Positions 1 through 64,000 of a stretch of DNA of 64,000 nt are shown here, piece by piece. Position 1 is the first letter of the stretch. Each line of letters begins with the position of its first letter. The position numbers and the translations under genes were made by a program. The DNA lies in contig CAJTXT010000005.1 in assembly GCA_910583875.1 (NCBI GenBank), positions 72,104 to 136,103 of the forward strand, given 5' to 3'. This DNA is from an uncultured Vampirovibrio sp. Its GTDB lineage: Bacteria; Cyanobacteriota; Vampirovibrionia; Gastranaerophilales; Gastranaerophilaceae. The notes under the pieces are model-generated. The model was given only the letters and a program-made list of their open reading frames with translations. It was not told the DNA's origin and did no database searches.

Positions 1-285
1 TGGCTTAATCTTTTCATGGTCTTTTATTCTATTTTCTTCAATTTGTTTTTTTTGTTCTTCTGTTAAATTTAAACGTTTTTCAAATTCTGCCTTTTTTGCT
101 TCCATTTCTGCTTTTGAGCGTTCATGAGGTCTCATATCGTTATAATGTGGCGAAATTTCTTTTTGTAAAACAAGAGGTGTTTTAGGTGTTTTAGCTGTTT
201 CACCTGAACATTCTGCATAGCTTGCACTATAACTTGTAAAAATTACCATTAAAGCAACTGATGCTAATAATATACTTTTTTTCAT
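1..285 (-). CDS. secreted LTXXQ-motif (Spy/CpxP-like) protein; 3' end runs off the left edge
   Basis: ATG at 285..283 follows an AAGGAG site. Signal peptide MKKSILLASVALMVIF, then 'LNLTEEQKKQIE'. Absent from the ORF track because it is truncated by the window edge. Confidence 0.5.
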   Translation of the reverse strand, partial: MKKSILLASVALMVIFTSYSASYAECSGETAKTPKTPLVLQKEISPHYNDMRPHERSKAEMEAKKAEFEKRLNLTEEQKKQIEENRIKDHEKIKP

Positions 286-295
286 TTAAATCTCC

Positions 296-787
296 TTAAA
301 TTAAATCTGCTAACATAATACTAAGTTCTTTGCGCGCGTTAAATATTCTGGAACGAACTGTTCCAACAGGACATTTGAGTTTTTCGGAAATTTCTTCATA
401 ACTCATATCCTGCATTTCATACATAATTATCACTTCTTTAAATTTTGGTTTTAATGAATCTATAGCATCCATTATCCTCTTTTGTCTTTGTTTTTCTATA
501 AATTGTGATTCTATGTTCTCTTTTGTATCTTTTATTTGTACTAATTCATCTTCTTCAGTAATTATAGTTTGTGAATGTCTAAAATATGCAGACTTCATAT
601 AATCACGGCATAAATTAGCCGTAATTGTACTTATCCAGCTTTTAAACTTACCGGTTTCTTTATATTTATCAAGATTTTTCCAAGTTCTTATATATACTTC
701 TTGTTCTATATCTTCATTATTTGAACCTGTCATATTCGAAATAATTTTACGAATATTATTTTTATATTGTTCTATAATAGATTTCAA
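296..787 (-). CDS. ECF-type sigma-70 family RNA polymerase sigma factor
   Basis: 163 aa. Region 2 'EQEVYIRTWKNLDKY'; region 4 HTH 'MSYEEISEKLKCPVGTVRSRIFNARKEL'. Confidence 0.85.
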   Translation of the reverse strand: MKSIIEQYKNNIRKIISNMTGSNNEDIEQEVYIRTWKNLDKYKETGKFKSWISTITANLCRDYMKSAYFRHSQTIITEEDELVQIKDTKENIESQFIEKQRQKRIMDAIDSLKPKFKEVIIMYEMQDMSYEEISEKLKCPVGTVRSRIFNARKELSIMLADLI

Positions 788-802
788 ATTTTACCCTTTA
801 CT

Positions 803-1156
803 CTATAAGTCTAAAAATCCATATTCATCAGTTGGTAACCCCATTGAAGAAATATAGGAATCATCATATAAATCATTTTGAAGAGTGTAATTATCGTAAA
901 TTTTATATCCTGTAAATGCCGTTAAGCCAATAAACGCAACAAAACAACATGCCAGTTTCTTTACAGCAGATGTTTTTCTTCTTTGCTGTTTTTTTAAATA
1001 TTCAGGAGCAACGCTTTTAACAAGCTTCGAAACTTTAAGGTATTTCTCATGTTCTTTCTGACAATCAGAGCATTCTTTTAAATGTTTATTGAAACTATCT
1101 TCGTCTTGAAAAACAAAATAAGCTTCATATTTATCACATTTTTTATCGTTGTTCAT
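803..1156 (-). CDS. putative zf-HC2-type anti-sigma factor, single-pass membrane protein
   Basis: 'HLKECSDCQKEHEKY' Cys/His motif and one TM segment 'LACCFVAFIGLTAFTGY'. Adjacent to the ECF sigma gene. Confidence 0.5.
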   Translation of the reverse strand: MNNDKKCDKYEAYFVFQDEDSFNKHLKECSDCQKEHEKYLKVSKLVKSVAPEYLKKQQRRKTSAVKKLACCFVAFIGLTAFTGYKIYDNYTLQNDLYDDSYISSMGLPTDEYGFLDL

Positions 1157-1214
1157 TTATTTTTCCTCTTTCATTTATTATAACGAGGTACAAAATTAAA
1201 AAGTTCATTATTTA

Positions 1215-1250
1215 TAAAAAAATGAAGCCGATTTTAATAATCGGCTTCAT
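1215..1250 (-). terminator. rho-independent terminator
   Basis: 12-bp stem atgaagccgatt/aatcggcttcat (1222-1233 / 1239-1250), followed on the minus strand by a T7 run. Confidence 0.6.
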
Positions 1251-1265
1251 TTATATAACTTTGTA

Positions 1266-1763
1266 TTATTTTATAGTTAACTCTGAATTTGTTAACTGAA
1301 AAGAATTATAAAATTCTATAAATCTTTTAGCAAATCTATTAAAAGTAATAGACGGCATTGTATTTTTTAATGAAAATACATAATTAATGCTTTTAGAATC
1401 TAAATCATATAAAGCAGCATCAGAATCTTGATAAATATTATTAAGCTGAACTTGTTTATCTGTATCAGAAAAATCAGTTGAATTATTAATTACTTCTATT
1501 TGAGCCAGATTCTTATTTAATCTTTCTAATGTAATCATCACGGCATTCTTATATTGAGAAGTTGCCATGTTAAAACCATCAAGCCTATATCCTATTAACT
1601 CATTTTTATTAATAAAACTAATATAATCATATTGTGCAAGTTCTTGAAGTTGTCCTTTTTTGAAATTTATATCATACTCAGACGTAACTGCAGCTTCTGC
1701 TTGAATAAAACAACCAAGTAATAATAAAACCGGAAGTATAAATTTAAACATATTCTTTATCAA
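1266..1763 (-). CDS. hypothetical lipoprotein
   Basis: 165 aa. Signal peptide with lipobox 'LLLGC'. No recognisable domain. Confidence 0.55.
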   Translation of the reverse strand: MIKNMFKFILPVLLLLGCFIQAEAAVTSEYDINFKKGQLQELAQYDYISFINKNELIGYRLDGFNMATSQYKNAVMITLERLNKNLAQIEVINNSTDFSDTDKQVQLNNIYQDSDAALYDLDSKSINYVFSLKNTMPSITFNRFAKRFIEFYNSFQLTNSELTIK

Positions 1764-1774
1764 AACAGCTCTCC

Positions 1775-2194
1775 TTATTTTTGTAAGAAATTCTTAAATG
1801 CATCTTGAACATTAATTTGTTCAGCCTTATATTGGCTATATTGGTCAAGAGTCATAACAGCTCTATAATCAGCTTCTGTTTTTTGCTCTAATAACTTTTG
1901 CTGAGTTTTTAGTGATGAAATATTTCTTTCATAAGCACTTGTTAAAAGATTAATTTGCTGTTGTGTTTTTTCTTTATCCTTTTTCACTTGAATTAATTTA
2001 TTATTATATTCCATAATTCTATTTTCAAGTGCATCATTTTCCTTTTTATAATTTTGCTGTATTTGTGTTAATTTTTCTACTTGAGTTGGAGTTATACCGT
2101 CAAGTGTTTCAAATGGAGCAGCATAAGCACCTGTAATGCAAAAAGAACAAATTAACATAAATGTAAATATACTCTTTTTCATATAAAACCTCAT
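1775..2194 (-). CDS. periplasmic coiled-coil protein with an LTXXQ-like motif
   Basis: Signal peptide 'MKKSIFTFMLICSFCITGAYA' (the start may be the internal Met at 2182). 'ITPTQVEKLTQIQ' motif and a heptad-rich remainder. Confidence 0.5.
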   Translation of the reverse strand: MRFYMKKSIFTFMLICSFCITGAYAAPFETLDGITPTQVEKLTQIQQNYKKENDALENRIMEYNNKLIQVKKDKEKTQQQINLLTSAYERNISSLKTQQKLLEQKTEADYRAVMTLDQYSQYKAEQINVQDAFKNFLQK

Positions 2195-2197
2195 TTC

Positions 2198-2593
2198 CTA
2201 ATCATTATAAGCTGAATATTCTTTAGATTTTTCCTTCCATTCTGTTTCTTCCATACAGAAAGCATGATTCCAAAATCTTTCTAAAGCATAAGTTTCACGT
2301 TCTTCACGATGTAAAATATGTACAATTACATCACCATAATCTAAAAGATTCCATCTGTTTTTTGTATCGTTTTCTTCACCGATGGGAATTCTTTCGAAAG
2401 CATCTTTAACTTTTTCTCTTACATAACCTGTTAAAGCTTTAACATGGGTAGGTGAATCTGAAGAACATATAACAAAATAATCTGCAAGAACAGAAATATT
2501 TGAAATATTCAATATTTTTATATCTTTTGCCTGTCTGTCATCAAGAACACGTGCTATCACACTGGCAAATTTATCTGATGAAATATCTTTCAT
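2198..2593 (-). CDS. rsfS: ribosome silencing factor RsfS (iojap-like)
   Basis: 131 aa. 'LADYFVICSSDSPTHVKAL' and 'WNLLDYGDVIVHILHREERETYALERFW' are typical of RsfS. Confidence 0.85.
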   Translation of the reverse strand: MKDISSDKFASVIARVLDDRQAKDIKILNISNISVLADYFVICSSDSPTHVKALTGYVREKVKDAFERIPIGEENDTKNRWNLLDYGDVIVHILHREERETYALERFWNHAFCMEETEWKEKSKEYSAYND

Positions 2594-2650
2594 TTATTAT
2601 TTCTCCGTTTCTATGCAAGCATTATAACACACTACAAAGAATACAGGAAA

Positions 2651-3634
2651 TTATATATAATTCTTTAAATTTGTATTTACATTATTATTTCGGCAAAGTT
2701 TTTTTAATTTACTCATTGCACGATTTTCAATCTGCCTTATTCTTTCTCTTGAAACACCATAATATGTTCCGATTTCTTCAAGAGTTTTCTTTTCTCCATT
2801 ATCATCCATGCCATAACGCATAATTAAAACATTACGTTCTTTTTCACTTAAATGATTAAGCATTTTCTTAATATCACAAAATAAACTATCTTGAGTAACT
2901 TTTGTATCAGGTGATAAAGTGCTTTCATCAACGATAAAATCTGATAATTTAGCATTTTCATCTTTCTGGTTAGCAGGAGATTCTATACTAATAGTTCCTT
3001 GAGCAGATTCTATTAAAGCTGTAAGTTTTTGAACAGGCATTCCAATTTTATAAGCTATTTCTTCTTTTGTAGGTGCTGTGCCATTTTCGATAGTTAAATC
3101 TAATGAAATTTTCTTAATCTTACTTAAAGTTTCAATCATATGTACAGGTAATCTTATTAGTCGTGATTTATCAGCAATAGCACGAGTAATAGCCTGCTGT
3201 ATCCACCAAGTTGCATAAGTCGAAAATTTATATCCCTTAGAATAATCAAATTTTTCTGCACTGCGCATTAGTCCCATATTACCTTCTTGAATCAAATCAA
3301 GAAAAGAAAGACCTCTGCCTATATATTTTTTAGCTATGCTTACAACTAATCTCAAATTGGCATTTACAAGAATTTTTTTTGCTTCTTCTGAATTTTCTTC
3401 TTTTATTTTTTTTGCAACTTCTAATTCTTCTTCTGAACTTAATAGTTTTATTTTACCTATTTGTTGTAGATAGATTTTAACCGAATCATCAGCAATAGCA
3501 CTATTTTGCGTTTCCGGAATTTTAGGTTCTTCCACAGCCGCGATTATATCTTCTCCATCAATCGGTGAGCTATTATAATCTTGTGATTGAAAATCTTCTT
3601 CTTTTAAAGAATATTTATCCTGTTCGTCAGACAT
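2651..3634 (-). CDS. rpoD: primary (group 1) RNA polymerase sigma factor
   Basis: '[12 protein letters not shown]', '[12 protein letters not shown]', '[43 protein letters not shown]', 'IRLPVHM' and '[27 protein letters not shown]'. Confidence 0.92.
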
Positions 3635-3655
3635 TACTCCTCCAATAATTACTTA

Positions 3656-4405
3656 TTATACAATATTCCCCGATTTTTGTATTGTTTGTTTTACAGATTC
3701 ATATATCACAATACTTGCAGCATTGGCAACATTTAAAGAATCAAAATTCGTTAACATAGGAATTTTTATTTTATAATCGGCTTTCTTTAAAATTGTTGTT
3801 GAAATACCTTCCTTCTCGGAGCCCATAACTATTGCAAAATTCATATCACAATAATCAATGTCATAATAATTATCTTTAGCATCTAAATCCGTTGCAATTA
3901 TCCAGAAGTTGTTATCCTTTAGTTTATCTATTATAGAAGATAAGCTATTAACCATAATTAAATCAATGTGATTAATTGCGCCTGCTGATGATTTTTCAAC
4001 CGTAGCATTAATTACAGAATTTCTTCTAGAAGGAAATATTATAGCATCAAAACCAGCGCACACTGCAGTTCTTATTATTGAACCCATGTTATGAGGATCT
4101 TCTACCCCATCTGTTATAATTACTTTTTTGTATTCTTTCTTTTTTTTAAGAAAATCCTCAAACTCTACATAACTTATCGGTGAAACGTATGCTATAACAC
4201 CTTGATGAGAATATTCTTTATACTTAAAAAACTTTTCTTTTGGAATAAATTGAAAAACTATACCCTTATTTTTTGCTATTTCAATTATTTGAGAAATCTT
4301 TGGATTCTCCCTCATACCCTTCATTAAGAGTATTTTACTTACACTTCTTGTGCCTTCTTGCAAGAGTTCAAGTACATTATTTCTGCCAAAAACAAAATCT
4401 TCCAT
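3656..4405 (-). CDS. rlmB: SpoU/TrmH-family 23S rRNA 2'-O-methyltransferase (RlmB-like)
   Basis: 249 aa. 'FGRNNVLELL', 'DGVEDPHNMGSIIRTA', 'VMGSEKEGIS' and 'IPMLTNFDSLNVANAASIVIYE'. Confidence 0.8.
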   Translation of the reverse strand: MEDFVFGRNNVLELLQEGTRSVSKILLMKGMRENPKISQIIEIAKNKGIVFQFIPKEKFFKYKEYSHQGVIAYVSPISYVEFEDFLKKKKEYKKVIITDGVEDPHNMGSIIRTAVCAGFDAIIFPSRRNSVINATVEKSSAGAINHIDLIMVNSLSSIIDKLKDNNFWIIATDLDAKDNYYDIDYCDMNFAIVMGSEKEGISTTILKKADYKIKIPMLTNFDSLNVANAASIVIYESVKQTIQKSGNIV

Positions 4406-4569
4406 TAATTTTAACCATTTTCTACATTACAAACTTCCCTTATTATACATTAAATGATATAGTAAAAGAAAGAAATTCATTCATTAAGTTTCTTTTCAAA
4501 AATGAATTTATAAAATATTATTGTATAATATTGTTATACTGTGTGAAAAAAGTAGGTTAATATAAAGAT

Positions 4570-6234
4570 ATGTTAGAAAAACTGGGATTTAAAAAGAGAA
4601 CACATGTTGGTATTTCACTATCGGCAAATAATTTTATAGAATTGGTTTGTATTGATAAAAATACAAAAACAGTTGTAAGATACTCATCCGGAAATATAAA
4701 ATATAATAACGCAATAAGAGAAATTATAGATTTTGAAGAATTTACTGAAGTAGTAGAGGGTTTATTTGAAGATGCAGGACTTGATCCTAAAAACTGTAGC
4801 ATTACATTAAACCTTCCCAATGTTCATTTTGGTATCACTACTTTAGATAATGCTTCTGAAACACCTTTTATAGTAGAAAATTTACAGTCTGAAATTGAAG
4901 ACTTATATATATTTAAAAGAAATGAACCTATTATTTCATACTCTATATTAGATGGTGACGCTGGACGTAGTCAGAAGAATATAGTATATAGCGCAATTCA
5001 AACAAAAATTGTTGTTAAACTTATCGAAATTTTTGATAATATGGAAGCTGAATTAGTAAGAATTGATACTTCTTACTCTTCAATGTTAAAAGCTATCCAG
5101 TTCTGTGACAGATTTAACAAATATGTTCAAAAAGAAGAAAAAACAGCGATATTACTAATTACACCAAATAGCTGTTGCTCATTCTACTTAAATGAAGCAA
5201 CTATTGTTGATTGTATTGAAGAACCATTAGCCGTTAAGTCTTTTTCTACAGAAGAAGTTTATTCTACAATTTCTAAAATAGCTGCAAATACTATTTCAAA
5301 AAATAATCCTCAGTCATTATTAATTATTAGCGAAACAGATGAGGTTAATTCAGAGTTATTAGCACAACGTCTAGAATTTTCTGGAGAAGTTGATTGCATT
5401 AATAAAAGTATAAATACAAATGAGCAATTTATTGAAGTTTCCGGTGTCGGGTCTGACATTGATGCAAACATGATATCTTATATGACAATTGAAGCTGTTG
5501 GTGCCGCTGCATCTGATTATGACGAATATCCGTTAAATATAAACTTCTTGCCGCCTGAAAGAATTAATGAAAATTTAGTTCAGGTTGGAGAATATGAAGT
5601 TGAATTTTCAAGATTAATTATTGTATCTTTAGTTACTGCTATATTAGCAGCTGCAATTATTTGTATAATTGTTTTATCTTTCTTAGGTTCAAGAATAAAT
5701 GTTTTAGAAAATAAAAATAATTCAATAGAAAAAGATATTAAAGTATTCCGTGAAACAGTTACTGATAATGATAAAGCTAATAAAAAAGATATTGTTCCTA
5801 TTTTAACAAAGATATTAGAAACAAATAAAAATGTTATAGATGTATATAATGCATTAGCAACAGATGCCCCTGAATCTATATACATAAAGAAATTTGTTAC
5901 AAATCCAGAAGGCGGAATTGGTATTCAAGGTGAAACAACAACAAGTGAATCTGTTCAAGATTTTGTAAAAGGATTAAGAGAAAAAAATGCGGATTTAATG
6001 TTGTCAAAATTATCTGTTAATACAAAAGAAGATCCTGTTCCTGCTAAAATTCAAAATGGATTTACTTTTGAAATTAAAACATCAAAAACTAATGTATCTC
6101 TTGATGATAATACTGCTATTAATCCAATGCTTCAAAATACACTTAATGCAGTAAATCAAAATCAGAATCAAAGGGCTGTTCCGAACAGAAGCAATCCTGT
6201 TCCATTGCTGCCACCACCATCTCCAGTAATATAA
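4570..6234 (+). CDS. type IV pilus assembly protein, PilM-like actin-fold domain fused to a PilN-like TM/periplasmic domain
   Basis: 554 aa. N-terminal 'HVGISLSANNFIELVCID' resembles PilM. One TM segment 'LIIVSLVTAILAAAIICIIVL' at about residue 350, followed by a periplasmic domain. A PilO-like gene lies next to it. Confidence 0.5.
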   Translation: MLEKLGFKKRTHVGISLSANNFIELVCIDKNTKTVVRYSSGNIKYNNAIREIIDFEEFTEVVEGLFEDAGLDPKNCSITLNLPNVHFGITTLDNASETPFIVENLQSEIEDLYIFKRNEPIISYSILDGDAGRSQKNIVYSAIQTKIVVKLIEIFDNMEAELVRIDTSYSSMLKAIQFCDRFNKYVQKEEKTAILLITPNSCCSFYLNEATIVDCIEEPLAVKSFSTEEVYSTISKIAANTISKNNPQSLLIISETDEVNSELLAQRLEFSGEVDCINKSINTNEQFIEVSGVGSDIDANMISYMTIEAVGAAASDYDEYPLNINFLPPERINENLVQVGEYEVEFSRLIIVSLVTAILAAAIICIIVLSFLGSRINVLENKNNSIEKDIKVFRETVTDNDKANKKDIVPILTKILETNKNVIDVYNALATDAPESIYIKKFVTNPEGGIGIQGETTTSESVQDFVKGLREKNADLMLSKLSVNTKEDPVPAKIQNGFTFEIKTSKTNVSLDDNTAINPMLQNTLNAVNQNQNQRAVPNRSNPVPLLPPPSPVI

Positions 6235-6250
6235 ACTAATAGAGGAAATT

Positions 6251-6883
6251 ATGAATAAAAGAAATAAAAAATTAGTTCCAGCTGTTTTTGCTCTTTCAAC
6301 TTTAATATTTATTTTAATTGTATTCTTTACTATAAATCCTAAATTTGAAGAATATCAAGAAGCACAAATAAAAAACTCAAAGATTAATGTTGACAGAGAA
6401 AATCTTGAAGATCAAATTACAAAAATAAAAGCAGAACAAGAACAAGAAGATATAAAAATGCAATCATTAAAGACTGTATATAAGTCTGAAATTGAATCAA
6501 GCAATGATAATCTTGGAATGTTTGGCAGTATGTTTGATGATATTATTAAACTTGCTCAAAACAACAGTTTATTAATTCGTTCAATTGAATATGATATGAG
6601 ACCGGAAACAGATCCTATTTATGCTGAGAATTCAGATAGTTATAATGTTTGCGAATTAAAATTCTTTTTTGTCGGAACTTATTCTCAATTAGGAGCTTTC
6701 CTAGCTGATATAAATAATCGTTTTCAATATCTAGTATATGTATCAAAATTAGATGTTACAGCATTTGCTTCTAATACAGATTATTTATTAATAAATTCTT
6801 CTATAACTTTATATTCAAAGAAACCTGACTCTGAAGCAGCAGCAAACAAAAATTCTAGAGCAAGAAAGAAACAACCACTATAA
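6251..6883 (+). CDS. PilO-like pilus assembly protein
   Basis: 210 aa with an N-terminal TM segment, a coiled coil and a C-terminal globular region. Lies 17 nt downstream of the PilM/N-like gene. Confidence 0.45.
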   Translation: MNKRNKKLVPAVFALSTLIFILIVFFTINPKFEEYQEAQIKNSKINVDRENLEDQITKIKAEQEQEDIKMQSLKTVYKSEIESSNDNLGMFGSMFDDIIKLAQNNSLLIRSIEYDMRPETDPIYAENSDSYNVCELKFFFVGTYSQLGAFLADINNRFQYLVYVSKLDVTAFASNTDYLLINSSITLYSKKPDSEAAANKNSRARKKQPL

Positions 6884-6894
6884 AAACAATAATT

Positions 6895-7314
6895 TTATTT
6901 AATTTGAAAAGAACATTTACTGCATTGTGCCTTTGGGTGCAATGCAATATTATTTTCCAAATCTAATAAACGGACTACCTTTGTAATTAATTTAGCAGAA
7001 CAAATAGGACATCTTAAGTTTTCTGTTTCACCTTGTAATATAGCTTTTTTGACACTATCTACATAACCTTTTGTAACTGCATCATAAGAAACAAGAAGTA
7101 TGCGTTCATATTCTTTTATTTCAGAAGGATTTACTTTGAGTCCTTTTGCTAATTTTTGACGCACCGTAGCAGGAAGAAATAAATCTTTTCCTGCCTCAAT
7201 ATCTTCTATTTGTTCAACCGTTAAACCTGTTTTTTTAGCTAAGCCAACTACAGAGAAACCCGCTTTTTCGCGAGTTTCTCTTACATATTCTGCTAATGAT
7301 TTTAATTCTGTCAT
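6895..7314 (-). CDS. XRE-family HTH protein with a C-terminal zinc ribbon
   Basis: 'LAEYVRETREKAGFSVVGLAKKTGLTVEQIEDIEAGK' plus 'CPICSAKL...CSKCSF'. Its start overlaps the secF stop. Confidence 0.6.
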   Translation of the reverse strand: MTELKSLAEYVRETREKAGFSVVGLAKKTGLTVEQIEDIEAGKDLFLPATVRQKLAKGLKVNPSEIKEYERILLVSYDAVTKGYVDSVKKAILQGETENLRCPICSAKLITKVVRLLDLENNIALHPKAQCSKCSFQIK

Positions 7315-8309
7315 TATACGCCTGCTTTTGCCTTTTTAGCTTGTTCAATGTCATTCCATAGCGCAACTAATGTACTTGCAAAGAAAATACTTGAATAAGT
7401 ACCAATTGCAATACCCAAAATCATAACAAGTACAAAGTCTTTTGTTGTAACACCGCCAAAGAAATATAATGCACCAAGTGTAATTAATGTTGTTAAAGAA
7501 GTATTTATACTTCTTGCTAATGTTTGGTTTACTGATGCATTTACAATATCATCATAAGTTGCTTTTTTAGAATAGAATTTTAAATTTTCTCTAATTCTGT
7601 CAAATACAACAATAGTATCATGAACGCTAAAACCAAGAACAGTAAGAATAGCCGTTACAAACAAACTGTCAATATGCACACCATACAATAAACCCAATAT
7701 TGAGAAAACACCTATAACAAAGATTACATCATGAAATAATGCAAGAAATGCAACTATTGCAAACTCAAAATGAAATCTTACAGTTAAGTATATTACAATA
7801 CCAAGCAAAGCAAGAGCAATTGCTGTCATTGAGTTAACAAATAACTGTTTACCTAATAGCGGTCCTACTGAGTTTACTTGCTCTAACTGTGCATCAGGAT
7901 ACTCTGCAGTAATAACTTCAGTAACTTTATCAATGACATTATCATCAGTATTTTCTGTTTCTACTTTTGAGTTATCTGCACCTGCAAATTGAGTTTTTAT
8001 AGAAATATGGTCTTTTTCTCCCGATTTTAAAACTTGGATAACAGGATTTTCAATACCGTTATCTGTTAATTTTGTTCTAAGTTCACCGATTTTATCAGTT
8101 GAAACAGATTCATTAACCTCATACTGAACAATTCTACCGCCTGTAAAATCAATACCAACTAATAGTGGTGAATGTGTCGGATATACTTTCATTGAATAGA
8201 ACATCGCAAAAATACCCGGCAATAATAATATTGCAGATAATGCTAACCATATCCATCTATATTTAACTACATCTATTATTCTTTTTGTGTTTAAAACACT
8301 ATATGACAT
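7314..8309 (-). CDS. secF: protein translocase subunit SecF
   Basis: 331 aa, six-TM pattern, 'GIDFTGG', 'HDTIVVFDRIREN'. Confidence 0.9.
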   Translation of the reverse strand: MSYSVLNTKRIIDVVKYRWIWLALSAILLLPGIFAMFYSMKVYPTHSPLLVGIDFTGGRIVQYEVNESVSTDKIGELRTKLTDNGIENPVIQVLKSGEKDHISIKTQFAGADNSKVETENTDDNVIDKVTEVITAEYPDAQLEQVNSVGPLLGKQLFVNSMTAIALALLGIVIYLTVRFHFEFAIVAFLALFHDVIFVIGVFSILGLLYGVHIDSLFVTAILTVLGFSVHDTIVVFDRIRENLKFYSKKATYDDIVNASVNQTLARSINTSLTTLITLGALYFFGGVTTKDFVLVMILGIAIGTYSSIFFASTLVALWNDIEQAKKAKAGV

Positions 8310-8331
8310 TTTATTTACTCCTCAAATTCTA

Positions 8332-9633
8332 TTAATCTAAAACACCGAATTTAGCTTTTTCACGTTTTGTTTCAGAAGCTTCATAAGCTTCATTAATATC
8401 TGATTCTTTCAATCCAAATAATGCAGGGTGTTTTAATTGTCCTGTACCAAACATTAAATGCATAAAGTTTTTAGTAACCGTAATTGCTGAAAACATACTA
8501 ACAAGTACACCTATAGCAAGTGTTAAAGCAAAACCTTTAACAATATTTGAACCTAAGAAATATAGAATAACGCAGGTAATTATTGTTGACATATTTGAGT
8601 CAAAAATACTTGTAAACGCTCTATCGAAACCTGAATTTATAGCTGTAAATAAAGTTCTGCCTGCTTTTAATTCTTCTTTCGTTCTTTCAAAAATAAGTAT
8701 GTTAGCATCTACTGCCATACCAATACTTAAAATAAAACCTGCAATACCTGCTAATGTTAATGTTACAGGAACCATTTTAAATATTGCAAATACAATTAAA
8801 GAATAAATTATAAGAGCAATATTAGCAATTAAACCGGGAACTCTGTACCAGAAAATCATAAATAACATTACAGCACCAAGCCCGATTACACCGGCTGTTT
8901 TACTTTTATCTAAACTATCAGCACCTAAAGTAGGACCAACAATATTTTCTTCTATAATTTTTGCAGGAACAGGAAGTGCACCAGCATTCAATAAATCTAC
9001 TATTTTCTTTGCACCGTCGTGTGTGAAATCACCTGTTATCTGAGCGTGACCACCTGTAATTTCTTGTTGAACAACAGGTTCTGAAATACTATCACCATTA
9101 AAGTAAATAGCAATAGGATAGCCTTTAAATTCCCTTGTTAATTTTGCAAATTTATTAGCACCTTTGCCGCTAAATTCAAGTGTTATAAGCCATCTGCCGG
9201 CATTATCAGTTCCAACTGCGGCTTTATTTAAGTCTTCACCAGATAAACCTGATGGTTCCCAGCCTTTTACTTCACCGTTTTCATCTATTACAGGTTTTTT
9301 AAAATCAAGCTCAGCTGTCTCACCTAAGAATTCTCTTGCCAATTTTGGATCTGAAATATTAGGGATTTCTATTAATAAACGTTTATCTCCCATTTGCTGT
9401 ACCATTGTTTCTGATACACCAAGAGCATTAACTCTGTTTTCAATAGCTGTTTTTAAACCATCCATCATATCTTGAGTAATTGTTGATATTGTTTCTGTAG
9501 TTTGAGCTTCAAGTACAATTCTTGAACCGCCAACCAAATCCAGACCTAACGGAATAGGCTTTACTTTGATAACTACAATGGAAATAATAGTAAGAACGAC
9601 TATTATCCAAAACATAATTATTTTATTCTTCAT
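8332..9633 (-). CDS. secD: protein translocase subunit SecD
   Basis: 433 aa, 'LGLDLVGGSRIVLE', 'GPTLGADSL', 'GMAVDANILIFERTKEE'. Confidence 0.9.
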   Translation of the reverse strand: MKNKIIMFWIIVVLTIISIVVIKVKPIPLGLDLVGGSRIVLEAQTTETISTITQDMMDGLKTAIENRVNALGVSETMVQQMGDKRLLIEIPNISDPKLAREFLGETAELDFKKPVIDENGEVKGWEPSGLSGEDLNKAAVGTDNAGRWLITLEFSGKGANKFAKLTREFKGYPIAIYFNGDSISEPVVQQEITGGHAQITGDFTHDGAKKIVDLLNAGALPVPAKIIEENIVGPTLGADSLDKSKTAGVIGLGAVMLFMIFWYRVPGLIANIALIIYSLIVFAIFKMVPVTLTLAGIAGFILSIGMAVDANILIFERTKEELKAGRTLFTAINSGFDRAFTSIFDSNMSTIITCVILYFLGSNIVKGFALTLAIGVLVSMFSAITVTKNFMHLMFGTGQLKHPALFGLKESDINEAYEASETKREKAKFGVLD

Positions 9634-9754
9634 AAAAATCCCCTGTATAATATAAAATACTTATTAATTTTAGCAAAAAAACATCTTGCATACATAAATT
9701 GTTGCAAAAACTTTAAATAAAAATATTAATAAAAATAATTACCCTAATGGGTAA

Positions 9755-19167: not shown

Positions 19168-19264
19168 AAAGATAAAAGCAGAAAAATTTCATTTTCGGCA
19201 CCTGTGTTTTCGCGATTCCTAAAAACAATGGTGCCAAAAATAAAATTTTTCTGCTTTTATCTTT
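19168..19264 (-). repeat. family-2 repeat
   Basis: Arms match at 33/35 positions. Core 'cacctgtgttttcgcgattcctaaaaacaatggtg'. Ends 4 nt before the stop codon of the 19268 gene. Confidence 0.88.
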
Positions 19265-19267
19265 GAA

Positions 19268-20566
19268 CTATTTCAAAAATTCTAAAGGCGGAACCCCTTC
19301 AAATTCTTCATATTCTTCTACCGATACAGTATTAGGAGCTTGATATTCATCTTCTAAACTTTTTTCAAGCAATTCTGCTTGTTTATTTAGAAGTTTATTA
19401 TTAGCACAAGCAATATCACGCCCAATTGATTTAGATGCAAGATATACAGCCTGTTCAGAAGGTGCACCTTCAGCTGCAACTGTTTCTTGAACATCATAAC
19501 TTGCCCAATCATCAGGTAATTCATCAACTGTAGTATAACCTTGCTCGTCATCAAGTCTTTTATCAACTTCATTTTCAAGAATATCTGTTACATATTCTTT
19601 TTGAGATTCAAAATGACAAGGAAGAACAAGCTCTGTACCAATAATCTCTTCAGGATCACGTTTTTCATATTTTTTAAGCATTTCTGCTGCTACTTGTAAA
19701 TGACCTATTTCCATTTGCATAAATTCTTCCCAGATAAGTTTCAATTTATCATCAACTTCATCTTTATAACAATTATAATAATTACAAACTTCCGTAAATT
19801 CATGTAATAACCATTTTTCAAGCATTGTTTCAGTAGGGTCAACAAGCGTTTCGTACATTGTTACGTGTTCCTCTTCAACGTCACATATTTCAGCATATAA
19901 ACGTTTTAAATCTGTATTGCCATACATAAAACCGTGCTCTGCATAATAATTATGTGTTTGTTGTTCACCCGAAATCAAAGTTAAAATATTTACTTTTGTA
20001 ATTGGTGAAGTTTTATCTTTATCGTATGGCTTACGAATTCTTAAAGCATTACAATTATGATGATATTGAGTAGGTCTTCCTATAACAACATCTGTCATTA
20101 GCTGAAGAATTTCATTAGGGTCTGTTTCTTCAATCATATATGCAAATTGAGAATATCTGTATAAATGGTCAAAGTCTTCTAATAAACCAAAATTAAAAGT
20201 TTCTTTTACATATTCATCAGGTTCATTTTGTGCAAGCCAAGCTGTTAAATCTACCGCAACCTGCTCATAGCCTAATGTTGTATCAAGTACAGTTTGATTA
20301 GGCGGAGTCAACCAATTAACGGTTGTTTGCTGCATATCTTCTATTCTTCTTGTTTTTACTAAAAGTTTATTTAATTCAGTATCTGCAGATTTACGAACAA
20401 AACAATGTTTAAATGTCCAGGCATTTGTTTCAATACCATTCATTAAAATTTGTCTTGTTCTTGTATAACAATCAGCTTCCATTCTATTATAAGGTCTGCG
20501 CACAATATCATGCCAGGTTCTTATTTGTTTATCTATCGGAATACCTTTTTCTTTTAATACGTTCAT
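19268..20566 (-). CDS. hypothetical protein with ferritin-like ExxH pairs
   Basis: 432 aa. 'DVEEEHVTMYE' and 'MQMEIGHLQVAAE' lie about 45 aa apart. Assignment is weak. Confidence 0.35.
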   Translation of the reverse strand: MNVLKEKGIPIDKQIRTWHDIVRRPYNRMEADCYTRTRQILMNGIETNAWTFKHCFVRKSADTELNKLLVKTRRIEDMQQTTVNWLTPPNQTVLDTTLGYEQVAVDLTAWLAQNEPDEYVKETFNFGLLEDFDHLYRYSQFAYMIEETDPNEILQLMTDVVIGRPTQYHHNCNALRIRKPYDKDKTSPITKVNILTLISGEQQTHNYYAEHGFMYGNTDLKRLYAEICDVEEEHVTMYETLVDPTETMLEKWLLHEFTEVCNYYNCYKDEVDDKLKLIWEEFMQMEIGHLQVAAEMLKKYEKRDPEEIIGTELVLPCHFESQKEYVTDILENEVDKRLDDEQGYTTVDELPDDWASYDVQETVAAEGAPSEQAVYLASKSIGRDIACANNKLLNKQAELLEKSLEDEYQAPNTVSVEEYEEFEGVPPLEFLK

Positions 20567-20642
20567 TATTTTTCCTTTCTAAAATTATAGGAATGCAATT
20601 GTGTATAAAAATAAAATTAGAATCACGCTCAAAAATAATTAG

Positions 20643-20841
20643 GAAATTATATAGAAATTTACACTAAATCTGCTTAAAAAATAGTAATAATGTCATTCCG
20701 AACTTGTTTGACTACTTTTTCCAAAATCTTTGATTTTGTGAAAAATGTCTGGTTTTCCACGGAATCTTACAATTTGTAAGACCCTGAAACAAGTTCAGGG
20801 TGACAACTTTAGCTATTTTAGTGTAAAGTTGCACATAATTT
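20643..20841. mobile_element. family-1 MITE, full length, carrying a nested 51-nt insertion
   Basis: Ends 'gaaattatatagaaatttacactaaa' and 'tttagtgtaaagttgcacataatttc' are inverted. Two hairpins (ttccg and ccctg variants). Confidence 0.85.
20710..20760 (+). mobile_element. nested 51-nt mini-element (family 3)
   Basis: 'gactactttttccaaaatctttgattttgtgaaaaatgtctggttttccac' splits the hairpin 'ccgaacttgttt|cggaat'. Confidence 0.85.
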
Positions 20842-20892
20842 CAATTTTTCAAGGAATTATAATTTTATATTTATACATTTGGTCATTCCTTT

Positions 20893-22224
20893 CTATCGAC
20901 AAAGCGCATGAGCAAAAAGTTCTGCAACTTTGTGGTTATAAAATCTGCCGTCATCTTTTGCAAAAAGATTTTCCCAATGACTTTCAGGACTTCCATCCAT
21001 TGAATATGAAGGATTTGTCATCATAATATGATGCGTATTTGTATCATACCTAAGCGGGAAAATATCATTAGTCTGCATAAAACTTGGCAGCTTATCACTT
21101 GCATTATAATATGCAAACAGAGCTGTATTTATTCTATGAAGCCTTTGTTCATAACTGATACCGCCCTCGTAGTTATCGTTTTCAATTTCAACACCAGGAG
21201 CGTAAACTCTGTTGTATTTTAATTTTTCAGATAATTCTTTTACAGCAAAAAAATCATCGCCTGTAATAAAATCAGTACCTGCATTTAACCCCATTAAACG
21301 ATAGCGTTCAAAATCATCTGAACTTTTTTCACCGACAAAACTTATCGTAGTTTTTCCGCTTCTTGCTCTAATTTCATTTAAAATATACTGCATCTGAGGA
21401 TATTCAGGCAAATCACCCACACCTGTATAATTTTCACAATCATACCCGCCAATATGTTTAGCTGAATCTATAAACATAGATTCAAAGCCTAAATTCATTA
21501 GTTTTACACTTTCATTAATATAGAGTTCAACATGTTCAGGGTTACACCAGCTAAATGTTTCATCACTACCATTAGGATATGCAACTTTTATCTGATCGGC
21601 AGAAATTACAGTTCTAAACCCTGTTTTTATACCACGAAAATGTGCTAAATCATTAAATGCCTGTATTTGTTCCTCAGGTGTAATTTTATCTGCAATGTTA
21701 TATGAAATAACATTATCACTATAACCCGCATTAAGCTTTATTCCGTAAATAGAGTTTTCTTCAAATGGACCTTTATTATAGCTATCACCAAATATATTGG
21801 GAAAAATCTGAGAAATAATAACGCAATTTGCCCAGCTTTTTGCAGATGGCGGAATAGCAGGAAGAAGTTTAATACAGCTAAGCATGCCGCAGCATGTTCT
21901 ATCAAAATTCATCTGCGCAATTGCGCGATTATTTAATTCTATATAATTTGCTAATCTTCCCCAATTATCACCATAATTCGGGCTCAAAATCTCATCGGGA
22001 AACTTTTCATAGAATATGCCGCCTTCAGATAAAGTCGCAATAGATTCAACAGCTTGCTTAATACTGCGTGAAAGTAATTCAGCTGGAACTATATTTGCTA
22101 CCCATTTTTTTGAAGCATAACATCCAAGCGAATGATAAGTTCTTTCTTTTGTCCAATTATTTTCTTTCAATTGAATATCTTCGCTAAGTGATTTTAATAA
22201 TTTATTTACATAATTTTCTTTCAT
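20893..22224 (-). CDS. hypothetical protein, possibly a GH13-like TIM-barrel glycosidase
   Basis: 443 aa. 'GFESMFIDSAKHI' resembles alpha-amylase region II (GFRxDxxKH) and 'FMQTNDI' resembles region IV. Assignment is weak. Confidence 0.35.
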   Translation of the reverse strand: MKENYVNKLLKSLSEDIQLKENNWTKERTYHSLGCYASKKWVANIVPAELLSRSIKQAVESIATLSEGGIFYEKFPDEILSPNYGDNWGRLANYIELNNRAIAQMNFDRTCCGMLSCIKLLPAIPPSAKSWANCVIISQIFPNIFGDSYNKGPFEENSIYGIKLNAGYSDNVISYNIADKITPEEQIQAFNDLAHFRGIKTGFRTVISADQIKVAYPNGSDETFSWCNPEHVELYINESVKLMNLGFESMFIDSAKHIGGYDCENYTGVGDLPEYPQMQYILNEIRARSGKTTISFVGEKSSDDFERYRLMGLNAGTDFITGDDFFAVKELSEKLKYNRVYAPGVEIENDNYEGGISYEQRLHRINTALFAYYNASDKLPSFMQTNDIFPLRYDTNTHHIMMTNPSYSMDGSPESHWENLFAKDDGRFYNHKVAELFAHALCR

Positions 22225-22361
22225 AATAAATAAATAATTTATCTACCAAAGAAAGATTTCATTAGACTTGTAGATATTTTTTCGGGTAATTAGTTTTTTT
22301 ATAAAAATAATTGGGGTCTTGTAATTTTTTTTTGAGCATATAATAATATAAATAGCTTTAT

Positions 22362-22435
22362 GGCAAGGTAGCTCAGTTGGCGAGAGCGCACGGCTCATAC
22401 CCGTGAGGTCGAGAGTTCGAATCTCTCCCTTGCTA
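22362..22435 (+). tRNA. tRNA with CAT anticodon (Met, or Ile2 if lysidinylated)
   Basis: Cloverleaf folded by hand. Acceptor ggcaagg/ccttgct (G1:U72), D arm gctc/gagc, anticodon stem cacgg/ccgtg with loop ctCATac, T arm gagag-ttcgaat-ctctc, discriminator A. Confidence 0.85.
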
Positions 22436-22467
22436 TTTTTATTTGCTTTATTTTGGGCTAATTCGGG

Positions 22468-22586
22468 ACAGTTTGCGAAATTTGCTCCAAAGTATTGATT
22501 TTATTGAGTTTTAATTTTAAAAAATAGGCAAGAATAAAATTCTTAAACTGGACCAAAACGGACTTTTTTTACCAGTTTAGGAATTC
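22468..22586. promoter_or_regulatory. three copies of the 12-nt motif AATTCnnAAACT / AGTTTnnGAATT
   Basis: 22468-22483 'acagtttgcgaaattt'. 22538-22551 and 22572-22585 form a 14-bp inverted repeat (13/14 match) with a 20-nt spacer. On the minus strand that repeat is followed by a T-rich run, so it may be the operon terminator. Confidence 0.45.
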
Positions 22587-22860
22587 AAGATAGAAAACCC
22601 AGTAAAGAAGATTTTAAATTAGCAGTTGATATTTTAGAAGAAATTTTGAATTACAATGAGCCGTACGAGCAAAAGAAATTCCAAAACAAGCGAAATTGCG
22701 AAATATGCAAAGAGATTATAGAAAAGCGTTATAGATAAAGTTGAAAATTTAATTTTTTTATACCAGTGCTATTTTGAGATTAGAGATATTTATGATAAAT
22801 AAGTATCAAATTGCAAATTAAATTCAATAAGAAGCCTGTTGAACACTTTTTGAACACTAT

Positions 22861-24573
22861 TCATTCGCTAGCTTGTTGATTTGGAAGTTCTGGATTTAAA
22901 TCAATGCCATCAACCCAAGATAATTTTACATTATAACCAAATCCTTTTAAATCCGTAATTATTTTGTCCAAGGCTAACTTACTTATAAAAGTAAGTTTAT
23001 TCTCTCCTTTATCATTAATTATTAAGTATCTAATAGTATAATCTTGATGTGCATTCAAAGAATTGTTTAATCTATGCTTAGGATTATCAAGTTTATCATT
23101 TACACTCGGGACAAAGACTTCTTTCATTGAGGCAAATGCTCTTGCCGAAACATAACCTTGATTAAACAAATGACTCAGATTTGCAGCTTTAGTACCTATT
23201 TTAGAATGAATAAATTCTTTTTTATTAGGTTCGAATATATCACAAATTTCCATTTTATCGCCATCAATGGTAATTTGTTTATTTATTTGATCTAACAATT
23301 CTCCATTCAATTGATTACAAAAGTTTCTATTAAAAATCCTTTCTTTATCAATATGTTTAGTTTCATTTATTTTTTCATTAAGTATTTCTTGAGTAGTATT
23401 ATGTTTTACAGTTTCATCTACTTCTATTGTTTCGCCAATGTCTTCAATATTTTTATTTATTCGTTCATATTTATCAGTAGATAAGCCATACCATACTGCA
23501 TTAGACAGAATATAAACCTGATTATCAAGTTTAAGTTCTCCATATAAACATTTTAATACAGACCATTCTTTGTATTTATTACCTTCTTCATTTAACAAAA
23601 TTATTTTATCTTGATTTAAATTAAGATTTTCTGGAGTTTCTCTTAAGCCAAGATAATCATTTAAAGATAATTTTTCAAATGGTTCAGAACTACGAGAATT
23701 TTCTGCAAGTTTATATTTAATGCTCGAAACAAGAGTTGAATCATAATCAATTTCAGGTTCAAATAAAAAGAAATTTGAGTCTTCCTCTGTAAGTTTATCT
23801 TTTAATATTTCGTTTAATTCTTTCTGTTTTTGGCTCGATAACGGTCTAAGACCTTTAAAAAACTTATTTACAATATCACTATTTATTTGCACATTTTTAT
23901 ATAAATCTAATAATAAACTTAATCTATCATCTAAATAATTCCAACAAGGTATTTCTGATTCTTTAAATCTCATTTTTATATTTAATGGTCCGTATTTGCC
24001 TATAACGGAACTTATTGTTGATGAATCCGCAACTGCATTTAAATGTCTAACTATATCATTATCTTCTAATTCTGCATTAAAAATTTCGTTTGATAGTTCT
24101 TGTGCATTTTGAAATTCTGTATTTCTAGGATTGCTTGATATGTTGCGAGTTCCTGCTCGTCTGATTTTTGCACCTTGATCAATCAAAGCCATTGCTGTAT
24201 ATATCCCAAACGTATCCTCTATTTTGTCTTTTGTTATGTTATGTCTGCCTTGTCCAAAATTTATTGCAAATAGGTATTTTTGATTATTATGTACAATTTG
24301 TTTTATTACAGTAAGTCCTTCGGCTGCGGTATTTGCAAATTTATCTTTAATGGTATCTTTTAAGATTTGCTCATCAAATTCTATTACCCAAGCTGGTTTT
24401 TGTCCTGCGCGTCCATTCTTATATAGAAAATAATTATCATTTTCTTCGCCACCTAAAATAACATTACTTTCTTCATAGTTTTCAATGTAATTATCTCTGC
24501 TATTAAGATTACAGTCTGCTTTTAGTAACATAATGTTTAAGTTAACTGTTTTTACTTTTTCTTCTTCCGACAC
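22861..24573 (-). CDS. 570-aa orphan, possibly a TIGR04141/DUF6119-like 'sporadically distributed' protein
   Basis: GTG start behind GGGAG. N-terminal 'LNIMLLKAD'. C-terminal 'ICDIFEPNKKEFIHSKIGTKAANLSHLFNQG' resembles a nuclease motif. The family name is from memory and was not searched. Confidence 0.35.
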   Translation of the reverse strand: MSEEEKVKTVNLNIMLLKADCNLNSRDNYIENYEESNVILGGEENDNYFLYKNGRAGQKPAWVIEFDEQILKDTIKDKFANTAAEGLTVIKQIVHNNQKYLFAINFGQGRHNITKDKIEDTFGIYTAMALIDQGAKIRRAGTRNISSNPRNTEFQNAQELSNEIFNAELEDNDIVRHLNAVADSSTISSVIGKYGPLNIKMRFKESEIPCWNYLDDRLSLLLDLYKNVQINSDIVNKFFKGLRPLSSQKQKELNEILKDKLTEEDSNFFLFEPEIDYDSTLVSSIKYKLAENSRSSEPFEKLSLNDYLGLRETPENLNLNQDKIILLNEEGNKYKEWSVLKCLYGELKLDNQVYILSNAVWYGLSTDKYERINKNIEDIGETIEVDETVKHNTTQEILNEKINETKHIDKERIFNRNFCNQLNGELLDQINKQITIDGDKMEICDIFEPNKKEFIHSKIGTKAANLSHLFNQGYVSARAFASMKEVFVPSVNDKLDNPKHRLNNSLNAHQDYTIRYLIINDKGENKLTFISKLALDKIITDLKGFGYNVKLSWVDGIDLNPELPNQQASE

Positions 24574-24737
24574 AACTCACTCCCTAAATTTGTAATTGAT
24601 ATTATCATCTTACATATAAAAGTAGAGATTTTTAGAAAAATTAATTATTTTTTAAGGTTTGATAAATCTAACATTTTAGATTATTTACTTTAATTGCATT
24701 TAATGTTGTTATTTTGTCGTATAAACCTTATGTTAAT

Positions 24738-25814
24738 TTATTTTATGTAATCTAAATATTCAAGCAATTTTTTCTGCTCAAGATATTTCATGTAGCTTTC
24801 CATGTATTCGTAATCAGGTTCACCAGTATCAGTAACTGGTAAAGTTAGGATTTCTTTTTTTAATCTAGTATCGCTTCTTTTGTAATTGAAACTATACTTA
24901 CCCCGAACTCTATCTGCAATTGTAGTAATAAACATACCAGAATATTTGTTTAGTTTATTGTTATAACCAACTGTAATATCTGATGTAGCAATAAAATCTT
25001 CGGATTTATATATTGAATACCCCATTGAGCCCTCTCCGTTGCGAATAAATGCAATACAGTTCCCTTTTTGGATTAGATATTCATTTCCAGCCTTTTCTAC
25101 AAAGCAAAGAACTCCATTATTCCTATTAGTTGCACCTAGATAAGGTATTCCTTGTTCATGTACTTGTTCTAAGTGATTCAAGCCTTTACTTTTGCCTGCC
25201 ACTAATACTGGGAATATAGCTTTTATTCTAAAATCACACCAACTTTTATTATCAATAATGTTCTTTTTTAACTTCTTTAATTGAGTTAGCTTAAGAACTT
25301 TGTATTGTTCTTTAAGTTTAATTTCACGCTCTTTTATATATTCTTCCATAAATTCGTAATCAGGCTCACCTTTTGAATTTATAGGTAGCATTATCTTGGC
25401 TCTTTTTAATCTGTCACTATTAAATAAATAGCCATAAGAAGCCTTGTTAAGTGCGGTATTTTCTATAGTTTTACATAAAAATAATGCAACATATTTATTT
25501 AAATCTTTTTTATATAAAAGATTTATAGAAGCACCACTAAATCCTCTACCAACAAAGTTATATTCGTGAAAAAAAGCTTTACCCTTAATCGGATCAATAG
25601 AAATAGCATTTTTTGAACTTATGCATCTTTCATTCGCTTTTACAAAAGATATTAGTCCATTATTCAATGTAGAAGTTGAAATATACGGTATATTTCCATC
25701 AATATAATTTTCTATAGGTTTCCCGTACACATTTTTGATTTCAAACAATTTGCAAATCTGAAAATCTTTCCATTCTCTGTCTTTTAAAGATTTAACCATT
25801 TTTACCCTCATCAA
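24738..25814 (-). CDS. R-M specificity subunit (HsdS-like, BcgI-B-like) with two target-recognition domains
   Basis: 358 aa. Internal duplication: 'PINSKGEPDYEFMEEYIKEREIKLKEQ' and 'PVTDTGEPDYEYMESYMKYLEQKKL' end the two halves. Confidence 0.8.
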   Translation of the reverse strand: MMRVKMVKSLKDREWKDFQICKLFEIKNVYGKPIENYIDGNIPYISTSTLNNGLISFVKANERCISSKNAISIDPIKGKAFFHEYNFVGRGFSGASINLLYKKDLNKYVALFLCKTIENTALNKASYGYLFNSDRLKRAKIMLPINSKGEPDYEFMEEYIKEREIKLKEQYKVLKLTQLKKLKKNIIDNKSWCDFRIKAIFPVLVAGKSKGLNHLEQVHEQGIPYLGATNRNNGVLCFVEKAGNEYLIQKGNCIAFIRNGEGSMGYSIYKSEDFIATSDITVGYNNKLNKYSGMFITTIADRVRGKYSFNYKRSDTRLKKEILTLPVTDTGEPDYEYMESYMKYLEQKKLLEYLDYIK

Positions 25815-27714
25815 ATAAATAGGCTCTGCCTTGTGCTATCATTGAGAACTCAAATGTTAAATAATCAGCAATTGTTTTGTTAAAATCTTTTTCTGTTGGT
25901 ATTTCGTCATTAAAATAATAAAAAGAGTGTAACCATTCGTCAGTTGGTTCAATAGTAGATTTAACACAGAATTTTGTAGGAGCTTCAATTCTATTAAACC
26001 ATACATCTAACAAATGTTGTTTCTTGTCTTTAGCATATTCTGTTTCGACTAAGCCAATGTGTGGAGATACTTTGAAACCATCGTCCTTGAAATCAATAAA
26101 TTTACATTCTTTATCTTTAGGATGTGGTTTATGTGCTGTAAATATAGCTATACATGGATTAGTTCCCACCCCATAAAAAGTATCGCCACTTAAAGTAATT
26201 ACCCCTTCTAATGTGTGGTGCTTTAGAATGTTTTCCTTATAGTTTTGTTCATCTTTTGTTTTGCCAGTTAAAGATGATTGAGGAATAATAACCACAACCT
26301 TACCATCTTCTGCCAAGGAATCTAATAAATGTTCGACAAAACTAATTTCATATAATGACGGATTCGCTTTAGAACCTTGACTATAAGGAGGGTTCATCAT
26401 ACCAACATTGGCACCTTTAAGTTGCAATTCAGCTTCATTGCATCTTAAAAAGTCTTCATCTATTAAATTGCTTTTGCCATCACCACGTATAATCATATTT
26501 GTTGTAGCAATAGTAAACATATATGGTTGAAGTTCTATACCATGAAGCTGATTTTTACGGATACTCTCTTTTTGTGTTTCGGTTTTGGCTTTCTTTAACA
26601 TATTATGCATTGCAGCAATTAAGAATCCCGCCGTACCACAGCAAGGGTCAAAAACAATATCATCAGGTTTTAAGTCAACAAGATCACAAAATAATTGAGT
26701 TATATGTTTAGGTGTTAAAATTATTCCTAATGTTTGCCCATCACCTCCTGAATAACTCATAAATTCACCATAAAATCTTCCAAGATAATCTTCTGCAGTT
26801 TTTGTATATTTTATGGTTTTGTAAATATTATCATAAATTTGTTCAGCATAGTATTTTAAAGGAGTTTTACCTAAAATTGGGTTAATTTCATTTAAAATCT
26901 TTGTATCTTTAATAACTGCAAATTGAGTTAATAGTTTATCTTTTTTTACAGTAGGTGAAACTTTAGAACGTTGTAAATTTTTATCAATGGCATTATAAAT
27001 TTTATTTCCATCTGTGTCTATATCATCCCCTATAAGTTGTTCAAGATTAAATGACCCTTTTTCAATTTCTCGAAGAGCAAGCAAGATTCCAGAAACAACA
27101 AGAGGCTTCTGTGTATCTTGCAAATTACCATAATTTCTTAAATCCTCATGTAAATTTTTGGCGAATTTAAGAATTTCGGTTGTTTCTTTTTGCAAATCAG
27201 TGTTTTCGCCGAGAATTTCTCTTGTATAATATTCGTCGATATTTTCTTCATTAAATATATAAAATGATTCGACATCTGGCATTATCTTGCAATACTCACG
27301 TTCATTTATAAATAGAGGTGTAATTTTGTGATGTTTTTCATTTCCAGAAACACCAAATGCAATGATCTTTTTATAATTAGTATTATTTATAAGATGTTTT
27401 CCATAAAAGTAAGCACCATTTACTGCGTATTGTCCGACAGATTTAGTATCTGTACTTATTAAATTCTTGTCATCATATTTTACATGTTTTGATAGATCTG
27501 ATTTATCTTCAATGACAAGTATAAAATCTTTCACAACTCCAACATACTCCGGAAAACCAACATTTCCAGTACCTTTCTTTGATGCTGTTTTTAATGCTTC
27601 GTCAATTTCTTTTATTGAACAGCCTTGTGGGTCTAAACAGATTTTTGCTTCTTTTAATAAATCATAAACCCATAAATCAGTTTTGACTTCCTTTTTTGCC
27701 ATATCATATACCAT
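25792..27714 (-). CDS. fused endonuclease and N6-adenine methyltransferase subunit (BcgI-A-like, Type IIB)
   Basis: 640 aa. N-terminal PD-(D/E)xK-like 'GFPEY-x12-VIEDK'. SAM motif 'VFDPCCGTAGFL'. Catalytic 'MNPPYSQ'. Overlaps the S-like gene by 23 nt. Confidence 0.7.
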   Translation of the reverse strand: MVYDMAKKEVKTDLWVYDLLKEAKICLDPQGCSIKEIDEALKTASKKGTGNVGFPEYVGVVKDFILVIEDKSDLSKHVKYDDKNLISTDTKSVGQYAVNGAYFYGKHLINNTNYKKIIAFGVSGNEKHHKITPLFINEREYCKIMPDVESFYIFNEENIDEYYTREILGENTDLQKETTEILKFAKNLHEDLRNYGNLQDTQKPLVVSGILLALREIEKGSFNLEQLIGDDIDTDGNKIYNAIDKNLQRSKVSPTVKKDKLLTQFAVIKDTKILNEINPILGKTPLKYYAEQIYDNIYKTIKYTKTAEDYLGRFYGEFMSYSGGDGQTLGIILTPKHITQLFCDLVDLKPDDIVFDPCCGTAGFLIAAMHNMLKKAKTETQKESIRKNQLHGIELQPYMFTIATTNMIIRGDGKSNLIDEDFLRCNEAELQLKGANVGMMNPPYSQGSKANPSLYEISFVEHLLDSLAEDGKVVVIIPQSSLTGKTKDEQNYKENILKHHTLEGVITLSGDTFYGVGTNPCIAIFTAHKPHPKDKECKFIDFKDDGFKVSPHIGLVETEYAKDKKQHLLDVWFNRIEAPTKFCVKSTIEPTDEWLHSFYYFNDEIPTEKDFNKTIADYLTFEFSMIAQGRAYLFDEGKNG

Positions 27715-29014
27715 CCTTTAAAATTTCATCAAACTTGCTTGCCATGTACAATGGAATATTATAAAGCCCATTGTTTATCTCAAAATTCGCAAGTGAAGTT
27801 CTTATGCTTATCTCGGGTTCAAATTTTTCTCGATAAACCTTAAGACTTTTTGCTTGTAAATTTGTATTAGCTTTCACTTCAACAGGAATAACATACCCGT
27901 CAGTTTGAATAATAAAATCAATCTCAGCATTTCCAGACTTACTTATCCAATAAGCAATTTCCATATCTTCAATAGTTTTTAATTGTTGCAGTACGTATTG
28001 TTCTGCTAAAGCACCGTTAAATTCTGTAAAAATTTTATCTCCTTCAATCAAAGTTCTTGCTGGAAGCTTACTTAATGCAGATAATAAACCTACGTCTAAA
28101 ATAAATAATTTAAATGCTTTGGTGTCTTCATATGCTTTTAATGGTAAAGCAGGTTTTGTAATACGGTTTATTTTATAAACCAGTCCACAATTAATAAGCC
28201 AAGATAAAGCTTCCTCAAACTCATCTGCCCTTGCTCCGGATTTTATTTTTTTATAAACAAACTTCTTACTTTCTTGAGTTAATTGACTTGGAATTGACTC
28301 CCATAGTAAATCAAGTTTCAACTTGCCAGTAGAAGATATATGTTTTGAGAAATCTCTTGTATATGCATCTAAAATATTTTCTTGAACCTTACGAACTTTT
28401 TGAAAATCATTTGTTTCAATAAATGTACTAACCACTTCTGGCATTCCGCCAACGTAATAATATTTTTTTAACCATTCAATATACTTTTCTTTAAAAACTT
28501 TTATATTAGGAGATTTAGGACTTTTTAGTAATTCTATAAAATTACTTTCACCAATGGCATCTAAAAATTCTAAAAATGATAGAGGATATAAATCAAGAAA
28601 ATCTACTTTTCCAACCGGAAAAGAAACATTCTCATGAATAGCAACTCCCAATAAACTGCCAGCTGCAATAATATTATATTCTGGAGTGTTTTCATAAAAA
28701 TATTTAAGAGCCGTTAAAGCTTTTGGGCATTCTTGAATTTCATCAAGTATTATTAGTGTTTTTTGGGCATCAATTTTAGAATGGGTTAACTCCAAACCTT
28801 CAATAATTCTTTTTGTATCAAAATCTATTGAAAACAGATCACACATTAACTTGTCTAATTCAAAGTTTATATAAATAACCTTTTTGTATTCAGTTTTGCC
28901 AAACTCTTTCATTAACCAAGTTTTGCCAACTTGACGAGCCCCTCTGATTATCAATGGTTTTCGTTTTGAATTATTCTTCCATTCTATGAGCTTATTTATT
29001 GCATATCGTTTCAT
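27704..29014 (-). CDS. AAA+ ATPase (AAA_14/DUF4143 type) with a C-terminal PD-(D/E)xK-like motif
   Basis: Likely start 'MKRYAINKLIEW' (the ORF track extends to 29065). Walker A 'GARQVGKTW', Walker B 'LIILDEIQ'. C-terminal 'AEIDFIIQTDGYVIPVEVKA'. Confidence 0.75.
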   Translation of the reverse strand: MKRYAINKLIEWKNNSKRKPLIIRGARQVGKTWLMKEFGKTEYKKVIYINFELDKLMCDLFSIDFDTKRIIEGLELTHSKIDAQKTLIILDEIQECPKALTALKYFYENTPEYNIIAAGSLLGVAIHENVSFPVGKVDFLDLYPLSFLEFLDAIGESNFIELLKSPKSPNIKVFKEKYIEWLKKYYYVGGMPEVVSTFIETNDFQKVRKVQENILDAYTRDFSKHISSTGKLKLDLLWESIPSQLTQESKKFVYKKIKSGARADEFEEALSWLINCGLVYKINRITKPALPLKAYEDTKAFKLFILDVGLLSALSKLPARTLIEGDKIFTEFNGALAEQYVLQQLKTIEDMEIAYWISKSGNAEIDFIIQTDGYVIPVEVKANTNLQAKSLKVYREKFEPEISIRTSLANFEINNGLYNIPLYMASKFDEILKDGI

Positions 29015-29203
29015 ATAATCTCTCTCAGTATATAACTTAACAAAAATTAATAATAAATAACTCATCCGAAAATACGATTTTACATTTTTTTAAACGACTT
29101 TTGAGAAATTTATAGCATTATATCAAATGACTTTGAGTGGTAATATTACATTTTTATTAACTACTTTTTCTAAAAATAAAGTTACTTAAAAATAACGTTG
29201 CCC

Positions 29204-29251
29204 GAAATTCTCAAACTATCTGTGAAAAATTCCTAAACTGTTTGTGAATTT
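29204..29251. promoter_or_regulatory. three more copies of the AATTCnnAAACT motif, including a 23-nt near-palindrome
   Basis: 'gaaattctcaaactatc' (29204-29220) and 'aattcctaaac-t-gtttgtgaatt' (29228-29250). Located between the WYL gene stop and the ATPase start. Confidence 0.45.
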
Positions 29252-29292
29252 ACACAATTGAAAGGTTATAGATAATTTAAAATGGTTTAAAT

Positions 29293-30255
29293 TTAATAAT
29301 TTTTTAAATTACTTTCCATATATTGTTTATACTCAGCTTGCAGTGATTTTGGTGCAATAATTTTGCAGCCGCTGCCCCATTTGAATACATGCCAAATGAT
29401 TTCTAAGCTTCCGCTTGCTCTAAAAGTTACAGTATAACTACCGTCCGTATTATATTTACCCCTTTGTGTCGGATGGAAATTGAATTGACTCGCTTCCTGT
29501 GCTAGTTCAGGTGAAAACAAAAGTTCAACATCAAGAACTTCACCGTGATACACACCAAAAGACTGGTTTGTATATTTTTGCAAGTTAAAATCACCTTTAT
29601 CAAATGTTTTATCGGTAAGTTTTAATCCTTCAAATTTATGCAACAAATAGTTATAAATTCCATTACCTTTGGCTTTTTCCCTTGCAACAAGATAAATCTT
29701 TTCTCCGTAAATCATTCCAAGAGGTTCAATTAATCGAATTTTATCGTTATAAATTCCATTAACCATTTTTGAATGTTGAACAGCTTCCCGAATAATTTCC
29801 AGCGTTTCTATACTAATCTTATATTGCGGCATTTGGCGGACTGCATAACCTTCTGTTTGCATATACAGTTCAATATTTGTTTCAAGAGAATTTGCATTTT
29901 TACGGTTAAATGTCTTAATTTTTTCAACTGTTTTGGCTAATTCTGCTTTCATTTCTTTATTCGTTGTTCTGCGTTGGCATTGCTCAATATTTGCTATCTC
30001 TTTAGGAGAAAAAGAAATCAAATTTGAAATTGAATAGTTTATAAATCCCCAATGTTTTTGAGAATCGTTTGTTTCAATTTCATCAACAGACGGAAAAATA
30101 CAAGTTAAACTATCTCTCATTCGTTCTGCAGTCCTTCGTGAAACATTATATCGTTCTGCAATTTCAGAAATCGTTACCCCTTGAATTTTTGATGACATAA
30201 AAATTGCCAAATCTAAAATATCTGAAATTCGTGAATATCTTGGTTTATCTTGCAT
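29293..30255 (-). CDS. HTH plus WYL-domain transcriptional regulator (BrxR/CapW-like architecture)
   Basis: 320 aa. wHTH 'VTISEIAERYNVSRRTAERMRDSL'. WYL-like 'YNDKIRLIEPLGMIYGEKIYLVAREKAKGNGIYNYLLHKFEGLKL'. Confidence 0.7.
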   Translation of the reverse strand: MQDKPRYSRISDILDLAIFMSSKIQGVTISEIAERYNVSRRTAERMRDSLTCIFPSVDEIETNDSQKHWGFINYSISNLISFSPKEIANIEQCQRRTTNKEMKAELAKTVEKIKTFNRKNANSLETNIELYMQTEGYAVRQMPQYKISIETLEIIREAVQHSKMVNGIYNDKIRLIEPLGMIYGEKIYLVAREKAKGNGIYNYLLHKFEGLKLTDKTFDKGDFNLQKYTNQSFGVYHGEVLDVELLFSPELAQEASQFNFHPTQRGKYNTDGSYTVTFRASGSLEIIWHVFKWGSGCKIIAPKSLQAEYKQYMESNLKNY

Positions 30256-30344
30256 AATTATTCCCCTTGAAATTATTATAGCACAATATGTCCGTATTTG
30301 TCGCAGATATACGTTAAAATGATAACAAAATAAGGAGATAATAT

Positions 30345-30932
30345 ATGGATAAAATTAAATTATTAATCAAAAATAGAGAACAAGATACATTCGCAATACA
30401 TTATGCCTGTGAATGTTTTTATAATGGCGGTGCTATTGCACCTTCTATTTGCTCAATCAGTATTGTAAATATGAGAACAAACAATCTGCATACATTTGCA
30501 TTGCATAATTATATTTTACAAGGGAAATCATTGATTGATAGTGAAAAACAATTATTGTTAGATTTTGTTGATTTTTACAAATCATTGAACAATCCAATAT
30601 TTATTCACTGGGCAATGGATAGTTTGCAATACGGATTTAAAGCTATTTTTGCCAGAGCTGAAAACTTTGGAATATATGATTTTGATTTATCAAAAATGCA
30701 AGATATAAATCTAAAAAATTATATTGATTTATCACTTATAAGAAGTTTAGAAATGAATAATTGCAAGAGAATTTCTGTTCTAAACGGCAAAGATGAGGCA
30801 ATAAGTTTTGATAAACGTGACTACAATTTAGTCAAATTATCGACAGAAGGTAAAGTTTTAGGAATATTAGAATTATTTGAAAAATATCTCAATAATGATT
30901 TAGTTGAATTAGATGATGATGTAATCTACTAA
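30345..30932 (+). CDS. hypothetical protein, cassette gene 1
   Basis: 195 aa, SD site AAGGAGA. No confident domain. An RNase-H-like strand/helix pattern is only a guess. Confidence 0.5.
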   Translation: MDKIKLLIKNREQDTFAIHYACECFYNGGAIAPSICSISIVNMRTNNLHTFALHNYILQGKSLIDSEKQLLLDFVDFYKSLNNPIFIHWAMDSLQYGFKAIFARAENFGIYDFDLSKMQDINLKNYIDLSLIRSLEMNNCKRISVLNGKDEAISFDKRDYNLVKLSTEGKVLGILELFEKYLNNDLVELDDDVIY

Positions 30933-30940
30933 AGGTTAAA

Positions 30941-31861
30941 ATGACATATCTGAATATAATAAATAAAATTAATAAAGAATACGGAGTTGAACTCAATGAA
31001 GACGATATCAAAAAAATAGTTTTTGGTATACAAAATAAAATGTGTTATTTTTTAACTAATCCTAATGATTTGAGTAATTCAAGAATTGCAGTAATTGTTA
31101 AATATGGACAAAATCTTATTAAACTTATCACTTATCATGATGGTTCGATAGTTTGTGTTTTACCATGTAATCATTCACAAAATGCGGATATGTTAAATAT
31201 TCCTGATATTAAAAAAGAAATTGAGTTATTAAATAAAATTGAACTAAAGAATTTAAGTCATATTTGTGCATATTGCAATAAGGCTTTGAAACCGGAAGAA
31301 AAAACAATAGATCATATCATACCAAAATCAGCTAAAGGGAAAAATATTGTTGATAATTATGTTATTTGTTGCTCAGAATGTAATACAAAAAAAGCAAATT
31401 ATGATATTAATTCTTATTTAGAAGCTAATGATAAAATTGCTTATTGTTTTGATAATTATTTACAAATGATTGATAATCAAAGAAAAAACAAGTTTTATTC
31501 AAAATTAATTAAACAACATATCAAAGAACATATTTTCTCAAAGGCAAAAAAATACCAATTATATCGAAATGAGCGAATTAATCAAATACAAGATATAGAA
31601 TATAAAATAAAAGGTAGTTCTATTTCTTTTAAAATCAATAAAACACAAGCAAAAATTTTAGATTTTTATCTTGAAAATAAAGATTTTACTGAATATAAAT
31701 TATTGGCAAAACAATTAAAAATTAGTAAAAGCGAATTACAAACACATATTACTCATATCAATTGTTTAACAGGAATTTTTATACTTAAAGAAGTGAGTAA
31801 AAATGGTATCAGATTAAATGGGTTATATAAAGATAAATTAGAAATTATTAAACAAGATTAA
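30941..31861 (+). CDS. HNH endonuclease-domain protein with a probable C-terminal HTH, cassette gene 2
   Basis: 'CAYCNKALKPEEKTIDHIIPKSAKGKNIVDNYVICCSECNTKKAN'. C-terminal 'AKILDFYLENKDFTEYKLLAKQLKISKSELQTHI'. Confidence 0.75.
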   Translation: MTYLNIINKINKEYGVELNEDDIKKIVFGIQNKMCYFLTNPNDLSNSRIAVIVKYGQNLIKLITYHDGSIVCVLPCNHSQNADMLNIPDIKKEIELLNKIELKNLSHICAYCNKALKPEEKTIDHIIPKSAKGKNIVDNYVICCSECNTKKANYDINSYLEANDKIAYCFDNYLQMIDNQRKNKFYSKLIKQHIKEHIFSKAKKYQLYRNERINQIQDIEYKIKGSSISFKINKTQAKILDFYLENKDFTEYKLLAKQLKISKSELQTHITHINCLTGIFILKEVSKNGIRLNGLYKDKLEIIKQD

Positions 31862-31904
31862 ACAATTTTACATTAAAAACGTTATATAATTCAAAGGAGT
31901 TTAA

Positions 31905-33083
31905 ATGAAAAAGATAAGTTTATTGATGTTACTTTTAATCTTTAGTACAATCTCTGCGTGTGCCTATTTTCAAGTTAATGAATTTAAACTGGTACAAAAT
32001 AATAATACAAAAATCTGTCAAGCATTTGAAGATGGTTATGTTTGTGGAAATGAAGAACCTGTTTATTATGAAAATTTTAAAGAAACTTTTTTGTCACTAA
32101 AAATTAATTATTGGAATATGGACGGGGAAAAATGTTTACGTTTAAAGCAAGGATATAAATGTTCTAATGAAACTCCTGTTTTTTGGTTTAAAGGCAAAAA
32201 AGGAATATTAATAAAAGATAATGAAGGTAATGAGCAAATATGTTCATTGAAACGCGATGGCAGTTATGAATGTCCTCAAAATAATGAATTGTATAGTATG
32301 CTTTTACCTTATGGAAATTGGGAATTTATAAGAGAAGAAGGCTTTTGGAAGGTTAAATACACACAAGGTTGTATAGGCTACAAAAACGGTTATATTTGCC
32401 CTAGTGAAGAACCAAGATTTATCAAAGATTTTAGAAGCAGTTTTGATTTTTCCATCTCAGAACAAATGTCAAATGATGTGAAAGTAAAAAATGGAATACC
32501 TCTAGATAAAAATTGTTATGAATTGAGTTTGGGTTATTATTGTACTGGAGAAATGCCTGTAATAAATAAGGTATACAAAATTGATGAACATCGCGGTATT
32601 TTTGTATCTGATAAAAACAACCCAGGTAATAAAAAAATATGTAAACATTTTACGTTTGATGAGTACATTGATAGCGGATATAAATGCAAAGGTGAAGAAC
32701 CGGTTATAACCAAAAGACCTACCACAATAAAATATAACGGCAAATCAAAGTTTCATGGTAAAGTTGAAGAAATGCGCAAAGGTATAATTGCAAATTATGG
32801 GTTAGTTACTTGTAATCAATATAAAGACGGTTATGTTTATTGTCCCGGTGAAGAAAATAATCCTAAAAAGTATGCTATGACTTATGATTTAACGCCGGAA
32901 GAATTTAGGAAAGCAGGAAAGGAAGCCGAACGCAACAAAACGGCAACGGAACGGTTAAAAGAGAGCCTCAATAAAGGTCGTATTTATATGCGTGATAAGA
33001 ATGGAAAAAGAACCGAATATAAAATTAATCCTTATACAATCGATAGGAATTCTTTGGAACTGATACCGCGTTGGTCGCATTAA
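31905..33083 (+). CDS. lipoprotein with six Cys-containing 'C..x..GY.C..E.PV' repeats, cassette gene 3
   Basis: Lipobox 'STISAC'. Repeats EDGYVCGNEEPV, KQGYKCSNETPV, KNGYICPSEEPR, SLGYYCTGEMPV, DSGYKCKGEEPV, KDGYVYCPGEEN. Confidence 0.7.
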   Translation: MKKISLLMLLLIFSTISACAYFQVNEFKLVQNNNTKICQAFEDGYVCGNEEPVYYENFKETFLSLKINYWNMDGEKCLRLKQGYKCSNETPVFWFKGKKGILIKDNEGNEQICSLKRDGSYECPQNNELYSMLLPYGNWEFIREEGFWKVKYTQGCIGYKNGYICPSEEPRFIKDFRSSFDFSISEQMSNDVKVKNGIPLDKNCYELSLGYYCTGEMPVINKVYKIDEHRGIFVSDKNNPGNKKICKHFTFDEYIDSGYKCKGEEPVITKRPTTIKYNGKSKFHGKVEEMRKGIIANYGLVTCNQYKDGYVYCPGEENNPKKYAMTYDLTPEEFRKAGKEAERNKTATERLKESLNKGRIYMRDKNGKRTEYKINPYTIDRNSLELIPRWSH

Positions 33084-33116
33084 TGAATTGTATATGATTA
33101 ATTAAAAGGAATTTAA

Positions 33117-33506
33117 ATGAAAAAGAATCGTCTATCTAAAGCAAAAAATCAAACTTATCATTTCAAAAAAAGATGTGATGAAAGATTAGGTGTACAAATT
33201 GATAGAAAAGCAATTCAAAGACGAATTAATGAACAAAAATTTGACGAGCACTTTTATTTTTTAAATAAACAATCTAATAGGGTTTCCAGATATCGTTACA
33301 GATTTCAAGATAAATGGTATATCATTCCTTACGACAGAAATACTCATAAAGTTATAACAATATTTGAAGACAATAAACAAGATATTTTTACAGAAACTAA
33401 AACTGATATTATTACTAAAAACACTAAAAAGAATCCATTCAACTGGTTTCAAAAACTTATTCAATGTTTTAAGGATATAAGTACATCAATTCATAAACAA
33501 TGTTAA
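33117..33506 (+). CDS. small basic protein, possibly a DUF4258/BECR-fold toxin, cassette gene 4
   Basis: 129 aa. 'YHFKKRCDERLGV' follows an H-x3-R-x2-ER pattern, then beta-rich 'WYIIPYDRNTHKVITIF'. Confidence 0.35.
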   Translation: MKKNRLSKAKNQTYHFKKRCDERLGVQIDRKAIQRRINEQKFDEHFYFLNKQSNRVSRYRYRFQDKWYIIPYDRNTHKVITIFEDNKQDIFTETKTDIITKNTKKNPFNWFQKLIQCFKDISTSIHKQC

Positions 33507-33691
33507 TAGTATTATTTTGAAATAAATAAAAACAGCAATAATACAGGGTTAATGAAATCTGAAGGTACAACAATTATTCTGCACAAGTATAAAGATATAT
33601 GCATATTAAACAATGAAAAAATAATATGTAAAGGAATCAATAGGGTTGACGTATATAAATATGAAATTAATTAAAATTATGAGGTTTTAAA

Positions 33692-34885
33692 ATGAAAAAA
33701 GATGATGAATGGCAAGCAAAATATTTTTATACATCTACAGAACTTAACAATTTTATTGAACCGTTGAAATCAAAATTGCTTGGTAAATCTATAGATAAGA
33801 TAATGATTACTGGACATATTTATACAAGTTGCGGATATGATGACAAAGAAAATTATTGTGTTAAATATTCCTGTGATGAAAAATGGGTTATAGAAGACAA
33901 CAACGTTGAAAAACAAATCCAATCATTACCAACTCATAAAGTTTCTCTTTCTTTAGATGATCCATTGATTTTATGTTTTGGCAATATTCATTTTGAAATA
34001 AATTACTGTGAATTTAGTAATGCACAAATTGGCATAAATACATTAAATTCTATGAGTAATGCTGATTGGCAAGATGTTAGTGATTATTTTGTCAAGAACA
34101 TTATTGGAAAGAAATTATTAGATATAAAAATAAATCAAACTTGTATACCAAATAAATACACTTCTCACTACCGAAAAAATGGTGAAAAAATGTATGATGA
34201 AATAGTTTTTGTATTTGAAAATGGCTATCAATTAGAAATATCTTCGGATATAGATTATATGTCTTTAGCTGAAAGAATTATATGGCAAGAACAGCAAGAT
34301 TTAGCACAAAGAGATTGGGATTGTTATTATGATTCAAAGCAATATTTGGATGATAATGAAAAAACATTCAAAGAGCTAATTGCTGAATCAATTCCGATTA
34401 ATGGTAATAATATGCGAATAACCGCTAATGATGAATATTCCACTGGATTTCTTGATTACTATTTTGAAATAAATAATAATGGTATTATTAGCAAATGTTA
34501 TTATGGGTTTGCTATTAACAATATGAATTTTCTTTGGAATTTCGTAGAAGCTATGGTAATGTCAAAAAATGATTGTTATTTGTGTTGTGAAGAAGAAGGG
34601 CCAGAAACATATTTTTATATACAAAATCTAGATGATGATAAAATTAGATTTATACATATTAGTAATAGAATACAAGACGAAGGTTTAGTGACTGAAGACT
34701 ACAAAGTTCGTCAAGATTTTATAACAAGCAAATATAATTTTATAAAACAATTTTATACTTGCCTAATACAACCGATTAGACATTTTAATAAAACTAATAT
34801 GAGCAAGGTATGCTTGGATGAATACAATGAATTTTATAAAAATTCAATAATTGTAAAAAAATATTTGGAACTTTATAATTGTTAA
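33692..34885 (+). CDS. hypothetical protein, cassette gene 5
   Basis: 397 aa, SD site GAGG. No recognisable motif. Confidence 0.5.
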   Translation: MKKDDEWQAKYFYTSTELNNFIEPLKSKLLGKSIDKIMITGHIYTSCGYDDKENYCVKYSCDEKWVIEDNNVEKQIQSLPTHKVSLSLDDPLILCFGNIHFEINYCEFSNAQIGINTLNSMSNADWQDVSDYFVKNIIGKKLLDIKINQTCIPNKYTSHYRKNGEKMYDEIVFVFENGYQLEISSDIDYMSLAERIIWQEQQDLAQRDWDCYYDSKQYLDDNEKTFKELIAESIPINGNNMRITANDEYSTGFLDYYFEINNNGIISKCYYGFAINNMNFLWNFVEAMVMSKNDCYLCCEEEGPETYFYIQNLDDDKIRFIHISNRIQDEGLVTEDYKVRQDFITSKYNFIKQFYTCLIQPIRHFNKTNMSKVCLDEYNEFYKNSIIVKKYLELYNC

Positions 34886-34915
34886 ATACTCGTTTTTACT
34901 GTTACAAATAATCAT

Positions 34916-35908
34916 CTAAAGTATTTTTTTACATTTTTCCAAGATTTTAGGAAGAAGTGAATTCCACGCTGCTTCTTTTGGATGTAAATTATCTTGCATT
35001 AAATATTTTTCGGAATTTAAGTCTTCTTGCGTTAAATCATCGGTGCTTATTACCGTAAAATTATTCTTTTCAAGCTTTTCTTTTAAAATATCCTCAAAGT
35101 CTATCTTATTATTATCATATAATATGACAATAAAATTAATTTTTTTATTCCATCTTTTTTCTAAACAATTCCGTGTTTCAACTAAATATTTAACAGCTAA
35201 ATCAGTCAATTTATCAGCATTCTTTGGATTTTTTATATAACTATCAACATATTTGCAATTTATAGCTCTTACAATATATGATGATTTAATTAAATTAAGA
35301 AATATATTATTATAATTATCCTTTACTAATTTATTATTTTTAATTTTATATCTTAAATAGAAATTCCCGCCGATTACATCAAAATCACTAAAAATCGACA
35401 TTCTTAGATAATGGTCATTTATCATTACATAAAAAATGGTATCTGATATTGGAACATCTTTATAAAAACTTGAATTTTCTTCTGAAACCTGATAATACAT
35501 ATGCTGTAAACTAGCTCCTGGTATGGCTCTGTTATATACTGGTCTTTTTAATTTATGAGCTAATTTATAACTAAAATTTTGATTGTAATTCAGATATTGA
35601 CCATGAGCAAAAGAATCACCAAAAATTATTATAGGTTTCCCTTTTTTATATTCTAATCCATCAGGCTTTCTACCATTAATTATATTGTCTTTACCGTTAA
35701 AATACCCATCCAAATTTATAAATGTTATATGAGGATTTTTTAAGTAATACCTATATGGAGGGATAAATGTAGATAACGGATGCTCTTCCAAATATTTTTT
35801 AGGGTTTAATGCAATTCTATAAGTTAAATAATCCGTAATAAAAAATAAACATATTAATAAAATTATATTAAAACTAACTAATAATATTATTTTTAAACTT
35901 TTGTTCAT
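34916..35908 (-). CDS. membrane-anchored SGNH/GDSL-family hydrolase
   Basis: N-terminal TM segment. Block I 'IIIFGDSFAHG'. Block V 'DNLHP'. Confidence 0.6.
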   Translation of the reverse strand: MNKSLKIILLVSFNIILLICLFFITDYLTYRIALNPKKYLEEHPLSTFIPPYRYYLKNPHITFINLDGYFNGKDNIINGRKPDGLEYKKGKPIIIFGDSFAHGQYLNYNQNFSYKLAHKLKRPVYNRAIPGASLQHMYYQVSEENSSFYKDVPISDTIFYVMINDHYLRMSIFSDFDVIGGNFYLRYKIKNNKLVKDNYNNIFLNLIKSSYIVRAINCKYVDSYIKNPKNADKLTDLAVKYLVETRNCLEKRWNKKINFIVILYDNNKIDFEDILKEKLEKNNFTVISTDDLTQEDLNSEKYLMQDNLHPKEAAWNSLLPKILEKCKKIL

Positions 35909-35920
35909 AAATCCTCATAT

Positions 35921-36718
35921 TCACATATTAGCTAATATTATTAAACAATAATATGCTGCAGGAGCTGAAAAAATAAATGCATCAACTCTATCTAAAATAC
36001 CGCCATATTCAAAGAAAAAAGAACCGCTATGTTTTATACCTAAATCTCTTTTTATTAAGGATATTGATAAATCACCAATTTGTGAAAATATAGAGATTGT
36101 TACACCTAATATAATTGTTTTTATAAATGCTAATTCTAAAAAATACATAAGTGGTAAACAAGCAATGCAACTAAATATTATGTTCGATATAGAACCTGCA
36201 ACAGTTTTATTAGGACTTATTTGCGGGCATAAAAGTTTATTTTTAAATAATGGTCCAATTCTTGATGCACTATAATCACCTAACAGAACAGCACTAAAAT
36301 ATATGATTATAAACGAAAATTTATAAACAGAAAAAAAATAAAAAAGCTTAACTATATATAAAGTACAAAATATAAATAAAAATCCCATTATAGTTGCAAA
36401 AGTAGTAACTATATATGGCTTTTTATTTTTAATGATTGTTATAAAGAAAGATAGCATAATACCTATAACTGTTAACGGAGTAACATATTCGTTATAACTA
36501 TATATATACAGATAAGAACATACTATACCAATAAATTCCGGAAGAATTTTATGAATATGAATATCTTTTACTCTAAACATACTCCTATATTCTTTTAAAG
36601 CAAAAATAATGAAGAAAATAGAAACAAGAAATAATGCAAGTTTAGATATTGCAATAGATAAGAGTATTCCAAATAAAATAATAAAGCCTGTTATATAGTG
36701 TAATCTTTTTTGTTTCAT
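35921..36718 (-). CDS. cdsA: phosphatidate cytidylyltransferase
   Basis: 'SPNKTVAGSISN' and 'GDLSISLIKRDLGIKHSGSFFFEYGGILDRVDA'. Start set at the internal Met; the ORF track extends to 36757. Confidence 0.8.
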   Translation of the reverse strand: MKQKRLHYITGFIILFGILLSIAISKLALFLVSIFFIIFALKEYRSMFRVKDIHIHKILPEFIGIVCSYLYIYSYNEYVTPLTVIGIMLSFFITIIKNKKPYIVTTFATIMGFLFIFCTLYIVKLFYFFSVYKFSFIIIYFSAVLLGDYSASRIGPLFKNKLLCPQISPNKTVAGSISNIIFSCIACLPLMYFLELAFIKTIILGVTISIFSQIGDLSISLIKRDLGIKHSGSFFFEYGGILDRVDAFIFSAPAAYYCLIILANM

Positions 36719-36776
36719 AAAAATCTCTTTTACCCAAAATATAATAACAAAATGCAAAAAAAAAGGCTATTAAATC

Positions 36777-37883
36777 CTAGATATTTTTCAAGGGAAAAGC
36801 ATCACAACATAATTGACAAGCATTAAAAATTTTATTTTTCTTCAAATTTTGTCTAAATTTTTTATATTGTTCACTATTTAAAGCTTTTTGAATATTTTTA
36901 CCTCTAATATTTCCAAGTTTTACAGATAAGCAAGGATATAAATCCCCTTCCGGAGTAATAAATACACTTGAAAATGGTATATTACAAGGCTTATAGATTT
37001 CTTTTACATTTTTATTTCCAAGACTAAAAAATTTTATAATTCTTTCTAAATCATTTGTTTCACTAAATTTAGGCGCCCATCTCAATTTTGTTTTTGATTT
37101 TTTTGAAAGACTTTCAAGTTCTTTATAAATTTCTGTAAAATGTTCTTTGTTAAAATACATTTCCAGCGGATATTCTGTTTTATAAAATTCTTCATCAAAA
37201 GAAGTTTTAAGAACTGAATTTTGTCTTAAAAAATTATTTCTTTTAAATGATAATGAATAAAATTCTGCGTTTAACTCGTTTGCTTGTTTATATATTTTTG
37301 GCAAATCATCAAGATTATCTTCTAAAATAACACTTTTTATATCCAAAATCGGTCGTTTTTTATTTTCTTTTTCTTTGAGTTCTTTTAATAATTCTAAATT
37401 TTTTATAATATTTTCAAATAATCCGTCTTTATTTCTTATTTTATTGTGGTTATTCCCATATCCATCTATAGAAACCGATAGTAACAACATATTATACTTA
37501 ATAAAAGTATTTATTTTTTCCTCATCCAATAAAAGACCATTTGTTATAATGCTAACCTTACCAAAAGTCTGTTTGCAAGCCTTCTCAAGTATTTCAAAGA
37601 AATCATGTCTTATCATAACTTCACCTGCAACAATAGAAATAAAAGAATAAAAAGGAATTTGACTTATAATATCAAACCATTCCTTTGTTGTAAGTTCATC
37701 TTTCTTTCTGTCTTCATTTATAAAACAAAAACTGCAATTTAAATTACATCTATATGTTAATTCCAAGAAATATCTTATTGGAGGAAACATATAATTTACA
37801 AAATTATATTCAGAAAGAAATGAATATCCTTTTCTTACATTATCAAATAGTATTGAATCATTCATCTTTTTTAAATTTCCCAT
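36777..37883 (-). CDS. radical SAM protein with a SPASM-like C-terminal Cys cluster
   Basis: 'CNLNCSFC' (CxxxCxxC). C-terminal 'PCNIPF...YPCLSV...NACQLCCD'. Confidence 0.75.
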   Translation of the reverse strand: MGNLKKMNDSILFDNVRKGYSFLSEYNFVNYMFPPIRYFLELTYRCNLNCSFCFINEDRKKDELTTKEWFDIISQIPFYSFISIVAGEVMIRHDFFEILEKACKQTFGKVSIITNGLLLDEEKINTFIKYNMLLLSVSIDGYGNNHNKIRNKDGLFENIIKNLELLKELKEKENKKRPILDIKSVILEDNLDDLPKIYKQANELNAEFYSLSFKRNNFLRQNSVLKTSFDEEFYKTEYPLEMYFNKEHFTEIYKELESLSKKSKTKLRWAPKFSETNDLERIIKFFSLGNKNVKEIYKPCNIPFSSVFITPEGDLYPCLSVKLGNIRGKNIQKALNSEQYKKFRQNLKKNKIFNACQLCCDAFPLKNI

Positions 37884-37904
37884 ACTTTTATATTATAATT
37901 ATAA

Positions 37905-39512
37905 TTGGAAAGATTTAACAATACGATGAATTTTTTTAAAGTAATTAGAACAAAATCCTACATAATATTTGTGTCATTAATTTTTATATTTGGAATAATT
38001 TTAAGAGTGCTTCTTCTTAATGCAAATGCATATAATATTGTTGTAGATGAATGTCATAGTCTTTTTCATATTGATAGTTTTACATATAAGGATTTATTCT
38101 TTAAATTTATGGAAGGAGCAAATTTCCTTCCGGGATATCATTTTTTGTTAAAAATAATTCATTCATTATTTGGTTATAATTTTCTATTACTAAAAGTTCC
38201 CAGTCTATTATTAGGAATATTTTCTATTTTTATTTTTTATAGAGTAATTAAACAAAGTTTTAATAATAGTTTTATAGTAATATCAGCATTATTTATTTTT
38301 GCAACAAATTATAATCTTATATACTATTCTACGCAAATTAAACCTTATATTTTTGATGTATGCATTGTCCTGATAATATTAAATTCAGCTTTTTATATAT
38401 GTAAACATTACCAAGAAGAAAAAATACCAATAGCAGCACTAACAAAATATATAATATTCAGCATATTATTTTGTTTTACTTCATTAACTTCTATTGTAAT
38501 TTTAGAACTTTACTGGGTAATATTTTTTATTATTTGGTATTTCAAAAAATCAGAAAATATTTTTAATGCATTAATTTTTCAGCTTTTTATATCTATATTT
38601 ATAATTTTTGAATATTTCTCATATATAATTCAAATTCATTCCGGTACCAGCTTAAAAGACCAATGGTTAAATAATGGTTTTTATTTTAACCCATCATCAT
38701 TAGATGCTATAAATTCACTTATTCATTTTTCTCATTTTAATTTTTACTGGTTTGATAAAGATTTAACATATCACTTACCCTCATTTGTTATAATTCTATA
38801 TATTGTATTGTTTTTCTTAGGAGTTATTTCTTTTTTAATTCCTATATTGAAAAAAGAACATGATATAAAAGGGTTATTTATAATTACTCCCTTTTTATTA
38901 TTCATTACTTTATCATTCTTATATATCTATCCTTTTTGCAATAGATTAATAATTTTTCTAATACCATTTTTTATTATTATTGAATTAAAAGTCTTTGATA
39001 TAAAAAACAATAAAATATTGAAATATTGTGCATCTTTCATATTATTATTTATTATTTTTATATATTGTCGTTATGTTAATGAATTATATCAAATAAGAGG
39101 AAACATAGAAAATTCAAAAATATCTGAAAACACATATTCACTTATAAAAGAATTAGAAAATGAAAATAATGATAAAGTAATTATTTCATCTGAAGATATT
39201 TGTACAGTTTGTCTTAATACAAAGTCAATTATGTATGTAGATATTAACAAATCTATAATTAATAAGAATACACAACAGCTATTTATTTCTAATCCAAAAC
39301 AAATAAACGATTTCAATAATAAAAATATGGCTTCTTTATCAGATATTATTCAAAAAAAACAAACTATCATATATACTTTTAAATTAGTAAATGAAAAAAA
39401 TAATGAATCAGAAATAATATCTGAGGCAATTAAGAATTTAGGATATAAACAAATATCTGAAAATTATCTTTCATTTACTGACTCTAAAATTTTTAAACGA
39501 ATTGATAATTAA
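37905..39512 (+). CDS. GT-C-type (ArnT/PMT-like) polytopic membrane glycosyltransferase
   Basis: 535 aa, more than 10 TM segments, 'VVDECHSLFHI' in the first loop, C-terminal soluble domain. Confidence 0.5.
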   Translation: MERFNNTMNFFKVIRTKSYIIFVSLIFIFGIILRVLLLNANAYNIVVDECHSLFHIDSFTYKDLFFKFMEGANFLPGYHFLLKIIHSLFGYNFLLLKVPSLLLGIFSIFIFYRVIKQSFNNSFIVISALFIFATNYNLIYYSTQIKPYIFDVCIVLIILNSAFYICKHYQEEKIPIAALTKYIIFSILFCFTSLTSIVILELYWVIFFIIWYFKKSENIFNALIFQLFISIFIIFEYFSYIIQIHSGTSLKDQWLNNGFYFNPSSLDAINSLIHFSHFNFYWFDKDLTYHLPSFVIILYIVLFFLGVISFLIPILKKEHDIKGLFIITPFLLFITLSFLYIYPFCNRLIIFLIPFFIIIELKVFDIKNNKILKYCASFILLFIIFIYCRYVNELYQIRGNIENSKISENTYSLIKELENENNDKVIISSEDICTVCLNTKSIMYVDINKSIINKNTQQLFISNPKQINDFNNKNMASLSDIIQKKQTIIYTFKLVNEKNNESEIISEAIKNLGYKQISENYLSFTDSKIFKRIDN

Positions 39513-39579
39513 AATTCTTATGTTATTATATAATTATTATATAAATTATAGCTAACATTAATAACAAAAGAGGATTTTT

Positions 39580-40620
39580 ATGAGAATTTCGAATGTGAGT
39601 ATGCAATTTTTTAACCATTCAAAACGTAATGTGTTAAAAAATCAAACTATGTATTCCGCATCACACAAAGGTGCGGATTTTTTATGTTTTGGGAAGAATA
39701 TTGAATTAGCGAAGAAAGTTAGTATTATCCCGTCATCCAAACCAACCGATTTAGAAAGAAATATTCAAAAAATAGCTGATATAGATACATCCGAAACAGA
39801 TATAAAAAAATTTAAAAATGGCGAAACATATGTAAATATAAAAGATAATGTTCGAGGGAAAGATGTATATTTAATGCCAGCATCAAACGAAAATGTTAAT
39901 GATAATTTAATTGAAACATATTTAAAAGCTGATGCAGCAAAAAGAGCAGGTGCATCCAAAGTTATTGCCGTAATGCCAAATTTTGATTATGCAAGACAAG
40001 AAAAAAGAATGGAACAAGGCGAACCAATTGCAGCAAGATTAAACATGGATTTATTAAAAACATCAGGAGTTGATGAAATAATAACAACTGATTTACATAC
40101 ACCTGCAATTGAGGGTTTTGCCCCAAACAGCATGAGTGTTACACATCTTGAATCAATAGAACTAATGAAAGATTATTTCAAATCACAGGGAATAGAAAAT
40201 CTTATGGTAGTAAGTCCTGATTTAGGCGGGACAAAGAGAGCCGACAAATTAGCAAAAGCACTCGGCTGTGATAAAGCAATTGTTTATAAACATAGACAAG
40301 CGCATAATCAAGCAACCGCAGAAACATTAATCGGTGATGTACAAGGAAAAAATTGTATTTTATACGATGATATTATAGATACAGCAGGAACAATAACAGA
40401 AGCTGCAAAACTTTTAAAGCAAAAGGGAGCAAATGATATTTATGTATGTGCAACTCATGGTTTATTTAACGGAAATGCAATGCAAAAATTATCGGAAGCA
40501 CCAATAAAAGAAGTAATTGTTTCTAACACTACACCTAAAAAAGCAGATTCTATTGATAAAATAAAACAAGTTGATATTGCACCTCAAGTAGTCGGTGCAA
40601 TGTTAAATATATCTGTGTAA
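39580..40620 (+). CDS. prs: ribose-phosphate pyrophosphokinase with an N-terminal extension of about 45 aa
   Basis: 'FKNGETYVNIKDNVRGKDVYLM', 'DLHTPAIEGF', 'VVSPDLGGTKRA', 'LYDDIIDTAGT'. The extension carries 'FLCFGKN'. Confidence 0.88.
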   Translation: MRISNVSMQFFNHSKRNVLKNQTMYSASHKGADFLCFGKNIELAKKVSIIPSSKPTDLERNIQKIADIDTSETDIKKFKNGETYVNIKDNVRGKDVYLMPASNENVNDNLIETYLKADAAKRAGASKVIAVMPNFDYARQEKRMEQGEPIAARLNMDLLKTSGVDEIITTDLHTPAIEGFAPNSMSVTHLESIELMKDYFKSQGIENLMVVSPDLGGTKRADKLAKALGCDKAIVYKHRQAHNQATAETLIGDVQGKNCILYDDIIDTAGTITEAAKLLKQKGANDIYVCATHGLFNGNAMQKLSEAPIKEVIVSNTTPKKADSIDKIKQVDIAPQVVGAMLNISV

Positions 40621-40755
40621 ATAAATTTACTAATCTTTCTTTTAATTCTAAACTGGTTAGATGCTGAAACAAGTTCAGCATGACGTATTGAGAAAATAAA
40701 GTGATAAATAATTATAAACAACATATCAACTATATACTGTCACCCTGAACTTTTT

Positions 40756-40806
40756 GACTACTTTTTCCGAAATCTATGATTTCGAGAAAAATGTCTGGTT
40801 TTCCAC
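40756..40806 (+). mobile_element. nested 51-nt mini-element (family 3)
   Basis: 'gactactttttccgaaatctatgatttcgagaaaaatgtctggttttccac' lies inside 'ccctgaacttttt|agggtc'. Confidence 0.85.
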
Positions 40807-40866
40807 AGGGTCTTGCCAACTTAACATAACTAATCATTGACTTAATTCTAAATCACCTAGATGCTG

Positions 40867-40888
40867 TGGGAAACCAGACATTTTTCAA
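40867..40888 (-). mobile_element. family-3 fragment
   Basis: 'tgggaaaccagacatttttc' equals the reverse complement of the 3' end of the 51-nt element. It interrupts an 'agatgctg' hairpin arm. Confidence 0.6.
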
Positions 40889-40980
40889 AAATTTTTAATC
40901 TTAAGAATTAACCTTACAAACTGTCTTTATATATTCAAAGTAGTGTATAATTTTTTATAGAAGATACTGAGGAAAATATA

Positions 40981-43593
40981 ATGAGAAAAATTTTTTTAGC
41001 AATCACGATAATTTTTATAGGTTTAGTTTCTTATGGTGCTGATTATTCAAGTTTTAAACTTGATAACGGGCAAAATGTAATTATAAAAGAAGTTCACGAC
41101 AACCCTATTGTTATTATTGATACCTGGATTAAAACAGGTTCAATAAATGAAAGTGATGAGAATAACGGCGTTGCACATTTTTTAGAGCATTTATTTTTCA
41201 AAGGTACATCAAAACATCCCGCTAAAGAATTTGACCAAATTTTAGAAGCAAAAGGTGCTGTAACAAATGCTGCAACAAGTAAAGATTTTACTCATTATTA
41301 TATTTTAATTCCCTCTCAATATTTTGAATTAGCATTAGATTTACACTCAGATATGCTATTAAATCCTTTAATTCCAAGAAAAGAACTTGAAAAAGAAAGA
41401 AAAGTTGTAATTGAAGAAATTGCAAAAAATAATGATAAGCCAACTACTGTTCTTTACAGAAATTTAGTTCAGGGTTTTTATAAAACGCATCCATATAAAC
41501 GTGATGTTATCGGAACTAAAGAAGTAATAGAAACTATCTCTAGAGAACAAATCCTTGATTTCTATAACACTTGGTATACACCTAATAATATGACTACTGT
41601 AATTATTGGTGATATTAACACACAAAATGCTTTAGATTTAGTTAAAAATAAATTCAACAAGCCTATTGAACAAAATGCAAAAAAACAATTTTCTGTTTAT
41701 AAGCTGGATAAAAAACCTGTCTCACAAATTGAAGTAAAAAAAGACATGAATATTGAAACAGGTTATATTCTTATAGGGTTTAAAGGTTGTCATCCTATGA
41801 GCAATAAGGATTCATACGCATTGGATGTTTTAGCAACAATATTAGGCGAGGGGAAATCTTCAAGACTTTATAAAAACATAAAAGAACAAAAACAGCTTGT
41901 TCATTCAATTTCAGCTTCTCATTCTTCTATGAGAGATGACTCCATATTTTACATTTCTGCAAACTACTTAACAGAAGATATTGAACGTTTAAAATCAAAT
42001 ATATTTAGTGAAGTAGAAAAACTCTATAAAAACGAAATTACACCCGAGGAAATTCAAAAAGCAAAAAATATTATTGAACGTGATACCTTCTACTCTAGAG
42101 AATCAGTATCTAATATATCTTCAGCAATAGGTTATACTGTTACTTTAACAAATGATACTTCTTATTATAAAAATTATTTGGATAATATAAACAAAGTTAC
42201 ACAAGAAGACTTAAAAAGAGTTGCAAAAGAGTATTTAAATAAAGATTCAGCTGTTATTTCAATAATTCTTCCTTCAAAAGAAAATAAGCCTAAAATTGAA
42301 AAACAACAAGAAAAAAACTACAATGCAAAAGTAATAAGCAAAAACAAAGAAACTATAAAATACCAACTTGAAAATGGTGCAACATTAATCATTACCCAAA
42401 ATACAGCAAATGATATTATAGCAATGGAGATAGCATCAAGAGGCGGTAATAATCTTGAAAAAATTGCAGGAATTGCTTCTGTAACAGCAGATACACTTTT
42501 AAAAGGGACTCATAAATATAAAAATCAAGAATTAGCATTATTATTAGAAGAAAACGGTATAATAATTGCCCCATCTGCTCGCGGCGATTCCTTTGGAATT
42601 TCTTCTAAATTTACAAAAAACGAAAAAAATTTGGCACTTGATATTTTAGAAGAAGTTATGACAAAAGCCTCTTTAGATGCCTTTGACATTGAACGAGTAA
42701 AAGCCGATAAGATGTATTCTATAAAAAATAAAAACAATACACCTGATGCTTTAGCCTTTGATGAATTTAAAACAGCCTTATGGCAAGGAACTCCTTACGG
42801 TAATACAGGTAAGATACTTCAAAATACATTGCCGTCTATTCAAAGAGAAGATATTGTAAACTTCTATAATGGATTATTTCCTGCTGAAAATGTAGTAATT
42901 ACAATAAATGGAAATGTAGATAATCAAGAATATATTAATTACTTTTCAAGATTATTAAAAAATAGCAACAAGCAGCCGGTAAATCTTGCAAATTATAAGA
43001 ATATTTTCAAACCGCTTCAAAAAAATAAAATTGTAAAAGTAAATAAAGATTCACAAGCTTGTTGGATTCTTATGGGTTGGTTAACAGACGGAGTAACAAA
43101 TCAAAAAGATTGGGCAACTCTTCAAGTTATTGACTCAATTCTAGGAACAGGTATGAGTTCAAGATTGTTTAACAACTTGAGAGATGAACAAGGTTTAGCA
43201 TACCAAGTAGGTTCAACCTTCTCTGCAAATGTTAACAAAGGAGTTTTTGCTCTTTATATTGCTACTAATCCTAACTCTGCTTTAACTTCAAAACAAGGTA
43301 TGTTAAAAGAAATTGAAAAACTAAAGAAAGAATTTGTAACTGATAAAGAATTAGCAGAAGCAAAAGATAAGCTTTTGGGCAACTTCGTACTTTCTATGGA
43401 AACAAATATGGATAAAGCTTCTATAGTTAATTCACTTGAAATAAGCGGAAGAGATTACTGTTTTCTTGAACAATATCCACAATTAATAAATTCAGTAACA
43501 CTGCAAGATATAATAAAAACAGCAAACAAATACTTCAATCAACCTTATGTATTTACTACAGTAGGACCTGGTTCATCTATTGAAAAATTATAA
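40981..43593 (+). CDS. secreted M16-family (insulinase/pitrilysin-like) zinc peptidase, duplicated module
   Basis: 870 aa with a signal peptide. 'HFLEHLFFKGT' is the HxxEH motif. The second half lacks the motif. Confidence 0.85.
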   Translation: MRKIFLAITIIFIGLVSYGADYSSFKLDNGQNVIIKEVHDNPIVIIDTWIKTGSINESDENNGVAHFLEHLFFKGTSKHPAKEFDQILEAKGAVTNAATSKDFTHYYILIPSQYFELALDLHSDMLLNPLIPRKELEKERKVVIEEIAKNNDKPTTVLYRNLVQGFYKTHPYKRDVIGTKEVIETISREQILDFYNTWYTPNNMTTVIIGDINTQNALDLVKNKFNKPIEQNAKKQFSVYKLDKKPVSQIEVKKDMNIETGYILIGFKGCHPMSNKDSYALDVLATILGEGKSSRLYKNIKEQKQLVHSISASHSSMRDDSIFYISANYLTEDIERLKSNIFSEVEKLYKNEITPEEIQKAKNIIERDTFYSRESVSNISSAIGYTVTLTNDTSYYKNYLDNINKVTQEDLKRVAKEYLNKDSAVISIILPSKENKPKIEKQQEKNYNAKVISKNKETIKYQLENGATLIITQNTANDIIAMEIASRGGNNLEKIAGIASVTADTLLKGTHKYKNQELALLLEENGIIIAPSARGDSFGISSKFTKNEKNLALDILEEVMTKASLDAFDIERVKADKMYSIKNKNNTPDALAFDEFKTALWQGTPYGNTGKILQNTLPSIQREDIVNFYNGLFPAENVVITINGNVDNQEYINYFSRLLKNSNKQPVNLANYKNIFKPLQKNKIVKVNKDSQACWILMGWLTDGVTNQKDWATLQVIDSILGTGMSSRLFNNLRDEQGLAYQVGSTFSANVNKGVFALYIATNPNSALTSKQGMLKEIEKLKKEFVTDKELAEAKDKLLGNFVLSMETNMDKASIVNSLEISGRDYCFLEQYPQLINSVTLQDIIKTANKYFNQPYVFTTVGPGSSIEKL

Positions 43594-43619
43594 AATATAG
43601 TCTAAAGTAATTAAGAGAG

Positions 43620-44207
43620 TTGAATATGCGCAATCAAATAAAAGAAAATAAAGAATTTAATATTATATCAAGAAGTATTGATAATGCAGAAAAATGCACA
43701 GTTATTGAAAGCTGTGAAGATTGTTTCAAAGTTAAACTTAAAAACAAACAAAAATATGAGAAAGGTGAATCTGTTGAATTATTTGCAATGACAAATAAAG
43801 GGCAGTTTTATTTTGAAACAATCATTAAAGATGTTGAAGAAGATATTCTTTCGGTTTGGTTTCCTCTTTCATTTAAATACCTTCAAAGAAGAGAATTTTC
43901 CAGAATCAAGATTGAAAAAAATATTGAATTAAAAGCTAATGATAAAATTATTCCTGCAAAAATTTCAGATATAAGTGCCGGAGGACTGAAAATAATAACA
44001 AATGAACAACTCGAACTTTGCAGCGATTATTCAATAACAGTTAATATAGAAAATAAAGAAGTTAAAGTTATATTTGAACCTATTAGAATAGAAGCAGATA
44101 TAAATTCGTTTATTTCTTCCGGACGTTTTAAGAATATTAGTAACTACGATAGAATTTCATTAGTTCAATATTGTTTTAGGAAGCAAATTGAAAGCAATAA
44201 CAAGTAA
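43620..44207 (+). CDS. PilZ-domain c-di-GMP receptor
   Basis: 'RREFSR' (RxxxR) and 'DISAGG' (DxSxxG). Confidence 0.75.
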   Translation: MNMRNQIKENKEFNIISRSIDNAEKCTVIESCEDCFKVKLKNKQKYEKGESVELFAMTNKGQFYFETIIKDVEEDILSVWFPLSFKYLQRREFSRIKIEKNIELKANDKIIPAKISDISAGGLKIITNEQLELCSDYSITVNIENKEVKVIFEPIRIEADINSFISSGRFKNISNYDRISLVQYCFRKQIESNNK

Positions 44208-44278
44208 AATGCTTGTAAAACACTAAAAAATATTGTTAAATATTCATATATAAATAAGGTTATCGGACGGGAAATATT

Positions 44279-45979
44279 GTGAAAAAGAAAATTGAAAAGA
44301 AGAAAAAAGGCATAATTCCAAAACGTGGTTTTAAGTTTCAATTACGTTCTACAATTATGTCAAACATAATGTTTGTAATGTTATTAACGGTTGTTGCAAT
44401 AATGCTATCAATGTCTGCATTTGCAGTTACAATTATAAAATCAATGCAAAAAGATTTGCCAGCTGAATTCATCTCAAGTTTAAAAATTTTTAATGAAAAA
44501 TACAATACATCTCAAGAATTTGAACAAAGATTATATTCTTTAAAAGACGATATAAATAATGTTATTCTAAAAAATTATAATGTAAAAGATATATATGTTT
44601 CAGATGCAAATAGAAAACCTGTTTTTACAACATTTCAAGAAGGTACTGAATATAGATACGAAACAAACAGTCCTATTTCTTTTAAATTATTAACTTCACC
44701 AACATATACAGCTTCAAACTACAGAGCAGTATATGTACCAAAAACAATAGATGAAAAAATTAATAACAAAATTGTAAAAAAACAATATAATATTCATTTA
44801 ATAATTCCACAAGAAAATGATAAATATATAAATAGCATTAAAGATATTTCAAAAACATTATTTTGTATAATTATTGTTGCAAGTTTTATTATAGTACTTT
44901 TCCTTTCAAGAAAAATTTCCAAACCATTATTTATAATGGAAGAAACCGTTTCTAAAATAGCAAAAGGAGACCTTTCAGGCCGTTTAGATTATACAGCTTT
45001 TGATGAAATCAACAAGCTTGTTCAATCATATAATATGATGGCAAACGCGCTTCAACGTTTATATTCTTCATTAGAAGTTCAAGTTCAAGATAAAACAAAA
45101 GAATTAAAAAGTGCATATAATGAACTTCAAAGTACACAAGCAATGATGGTTCACTCTGAAAAAATGAAATCTTTAGGTGAACTTGTAGCAGGTATTATGC
45201 ACGAGATAAATAATCCAATTAACTTTATATACGGTAACATGACTCATTTAAGCAACTATTCTAATGACTTGATTAATATAATTGAAGAATATACAAAATA
45301 TAATGAATCATTAAAACCGGAAGAAAAAGAAGACATTGAAAATTTAAAACAAGAAATAGACTATGAATTTTTAAAAACAGATTTACCTGACTTGATAAAA
45401 AGCTGTAAAGAAGGAGCTGACAGAGCAAAGAATATAATTCAAGACTTAAAGAGTTTCTCAAGAATGGAAGAAGCAACAATTACAGATGTAGACCTTCCTC
45501 ATGAAATAGATACAACATTGAATATTTTGCACAACAAGATTAAAAATAAAGCAACTGTTCATAAAGAATACAATGAAAATGTTCCAAAAGTTGAAGCTTT
45601 TGGAGGTCAATTAAATCAAGTATTCATGAATATTCTTGATAATGCTGTAGGTGCAATTAAAGAAACCGGTGACATTTGGATAAGAATGAATGAAGATAAA
45701 GATAATAAAAATCTAATAATAGAAATTGAAGATAACGGAATAGGAATGGATGAAGAAACATCAAGAAAAGTTTTCAATCCTTTCTTCACTACAAAGCCTG
45801 TGGGACAAGGAACAGGGCTTGGTATGTCAATCACCTATAAAATTATTAAAAATCATCAAGGTGATATAAGAGTTGAATCTAAGCAAAATTTGGGAACTAA
45901 ATTTATAATAAGACTTCCTATTAACATTGATAGAGAAAATTTAAACGCAAGCATGATTAGCGGAGATAATAATGGATAA
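44279..45979 (+). CDS. membrane sensor histidine kinase with HAMP
   Basis: H-box 'HEINNPINFI', N-box 'NILDNAVGA', G1 'EDNGIGM', G2 'GTGLGMS'. Two TM segments plus HAMP 'IAKGDLSGRL'. Confidence 0.88.
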   Translation: MKKKIEKKKKGIIPKRGFKFQLRSTIMSNIMFVMLLTVVAIMLSMSAFAVTIIKSMQKDLPAEFISSLKIFNEKYNTSQEFEQRLYSLKDDINNVILKNYNVKDIYVSDANRKPVFTTFQEGTEYRYETNSPISFKLLTSPTYTASNYRAVYVPKTIDEKINNKIVKKQYNIHLIIPQENDKYINSIKDISKTLFCIIIVASFIIVLFLSRKISKPLFIMEETVSKIAKGDLSGRLDYTAFDEINKLVQSYNMMANALQRLYSSLEVQVQDKTKELKSAYNELQSTQAMMVHSEKMKSLGELVAGIMHEINNPINFIYGNMTHLSNYSNDLINIIEEYTKYNESLKPEEKEDIENLKQEIDYEFLKTDLPDLIKSCKEGADRAKNIIQDLKSFSRMEEATITDVDLPHEIDTTLNILHNKIKNKATVHKEYNENVPKVEAFGGQLNQVFMNILDNAVGAIKETGDIWIRMNEDKDNKNLIIEIEDNGIGMDEETSRKVFNPFFTTKPVGQGTGLGMSITYKIIKNHQGDIRVESKQNLGTKFIIRLPINIDRENLNASMISGDNNG

Positions 45980-46985
45980 ATACAAAATATTAATAGTAGA
46001 TGATGAACCGGATAACCTGGCATTATTATATAGAACGCTAAGAGGGAGATATGAAATTGCGAAATCCACATCTCCTGTTACAGCCCTTGAAATGCTTAGA
46101 CAAGAGCATTTTCATTGCATTCTTTCTGACCATAAAATGCCAGAGATGGATGGTGTTGAATTCTTAAAAAGAAGTTATGAAATTTCACCAAATACAATGA
46201 GATTATTAGTAACAGCATATACAGATGCAGGTATCTTAATAGATGCTATTAACTATGCAAAAATTTATAGATATATAAAGAAACCGTATAATCCGGATGA
46301 ATTAATTTTAATTGTAAATAATGCACTAGAATATTGGCAATTAAAATATGATAACAGTTCTTTGGTTAATGATTTAAAAGAATTATTTGCAGGTACAATT
46401 ACGGCAATTGTAGAAGCACTTGATGCTAAAGATTCTTATACATTAGGAAGAAGCAGAAGGGTTACTTTTTATGCCGTAAAAATAGCTAAAGCACTTCATT
46501 TAAGTGACACAACTACTGGTAAGATTGAACTTGCAGGATTATTACACGATATAGGTATGATTGGTGTTTCTGATGACATTTTGGCAAAAGTTGAACAATT
46601 ATCAACTGAAGAATACTCAGAAATAAAAAAACACGTTGATCATAGTATAAAAATCCTTGATGATATAAAACAATTAAAGGATGTTGTCGAAATTATAAAA
46701 TATCACCATGAACACTTTGATGGAAAAGGTTATCCTTACGGTAAAAAAGGAGAAGAAATTCCAATCGGTTCAAGAATTATTGCAGTTGCAGATGCGTTTG
46801 ATAGTATGATAACACCAAAAGCATATAGAAATCAGGTTGTACCGTCGCAAGCTCTTGCAAGAATAAAAGAAGTAACAGGAACTCAATTTGACCCTGTTGT
46901 AGTTGAAATTTTTGAACAAATTCTTCCTGATACACTTCGTGAAATAAAAGAAGCAGAAAGAAATTTACGCGCTAAACAAGTTTAA
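45972..46985 (+). CDS. response regulator with an HD-GYP c-di-GMP phosphodiesterase domain
   Basis: REC 'ILIVDDEPDN', 'LSDHKMPEMDG'. 'LLHDIGM' and 'HHEHFDGKGYPYG'. Overlaps the kinase gene by 8 nt. Confidence 0.88.
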   Translation: MDKYKILIVDDEPDNLALLYRTLRGRYEIAKSTSPVTALEMLRQEHFHCILSDHKMPEMDGVEFLKRSYEISPNTMRLLVTAYTDAGILIDAINYAKIYRYIKKPYNPDELILIVNNALEYWQLKYDNSSLVNDLKELFAGTITAIVEALDAKDSYTLGRSRRVTFYAVKIAKALHLSDTTTGKIELAGLLHDIGMIGVSDDILAKVEQLSTEEYSEIKKHVDHSIKILDDIKQLKDVVEIIKYHHEHFDGKGYPYGKKGEEIPIGSRIIAVADAFDSMITPKAYRNQVVPSQALARIKEVTGTQFDPVVVEIFEQILPDTLREIKEAERNLRAKQV

Positions 46986-47078
46986 ATAAGAATGATAAGA
47001 TTTTTTTAGTTAGAAGGCATTGTTTTCGCGTATGCAGAAAACACAGGCTTCTAACTAAAAAAATCTTATCATTCTTAT
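46986..47078 (+). repeat. family-2 repeat, core variant
   Basis: Perfect 31-bp arms (46986-47016 / 47048-47078). Loop 'gcattgttttcgcgtatgcagaaaacacagg'. Starts at the base after the stop codon. Confidence 0.85.
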
Positions 47079-47137
47079 TTACTTATAATTTTGTGATAAT
47101 ATAAAATAGTCAGAATTTAAATAGAGGTCTATTTTAT

Positions 47138-48865
47138 ATGAGAATGTCACAACTTTTTGTACAAACACTAAGAGAATTTCCTTCAGATGCTGAAGTAATG
47201 AGTCATAAATTATTAGTAAGAGCAGGCTACATAAGAAAGCTTGCAAATGGTGTATATAACTATTTACCATTAATGTGGCGAGTATTAAAAAAAGTTGAAA
47301 ATATAATAAGAGAAGAAATGGATGCAGCAGGTGCTCAAGAACTATTAATGCCCTTCGTGCAGCCTGCAGAATTATGGCAAGACTCGGGGCGCTGGGAAGT
47401 ATATGGTAAAGAACTAATGCGTTTAAAAGATAGACACAATCGTGAAATGTGTTTAGCACCAACTCATGAAGAAGTTGTAACCGCTGTAGCAAAAGAAGGT
47501 GTTCGTTCTTATAAACAATTGCCTTTAAATCTATATCACATTCAATTAAAATTTAGAGATGAAATAAGACCTCGTTTCGGTTTATTAAGAGGACGTGAAT
47601 TTATAATGAAAGACGCATACAGCTTTGATGCCGATGAAGAAGGTCTTGATAAATCTTATGAAATTATGGCAAAAGCTTATACTAGAATTTTTGAAAGATG
47701 CGGCTTAGAAACAAAAATGGTTCAATCTGATACAGGTGCTATAGGCGGAAGTGTTTCTCACGAATATATGGTGCTTGTAAATGAAGATACAGAAAACAAC
47801 GCTGGTGAAAATGATGTATTCTATTGCACAAAATGTGGTTATAGCGCAAATTCAAATCATGCTGTTTCTATTTTAAATCCAGCTGAAACAGATGGTAAAT
47901 TCGAAAAAGCAGAAATCATAGATACACCTAACGCACATTCAATTGAAGAACTTGCAAAATTATTAAAGGTTCCTGCAAGCGTAATTTGTAAATGCTTAAT
48001 ATATGTTGTTGACGGTAAATATGTTGCAGCCTTAATTAGAGGTGATAAGACTGTTGAAGAAACAAAATTAATGAACGCTTTTGCCGGAAATGATATTCGT
48101 ATTGCACGAAATGACGAAATTGAAGAAATTATGAAGGCTTCCGGTTTTAACGCAATAGCAGGATTTATTGGGCCAAAAGGATTAAAGAACGTTCAAATAA
48201 TTGCAGATGAAACAGTAAAAGAACTCAAAAACTTTGTTATCGGTATAAATCAGACAGACAAACACTTAGTAGGTGCTAATTGGGGCGTAGATGTTGAATT
48301 ACCTGAAAAGATTGCCGATATCAGATTAGTAGAAAAAAATGATAAATGTGTTGATTGCGGTGCTGAATTAAAAGTCACAAAAGGTATTGAAGTTGGAAAC
48401 ATCTTTAAACTCGGAACAAAATATTCAAAAGCAATGAATGCAACATTTACAGATAAAGACGGTAAAGAAAGACCATTCATAATGGGCTGTTACGGTATTG
48501 GTGTTACAAGAACAGCTGCTGCCGCTGTTGAAAGACACCATGATGAATTTGGTATTAAATGGCCTTTAGCAATTGCACCTTATACAGTTGTTATTGTTCC
48601 AGTAAGCGATCAAGATGAAACTCAAATGAAAGTTGCAGAAGAAATGTACAAAAAACTTTTAGATGCAAAGGTTGAAGTTCTTCTTGATGATAGAAGTGAA
48701 AGAGCTGGTGTTAAATTAAAAGATGCTGATTTAATCGGTATTCCGTTTAGAATTACTGTTGGTAAAACAATTAAAGACGGACTTGTTGAATTTAAAACAC
48801 GTGCTACAAATGAAATGGTAACAATTACTCCGGATGAAGCTGTTGAACGAATTTTAGCATTATAA
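47138..48865 (+). CDS. proS: prolyl-tRNA synthetase (bacterial type, with editing insertion)
   Basis: 575 aa. 'MRMSQLFVQTLRE', 'FRDEIRPRFGLLRGREFIMKDAYSF', 'GCYGIGVTR'. Confidence 0.95.
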   Translation: MRMSQLFVQTLREFPSDAEVMSHKLLVRAGYIRKLANGVYNYLPLMWRVLKKVENIIREEMDAAGAQELLMPFVQPAELWQDSGRWEVYGKELMRLKDRHNREMCLAPTHEEVVTAVAKEGVRSYKQLPLNLYHIQLKFRDEIRPRFGLLRGREFIMKDAYSFDADEEGLDKSYEIMAKAYTRIFERCGLETKMVQSDTGAIGGSVSHEYMVLVNEDTENNAGENDVFYCTKCGYSANSNHAVSILNPAETDGKFEKAEIIDTPNAHSIEELAKLLKVPASVICKCLIYVVDGKYVAALIRGDKTVEETKLMNAFAGNDIRIARNDEIEEIMKASGFNAIAGFIGPKGLKNVQIIADETVKELKNFVIGINQTDKHLVGANWGVDVELPEKIADIRLVEKNDKCVDCGAELKVTKGIEVGNIFKLGTKYSKAMNATFTDKDGKERPFIMGCYGIGVTRTAAAAVERHHDEFGIKWPLAIAPYTVVIVPVSDQDETQMKVAEEMYKKLLDAKVEVLLDDRSERAGVKLKDADLIGIPFRITVGKTIKDGLVEFKTRATNEMVTITPDEAVERILAL

Positions 48866-48892
48866 AAAGAAAAAACAGAAAATATATACAAT

Positions 48893-49012
48893 TTTACACT
48901 AAAATTACTGAATTTGTCACCCTGAACTTGTTTCAGGGTCTTACAAATGGTAAGATTCCGAAACAAGTTCGGAATGACATTATGACTATCTTTTGAGTCA
49001 ATTTAGTGTAAA
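48893..49012. mobile_element. family-1 MITE, compact complete copy (reference copy)
   Basis: 'tttacactaaa...GTCACCCTGAACTTGTTTCAGGGTCTTACaaatgGTAAGATTCCGAAACAAGTTCGGAATGAC...tttagtgtaaa'. Confidence 0.88.
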
Positions 49013-49134
49013 TTTATATATAATTCCTATTTTTTATTTTTGCTATTTATTCTTATCATTTCTTCATAAAATCCAATTTTTTAACAAAATTTTTCCTTTA
49101 ATTTCGTTCATGCAAAAAGTAGAAGGTATATATT

Positions 49135-50163
49135 TTGATTACAATTTCCCCTGCTTTACATACAAAAACATATAACATATATAATAATCCGGCATCCGGA
49201 TTATCTAAACCAATGCAAAGTTTTAAAGGAAATGATACATCAGATATAGTTTCGCAAGGGGATAAAGCATTAAACGAAAATAATTTTTCTAAAGCTTTAG
49301 AAGCTTATCAACAAGCAAACAAACTAAACCCTGATGATATTAATATTTATAGAAAAATGGCAAAAGCAAATTTTGGTTTAAAAGATTATGCTTCTGCCGA
49401 AAACAATTTTTCCGTTTATTTAGAGAAAAAACCGGAAGATGTTGATTGCTTAATTGAATTAGGTGAAACACAAAGACAAGCAGGATTTTATCAAAAAGCC
49501 TTAAGTAATTTTGAAAAAGCACATAATATAGATAAATCTAATGATTTAGCTCAAAGAAGCATTTTAGAAACTAAGAATAATATTTTAGCAATATATTCAC
49601 CGGAACGAGCAAAAGTAGAAAAAATGGCTTATGCTTCAAATAATTTAAGAGAAGCATTAAATATGACTGTACAATATTTAACACCTGCATTTATGAAAGA
49701 TATGCAAGATGTGTCTATTTCTTTTGGCGAAACAGCACAAATGGGCGGAACTTCTAATATTGCTCAGTATGAAAATTATAAAAATGCTATTACTATATCA
49801 AATTCATATATCTATGCTGCACCGCAAGTTATTGCAGCATATTTAACACACGAATCAATTCACGCAAAAGATAAAGATCCATATACATCAATACGCGAAG
49901 AACAAGATGCCTATGAAGTTGCAACAAAGTTTTGGATTAATCACTCAAATGGAGTAAGCGATCCGGAAATGGATTATGCAAAAGATTTATACTTAAAATC
50001 TCCGGCAGCATTAAGTTCAAGAGTTGAAGAAATATACACACTACGAGACCCTTCAATAGCAAAAACATCTCCAAATCATCCACCTGAGAAGAAATTTCAT
50101 TTTAATACCTCAAAGAAAAAAGCTGCTTCACAATCTATAAAAGAATATAATGTTATTGCATAA
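49135..50163 (+). CDS. TPR-repeat protein with a C-terminal HExxH motif and an F-x-G leader
   Basis: TTG start behind GAAGG. TPR stretch 'ALEAYQQANKLNPDD...'. 'YLTHESIHAKD' followed by 'EEQDAYE'. Leader '...MQSFKGND'. Confidence 0.55.
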   Translation: MITISPALHTKTYNIYNNPASGLSKPMQSFKGNDTSDIVSQGDKALNENNFSKALEAYQQANKLNPDDINIYRKMAKANFGLKDYASAENNFSVYLEKKPEDVDCLIELGETQRQAGFYQKALSNFEKAHNIDKSNDLAQRSILETKNNILAIYSPERAKVEKMAYASNNLREALNMTVQYLTPAFMKDMQDVSISFGETAQMGGTSNIAQYENYKNAITISNSYIYAAPQVIAAYLTHESIHAKDKDPYTSIREEQDAYEVATKFWINHSNGVSDPEMDYAKDLYLKSPAALSSRVEEIYTLRDPSIAKTSPNHPPEKKFHFNTSKKKAASQSIKEYNVIA

Positions 50164-50194
50164 AAGCCTGTAAAACTTAAGTTTTACAGGCTTT
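50163..50194. terminator. hairpin between convergent genes
   Basis: 14-bp stem aaagcctgtaaaac/gttttacaggcttt. Confidence 0.55.
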
Positions 50195-50198
50195 AAGC

Positions 50199-51332
50199 TT
50201 ATTTAGATGTCTTTTCTGTATCACCTTCAGGGTTAACCGAAATTTTAACTTGCCCTTTAGATACTTCAAATATAGTTTCCGTTGCATATGCAACATAATT
50301 TCTATATTTCTTTTTTCTAATTTTTTTGTCTTTAATCAATTTATCAACATGTTCAAAATAAGATTGCATATACTTTATTCGATTTTCTTTATCTTCACAC
50401 AACCATTGAAGAAATGGTTTATTTCCCTTCTTAGAATTACATCCGCTATGCATTGACATATAATTACTAATATCATCATGGTTATTTTCAATATCATATG
50501 CAAGAATATGGTCAGTATTTGCTACTGAAGTAGATACTAATCTGGAAGCAATTTCATCTGATGACCAAGCTTCTCCATGTTTATTTTTACCGGAATATTT
50601 AACTATCCAAGCCGAATTCATATCAGAAGAAACAGGGAATTCACTTGCCAGTTGTTGTAATTTTTTAGTTTTATGAGGGTTCGAAAGATTTATTTTACTA
50701 ATATCTTCTAACATTATTTTACGTCTAAAAGGAGCTTCTTCATTATTTTTATATATATGACTTTGTATTCCTTTTGCTTTTTTTAACAATAATTCTTTTT
50801 CCTCAGAAGGAAGACTATTTGCTAATGCCTTTATTTTTTGGACTTGTCTTTTTTGTATCTCTTGTAATTGAGGTAATTTGGCATCTCTTAACTTACATAC
50901 AAGACTTCTAATATCTTTTTCTCCAGAAAAATCTGCCATACGAAGAAGTTCATAATAAACACTTTTTTCAACTGGACGCATATAATCAGTATATTGACCC
51001 ATATAATCCAATTGTTCTTCCGGAGGAAGTTCTGAAAGGTCATTTTTTATTTTATGAAACAATGTTTTATTCATCATCTTTTGTCCACAAGCAGGACAAG
51101 GAACATCATTAAACTTTGAAACTAAGAAATCACCGGAATATTCTTTCAAATTATGTCTGGAGGTTGAAACTTTTCTTTCTGTACCAGTAAAGCTCAAAGG
51201 ATAATAAAAAACATTACTCAATTCTTTTATTTGAGCAGTTTGAGGATTACTAATCGGATTTTGAACAACTTGCGGTTTTACATAACTATTTTTGTAAAAA
51301 CCGATAGAATTAATTACAGGGTTAATTTTCAT
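50199..51332 (-). CDS. HNH-nuclease-domain protein with a CxxC element and an F-x-G leader
   Basis: 'CPACGQKM'. C-terminal 'NTDHILAYDIENNHDDISNYMSMHSGCNSKKGNKPF' follows a D-H...N...N..K HNH pattern. Leader '...YPLSFTGTE'. Confidence 0.6.
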   Translation of the reverse strand: MKINPVINSIGFYKNSYVKPQVVQNPISNPQTAQIKELSNVFYYPLSFTGTERKVSTSRHNLKEYSGDFLVSKFNDVPCPACGQKMMNKTLFHKIKNDLSELPPEEQLDYMGQYTDYMRPVEKSVYYELLRMADFSGEKDIRSLVCKLRDAKLPQLQEIQKRQVQKIKALANSLPSEEKELLLKKAKGIQSHIYKNNEEAPFRRKIMLEDISKINLSNPHKTKKLQQLASEFPVSSDMNSAWIVKYSGKNKHGEAWSSDEIASRLVSTSVANTDHILAYDIENNHDDISNYMSMHSGCNSKKGNKPFLQWLCEDKENRIKYMQSYFEHVDKLIKDKKIRKKKYRNYVAYATETIFEVSKGQVKISVNPEGDTEKTSK

Positions 51333-51643
51333 ACTTACCTATCATGCATGCATAATATCTTTATTACATGAAAACAGAAAATGATTTTTTTTGTCAACTT
51401 CAGTTACATTTTGTAAAGTTGAATTTTTTCAATTATTTTTTTTGACATTTGGAATAAAAAAATATCATTTTAAAAAAAAATACACTTGTTTTTAAAAGAA
51501 GTGCATTCATTTTTGACAAAATTGTTGCTTTTTTTAAAACAAATCTTCTTAACACGATAAATTAAATAGCAAATAAATTTGTTTTTATACTTTAACTTGA
51601 TATTATTGCTTATGGTCGAACATGTTAAAAGGTAAGAAGCAAA

Positions 51644-53362
51644 TTGAAAATATCACAAATTAGTAACAACACTCCTTGTAAAAATAATCAAACATTAAAC
51701 AAAAAAAATAATAATAACTATAATACAAATCCAAAATTCCAAGGTGGAGCCATCGATACAGCTTTTAACTTGTTAGACAAAGGATTTAGCGTTCTTGATA
51801 AAAATGCAATGATACAAGTCTCCTTCGTAGATACAGTTTCAACAAATATTCCAAGAACATTAGTTGATTTAAAGACAGGTATTGCAGCTGCATTTGAAAC
51901 CTGCCGACGTGAATTTTCAGGCTTATTTGTAAACTGTTTAATGCCAGGGTTAGTAGTAAAAGGCTTAGCACATGTTCTTCCAAAAGCTGCTGAATTACAA
52001 GGTACTGATGTAGTCGGTTCTTGGGCAAACGGTGATGCTATTGATAAATTAAAAGGTGTATATAAACAAGCACAAGAATCAGGTGCTAGAGATAAAACAA
52101 AAGTTTATGTTGAAAAAGCATTAGGTTCATTAGAAGGTCTTGACGGCAAAAATTGGATTAAATTTGCAGATAAAGCAGCTGCACCGGAATATCAAGAAGC
52201 TATTAACAATGTTGTTAAAGCTATATCTTCAAATGGCAGCGAAAAGAAAACATTATTAAAACAAGCTCAAACAAAACTTGCTTCTGTAACAAAAGCAGAA
52301 AGTATATTAAGATTTAATGGCAAAGCACAAGCAAATCTTGAAGAAACTCTTCGTGATGTTGTTGACTTAGGTTCTAAATTTAATGCTGTAAAAGAAAAAG
52401 CAGTTAAAGGACTTGGTGAATCTGTTGATGATGCTGCAAGAAATGCAAATATTTCTCAAGCTATTGATAAATATGGCTCATCATTAAAAGGATTTGTTAA
52501 TAAGAAGAGCTTAATAGGTCTTGGAATTGTTATTGGTATTGCGGTAAGCATTCAAACAATCAACCGTGCAATTACAAGAAAACAATTTAATGCAGAAGGC
52601 GCACCAATCTACAAAGATTTTGGTAAAAAAGATACAACACAAAAAATGGATGAAAAGCAAAAGAAAACCTTCTTTGCGAAGAAACTTGCTTCTGCTGCTG
52701 GAATGTATGGCTTAGCTGCTGCTTCAATGATGAAGAAACCGTCTTTAGGAATGTTCCAATTCTCAGGTATATTCCCAACAATGGATCAATGCAGATGGAT
52801 TGCTGCTTCTACATTTGCAAGCAGAATGATGGGCGCTGAAGATGAAAACGAATTGAGAGAAACAACTATAAGAGATATAGCTTCCTTCTCCGGATTATAC
52901 TTCCTTGGCGATTATGTTAAAAAGGCTGCTGCATCAGGCATAGAAGCATTATCAAGAACAAAACAAGGTTCTAAATTATTAGGTGAGAATGTTGTATTAC
53001 TAAACCGTAAGAAAGAAATTGCAAAACCTGTACTTGAAAACGGCGCTTCATTTGCTAAGAAAGCTGCTGCACAAGCTGGATACCGTGCAAAACAACTTGG
53101 AAACTGGATTAAGAATACAGACCTTAAATCAGCTGCTGAAGTTGCAAATACTAAGACACGCAACCTAAGAAATATTTGCCGTGTAGCAGATATTGCCTTC
53201 TCTATAGTAATGCTTGGTATTTTACTTCCGAAATACAATCGTTCTGTTACAGAAAAGAAAGTTGCCGCAGCAAAAAAACAAGAAGAAATGCAAAAACGTG
53301 CAATGTTTAATTATTCAACTGTAGAACAAACACCTGAAATTTTTAAAAGTTTAATAAAATAA
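51644..53362 (+). CDS. hypothetical Ala/Lys-rich membrane-associated protein with an F-x-G leader
   Basis: TTG start. 572 aa. Asn-rich leader ending 'NPKFQGGA'. Hydrophobic segments 'LIGLGIVIGIAVSI' and 'IAFSIVMLGILL'. Confidence 0.5.
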   Translation: MKISQISNNTPCKNNQTLNKKNNNNYNTNPKFQGGAIDTAFNLLDKGFSVLDKNAMIQVSFVDTVSTNIPRTLVDLKTGIAAAFETCRREFSGLFVNCLMPGLVVKGLAHVLPKAAELQGTDVVGSWANGDAIDKLKGVYKQAQESGARDKTKVYVEKALGSLEGLDGKNWIKFADKAAAPEYQEAINNVVKAISSNGSEKKTLLKQAQTKLASVTKAESILRFNGKAQANLEETLRDVVDLGSKFNAVKEKAVKGLGESVDDAARNANISQAIDKYGSSLKGFVNKKSLIGLGIVIGIAVSIQTINRAITRKQFNAEGAPIYKDFGKKDTTQKMDEKQKKTFFAKKLASAAGMYGLAAASMMKKPSLGMFQFSGIFPTMDQCRWIAASTFASRMMGAEDENELRETTIRDIASFSGLYFLGDYVKKAAASGIEALSRTKQGSKLLGENVVLLNRKKEIAKPVLENGASFAKKAAAQAGYRAKQLGNWIKNTDLKSAAEVANTKTRNLRNICRVADIAFSIVMLGILLPKYNRSVTEKKVAAAKKQEEMQKRAMFNYSTVEQTPEIFKSLIK

Positions 53363-53369
53363 AATTTGG

Positions 53370-53568
53370 GAATTATATAGAAATTTACAATAAACATGTT
53401 CAGAATATAGTCATAATGTCATTCCGAACTTGTTTCGGAATCTTACCAATTGTAAGACTCTGTGGGGAACTAGGCATTTTTCACAAAATCACAGATTTTA
53501 GAAAAAGTTGTCAAACAAGTTTATGGTAACGACTTCAACTTTTTTAGTGTAAAGTTATACATAATTTC
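53370..53568. mobile_element. family-1 MITE, full length, carrying a nested insertion
   Basis: Same ends as the 20643 copy ('ggaattatatagaaatttaca' and 'tttagtgtaaagttatacataatttc'). Confidence 0.85.
53462..53512 (-). mobile_element. nested 51-nt mini-element (family 3)
   Basis: 'gtggggaactaggcatttttcacaaaatcacagattttagaaaaagttgtc' interrupts 'gtaagactctg|aaacaagtt'. Confidence 0.8.
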
Positions 53569-53701
53569 TTAAATTTTTTTTAAAATTTCAAAAAAATGCG
53601 CAAAAAATTTTTTGTTCATGTTTTGTATTAACGGCTAGTTGATAAAAACACGAAAATAGTATATAATTAATAACCCATGAGAATGTAAAGGAGAGAAGTA
53701 A

Positions 53702-54049
53702 GTGGTTGACAATAGGTCAGCTGGTGTTCTCGGGATTGCAGGAGGTATCAACTTCAAGAGCGGAGACATATCTGGTACTGCTGCAAAAACCTCAGACGAC
53801 AGAGCGAGTCAAGGAACTGAATATTTTATGCAAGAAGGCGAAGAGCAGCAAGGGGCAAACCAACCTTTTGTTGATAGAAGCATGCAGCTTCGTGCCTCCT
53901 TAAATTCTCTTGCGCTTTTAAATGTTGTATCTGTTCTGCAAAATCAGCGGAAGAATTTGCTATTAGATGGTGAAGATATGACGGAAAAAATACGAGCAAA
54001 AAAAGTTGAAAAAATAAAAAAAGATAATGAAAATAATCAAAACAAATAA
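53702..54049 (+). CDS. hypothetical small protein
   Basis: GTG start behind AAGGAGAG. 115 aa. Locally GC-richer than its surroundings. Contains 'GINFKSGD'. Confidence 0.45.
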   Translation: MVDNRSAGVLGIAGGINFKSGDISGTAAKTSDDRASQGTEYFMQEGEEQQGANQPFVDRSMQLRASLNSLALLNVVSVLQNQRKNLLLDGEDMTEKIRAKKVEKIKKDNENNQNK

Positions 54050-54086
54050 AAGACTATCAAGATTAATCTCAAGATAGTCTTTTTTA
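54050..54086 (+). terminator. rho-independent terminator
   Basis: Stem aagactatc/gatagtctt followed by a T-run at 54080-54085. Confidence 0.6.
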
Positions 54087-54110
54087 TTGAAATCTGATAA
54101 AATACAAAAT

Positions 54111-55268
54111 ATGAAAAGATTTGGAATAAAAAAATTAATTTTTAGCTTATTTTTAAGTGCAATCATAATTAATAATGCACAAGCCTTAGAATTTAAAGAT
54201 ATTCCTCATGGTTTTTGGGCATATAAACAAATTGATGAAATGACAAACGAAAAAATAATAAGTGGTTATCCTAACAATACTTTTATGCCCAAAAAATATG
54301 TTACAAGGGCAGAATATTCCGCAATGGTTATAAAAGCATTAGGACAAGAAAATCTTACAATTAACGAAATGTATACCTTTGAAGATATTGACGCCAAACA
54401 TTGGGCATGGGAATACATTTTACGTGCATTAAATTTAGATATATTAAAACCAGCATCAAATAGTTATTTTTATCCTAATGATTATATTACGAGAAGCGAA
54501 GTTATTACATTTCTGGCTAATATTTTAAAAACAGAAGATATATCGAAAAAAGATGCAATAATAGCACTTCAAAATTCATATATTGATTTTGATGACATTC
54601 CTGATTGGTTCAAAGTTACTGCAGGAAAAGCAGAATATTTAAATGTAATAGCAAAAGAACCGCCAAGAGAACATTATCTTGATTACGATGCTTATGTTAC
54701 AAGAGCGCAAATGGCAGTATTTTTAGCTAATTTAAAACATGAAATAGATTCATATCTCCAAGAAAAAATTGATGCTGAAAAAGCACCAAAAATAGGGGAA
54801 GGTATACAAATTGAAAATGTATTACTTGATGATGATGTTGCAACAATTCCGGCAAGAAGTATTCTACCTATAATGATAGTAGGACAAATAAGCAGTAAGA
54901 ATAATGCGCCCGGACAAATGTTTCAAGCAAGATTTGCAAATAATATAGTAGATGATGAACATCATATTTTATTATCAAAAGACATAATTTTAATAGGAAA
55001 AATTCTTGATACTACAAAAGCCGTTAATTTTATTAGAAATGGTGAAATGATGTTTGAATTATCTGCAACAAACAAAAACAATAATATTACAAGAATTTTA
55101 GGTGTTGCAGAATATCAAGCCTCAATTAGTGAAGCAAATAAAATTAAAAAAGCCGCAAAAACAGTTATAAAAGGAACTGATTTTACGGCAAAAGACGGTC
55201 AAATACTATATATAAAACTCTTTAAACCAATGAGAGTGAATATAGTAACAGGTGAAGTGCTGGATTAA
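54111..55268 (+). CDS. SLH-domain envelope protein
   Basis: ATG at 54111 gives the signal peptide 'MKRFGIKKLIFSLFLSAIIINNAQA'. SLH repeats 'FKDIPHGFWAYKQIDEM..GYPNNTFMPKKYVTRAEYSAMVIKAL', 'FEDIDAKHWAW..' and 'FDDIPDWFK..'. Confidence 0.8.
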   Translation: MKRFGIKKLIFSLFLSAIIINNAQALEFKDIPHGFWAYKQIDEMTNEKIISGYPNNTFMPKKYVTRAEYSAMVIKALGQENLTINEMYTFEDIDAKHWAWEYILRALNLDILKPASNSYFYPNDYITRSEVITFLANILKTEDISKKDAIIALQNSYIDFDDIPDWFKVTAGKAEYLNVIAKEPPREHYLDYDAYVTRAQMAVFLANLKHEIDSYLQEKIDAEKAPKIGEGIQIENVLLDDDVATIPARSILPIMIVGQISSKNNAPGQMFQARFANNIVDDEHHILLSKDIILIGKILDTTKAVNFIRNGEMMFELSATNKNNNITRILGVAEYQASISEANKIKKAAKTVIKGTDFTAKDGQILYIKLFKPMRVNIVTGEVLD

Positions 55269-55589
55269 TTAAACTTTTTTATAAACGCCCATATCTTCAA
55301 GTGCTTTTAAAAAGCTTTTTGCAGTAGCTTTTTGAACATCCGGCGGAACAACTCTTAATAGTTCAACTGTTCTTGAAATAACAGGATCTTTATCATACCA
55401 GCGATTACAAACTTTTGGACGAACCATTTCATAGAACTTATCAATAGCCTCTTTAGAAACCTTTTTTTCAATTTCTTGTAAGAAGATTTCAGCCTGAACT
55501 TTAAGTTCATTTTGATAGTTTTGAAGAAGATTAATTACTTCAAGCAAAACAGGATCATGATCATACCATCTTTTATAATTTTGACTCAC
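55269..55589 (-). CDS. hypothetical protein with a duplicated 'RWYDxDPV' module
   Basis: 106 aa. 'KRWYDHDPVLLEVINLL' and 'NRWYDKDPVISRTVELL'. Overlaps the 3' end of murA by 17 nt. Confidence 0.55.
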   Translation of the reverse strand: MSQNYKRWYDHDPVLLEVINLLQNYQNELKVQAEIFLQEIEKKVSKEAIDKFYEMVRPKVCNRWYDKDPVISRTVELLRVVPPDVQKATAKSFLKALEDMGVYKKV

Positions 55590-56898
55590 TAAAATTTCCT
55601 TTATTTTGATTAATAATTACAGAATCCTCATCATTATATCTTTGAATATCTGCACCTATCATTCTAAACTTATTTTCTAATAATTCGTAACCTCTATCTA
55701 TATGATATATGTTATCAATAGTACTAATTCCTTCAGCCATTAAAGCTGCAATAACAAGAGAAGCACCGGCTCTAAGGTCAGAAGCTCGAAGATTAGCACT
55801 TGTAAGATTTTTAACACCTTTAACTAAAGCATGATTTCTTTCTTGATGAATATCAGCACCCATTTTACGAAGTTCAGGCACTTGCATAAATCTGTTTTCA
55901 TACAAACTTTCAGTAATAATACTAACACCGTCAGCAACAGTAGCTAAAGCCATTGCTAAAGATTGTAAATCTGTAGGGAAACCAGGATATGGCTGAGTAA
56001 TTATATTAACAGCTTCTAGTCTTCTTTTGCAGCTTACTTCAATTGAAGTCGGGTCTATAAGTTTAATATCTGCACCCATTTTAGATAACTTTGAAGTATA
56101 GAAAGTTAAATGTCCGGGGAAGACATTTCTAATAATACCTTTACCTTTTGTAGCAATGAAAGCAGCCATATAAGTACCTGCTTCTATCCTATCAGGAATA
56201 GTAGTATATTCTATCGGGTGAATATTTTCTTGTTTAACACCATTAATAACAATTTCAGAAGTACCGGCCCCAATTACATCAGCGCCCATAGCATTTAAGA
56301 AATTAGCTAAATCTATAATTTCAGGTTCTTGTGCAGCATTTTGAATTCTTGTTGAACCTTCTGCAAGAACAGAAGCAAGCATAATATTTTCTGTAGCACC
56401 AACAGACGGTATATCAAGATAAATATCAGTACCAGTTAGTTTTCTTGCTTTTGCATGAACGTATCCATTCTCAATTTTAACAGTTGTTCCTAATGCTTCA
56501 AGCCCTCTAATATGAAAATCAACTTTTCTTTCACCAATAGCACACCCGCCAGGAAGAGCAACTATTGCTTCTTTAAATCTTCCGACTAATGCACCTAAAA
56601 CAACAAAAGATGCTCTCATTCTGCTAACAAGTTCATAGCTGGCTTTTAAGCTTGTAATATTAGAAGCATCAATAGTAATAGACTTTTCTACTTTGTCATA
56701 TTTCGTCTTAGCGCCTAATTGTTCTAAAACATTAAGCATAATAACAACATCTGTTAGTTCCGGAACATTATAAATTTTACTTTCACCTTTAGCCAGTAAT
56801 GCTGCTGCCATAAGTTTTAATACTGCATTTTTTGCCCCGCTGACAGCCACTTCGCCCTTTAATTGTTTACCGCCAATTATCCTAATCTTTTCGGTCAA
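55573..56898 (-). CDS. murA: UDP-N-acetylglucosamine 1-carboxyvinyltransferase
   Basis: 441 aa. 'ISGAKNAVLKLMAAALLA' and 'LPGGCAIGERKVDFHIRGL' (active-site Cys). Confidence 0.95.
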   Translation of the reverse strand: MTEKIRIIGGKQLKGEVAVSGAKNAVLKLMAAALLAKGESKIYNVPELTDVVIMLNVLEQLGAKTKYDKVEKSITIDASNITSLKASYELVSRMRASFVVLGALVGRFKEAIVALPGGCAIGERKVDFHIRGLEALGTTVKIENGYVHAKARKLTGTDIYLDIPSVGATENIMLASVLAEGSTRIQNAAQEPEIIDLANFLNAMGADVIGAGTSEIVINGVKQENIHPIEYTTIPDRIEAGTYMAAFIATKGKGIIRNVFPGHLTFYTSKLSKMGADIKLIDPTSIEVSCKRRLEAVNIITQPYPGFPTDLQSLAMALATVADGVSIITESLYENRFMQVPELRKMGADIHQERNHALVKGVKNLTSANLRASDLRAGASLVIAALMAEGISTIDNIYHIDRGYELLENKFRMIGADIQRYNDEDSVIINQNKGNFSESKL

Positions 56899-57080
56899 TG
56901 TTCCTCCAACTGATTTTGATGTCCCAATCTATAAACCTGCTATTAATATAATAATATAACTTATGCTATAACGGGTAAATAGATTAACTATTGTAAACAC
57001 ATAAAATTATATCATTCAAATATACTATATTATAAGAAAGCATTTGCATATAAAATAAAAGAAAGAATAGAGGATTTTTT

Positions 57081-57476
57081 ATGGAATTGAATCAAGAACT
57101 TTTAGAAAAAGCAAAAGAAGCTTCACAAAAAGCCTACTGTAAATATTCCGAATTTCCGGTAGGTGCATGTGCTTTCTTTGAAAGCGGCAATAGCTATATT
57201 GGCTGTAATGTTGAAAATTCCAGCTACGGGCTTGCTTTATGTGCGGAAAGAAATGCGCTTTCTACAGCGATTGTAAAGGGTGAAACTTCGAAACTTGTAA
57301 AACTTGCTATATATTCGCCAAAATCCTCAAAATGTTTCCCTTGCGGGGCATGCCGTCAATGGATTAAAGAATTTTCAAAAGGTTTTAATACAGAAATAAT
57401 CCTTGAAGATGAAACAGGCAATTGTTGTTCATTTTACATAGATGAACTTTTGCCTTATGAGTTCCAATTAGTGTAA
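57081..57476 (+). CDS. cdd: cytidine deaminase
   Basis: 'CAERNAL' and 'PCGACRQW' zinc-binding motifs; 131 aa. Confidence 0.9.
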   Translation: MELNQELLEKAKEASQKAYCKYSEFPVGACAFFESGNSYIGCNVENSSYGLALCAERNALSTAIVKGETSKLVKLAIYSPKSSKCFPCGACRQWIKEFSKGFNTEIILEDETGNCCSFYIDELLPYEFQLV

Positions 57477-57511
57477 AATAGTATTGTACAAATGAAAAAG
57501 AGGAAATTTTA

Positions 57512-58297
57512 ATGGCTGATTATACCATTAATTATGAAGAAATTACACAATGGCTTCAGTTATATAAAGAATCTGAAAACGAAAAACAAAAAAAGCATTT
57601 GCAAAATGTTATAGTAATAGCAACCATGCCGCTTGTAAAAAAGATTGCCCATGGACTTGCAAGAAGAAACACTGACCCTGTTGAAGATATTATTCAAGTT
57701 GGAAGTGTTGGTTTGGTTAAAGCTATACAATTATATAATCCTAAAGTCAGCGAGAATTTTAAAACTTATGCTACTTATTTGATTACAGGTGAAATAAGAC
57801 ATTATTTGCGTGATAAAGTTTCCATGATTAAAGCTCCAAGGGAAATTTATGAGCTTGCATACCGCGTAAATAAACTTATGCAAAAATTGAAAGATGACCA
57901 AGGAAATGAACCTTCTGAAAAAGTTTTAGCAGAAGAACTTGGAACATCAGTCGGCAAAATAAAAGAAGTTATTGATGTTGAAAGAAGAAAACAAACTATT
58001 TCTTTAGACCAAGTTATAACAACAGGTGCAGATGAATCATTATCATTATTCGATAAAATTGCAGATGATAATCACTATAATTTAGAATCGTTCCAAGAAG
58101 ATAAAATCTTGATAAAAGATGCAATCAACCGTCTTGACGAAAAATTGCAAGAGGTTATTATTTTAAATTATTTTGAAGATATGAGCCAAACACAAATTGC
58201 TACAAAGCTTGGCATTTCTCAAATGCAAGTATCAAGAAGATTGAAAAAAGCATTAAATATGCTGCTTCATATCTTATCTGAAAAAGAGAAAGTATAA
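57512..58297 (+). CDS. sigma-70 family alternative sigma factor (group 3, SigB/F-like)
   Basis: 'DIIQVGSVGLVKAIQLY', 'YATYLITGEIRHYLRD' and region 4.2 'SQTQIATKLGISQMQVSRRLKKAL'. Confidence 0.85.
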   Translation: MADYTINYEEITQWLQLYKESENEKQKKHLQNVIVIATMPLVKKIAHGLARRNTDPVEDIIQVGSVGLVKAIQLYNPKVSENFKTYATYLITGEIRHYLRDKVSMIKAPREIYELAYRVNKLMQKLKDDQGNEPSEKVLAEELGTSVGKIKEVIDVERRKQTISLDQVITTGADESLSLFDKIADDNHYNLESFQEDKILIKDAINRLDEKLQEVIILNYFEDMSQTQIATKLGISQMQVSRRLKKALNMLLHILSEKEKV

Positions 58298-58313
58298 AAT
58301 TAAGGCGGAAATT

Positions 58314-59432
58314 ATGATAGATGAAATTTTGTTAATATGCTTTTTTGTTCTAGTTATCGGAGCTTGCATAGGCAGTTTTTTAAATGTAGTTGCTCTAAGA
58401 GCTATTTCAAAAGAATCTATTGTACTTCCACCATCAAAATGTCCTGAATGCGGGGAACCTATAAAATGGTACGATAATATACCCGTTTTATCATATTTAT
58501 TCACTTTTAAAGGTAAATGCAGAAATTGCGGCTGCAAGGTTAGCAAACAATATCCTATTGTTGAAGCGTTAACAGCTGTTATATTTTTAGCTGTATTTTT
58601 AGCTTTCGGAGCAAGTATAAAAACAATTCTTTTACTTATTTTATTATGTATTTCAATTGTTATTTGTATTACAGATTTTAAAAAAGAATATGTATTTGAC
58701 TCTCACAGCTGGGCTTTAATTATTTTTTCAATTATTGCTTCATTATACTTTAATGGTTTAGAAAATTATTCTAAACCTGCAATCGGCTTGATAGTTGGGG
58801 TTGTTGCAATGGAAGCTGTTGCAAGGCTTGCATATTATCTTATAAGAAAGAAATCTCAAGAAAAAACAGCAGATACGGAAAATAACGAAGAAGTAAAAGA
58901 AGAAGTACAAACAGAAACACCAAGCGAAGAATCAACAGAAGTTGCTAATCAAGATGAAGATATCAATATTAACGAATATGTTGAAAAAAACAAACGTGCT
59001 TTTGGTGAAGGTGATACATACTTAGCAGCTGCAGCAGGCGCATTATTAGGCTGGAAATATCTTCTTGCCGCTATTGGTTTAGCTATTATTTTGCAAGCTG
59101 TTTGCATACTTCCTCAGTTCTTGATGAATTTATACAAACAAAAACAATTTAGATTATTATTCTCTTTAACAGCATTTATTGTTTTAGCATGCATATATTG
59201 GATTATTTCAAATATTGTAAGCGTAAACATCTTTGTTGCATTTGGTTTTGTAATTGCGTTAATTTTCTTTGCAATAGATTCTATTACAAGATTAAAGCAG
59301 ACAGTAAACGACCAAGGCTTTGCTGCAATTCCGTTTGGACCCGCATTATTATGCGCAACATTTTTACTATTTTTCTACGGTCCATACATTATAGGATTTT
59401 TGAAAAAACATATATTTATGATTTTAGGATAA
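58314..59432 (+). CDS. pilD: prepilin peptidase (A24 family) with an acidic insertion
   Basis: 'CPECGEPIKWYDNIPVLSYL...CRNCG', Asp motifs 'ITDFKK' and 'GEGDTYL'. Glu-rich insert of about 50 aa. Confidence 0.85.
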   Translation: MIDEILLICFFVLVIGACIGSFLNVVALRAISKESIVLPPSKCPECGEPIKWYDNIPVLSYLFTFKGKCRNCGCKVSKQYPIVEALTAVIFLAVFLAFGASIKTILLLILLCISIVICITDFKKEYVFDSHSWALIIFSIIASLYFNGLENYSKPAIGLIVGVVAMEAVARLAYYLIRKKSQEKTADTENNEEVKEEVQTETPSEESTEVANQDEDININEYVEKNKRAFGEGDTYLAAAAGALLGWKYLLAAIGLAIILQAVCILPQFLMNLYKQKQFRLLFSLTAFIVLACIYWIISNIVSVNIFVAFGFVIALIFFAIDSITRLKQTVNDQGFAAIPFGPALLCATFLLFFYGPYIIGFLKKHIFMILG

Positions 59433-60221
59433 TTTTTTTAACTCTATAAGCAAAAGATAATAATATTTTGCAAGTGCTTGAGTTAAATTATCAACTTGGA
59501 ACTTAGCAGGAATGATTTGATGCATTTCTGCTTCAAGAAAATATTCATTATCAATTTCTTTTAAAAGTTCCATTTGCATAATATCTTTTTTATTATTTCC
59601 GCTCAATATTTGTACAATAATTTGCTTTTCCATATCTTTTAAGGTTAAAAACTTTTTCTTTTTATTATCTTCAAGCCAAAAGAAAAGAAAATGTAAATTT
59701 AAAATAACGTTTTTTAGGTTTAGTTTTATATTAGGGTTAATATAATCATAGGCGATTTCAAAAATTACCGAATTAAAATAATAGCGTTCAGAAAGGTATC
59801 TAAGTTCAAGTTCTTTATATATTTTTTTGAGAAAATCTATAAAAATTTTATCTGTCTCAAACAGATATTTCATTTTATATAATTGTTTTTCATATTTTTC
59901 TTTATTATTCAAATGTTTTTTAAGAAGCAAGTATTGTTTTTTAATCTCGGGCGGGAGGTTAAATATTTGTTCGACAAGGTAGGTAATTAAAAAACCTTCT
60001 TTTTCATTTGTGGTTTTAAGTTTATTGAACACGATATTAAGGCTGGTTTCGATATTTTTATCAAAACCAAGTATATGTTTCAAATTTTGAAGCATATTGT
60101 AGGATTTATTAAGATTTAGGCATAATATATTTTGCATTTTTGAAGTTAGATACAAATTAAAATTATCTCGTATAAAACGATTATCCTTTATATTTAATAC
60201 ATAAAATAAATTTATTTTCAA
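59424..60221 (-). CDS. hypothetical protein
   Basis: 265 aa. No recognisable motif. Confidence 0.45.
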   Translation of the reverse strand: MKINLFYVLNIKDNRFIRDNFNLYLTSKMQNILCLNLNKSYNMLQNLKHILGFDKNIETSLNIVFNKLKTTNEKEGFLITYLVEQIFNLPPEIKKQYLLLKKHLNNKEKYEKQLYKMKYLFETDKIFIDFLKKIYKELELRYLSERYYFNSVIFEIAYDYINPNIKLNLKNVILNLHFLFFWLEDNKKKKFLTLKDMEKQIIVQILSGNNKKDIMQMELLKEIDNEYFLEAEMHQIIPAKFQVDNLTQALAKYYYLLLIELKKLS

Positions 60222-60305
60222 TAAAATTTATAGTTTAAATGCAACAAATATGACTACTCTTTAAGTGTATAGATTGTAGTATTGAAATACCCTAAACTTA
60301 TAAAT

Positions 60306-60656
60306 ATGAACATATCAGAAATATTTGGACATAATGTAAAAAAATATAGGGACTTGCACAATTTATCACAAGAAGAATTGGCATTTCGTTTGTCGGTTAA
60401 TCTGTCTAATATAACAAGGATTGAGGCTGGAGCACAATTTGTTACCGCTGAAACATTACAGAAAATTGTTGATATTTTCAACATTGAACCATCAAAATTA
60501 TTTGAAGTAAATAAAGAAGATATAAAACAAAATAAAAAAAGTACAAATAAAGAAAAACTAATAAAATATATAGAAGTTCAAACAGAAGAAGATTCTAAAT
60601 ATTTTCTAGCTTGTTTTAAACAATACATAAAACACATAGCAAAAATATCAAAATAA
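60306..60656 (+). CDS. XRE-family HTH protein, paralogue 1
   Basis: 'FGHNVKKYRDLHNLSQEELAFRLSVNLSNITRIEAG'. Start set at the internal Met; the ORF track starts at 60282. Confidence 0.7.
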   Translation: MNISEIFGHNVKKYRDLHNLSQEELAFRLSVNLSNITRIEAGAQFVTAETLQKIVDIFNIEPSKLFEVNKEDIKQNKKSTNKEKLIKYIEVQTEEDSKYFLACFKQYIKHIAKISK

Positions 60657-60660
60657 TGTT

Positions 60661-60993
60661 TTAATTATCTTTTAATGCATCTATTATCGTAAGTATAATT
60701 TTTCTTTTCTCAAAAGATAAATCTTTGAATTTTTCGCATATTAAGAATTGAAGTTCTTTATCATCAATGTTTAAAGACTCATCATCAAATAAAAATAATC
60801 TTGCGACAGGAAGATTTAAAGTTTCTACTACTTTGACAAAAACAGGATATGAAGGGAAAGTATAACCTGTTTCAATACCTGATAATGTTTGGGGAGTAAT
60901 GCCTGCTTTATCCGCAAAATCAATTTGGCTTAACCCTAACTTATTTCTATAATATTTAACTCTTTTTCCAAAGTCTTTTTTAAAATCCATCAT
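60661..60993 (-). CDS. XRE-family HTH protein, paralogue 2
   Basis: 'FGKRVKYYRNKLGLSQIDFADKAGITPQTLSGIETG'. Confidence 0.75.
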   Translation of the reverse strand: MMDFKKDFGKRVKYYRNKLGLSQIDFADKAGITPQTLSGIETGYTFPSYPVFVKVVETLNLPVARLFLFDDESLNIDDKELQFLICEKFKDLSFEKRKIILTIIDALKDN

Positions 60994-61075
60994 TATTCAA
61001 ATGTAATAATGATAAGCATTTTTAGCAATCAACTATAATCGTATTATTCGACTATGATTTAAATGGTTATAATTT

Positions 61076-61218
61076 ATACTACACTTAAAAATTTATTGTC
61101 ACCCTGAATTTATTTCAGGGTCTTACCAGCTTATTAGTAATTTTTTAATTCTTTATCCATTATAAATCTTTAGTATTCATTTCTTATTGGTAAGATGCTG
61201 AAACAAGTTCAGCATGAC
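61076..61218. mobile_element. family-1 MITE with a long spacer
   Basis: Hairpins 61098-61126 (ccctg variant) and 61189-61218 (tgctg variant). Spacer of about 62 nt. Confidence 0.8.
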
Positions 61219-61290
61219 ATATTTAATTTTTTCCTAATAAGATTCAAAGTTATATCAATTTAACTATTTTTCCAAAATATTTATAATACT

Positions 61291-61629
61291 ATGACAAAAA
61301 GTACTCTTAAAAAAGAATTAGGTTCAAAATTTCAATCTATGAGGAAACGCCTAGGTTTATCACAAGAAAAACTAGCAGAGTTAATAGGTGTATCAACCAA
61401 CACCATATCAAAGATTGAAACAGGAAATAGATTCCCATCTTGTAAAACATTCGAAAATATAGCTAGTGCTTTAGAAATAAATTTATCAGAGTTATTTGAT
61501 TTCACAAATAAAAACATTCAACCAGATGTAACCAAATCTTTAATTCTTGAATTAAAAGAATGCGATATTGAAACACAAAAAGTTATTCTAGCTTTTACAA
61601 GATTTTATAAAAAAGAACATCACAAATAA
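61291..61629 (+). CDS. XRE-family HTH protein, paralogue 3
   Basis: 'LGSKFQSMRKRLGLSQEKLAELIGVSTNTISKIETG'. Confidence 0.75.
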   Translation: MTKSTLKKELGSKFQSMRKRLGLSQEKLAELIGVSTNTISKIETGNRFPSCKTFENIASALEINLSELFDFTNKNIQPDVTKSLILELKECDIETQKVILAFTRFYKKEHHK

Positions 61630-61636
61630 TTTTTGA

Positions 61637-61846
61637 GAGTTATATAAAATTTACACAGAATCTACTTAAAATACAGCAATAATGTCATGCTGAACTTGTT
61701 TCAGCATCTTACCAATAAGGAATTGAAACAAAAGAATACAATATATAAGAATAAAAAGCATAATTATAAGCTGGTAAGACCCTGAAACAAGTTCAGGGTG
61801 ACAACTTTAGATAGTTCAATTTATAGTTGTATATAGCCCATAATTT
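61637..61846. mobile_element. family-1 MITE with a long spacer, inverted relative to the 61076 copy
   Basis: Hairpin order is reversed (tgctg, then ccctg). The spacer ends 'caataagg...ataagctg' match the reverse complement of the 61127-61188 spacer. Confidence 0.8.
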
Positions 61847-61928
61847 TTTTAGTACTCATTATAAGAGGACAATAACAATCTAGAAAATACTAACTATATT
61901 ACTTATTATTATTCAAAGGAGAATTATC

Positions 61929-62270
61929 ATGAATAATATAAGTATATTAAAAGAAATAGGCAAATTTCTGAAAATGTATAGAGAATCTAAAAATATATCA
62001 ATAAAAGAACTATCAAAACGCACAAACCTAAGTGAAGATGAAATAATTAAAATTGAAAATGCAGAAATTGACCAATATATGTTTGTAAATGCCTTTGTAA
62101 ATTATGTAATGAAAATCTATGTAAAAGCTTTATCTGACAATAAATAAATTAATTTTGATAGTTCTGCAAACTATGATAACGCCATAAATATTGCAGCCCA
62201 AAATCTTAATGATAAAGATAAACAATTTATCCTTAATTTTATTCAGCTTTATCAAAAATCAAAACAATAA
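61929..62270 (+). pseudogene. XRE-family HTH paralogue 4 with an in-frame TAA at 62145
   Basis: After the stop the same frame reads 'INFDSSANYDNAINIAAQNLNDKDKQFILNFIQLYQKSKQ*'. This aligns with the C-terminal halves of paralogues 1-3. Confidence 0.55.
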
Positions 62271-62292
62271 ATTATATACTTATAAATAAACT

Positions 62293-62425
62293 GTCACCCT
62301 GAATTTATTTGACTACTTTTTCCGAAATCTATGATTTCGAGAAAAATGTCTGGTTTTCCACAGGGTCTTACCAGCTAAAATATTATTTTCAAATTGGTAA
62401 GATGCTGAAAAAAGTTCAGCATGAC
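62293..62425. mobile_element. family-1 MITE carrying a nested insertion
   Basis: 'gtcaccctgaatttattt|...|agggtcttac' plus 'ggtaagatgctgaaaaaagttcagcatgac'. Confidence 0.8.
62311..62361 (+). mobile_element. nested 51-nt mini-element (family 3)
   Basis: Identical to the 40756 copy by eye. Confidence 0.85.
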
Positions 62426-62680
62426 AGTTATTATTTTTAATAATGTATCAAATAAAAAACATTTACATTTCCAAAAGTCACCAATACCACAAAGTTTTGG
62501 AAATATATTTCCAAAACTCTAATTTTATACAAAAATCATATTAATAACATTCGATAATATTCCTAATGTTTCACACAATGGAATAAAACAAATATTTGCA
62601 CTAGATTGGTTATTATCTTAATAATAGTTTTTTAAAAATTTTTTATTTGACTTTTATTTAAACATCATTAAATAAAAAAT

Positions 62681-63058
62681 ATGTTATTCGATTTCCTAAA
62701 ACAAAAGCATGAATGCCAGCATAAGAATGTACCAATAGATGTTGATGAAGCATACTGCCCTGATTGCGGAGCATTAGTTAAAAACAAATGGTACCTTGTT
62801 CGCTGCAGCTGCTGCAACATAAAACGCAGCGCACATACGCAATATAATGAAATAAAACCGGACTCTAAATACTGCCCAAACTGCGGTGCTACAGATTTTT
62901 ATGTCCAAGAACTTGATAAAGTTAATTTTATGGATATTCATTATGCAATTTATAAAAAAGTTATAATACCGCAAGGCAATTGCACCACACGTCAAATATG
63001 GATAGAAAAGGAGGAAAATCTATTACAGGAGAAAAAACTCATAGGGTTTAGGAATTAA
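62681..63058 (+). CDS. double zinc-ribbon protein
   Basis: 'CPDCGALV...CSCCN' and 'CPNCGATDF'. 125 aa. Confidence 0.55.
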   Translation: MLFDFLKQKHECQHKNVPIDVDEAYCPDCGALVKNKWYLVRCSCCNIKRSAHTQYNEIKPDSKYCPNCGATDFYVQELDKVNFMDIHYAIYKKVIIPQGNCTTRQIWIEKEENLLQEKKLIGFRN

Positions 63059-63065
63059 TACACGA

Positions 63066-63093
63066 AAGACCGTCAAAATGGCGGTCTTTTTTT
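63066..63093 (+). terminator. rho-independent terminator
   Basis: Stem aagaccg/cggtctt, 9-nt loop, T-run. Confidence 0.6.
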
Positions 63094-63210
63094 GCGGAAT
63101 AAGAAAAATGCACAAGGGGTATTTGTTTCGAAGTCCATTGATTTTAGGAACCGCGAAATTACAGGACGAGAAGCAAATACCCCTTGTGCATTTTTCTTAT
63201 TCCGCAAAAA
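63089..63210 (+). repeat. family-2 repeat
   Basis: Perfect 37-bp outer arms 'tttttgcggaataagaaaaatgcacaaggggtatttg'. Core 'gtccattgattttaggaaccgcgaaattacaggac'. Confidence 0.88.
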
Positions 63211-63312
63211 CAAACAACAAAACAGTAAAAGATTTAATTTTTCGTCCTGTGATTTCGCGGTTCCTAAAATCAATGGACTTCAAAATTAAATCTTTTACTG
63301 TTTTGTTGTTTG
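63211..63312 (-). repeat. family-2 repeat, abutting the previous copy in opposite orientation
   Basis: Perfect 31-bp arms 'caaacaacaaaacagtaaaagatttaatttt'. Core 'gtcctgtgatttcgcggttcctaaaatcaatggac'. Confidence 0.88.
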
Positions 63313-63321
63313 TTTTTAAGC

Positions 63322-64000: not shown

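Follow-up and report, generated by a model that had tools for sequence, protein, structure and literature searches.

Early flagellar subunits carry two discrete export signals in an uncleaved, unstructured N-terminus which has no Sec-type core: a small-hydrophobic signal in residues 2-6 (SIAV in FlgD) and a Phe-centred motif, FxxxPhi, about 30-45 residues downstream past a polar spacer. Gastranaerophilales are reported to keep all or part of the flagellar-type III export gate. According to a 2026 preprint, a full flagellar gene set is present in about 25% of Gastranaerophilales genomes; the remaining genomes keep flhB, fliI, flgG and others, and the authors postulate a role in secretion. Type III effector signals (the Hop rules of Pseudomonas syringae) have Ile, Val or Pro at positions 3-5, few acidic residues and a disordered, Ser/Asn/Gln-rich first ~50 residues, with no conserved motif. 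To our knowledge, no injectisome is known in this phylum.

The cysteine protease Prp removes a short leader found on a cytoplasmic host protein, ribosomal protein L27, and copied by the capsid and scaffold proteins of phage 80alpha. The published L27 cleavage motif is MLxx(D/N)LQ(F/L)F'A(S/H)KK. The L27 leader is 8-12 aa long and has no variable spacer, and Prp substrates number one to three proteins. Double-glycine leaders, cut by the C39 peptidases of PCATs, follow the consensus LSxxELxxIxGG; they are amphipathic helices of 15-30 aa on small peptides, with L/E/L at -12, -8 and -7. Chaperone-usher donor strands (V-x-F-x-G; FimA TVHFKGEVV, PapA KVTFNGTVV) and TonB boxes (D-T-I-x-V-x-A) have an alternating pattern which serves beta-strand addition to a partner. 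They act in the periplasm on Sec-exported proteins or on outer-membrane transporters.

The window, a stretch of 64,000 nucleotides from a Candidatus Gastranaerophilales MAG, contains six genes with an N-terminal extension of the same plan; all six N-termini are confirmed in the sequence (Table 1). In every case the leader starts at Met1. It comprises motif 1, M-[KR]-[IV]-x-[P/S/A]-[IVL], with Ile or Val at position 3; a hypervariable, basic, acid-poor spacer of 2-70 aa, rich in N, Q, S and K; and motif 2, (D)-x-[VI]-x-F-x-[G/A], which lies immediately N-terminal to the folded domain (0-10 aa). Both ends are kept and the length of the spacer is free. The median position of the motif 2 Phe is 31 in the 572-aa protein family, 37 in Prs and 45 in the HNH family. 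Acidic residues make up 3-5% of leaders versus 10-14% of protein bodies, and N, Q, S, K and R are enriched. Two independent AlphaFold runs predict that the leader is disordered (pLDDT < 50 at residues 1-38 of Prs, and at residues 1-29 and 31-34 of the 572-aa protein, which has a mean pLDDT of 74). Tagged genes are clustered: three are adjacent in the window, as are the two kinase-like genes, and in relatives there are three adjacent in locus L049 and six in locus L046. The source's own gene calls give the same starts for both kinase-like genes; kinase-like 1 begins MNIKGINQ and is 417 aa long.

Table 1. Tagged genes of the window and their leaders
Feature	Coordinates	Strand	Start	Phe (aa)	Description
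Kinase-like 1, leader	15798..15845	+	ATG	14	Short leader MNIKGINQYAGLAFCG; true start 15798
Kinase-like 1, gene	15798-17051	+	ATG		
Kinase-like 2, leader	17112..17264	+	ATG	49	MKLNNIFF...GRDLVPFKG; true start 17112
Kinase-like 2, gene	17112-18170	+	ATG		
Prs, leader	39580..39696	+	ATG	37	MRISNVSMQFFNHSK...GADFLCFGK (MRISNVSM...DFLCFGK)
Prs, gene	39580-40620	+	ATG		Ribose-phosphate pyrophosphokinase
TPR + HExxH, leader	49135..49230	+	TTG	30	MITISPALHTKTYNIYNNPASGLSKPMQSFKG (MITISPALH...MQSFKG); motif 1, 49135-49152; motif 2 (FKG), 49222-49230
TPR + HExxH, gene	49135..50163	+	TTG		342 aa: leader, ~3 TPR repeats, order-specific C-terminal domain
HNH, leader	51183..51332	-	ATG	48	MKINPVINSIGF...NVFYYPLSFTG (MKINPVIN...YPLSFTG); motif 1, 51315-51332; motif 2 (FTG), 51183-51191
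HNH, gene	50199..51332	-	ATG		377 aa; CxxC zinc-ribbon-like motif and C-terminal HNH domain
572-aa protein, leader	51644..51745	+	TTG	32	MKISQISNNTPCKNNQTLNKKNNNNYNTNPKFQG (MKISQISN...NPKFQG); motif 1, 51644-51661; motif 2 (FQG), 51737-51745
572-aa protein, gene	51644..53362	+	TTG		All-alpha; hydrophobic segments 94-112, 289-307, 511-529 (hydropathy)

The [IV]-x-[PSA]-[IVL] of motif 1 and the Phe-centred motif 2 recall the flagellar signals. However, motif 2 differs from FxxxPhi, and the carriers are enzymes and repeat proteins, including a housekeeping enzyme and phage proteins, rather than axial proteins. Some spacers (those of kinase-like 1, phage Prs and the L049 radical SAM protein) are only 2-10 aa, which is below the tolerance of the flagellar model. 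The composition and the effector-like carriers, including NleH-like minimal kinases, resemble type III effectors, but the tag has two conserved motifs, and in the 572 family position 7 is commonly Asp. Short forms share with L27 a Phe-centred site followed by a small residue and basic residues (NLQFF'ASKK versus NLNFLGSRR); the tag, unlike the L27 leader, has a variable residue after Phe and is found on dozens of proteins. In common with double-glycine leaders it has no hydrophobic core, unrelated cargo, a Phi-x-G-[G/A/S] end and often an acidic residue at -8, but it is disordered and strand-like, has a long polar spacer and heads enzymes of 130-650 aa. The alternation D-T-V-x-F-x-G matches that of donor strands and TonB boxes, whereas tagged proteins lack a signal peptide and their domains are of cytoplasmic type. 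The leaders lack a hydrophobic core, a twin-arginine motif, a lipobox and G/FTLIE; they are not Sec, Tat, lipoprotein or prepilin signals, and the initial annotation had already set aside Sec, Tat and prepilin. Pfam, NCBIfam and PADLOC models give no match over the leader. As no described signal matches, the tag probably marks a sorting or processing pathway yet to be described.

In the window, a regex for motif 1 heads 5 of 57 genes, compared with 1.7% of internal positions. Each of these five genes also shows F-x-G or F-G within 60 aa, where the F-x-G background is 0.33% per position. With a loose leader filter, 5.6% of ORF N-termini qualify, against 0.6% of internal pseudo-N-termini (~5-9% of genes, roughly nine times the internal rate). 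Both motifs are kept in orthologues over 27 species and in hundreds of database homologues; the spacer changes freely. Translation of the leaders, which the initial annotation considered probable, is borne out: TTG, GTG and ATG interchange at the same aligned first codon, the frame is open through spacers of variable length, and Phe and Gly are conserved as amino acids, all four codons being used for Gly. Reasonable Shine-Dalgarno sites had been claimed for every start. They are good in the 572 and TPR families (AAGG(T), 7-9 nt upstream) but weak for HNH.

It could be argued that the leaders have no common function and reflect AT-rich codon bias, selection on early elongation (AUG-AAA-AUU), low-complexity drift and chance F-x-G. 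M-K-I starts are generally good for translation, a genome of about 29% GC favours K, N and I, and the motifs are short and degenerate. However, Phe and four-codon Gly persist across species amid changing neighbours and spacers, independent data show a 7-9 fold enrichment relative to internal positions, and acidic residues are depleted though GAT and GAA are AT-rich codons. Orthologue conservation is the strongest evidence against chance; it already largely refutes this explanation, which we regard as very improbable.

The common motif 1 and F-x-G first proposed need some correction family by family. M-K-[IV]-S-x-[VI]-[DG]-R and [SN]-F-[KN]-G-[GAS] recur in the 572 family with 22 different spacer lengths (99 of the 120 listed homologues, those passing the leader filter), and the start codon is GTG or TTG behind AAGGT. 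TPR-family orthologues keep M-[IL]-[STK]-[IVL]-[ST]-[PS] and [SN]-F-x-[GA]-x-D-[IV]-[ST] around a spacer of varying length; motif 1 is offset by one residue (M-I-[ST]-I-[ST]-P), motif 2 may be F-x-A, and the first codon is TTG, GTG or ATG by species, preceded by AAAGG. HNH orthologues keep MKIQP[IV] and [FY]Y-x-P-[IVL]-[SN]-F-[TK]-[GS], many with F-[TK]-S in place of F-x-G. Prs was said to bear the same pattern. Its homologues do keep a leader, M-[KR]-I-T-A-L-G...ADIFCFKG (long form) or MIEPIKNLNFLGSRR (short form), but motif 2 of the window copy is degenerate (F-G). Pfam and NCBIfam Prs matches begin at residue ~45-49. The window Prs gene is located among nucleotide-metabolism genes. Phage-encoded Prs retains the short leader under selection; Gastranaerophilales phages evidently copy the host-type leader.

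Further carriers are a large atypical-kinase family and, in relatives, radical-SAM, HEAT-like and methyltransferase-like proteins and tandem mTERF-like paralogues. Kinase-like 2 has 312 relatives among 50%-identity clusters; most begin M-x-I, many with D-x-V-x-F-x-G. In this family, which was kept out of all training, 46% of members have Ile as their third residue, and [VILAF]xFxG lies within the first 120 aa in 30% versus 4% expected. The carriers share no detectable sequence similarity with one another, in agreement with the original view of one leader on unrelated proteins. At the level of sequence, the tag is established on at least 10 unrelated families, with purifying selection on both motifs. 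It occurs only in Gastranaerophilales-like genomes and their phages, which upholds the suggestion of a lineage-specific tag, whether for sorting, processing or assembly. Many unrelated proteins of the Gastranaerophilales, a group of uncultured, non-photosynthetic gut cyanobacteria, bear one short, flexible two-part tag.

When several per cent of a proteome share an N-terminal tag, its role is usually in sorting. We tentatively prefer, with considerable doubt, to see in the leader a two-part "dock-and-thread" signal for sorting or export, which a flagellar-type export gate may read. Motif 2, with the alternation of an exposed beta-strand, would dock the protein on a shared receptor. A machine would then engage motif 1, a free N-terminus on a flexible spacer; the most concrete candidate is the flagellar-type III export gate. 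Atypical kinases, HNH, TPR-zincin, repeat proteins and a membrane protein would be its dedicated cargo. We infer that there is one reading machine, its identity, and relocation or export as the outcome. The fixed position at Met1 suggests that a free N-terminus is engaged by a pore or enzyme, and conserved ends around a spacer of 2 to ~70 aa, predicted disorder and gene clustering are consistent with dock-and-thread. So are a composition like that of known non-Sec N-terminal export signals, an architecture parallel to the flagellar one, and mostly lineage-specific, effector-like carriers (the weakly NleH1-like kinases, TPR-zincin, HNH, mTERF-like, HEAT-like and methyltransferase-like proteins). 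However, Prs, a housekeeping-looking cytoplasmic enzyme, is tagged in all relatives examined, and it is difficult to square export with the short leader that phage Prs retains under selection. Typical effectors are not core, syntenic and highly conserved, as the 572 and TPR families are; the short spacers and the form of motif 2 also count against it. No flagellar gene is found in ~1.07 Mb of examined loci or 84 kb of this contig, and no sigma-28-type promoter upstream.

Dock-and-thread has two close rivals, a pro-leader removed by cleavage and a docking tag that acts in the cytoplasm. A removable leader would be tolerable on a housekeeping enzyme. In this possible, if unlikely, case a dedicated cytoplasmic endopeptidase would recognise the strand around F-x-[G/A] and remove the leader to mature or activate the proteins, by the logic of Prp and of C39-cut leaders. 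Motif 2 ends in small residues (G/A, then G/A/S/N) close to the folded domain, like many leader-peptidase sites; phage Prs (M-I-E-P-I-K-N-L-N-F-L-G-S-R-R) resembles the L27 motif and, as in 80alpha, is a phage protein with a host-type leader; and D(-8)...F(-4)-x-G(-2)-[GAS](-1) meets three positions of the double-glycine consensus. By pure inference, the peptidase could be the TPR + HExxH protein, whose zincin motif is invariant and which shares the tag's restriction to the order and always adjoins tagged genes. However, simple cleavage leaves unexplained why the motif at the extreme N-terminus is conserved beyond a variable spacer, the residue at P1 or P1' would not be constant, and there is no precedent for a cytoplasmic pro-leader on dozens of unrelated proteins. 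No Prp-like gene is found in any examined locus, Cyanobacteria and Melainabacteria are absent from the Prp phyla named in two review texts, and the leaders have no NCBIfam double-glycine or other leader-model hit. Less likely again is an uncleaved tag whose two motifs would bind a common hub or scaffold by beta-strand addition, tethering kinases, their possible substrates and other enzymes to one site, for example the membrane, a pole or a complex; by mimicking the motif, phages would attach enzymes of their own to this hub. In favour are the cytoplasmic cofactors on which all carriers depend (ATP, SAM, DNA, PRPP chemistry), retention of the tag on Prs and phage Prs, the alternation D-x-V-x-F-x-G, which strand-addition motifs typically show, the disorder of the isolated leader and, in the 572-aa membrane protein, a basic leader that suits a position in the cytoplasm. 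This reading names no hub, though; an obligatory Met1 position is unusual for plain docking, and a spacer varying to 70 aa is needless. Finally, in a bipartite degron motif 2 would bind an adaptor and the free disordered N-terminus would start unfolding by AAA+ proteases (Clp, Lon, FtsH), giving short, regulated half-lives. A disordered tail of at least 20 aa with a terminal M-basic-hydrophobic motif resembles the ClpX N-terminal recognition classes reportedly defined by Flynn et al. in 2003, and the carriers include potentially harmful enzymes (nuclease, peptidase, kinases). A degron is nevertheless improbable: a phage has no obvious reason to keep one on its own Prs, Prs and a very conserved core membrane protein are tagged, and unfolding could not begin on leaders as short as 6-15 aa.

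The C-terminal domain of the TPR + HExxH protein has an invariant, zincin-like HE[SG][IV]H...EEQDAY (alignment A5); Pfam finds TPR only, there is no PDB sequence match, and a search with the domain gives just 178 homologues, each of them joined to TPR and Gastranaerophilales-like. The 572-aa protein has no Pfam or NCBIfam family and no Foldseek PDB match at E <= 0.001; it is order-restricted and highly conserved, with 624 homologues, of which the best 120 listed are 66-97% identical. The kinase-like 2 profile weakly matches the CK2 catalytic loop and NleH1 kinase. The HNH protein has no PDB relative; it matches Pfam HNH at residues 272-305 (E = 4.4e-5), and C79, C82, H275, N290, H295 and N299 are invariant (alignment A6).

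Six proteins encoded in the window begin with a bipartite leader, or tag, and the N-termini quoted for them in the initial annotation are all found in the sequence. Motif 1, at the initiating methionine, is M-[KR]-[IV]-x-[P/S/A]-[IVL]; in some cases it is displaced by a single position. The second motif, (D)-x-[VI]-x-F-x-[G/A], is placed 0-10 residues ahead of the first structured element; the residue after it is small or polar, and basic residues frequently come next. The spacer between them is 2-70 aa long. N, Q, S, K and R are plentiful in it, and D+E make up only 3-5%, compared with 10-14% in the protein bodies. The GC content of the window is ~29%. For the two kinase-like genes, the starts that had been assumed are the depositor's gene calls (MNIKGINQ and MKLNNIFF); the longest ORFs of both begin further upstream. 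A regular expression for motif 1 heads 5 of the 57 window genes and matches 1.7% of internal positions. All five positive genes have F-x-G or F-G in the next 60 residues; the internal rate of F-x-G is 0.33% per position. The initial annotation had proposed a comparison with internal sequence; a loose filter for the leader accepts 5.6% of ORF N-termini, compared with 0.6% of internal pseudo-N-termini. In a position-weight scan, 44 start sites (a count that includes the training families) score at least 18, against 1.3 expected.

AlphaFold models built with family alignments have pLDDT below 50 for residues 1-38 of Prs and for residues 1-29 and 31-34 of the 572-aa protein, and the bodies of both are confident. 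This points to a leader that, as modelled, is a disordered tail with two short linear motifs, neither a folded domain nor a hairpin. An intramolecular beta-hairpin in which motif 1 pairs with motif 2 was considered and rejected, as both leaders are disordered in the models from deep alignments.

Conservation in relatives, as read from aligned sequences, is the main evidence for the leader. The 572-aa protein is encoded in identical form on the 168.5-kb contig CATLEV010000005.1 of MAG GCA_949927535.1. Its homologues and the related genome loci carry the name Candidatus Gastranaerophilales. Among the best 120 homologues of the 572-aa protein (66-97% identical), 99 pass the leader filter; in these, M-K-[IV]-S-x-[VI]-[DG]-R and [SN]-F-[KN]-G-[GAS] recur around a polar spacer of 22 different lengths. 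The genes for the TPR/HExxH, HNH and 572-aa proteins are adjacent in 27 loci of other species, and each orthologue keeps its own version of both motifs; the loss of the leader in homologues, which the initial annotation had named as one case against it, is not seen there. TTG, GTG and ATG are exchanged as the first leader codon among orthologues, and in the 572-aa and TPR families this codon lies at Shine-Dalgarno distance after AAGG(T), a pattern characteristic of real starts. Across species the glycine of F-x-G is encoded by each of its four codons, which places the selection at the amino-acid level. F-x-G is present in 68 of 106 full-length TPR family members, and the examples shown without it have F-x-A. 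Prs homologues have the form M-[KR]-I-T-A-L-G...S-A-P-K-S-x-G-A-D-I-F-C-F-K-G, and more distant ones have a compressed leader (MIEPIKNLNFLGSRR, MIQPITFMNFLGSRR, MNINQTLLTPMSFDGRR). The Prs copy in the window has lost one residue from motif 2 (FLCFGK).

Several features around these starts are also shared between species. In loci L004-L030, as in the window, the TPR/HExxH and 572-aa genes start with TTG or GTG in almost every species and ATG is rare, which suggests deliberately weak or regulated initiation across the order. In most species, and at the same position in L004-L030 as in the window, the conserved element (A)AATTGATATTATTGCAA precedes the start of the 572-aa gene by ~35-50 nt; the divergent HNH gene likewise has a conserved TTGACA-type box on its upstream side. 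Within the 312-nt divergent intergenic region, the two may serve as a common operator or promoter. Four loci (L007, L012, L027 and L037; CAYYPD01, CAZNEN01, CAZHCP01) are titled 'uncultured Muribaculaceae bacterium'; they contain the Gastranaerophilales-specific 572-aa/TPR/HNH trio at 60-73% identity and have ~30% GC, and the organism name in these records is probably wrong.

Tagged genes and other features with their positions (in the window unless a related locus is named)
Feature	Position	Strand	Remarks
359-aa protein	9755-10852	-	begins MSLEFGSSGFSSGLEGFNQSLEQF (F-G/S-G rich); conserved beside recA and secDF; not obviously the same leader
Defence-like island	12344-31861		
Kinase-like protein 1	15798		tagged
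Kinase-like protein 2	17112		tagged
Second HNH protein	30941-31861		in the defence-like island
Prs	39580-40620	+	tagged
TPR/HExxH protein	49135-50163	+	tagged
Invariant TSPNHPP and extreme C-terminus of TPR/HExxH protein	50100-50163		
HNH protein	50199-51332	-	tagged
Element upstream of 572-aa gene	~51590-51620		
572-aa protein	51644-53362	+	tagged
115-aa ORF, no family match	53702-54049	+	GTG start; just downstream of 572-aa gene; Gly/Ser/Thr-rich N-terminal half with INFKSGD, helical C-terminal half
mTERF-like gene array, L046 (JGI 3300031555)	1-9915		
ThyX with intein, L041	7656-9530		
ThyX, uninterrupted, L042	7480-8292		

The 572-aa protein is all-alpha, has three hydrophobic segments and is restricted to the order; it has no fold match in the PDB, and its charge distribution leaves the membrane topology ambiguous. 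The C-terminal domain of the TPR protein has an invariant HExxH...EEQD and is found in only 178 sequences among 5.8 billion, every one fused to TPR. The HNH protein combines a zinc-ribbon-like CxxC with an HNH core. Profiles of this protein and of the TPR C-terminal domain find no relative in the PDB beyond TPR repeats. In each of the 17 species of alignment A5, the TPR/HExxH protein also has an invariant TSPNHPP and ends invariantly in Y-[DNQ]-x-I-A; this terminus may represent a further short linear motif, here at the C-terminal end.

The kinase-like carriers have no Pfam match. Kinase-like protein 2 has 312 relatives among 50%-identity cluster representatives. In 125 full-length relatives, Ile is at position 3 in 46%, and [VILAF]xFxG occurs within the first 120 residues in 30% against 4% expected; typical forms of motif 2 are DTVSFSG, DVVSFKG and DTVQFTG. 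In the family alignment G-x-G, DSINPNN and I-D are near-invariant, which supplies the glycine-rich loop, the D-x-x-x-x-N catalytic loop and the metal-binding D. By these residues, the family of the two carriers has a protein-kinase-like catalytic core. The family profile weakly matches CK2, at its catalytic loop (E = 9e-4), and NleH1, a type III effector kinase (E = 6e-3). A metagenome scan with kinase-like protein 2 as the single query found nothing.

Tagged genes tend to neighbour one another. Other tagged proteins in the relatives are five tandem mTERF-like paralogues of 600-639 aa (TTG start, MKIFAINSYS...NISFNGSRR), a 257-aa HEAT-like protein, methyltransferase-like and radical-SAM proteins adjoining a tagged kinase, a HAD-like-kinase fusion and several small proteins. 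The mTERF-like family is mostly eukaryotic or organellar. L046 has a tandem array of five near-identical mTERF-like helical-repeat genes (600-756 aa); all five are tagged and start with TTG, and the gene directly after the array is a tagged kinase-like one.

Short-leader variants of Prs are located on phage-like contigs. One of these, L041, has small genes in one direction, an SNF2 helicase and an intein-bearing ThyX, and IMG/VR contigs of 34-195 kb have the same kind of Prs. The phage-type leaders differ in sequence and keep both M-I-x-P-I and F-x-G-x-R-R; the tag therefore matters inside the infected cell, or is at least tolerated there. A small phage ORF has the same kind of start (MKINPINLGNISFLKRK). 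A DNA-pattern scan of viral contigs (MKIxP[IV]...FxG) was discarded, as most of its matches were fortuitous and lay in unrelated phages.

Leaders that unrelated proteins have in common at their N-termini are a familiar kind of object, and the tag was compared with the known ones. It fits no tested family in sequence, two-motif architecture, lineage or carrier set. The initial annotation had stated that the leader matches no described signal, and this holds: when the carriers are scanned, no model in Pfam, NCBIfam or PADLOC covers it, and searches of a paper library for Gastranaerophilales or Melainabacteria with N-terminal motifs, extensions or secretion gave no description of it. Its exclusion of Sec/Tat and prepilin signals is likewise borne out. 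A Sec (type I) signal peptide has a basic n-region, an h-region of ~10-15 residues and A-x-A; the accepted leaders are polar, no 12-residue stretch in them reaches a hydropathy of 1.3, and classical signal peptides are present on other window proteins (e.g. MKKISLLMLLLIF). There is no twin arginine or h-region as in Tat signals (S/T-R-R-x-F-L-K) and no lipobox (L-[AS]-[GA]-C); Cys is sometimes found at x of F-x-G, where it is not conserved. A class III type IV prepilin leader is basic and ends in G before F/M-T-L-I-E and a hydrophobic helix; here the Gly is followed by polar sequence or by the start of a soluble domain. Microcompartment peptides (an amphipathic helix of ~18 aa) and encapsulin peptides ([LIV]-x-[IV]-G-S-[LI]-[KR]) are also rejected: no helix is predicted, the motif differs, and the window gene lists contain no shell-protein genes. 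Double-glycine leaders agree in part. Their G-[GAS] at -2/-1 with a hydrophobic residue at -4 is found as F(-4)-x-G(-2)-[G/A/S/N](-1) in the 572-aa, TPR and Prs families. However, leaders processed by PCAT/C39 form an amphipathic helix with conserved L(-12), E(-8) and L(-7), whereas here the region before the Phe is polar or strand-like and modelled as disordered. NCBIfam leader models give no match at E <= 1, and no ABC/C39 gene lies beside the tagged genes in the window.

Four readings of its function were weighed. The tag is possibly a sorting or export signal that first docks and then threads its carrier, a reading we hold only tentatively. Like early flagellar type III substrates, the carriers have a disordered, small-hydrophobic N-terminus (pLDDT below 50, [IV] at position 3, [IVL] at position 6). 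The position at Met1, the acid-poor polar composition and the Ile at position 3 agree with this, as may a Phe-centred second motif 30-45 residues downstream, an arrangement that recalls, in part, the paired export signals on early flagellar subunits. The Phe is conserved at median position 31-45 in long-form families; the +4 position is not consistently hydrophobic. The carriers are clustered and resemble a cargo or effector set, and according to a preprint Gastranaerophilales keep flagellar export genes even when not fully flagellated. However, Prs and phage Prs carry the tag, spacers can be very short (short forms put the Phe at 4-15), the 572-aa and TPR families are core and syntenic, and flagellar genes are absent from ~1.07 Mb of related loci. 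No sigma-28-type promoter lies upstream of the tagged genes, and the nearby sigma factor is SigB/F/G-type, not FliA. A narrower form of the export reading is rather doubtful: a bipartite N-terminal translocation signal of an unrecognised class would define the cargo (a few per cent of genes) of an export or injection route in gut Gastranaerophilales, possibly the flagellar type III apparatus of non-motile members, with expanded NleH-like kinases, repeat proteins, a nuclease and a zincin among the cargo.

That the leader is instead removed by cleavage is somewhat unlikely. The site would be directly before the domain with small residues at its end, and the adjacent TPR-zincin is a candidate peptidase. 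Short forms (NLNFLGSRR) partially resemble the L27 leader motif cleaved by Prp, MLxx(D/N)LQ(F/L)F'A(S/H)KK, although the residue after the Phe is variable here; the Prp system is also a precedent for copying by phages. Cleavage alone leaves the conservation of the extreme N-terminus unexplained, and ~1.07 Mb of related loci contain no gene for L27, L21 or a Prp-like protein (peptidase C108); the only marginal tblastn match there falls within the gene for a SpoU methylase. Motifs that are not cleaved and dock to a hub in the cytoplasm are an unlikely reading, and a bipartite degron is a very improbable one. A purely compositional origin is contradicted by the orthologue data and is scarcely credible.

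Gastranaerophilales, a group of uncultured relatives of cyanobacteria, occur widely in the guts of humans and animals; to our knowledge, very little has been learned about their cell biology. That several per cent of their proteins carry a conserved tag points to a dedicated, undescribed machine for sorting, export or processing, and there is a real chance that this machine is new. The tag gives a simple sequence rule for listing the clients of the machine from any genome, marks the order-specific, highly conserved 572-aa membrane protein, TPR-zincin and atypical kinases as functionally linked, and is copied by the phages of the lineage. If it is an export signal, the question of host interaction becomes directly testable for these bacteria; if it is a processing tag, the L27/Prp principle is widened from one protein to dozens. 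The translocation-signal reading, if true, would mean effector-based interaction with the host or other microbes in an uncultured human-gut lineage, and a sequence rule for listing effectors in any genome.

The tagged Prs of L041 lies beside its ThyX gene (624 aa), into which a LAGLIDADG-type intein is inserted; in L042, the related 195-kb IMG/VR phage, ThyX is uninterrupted and 270 aa long. In the window, the two tagged kinase-like genes are part of a region that resembles a defence island. It also contains a 1058-aa SWIM + SNF2 helicase (best PADLOC matches DpdE and ZorD), DUF6119, a type I restriction-modification HsdS/HsdM pair, an AAA_14/DUF4143 ATPase and a WCX-domain regulator. A reading of the tagged proteins as a defence system was rejected: the kinase-like genes lie in this island, yet no PADLOC family fits any tagged protein. 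The distant relative L049 has the same neighbourhood of kinase-like gene, SNF2 helicase and type I restriction-modification genes.
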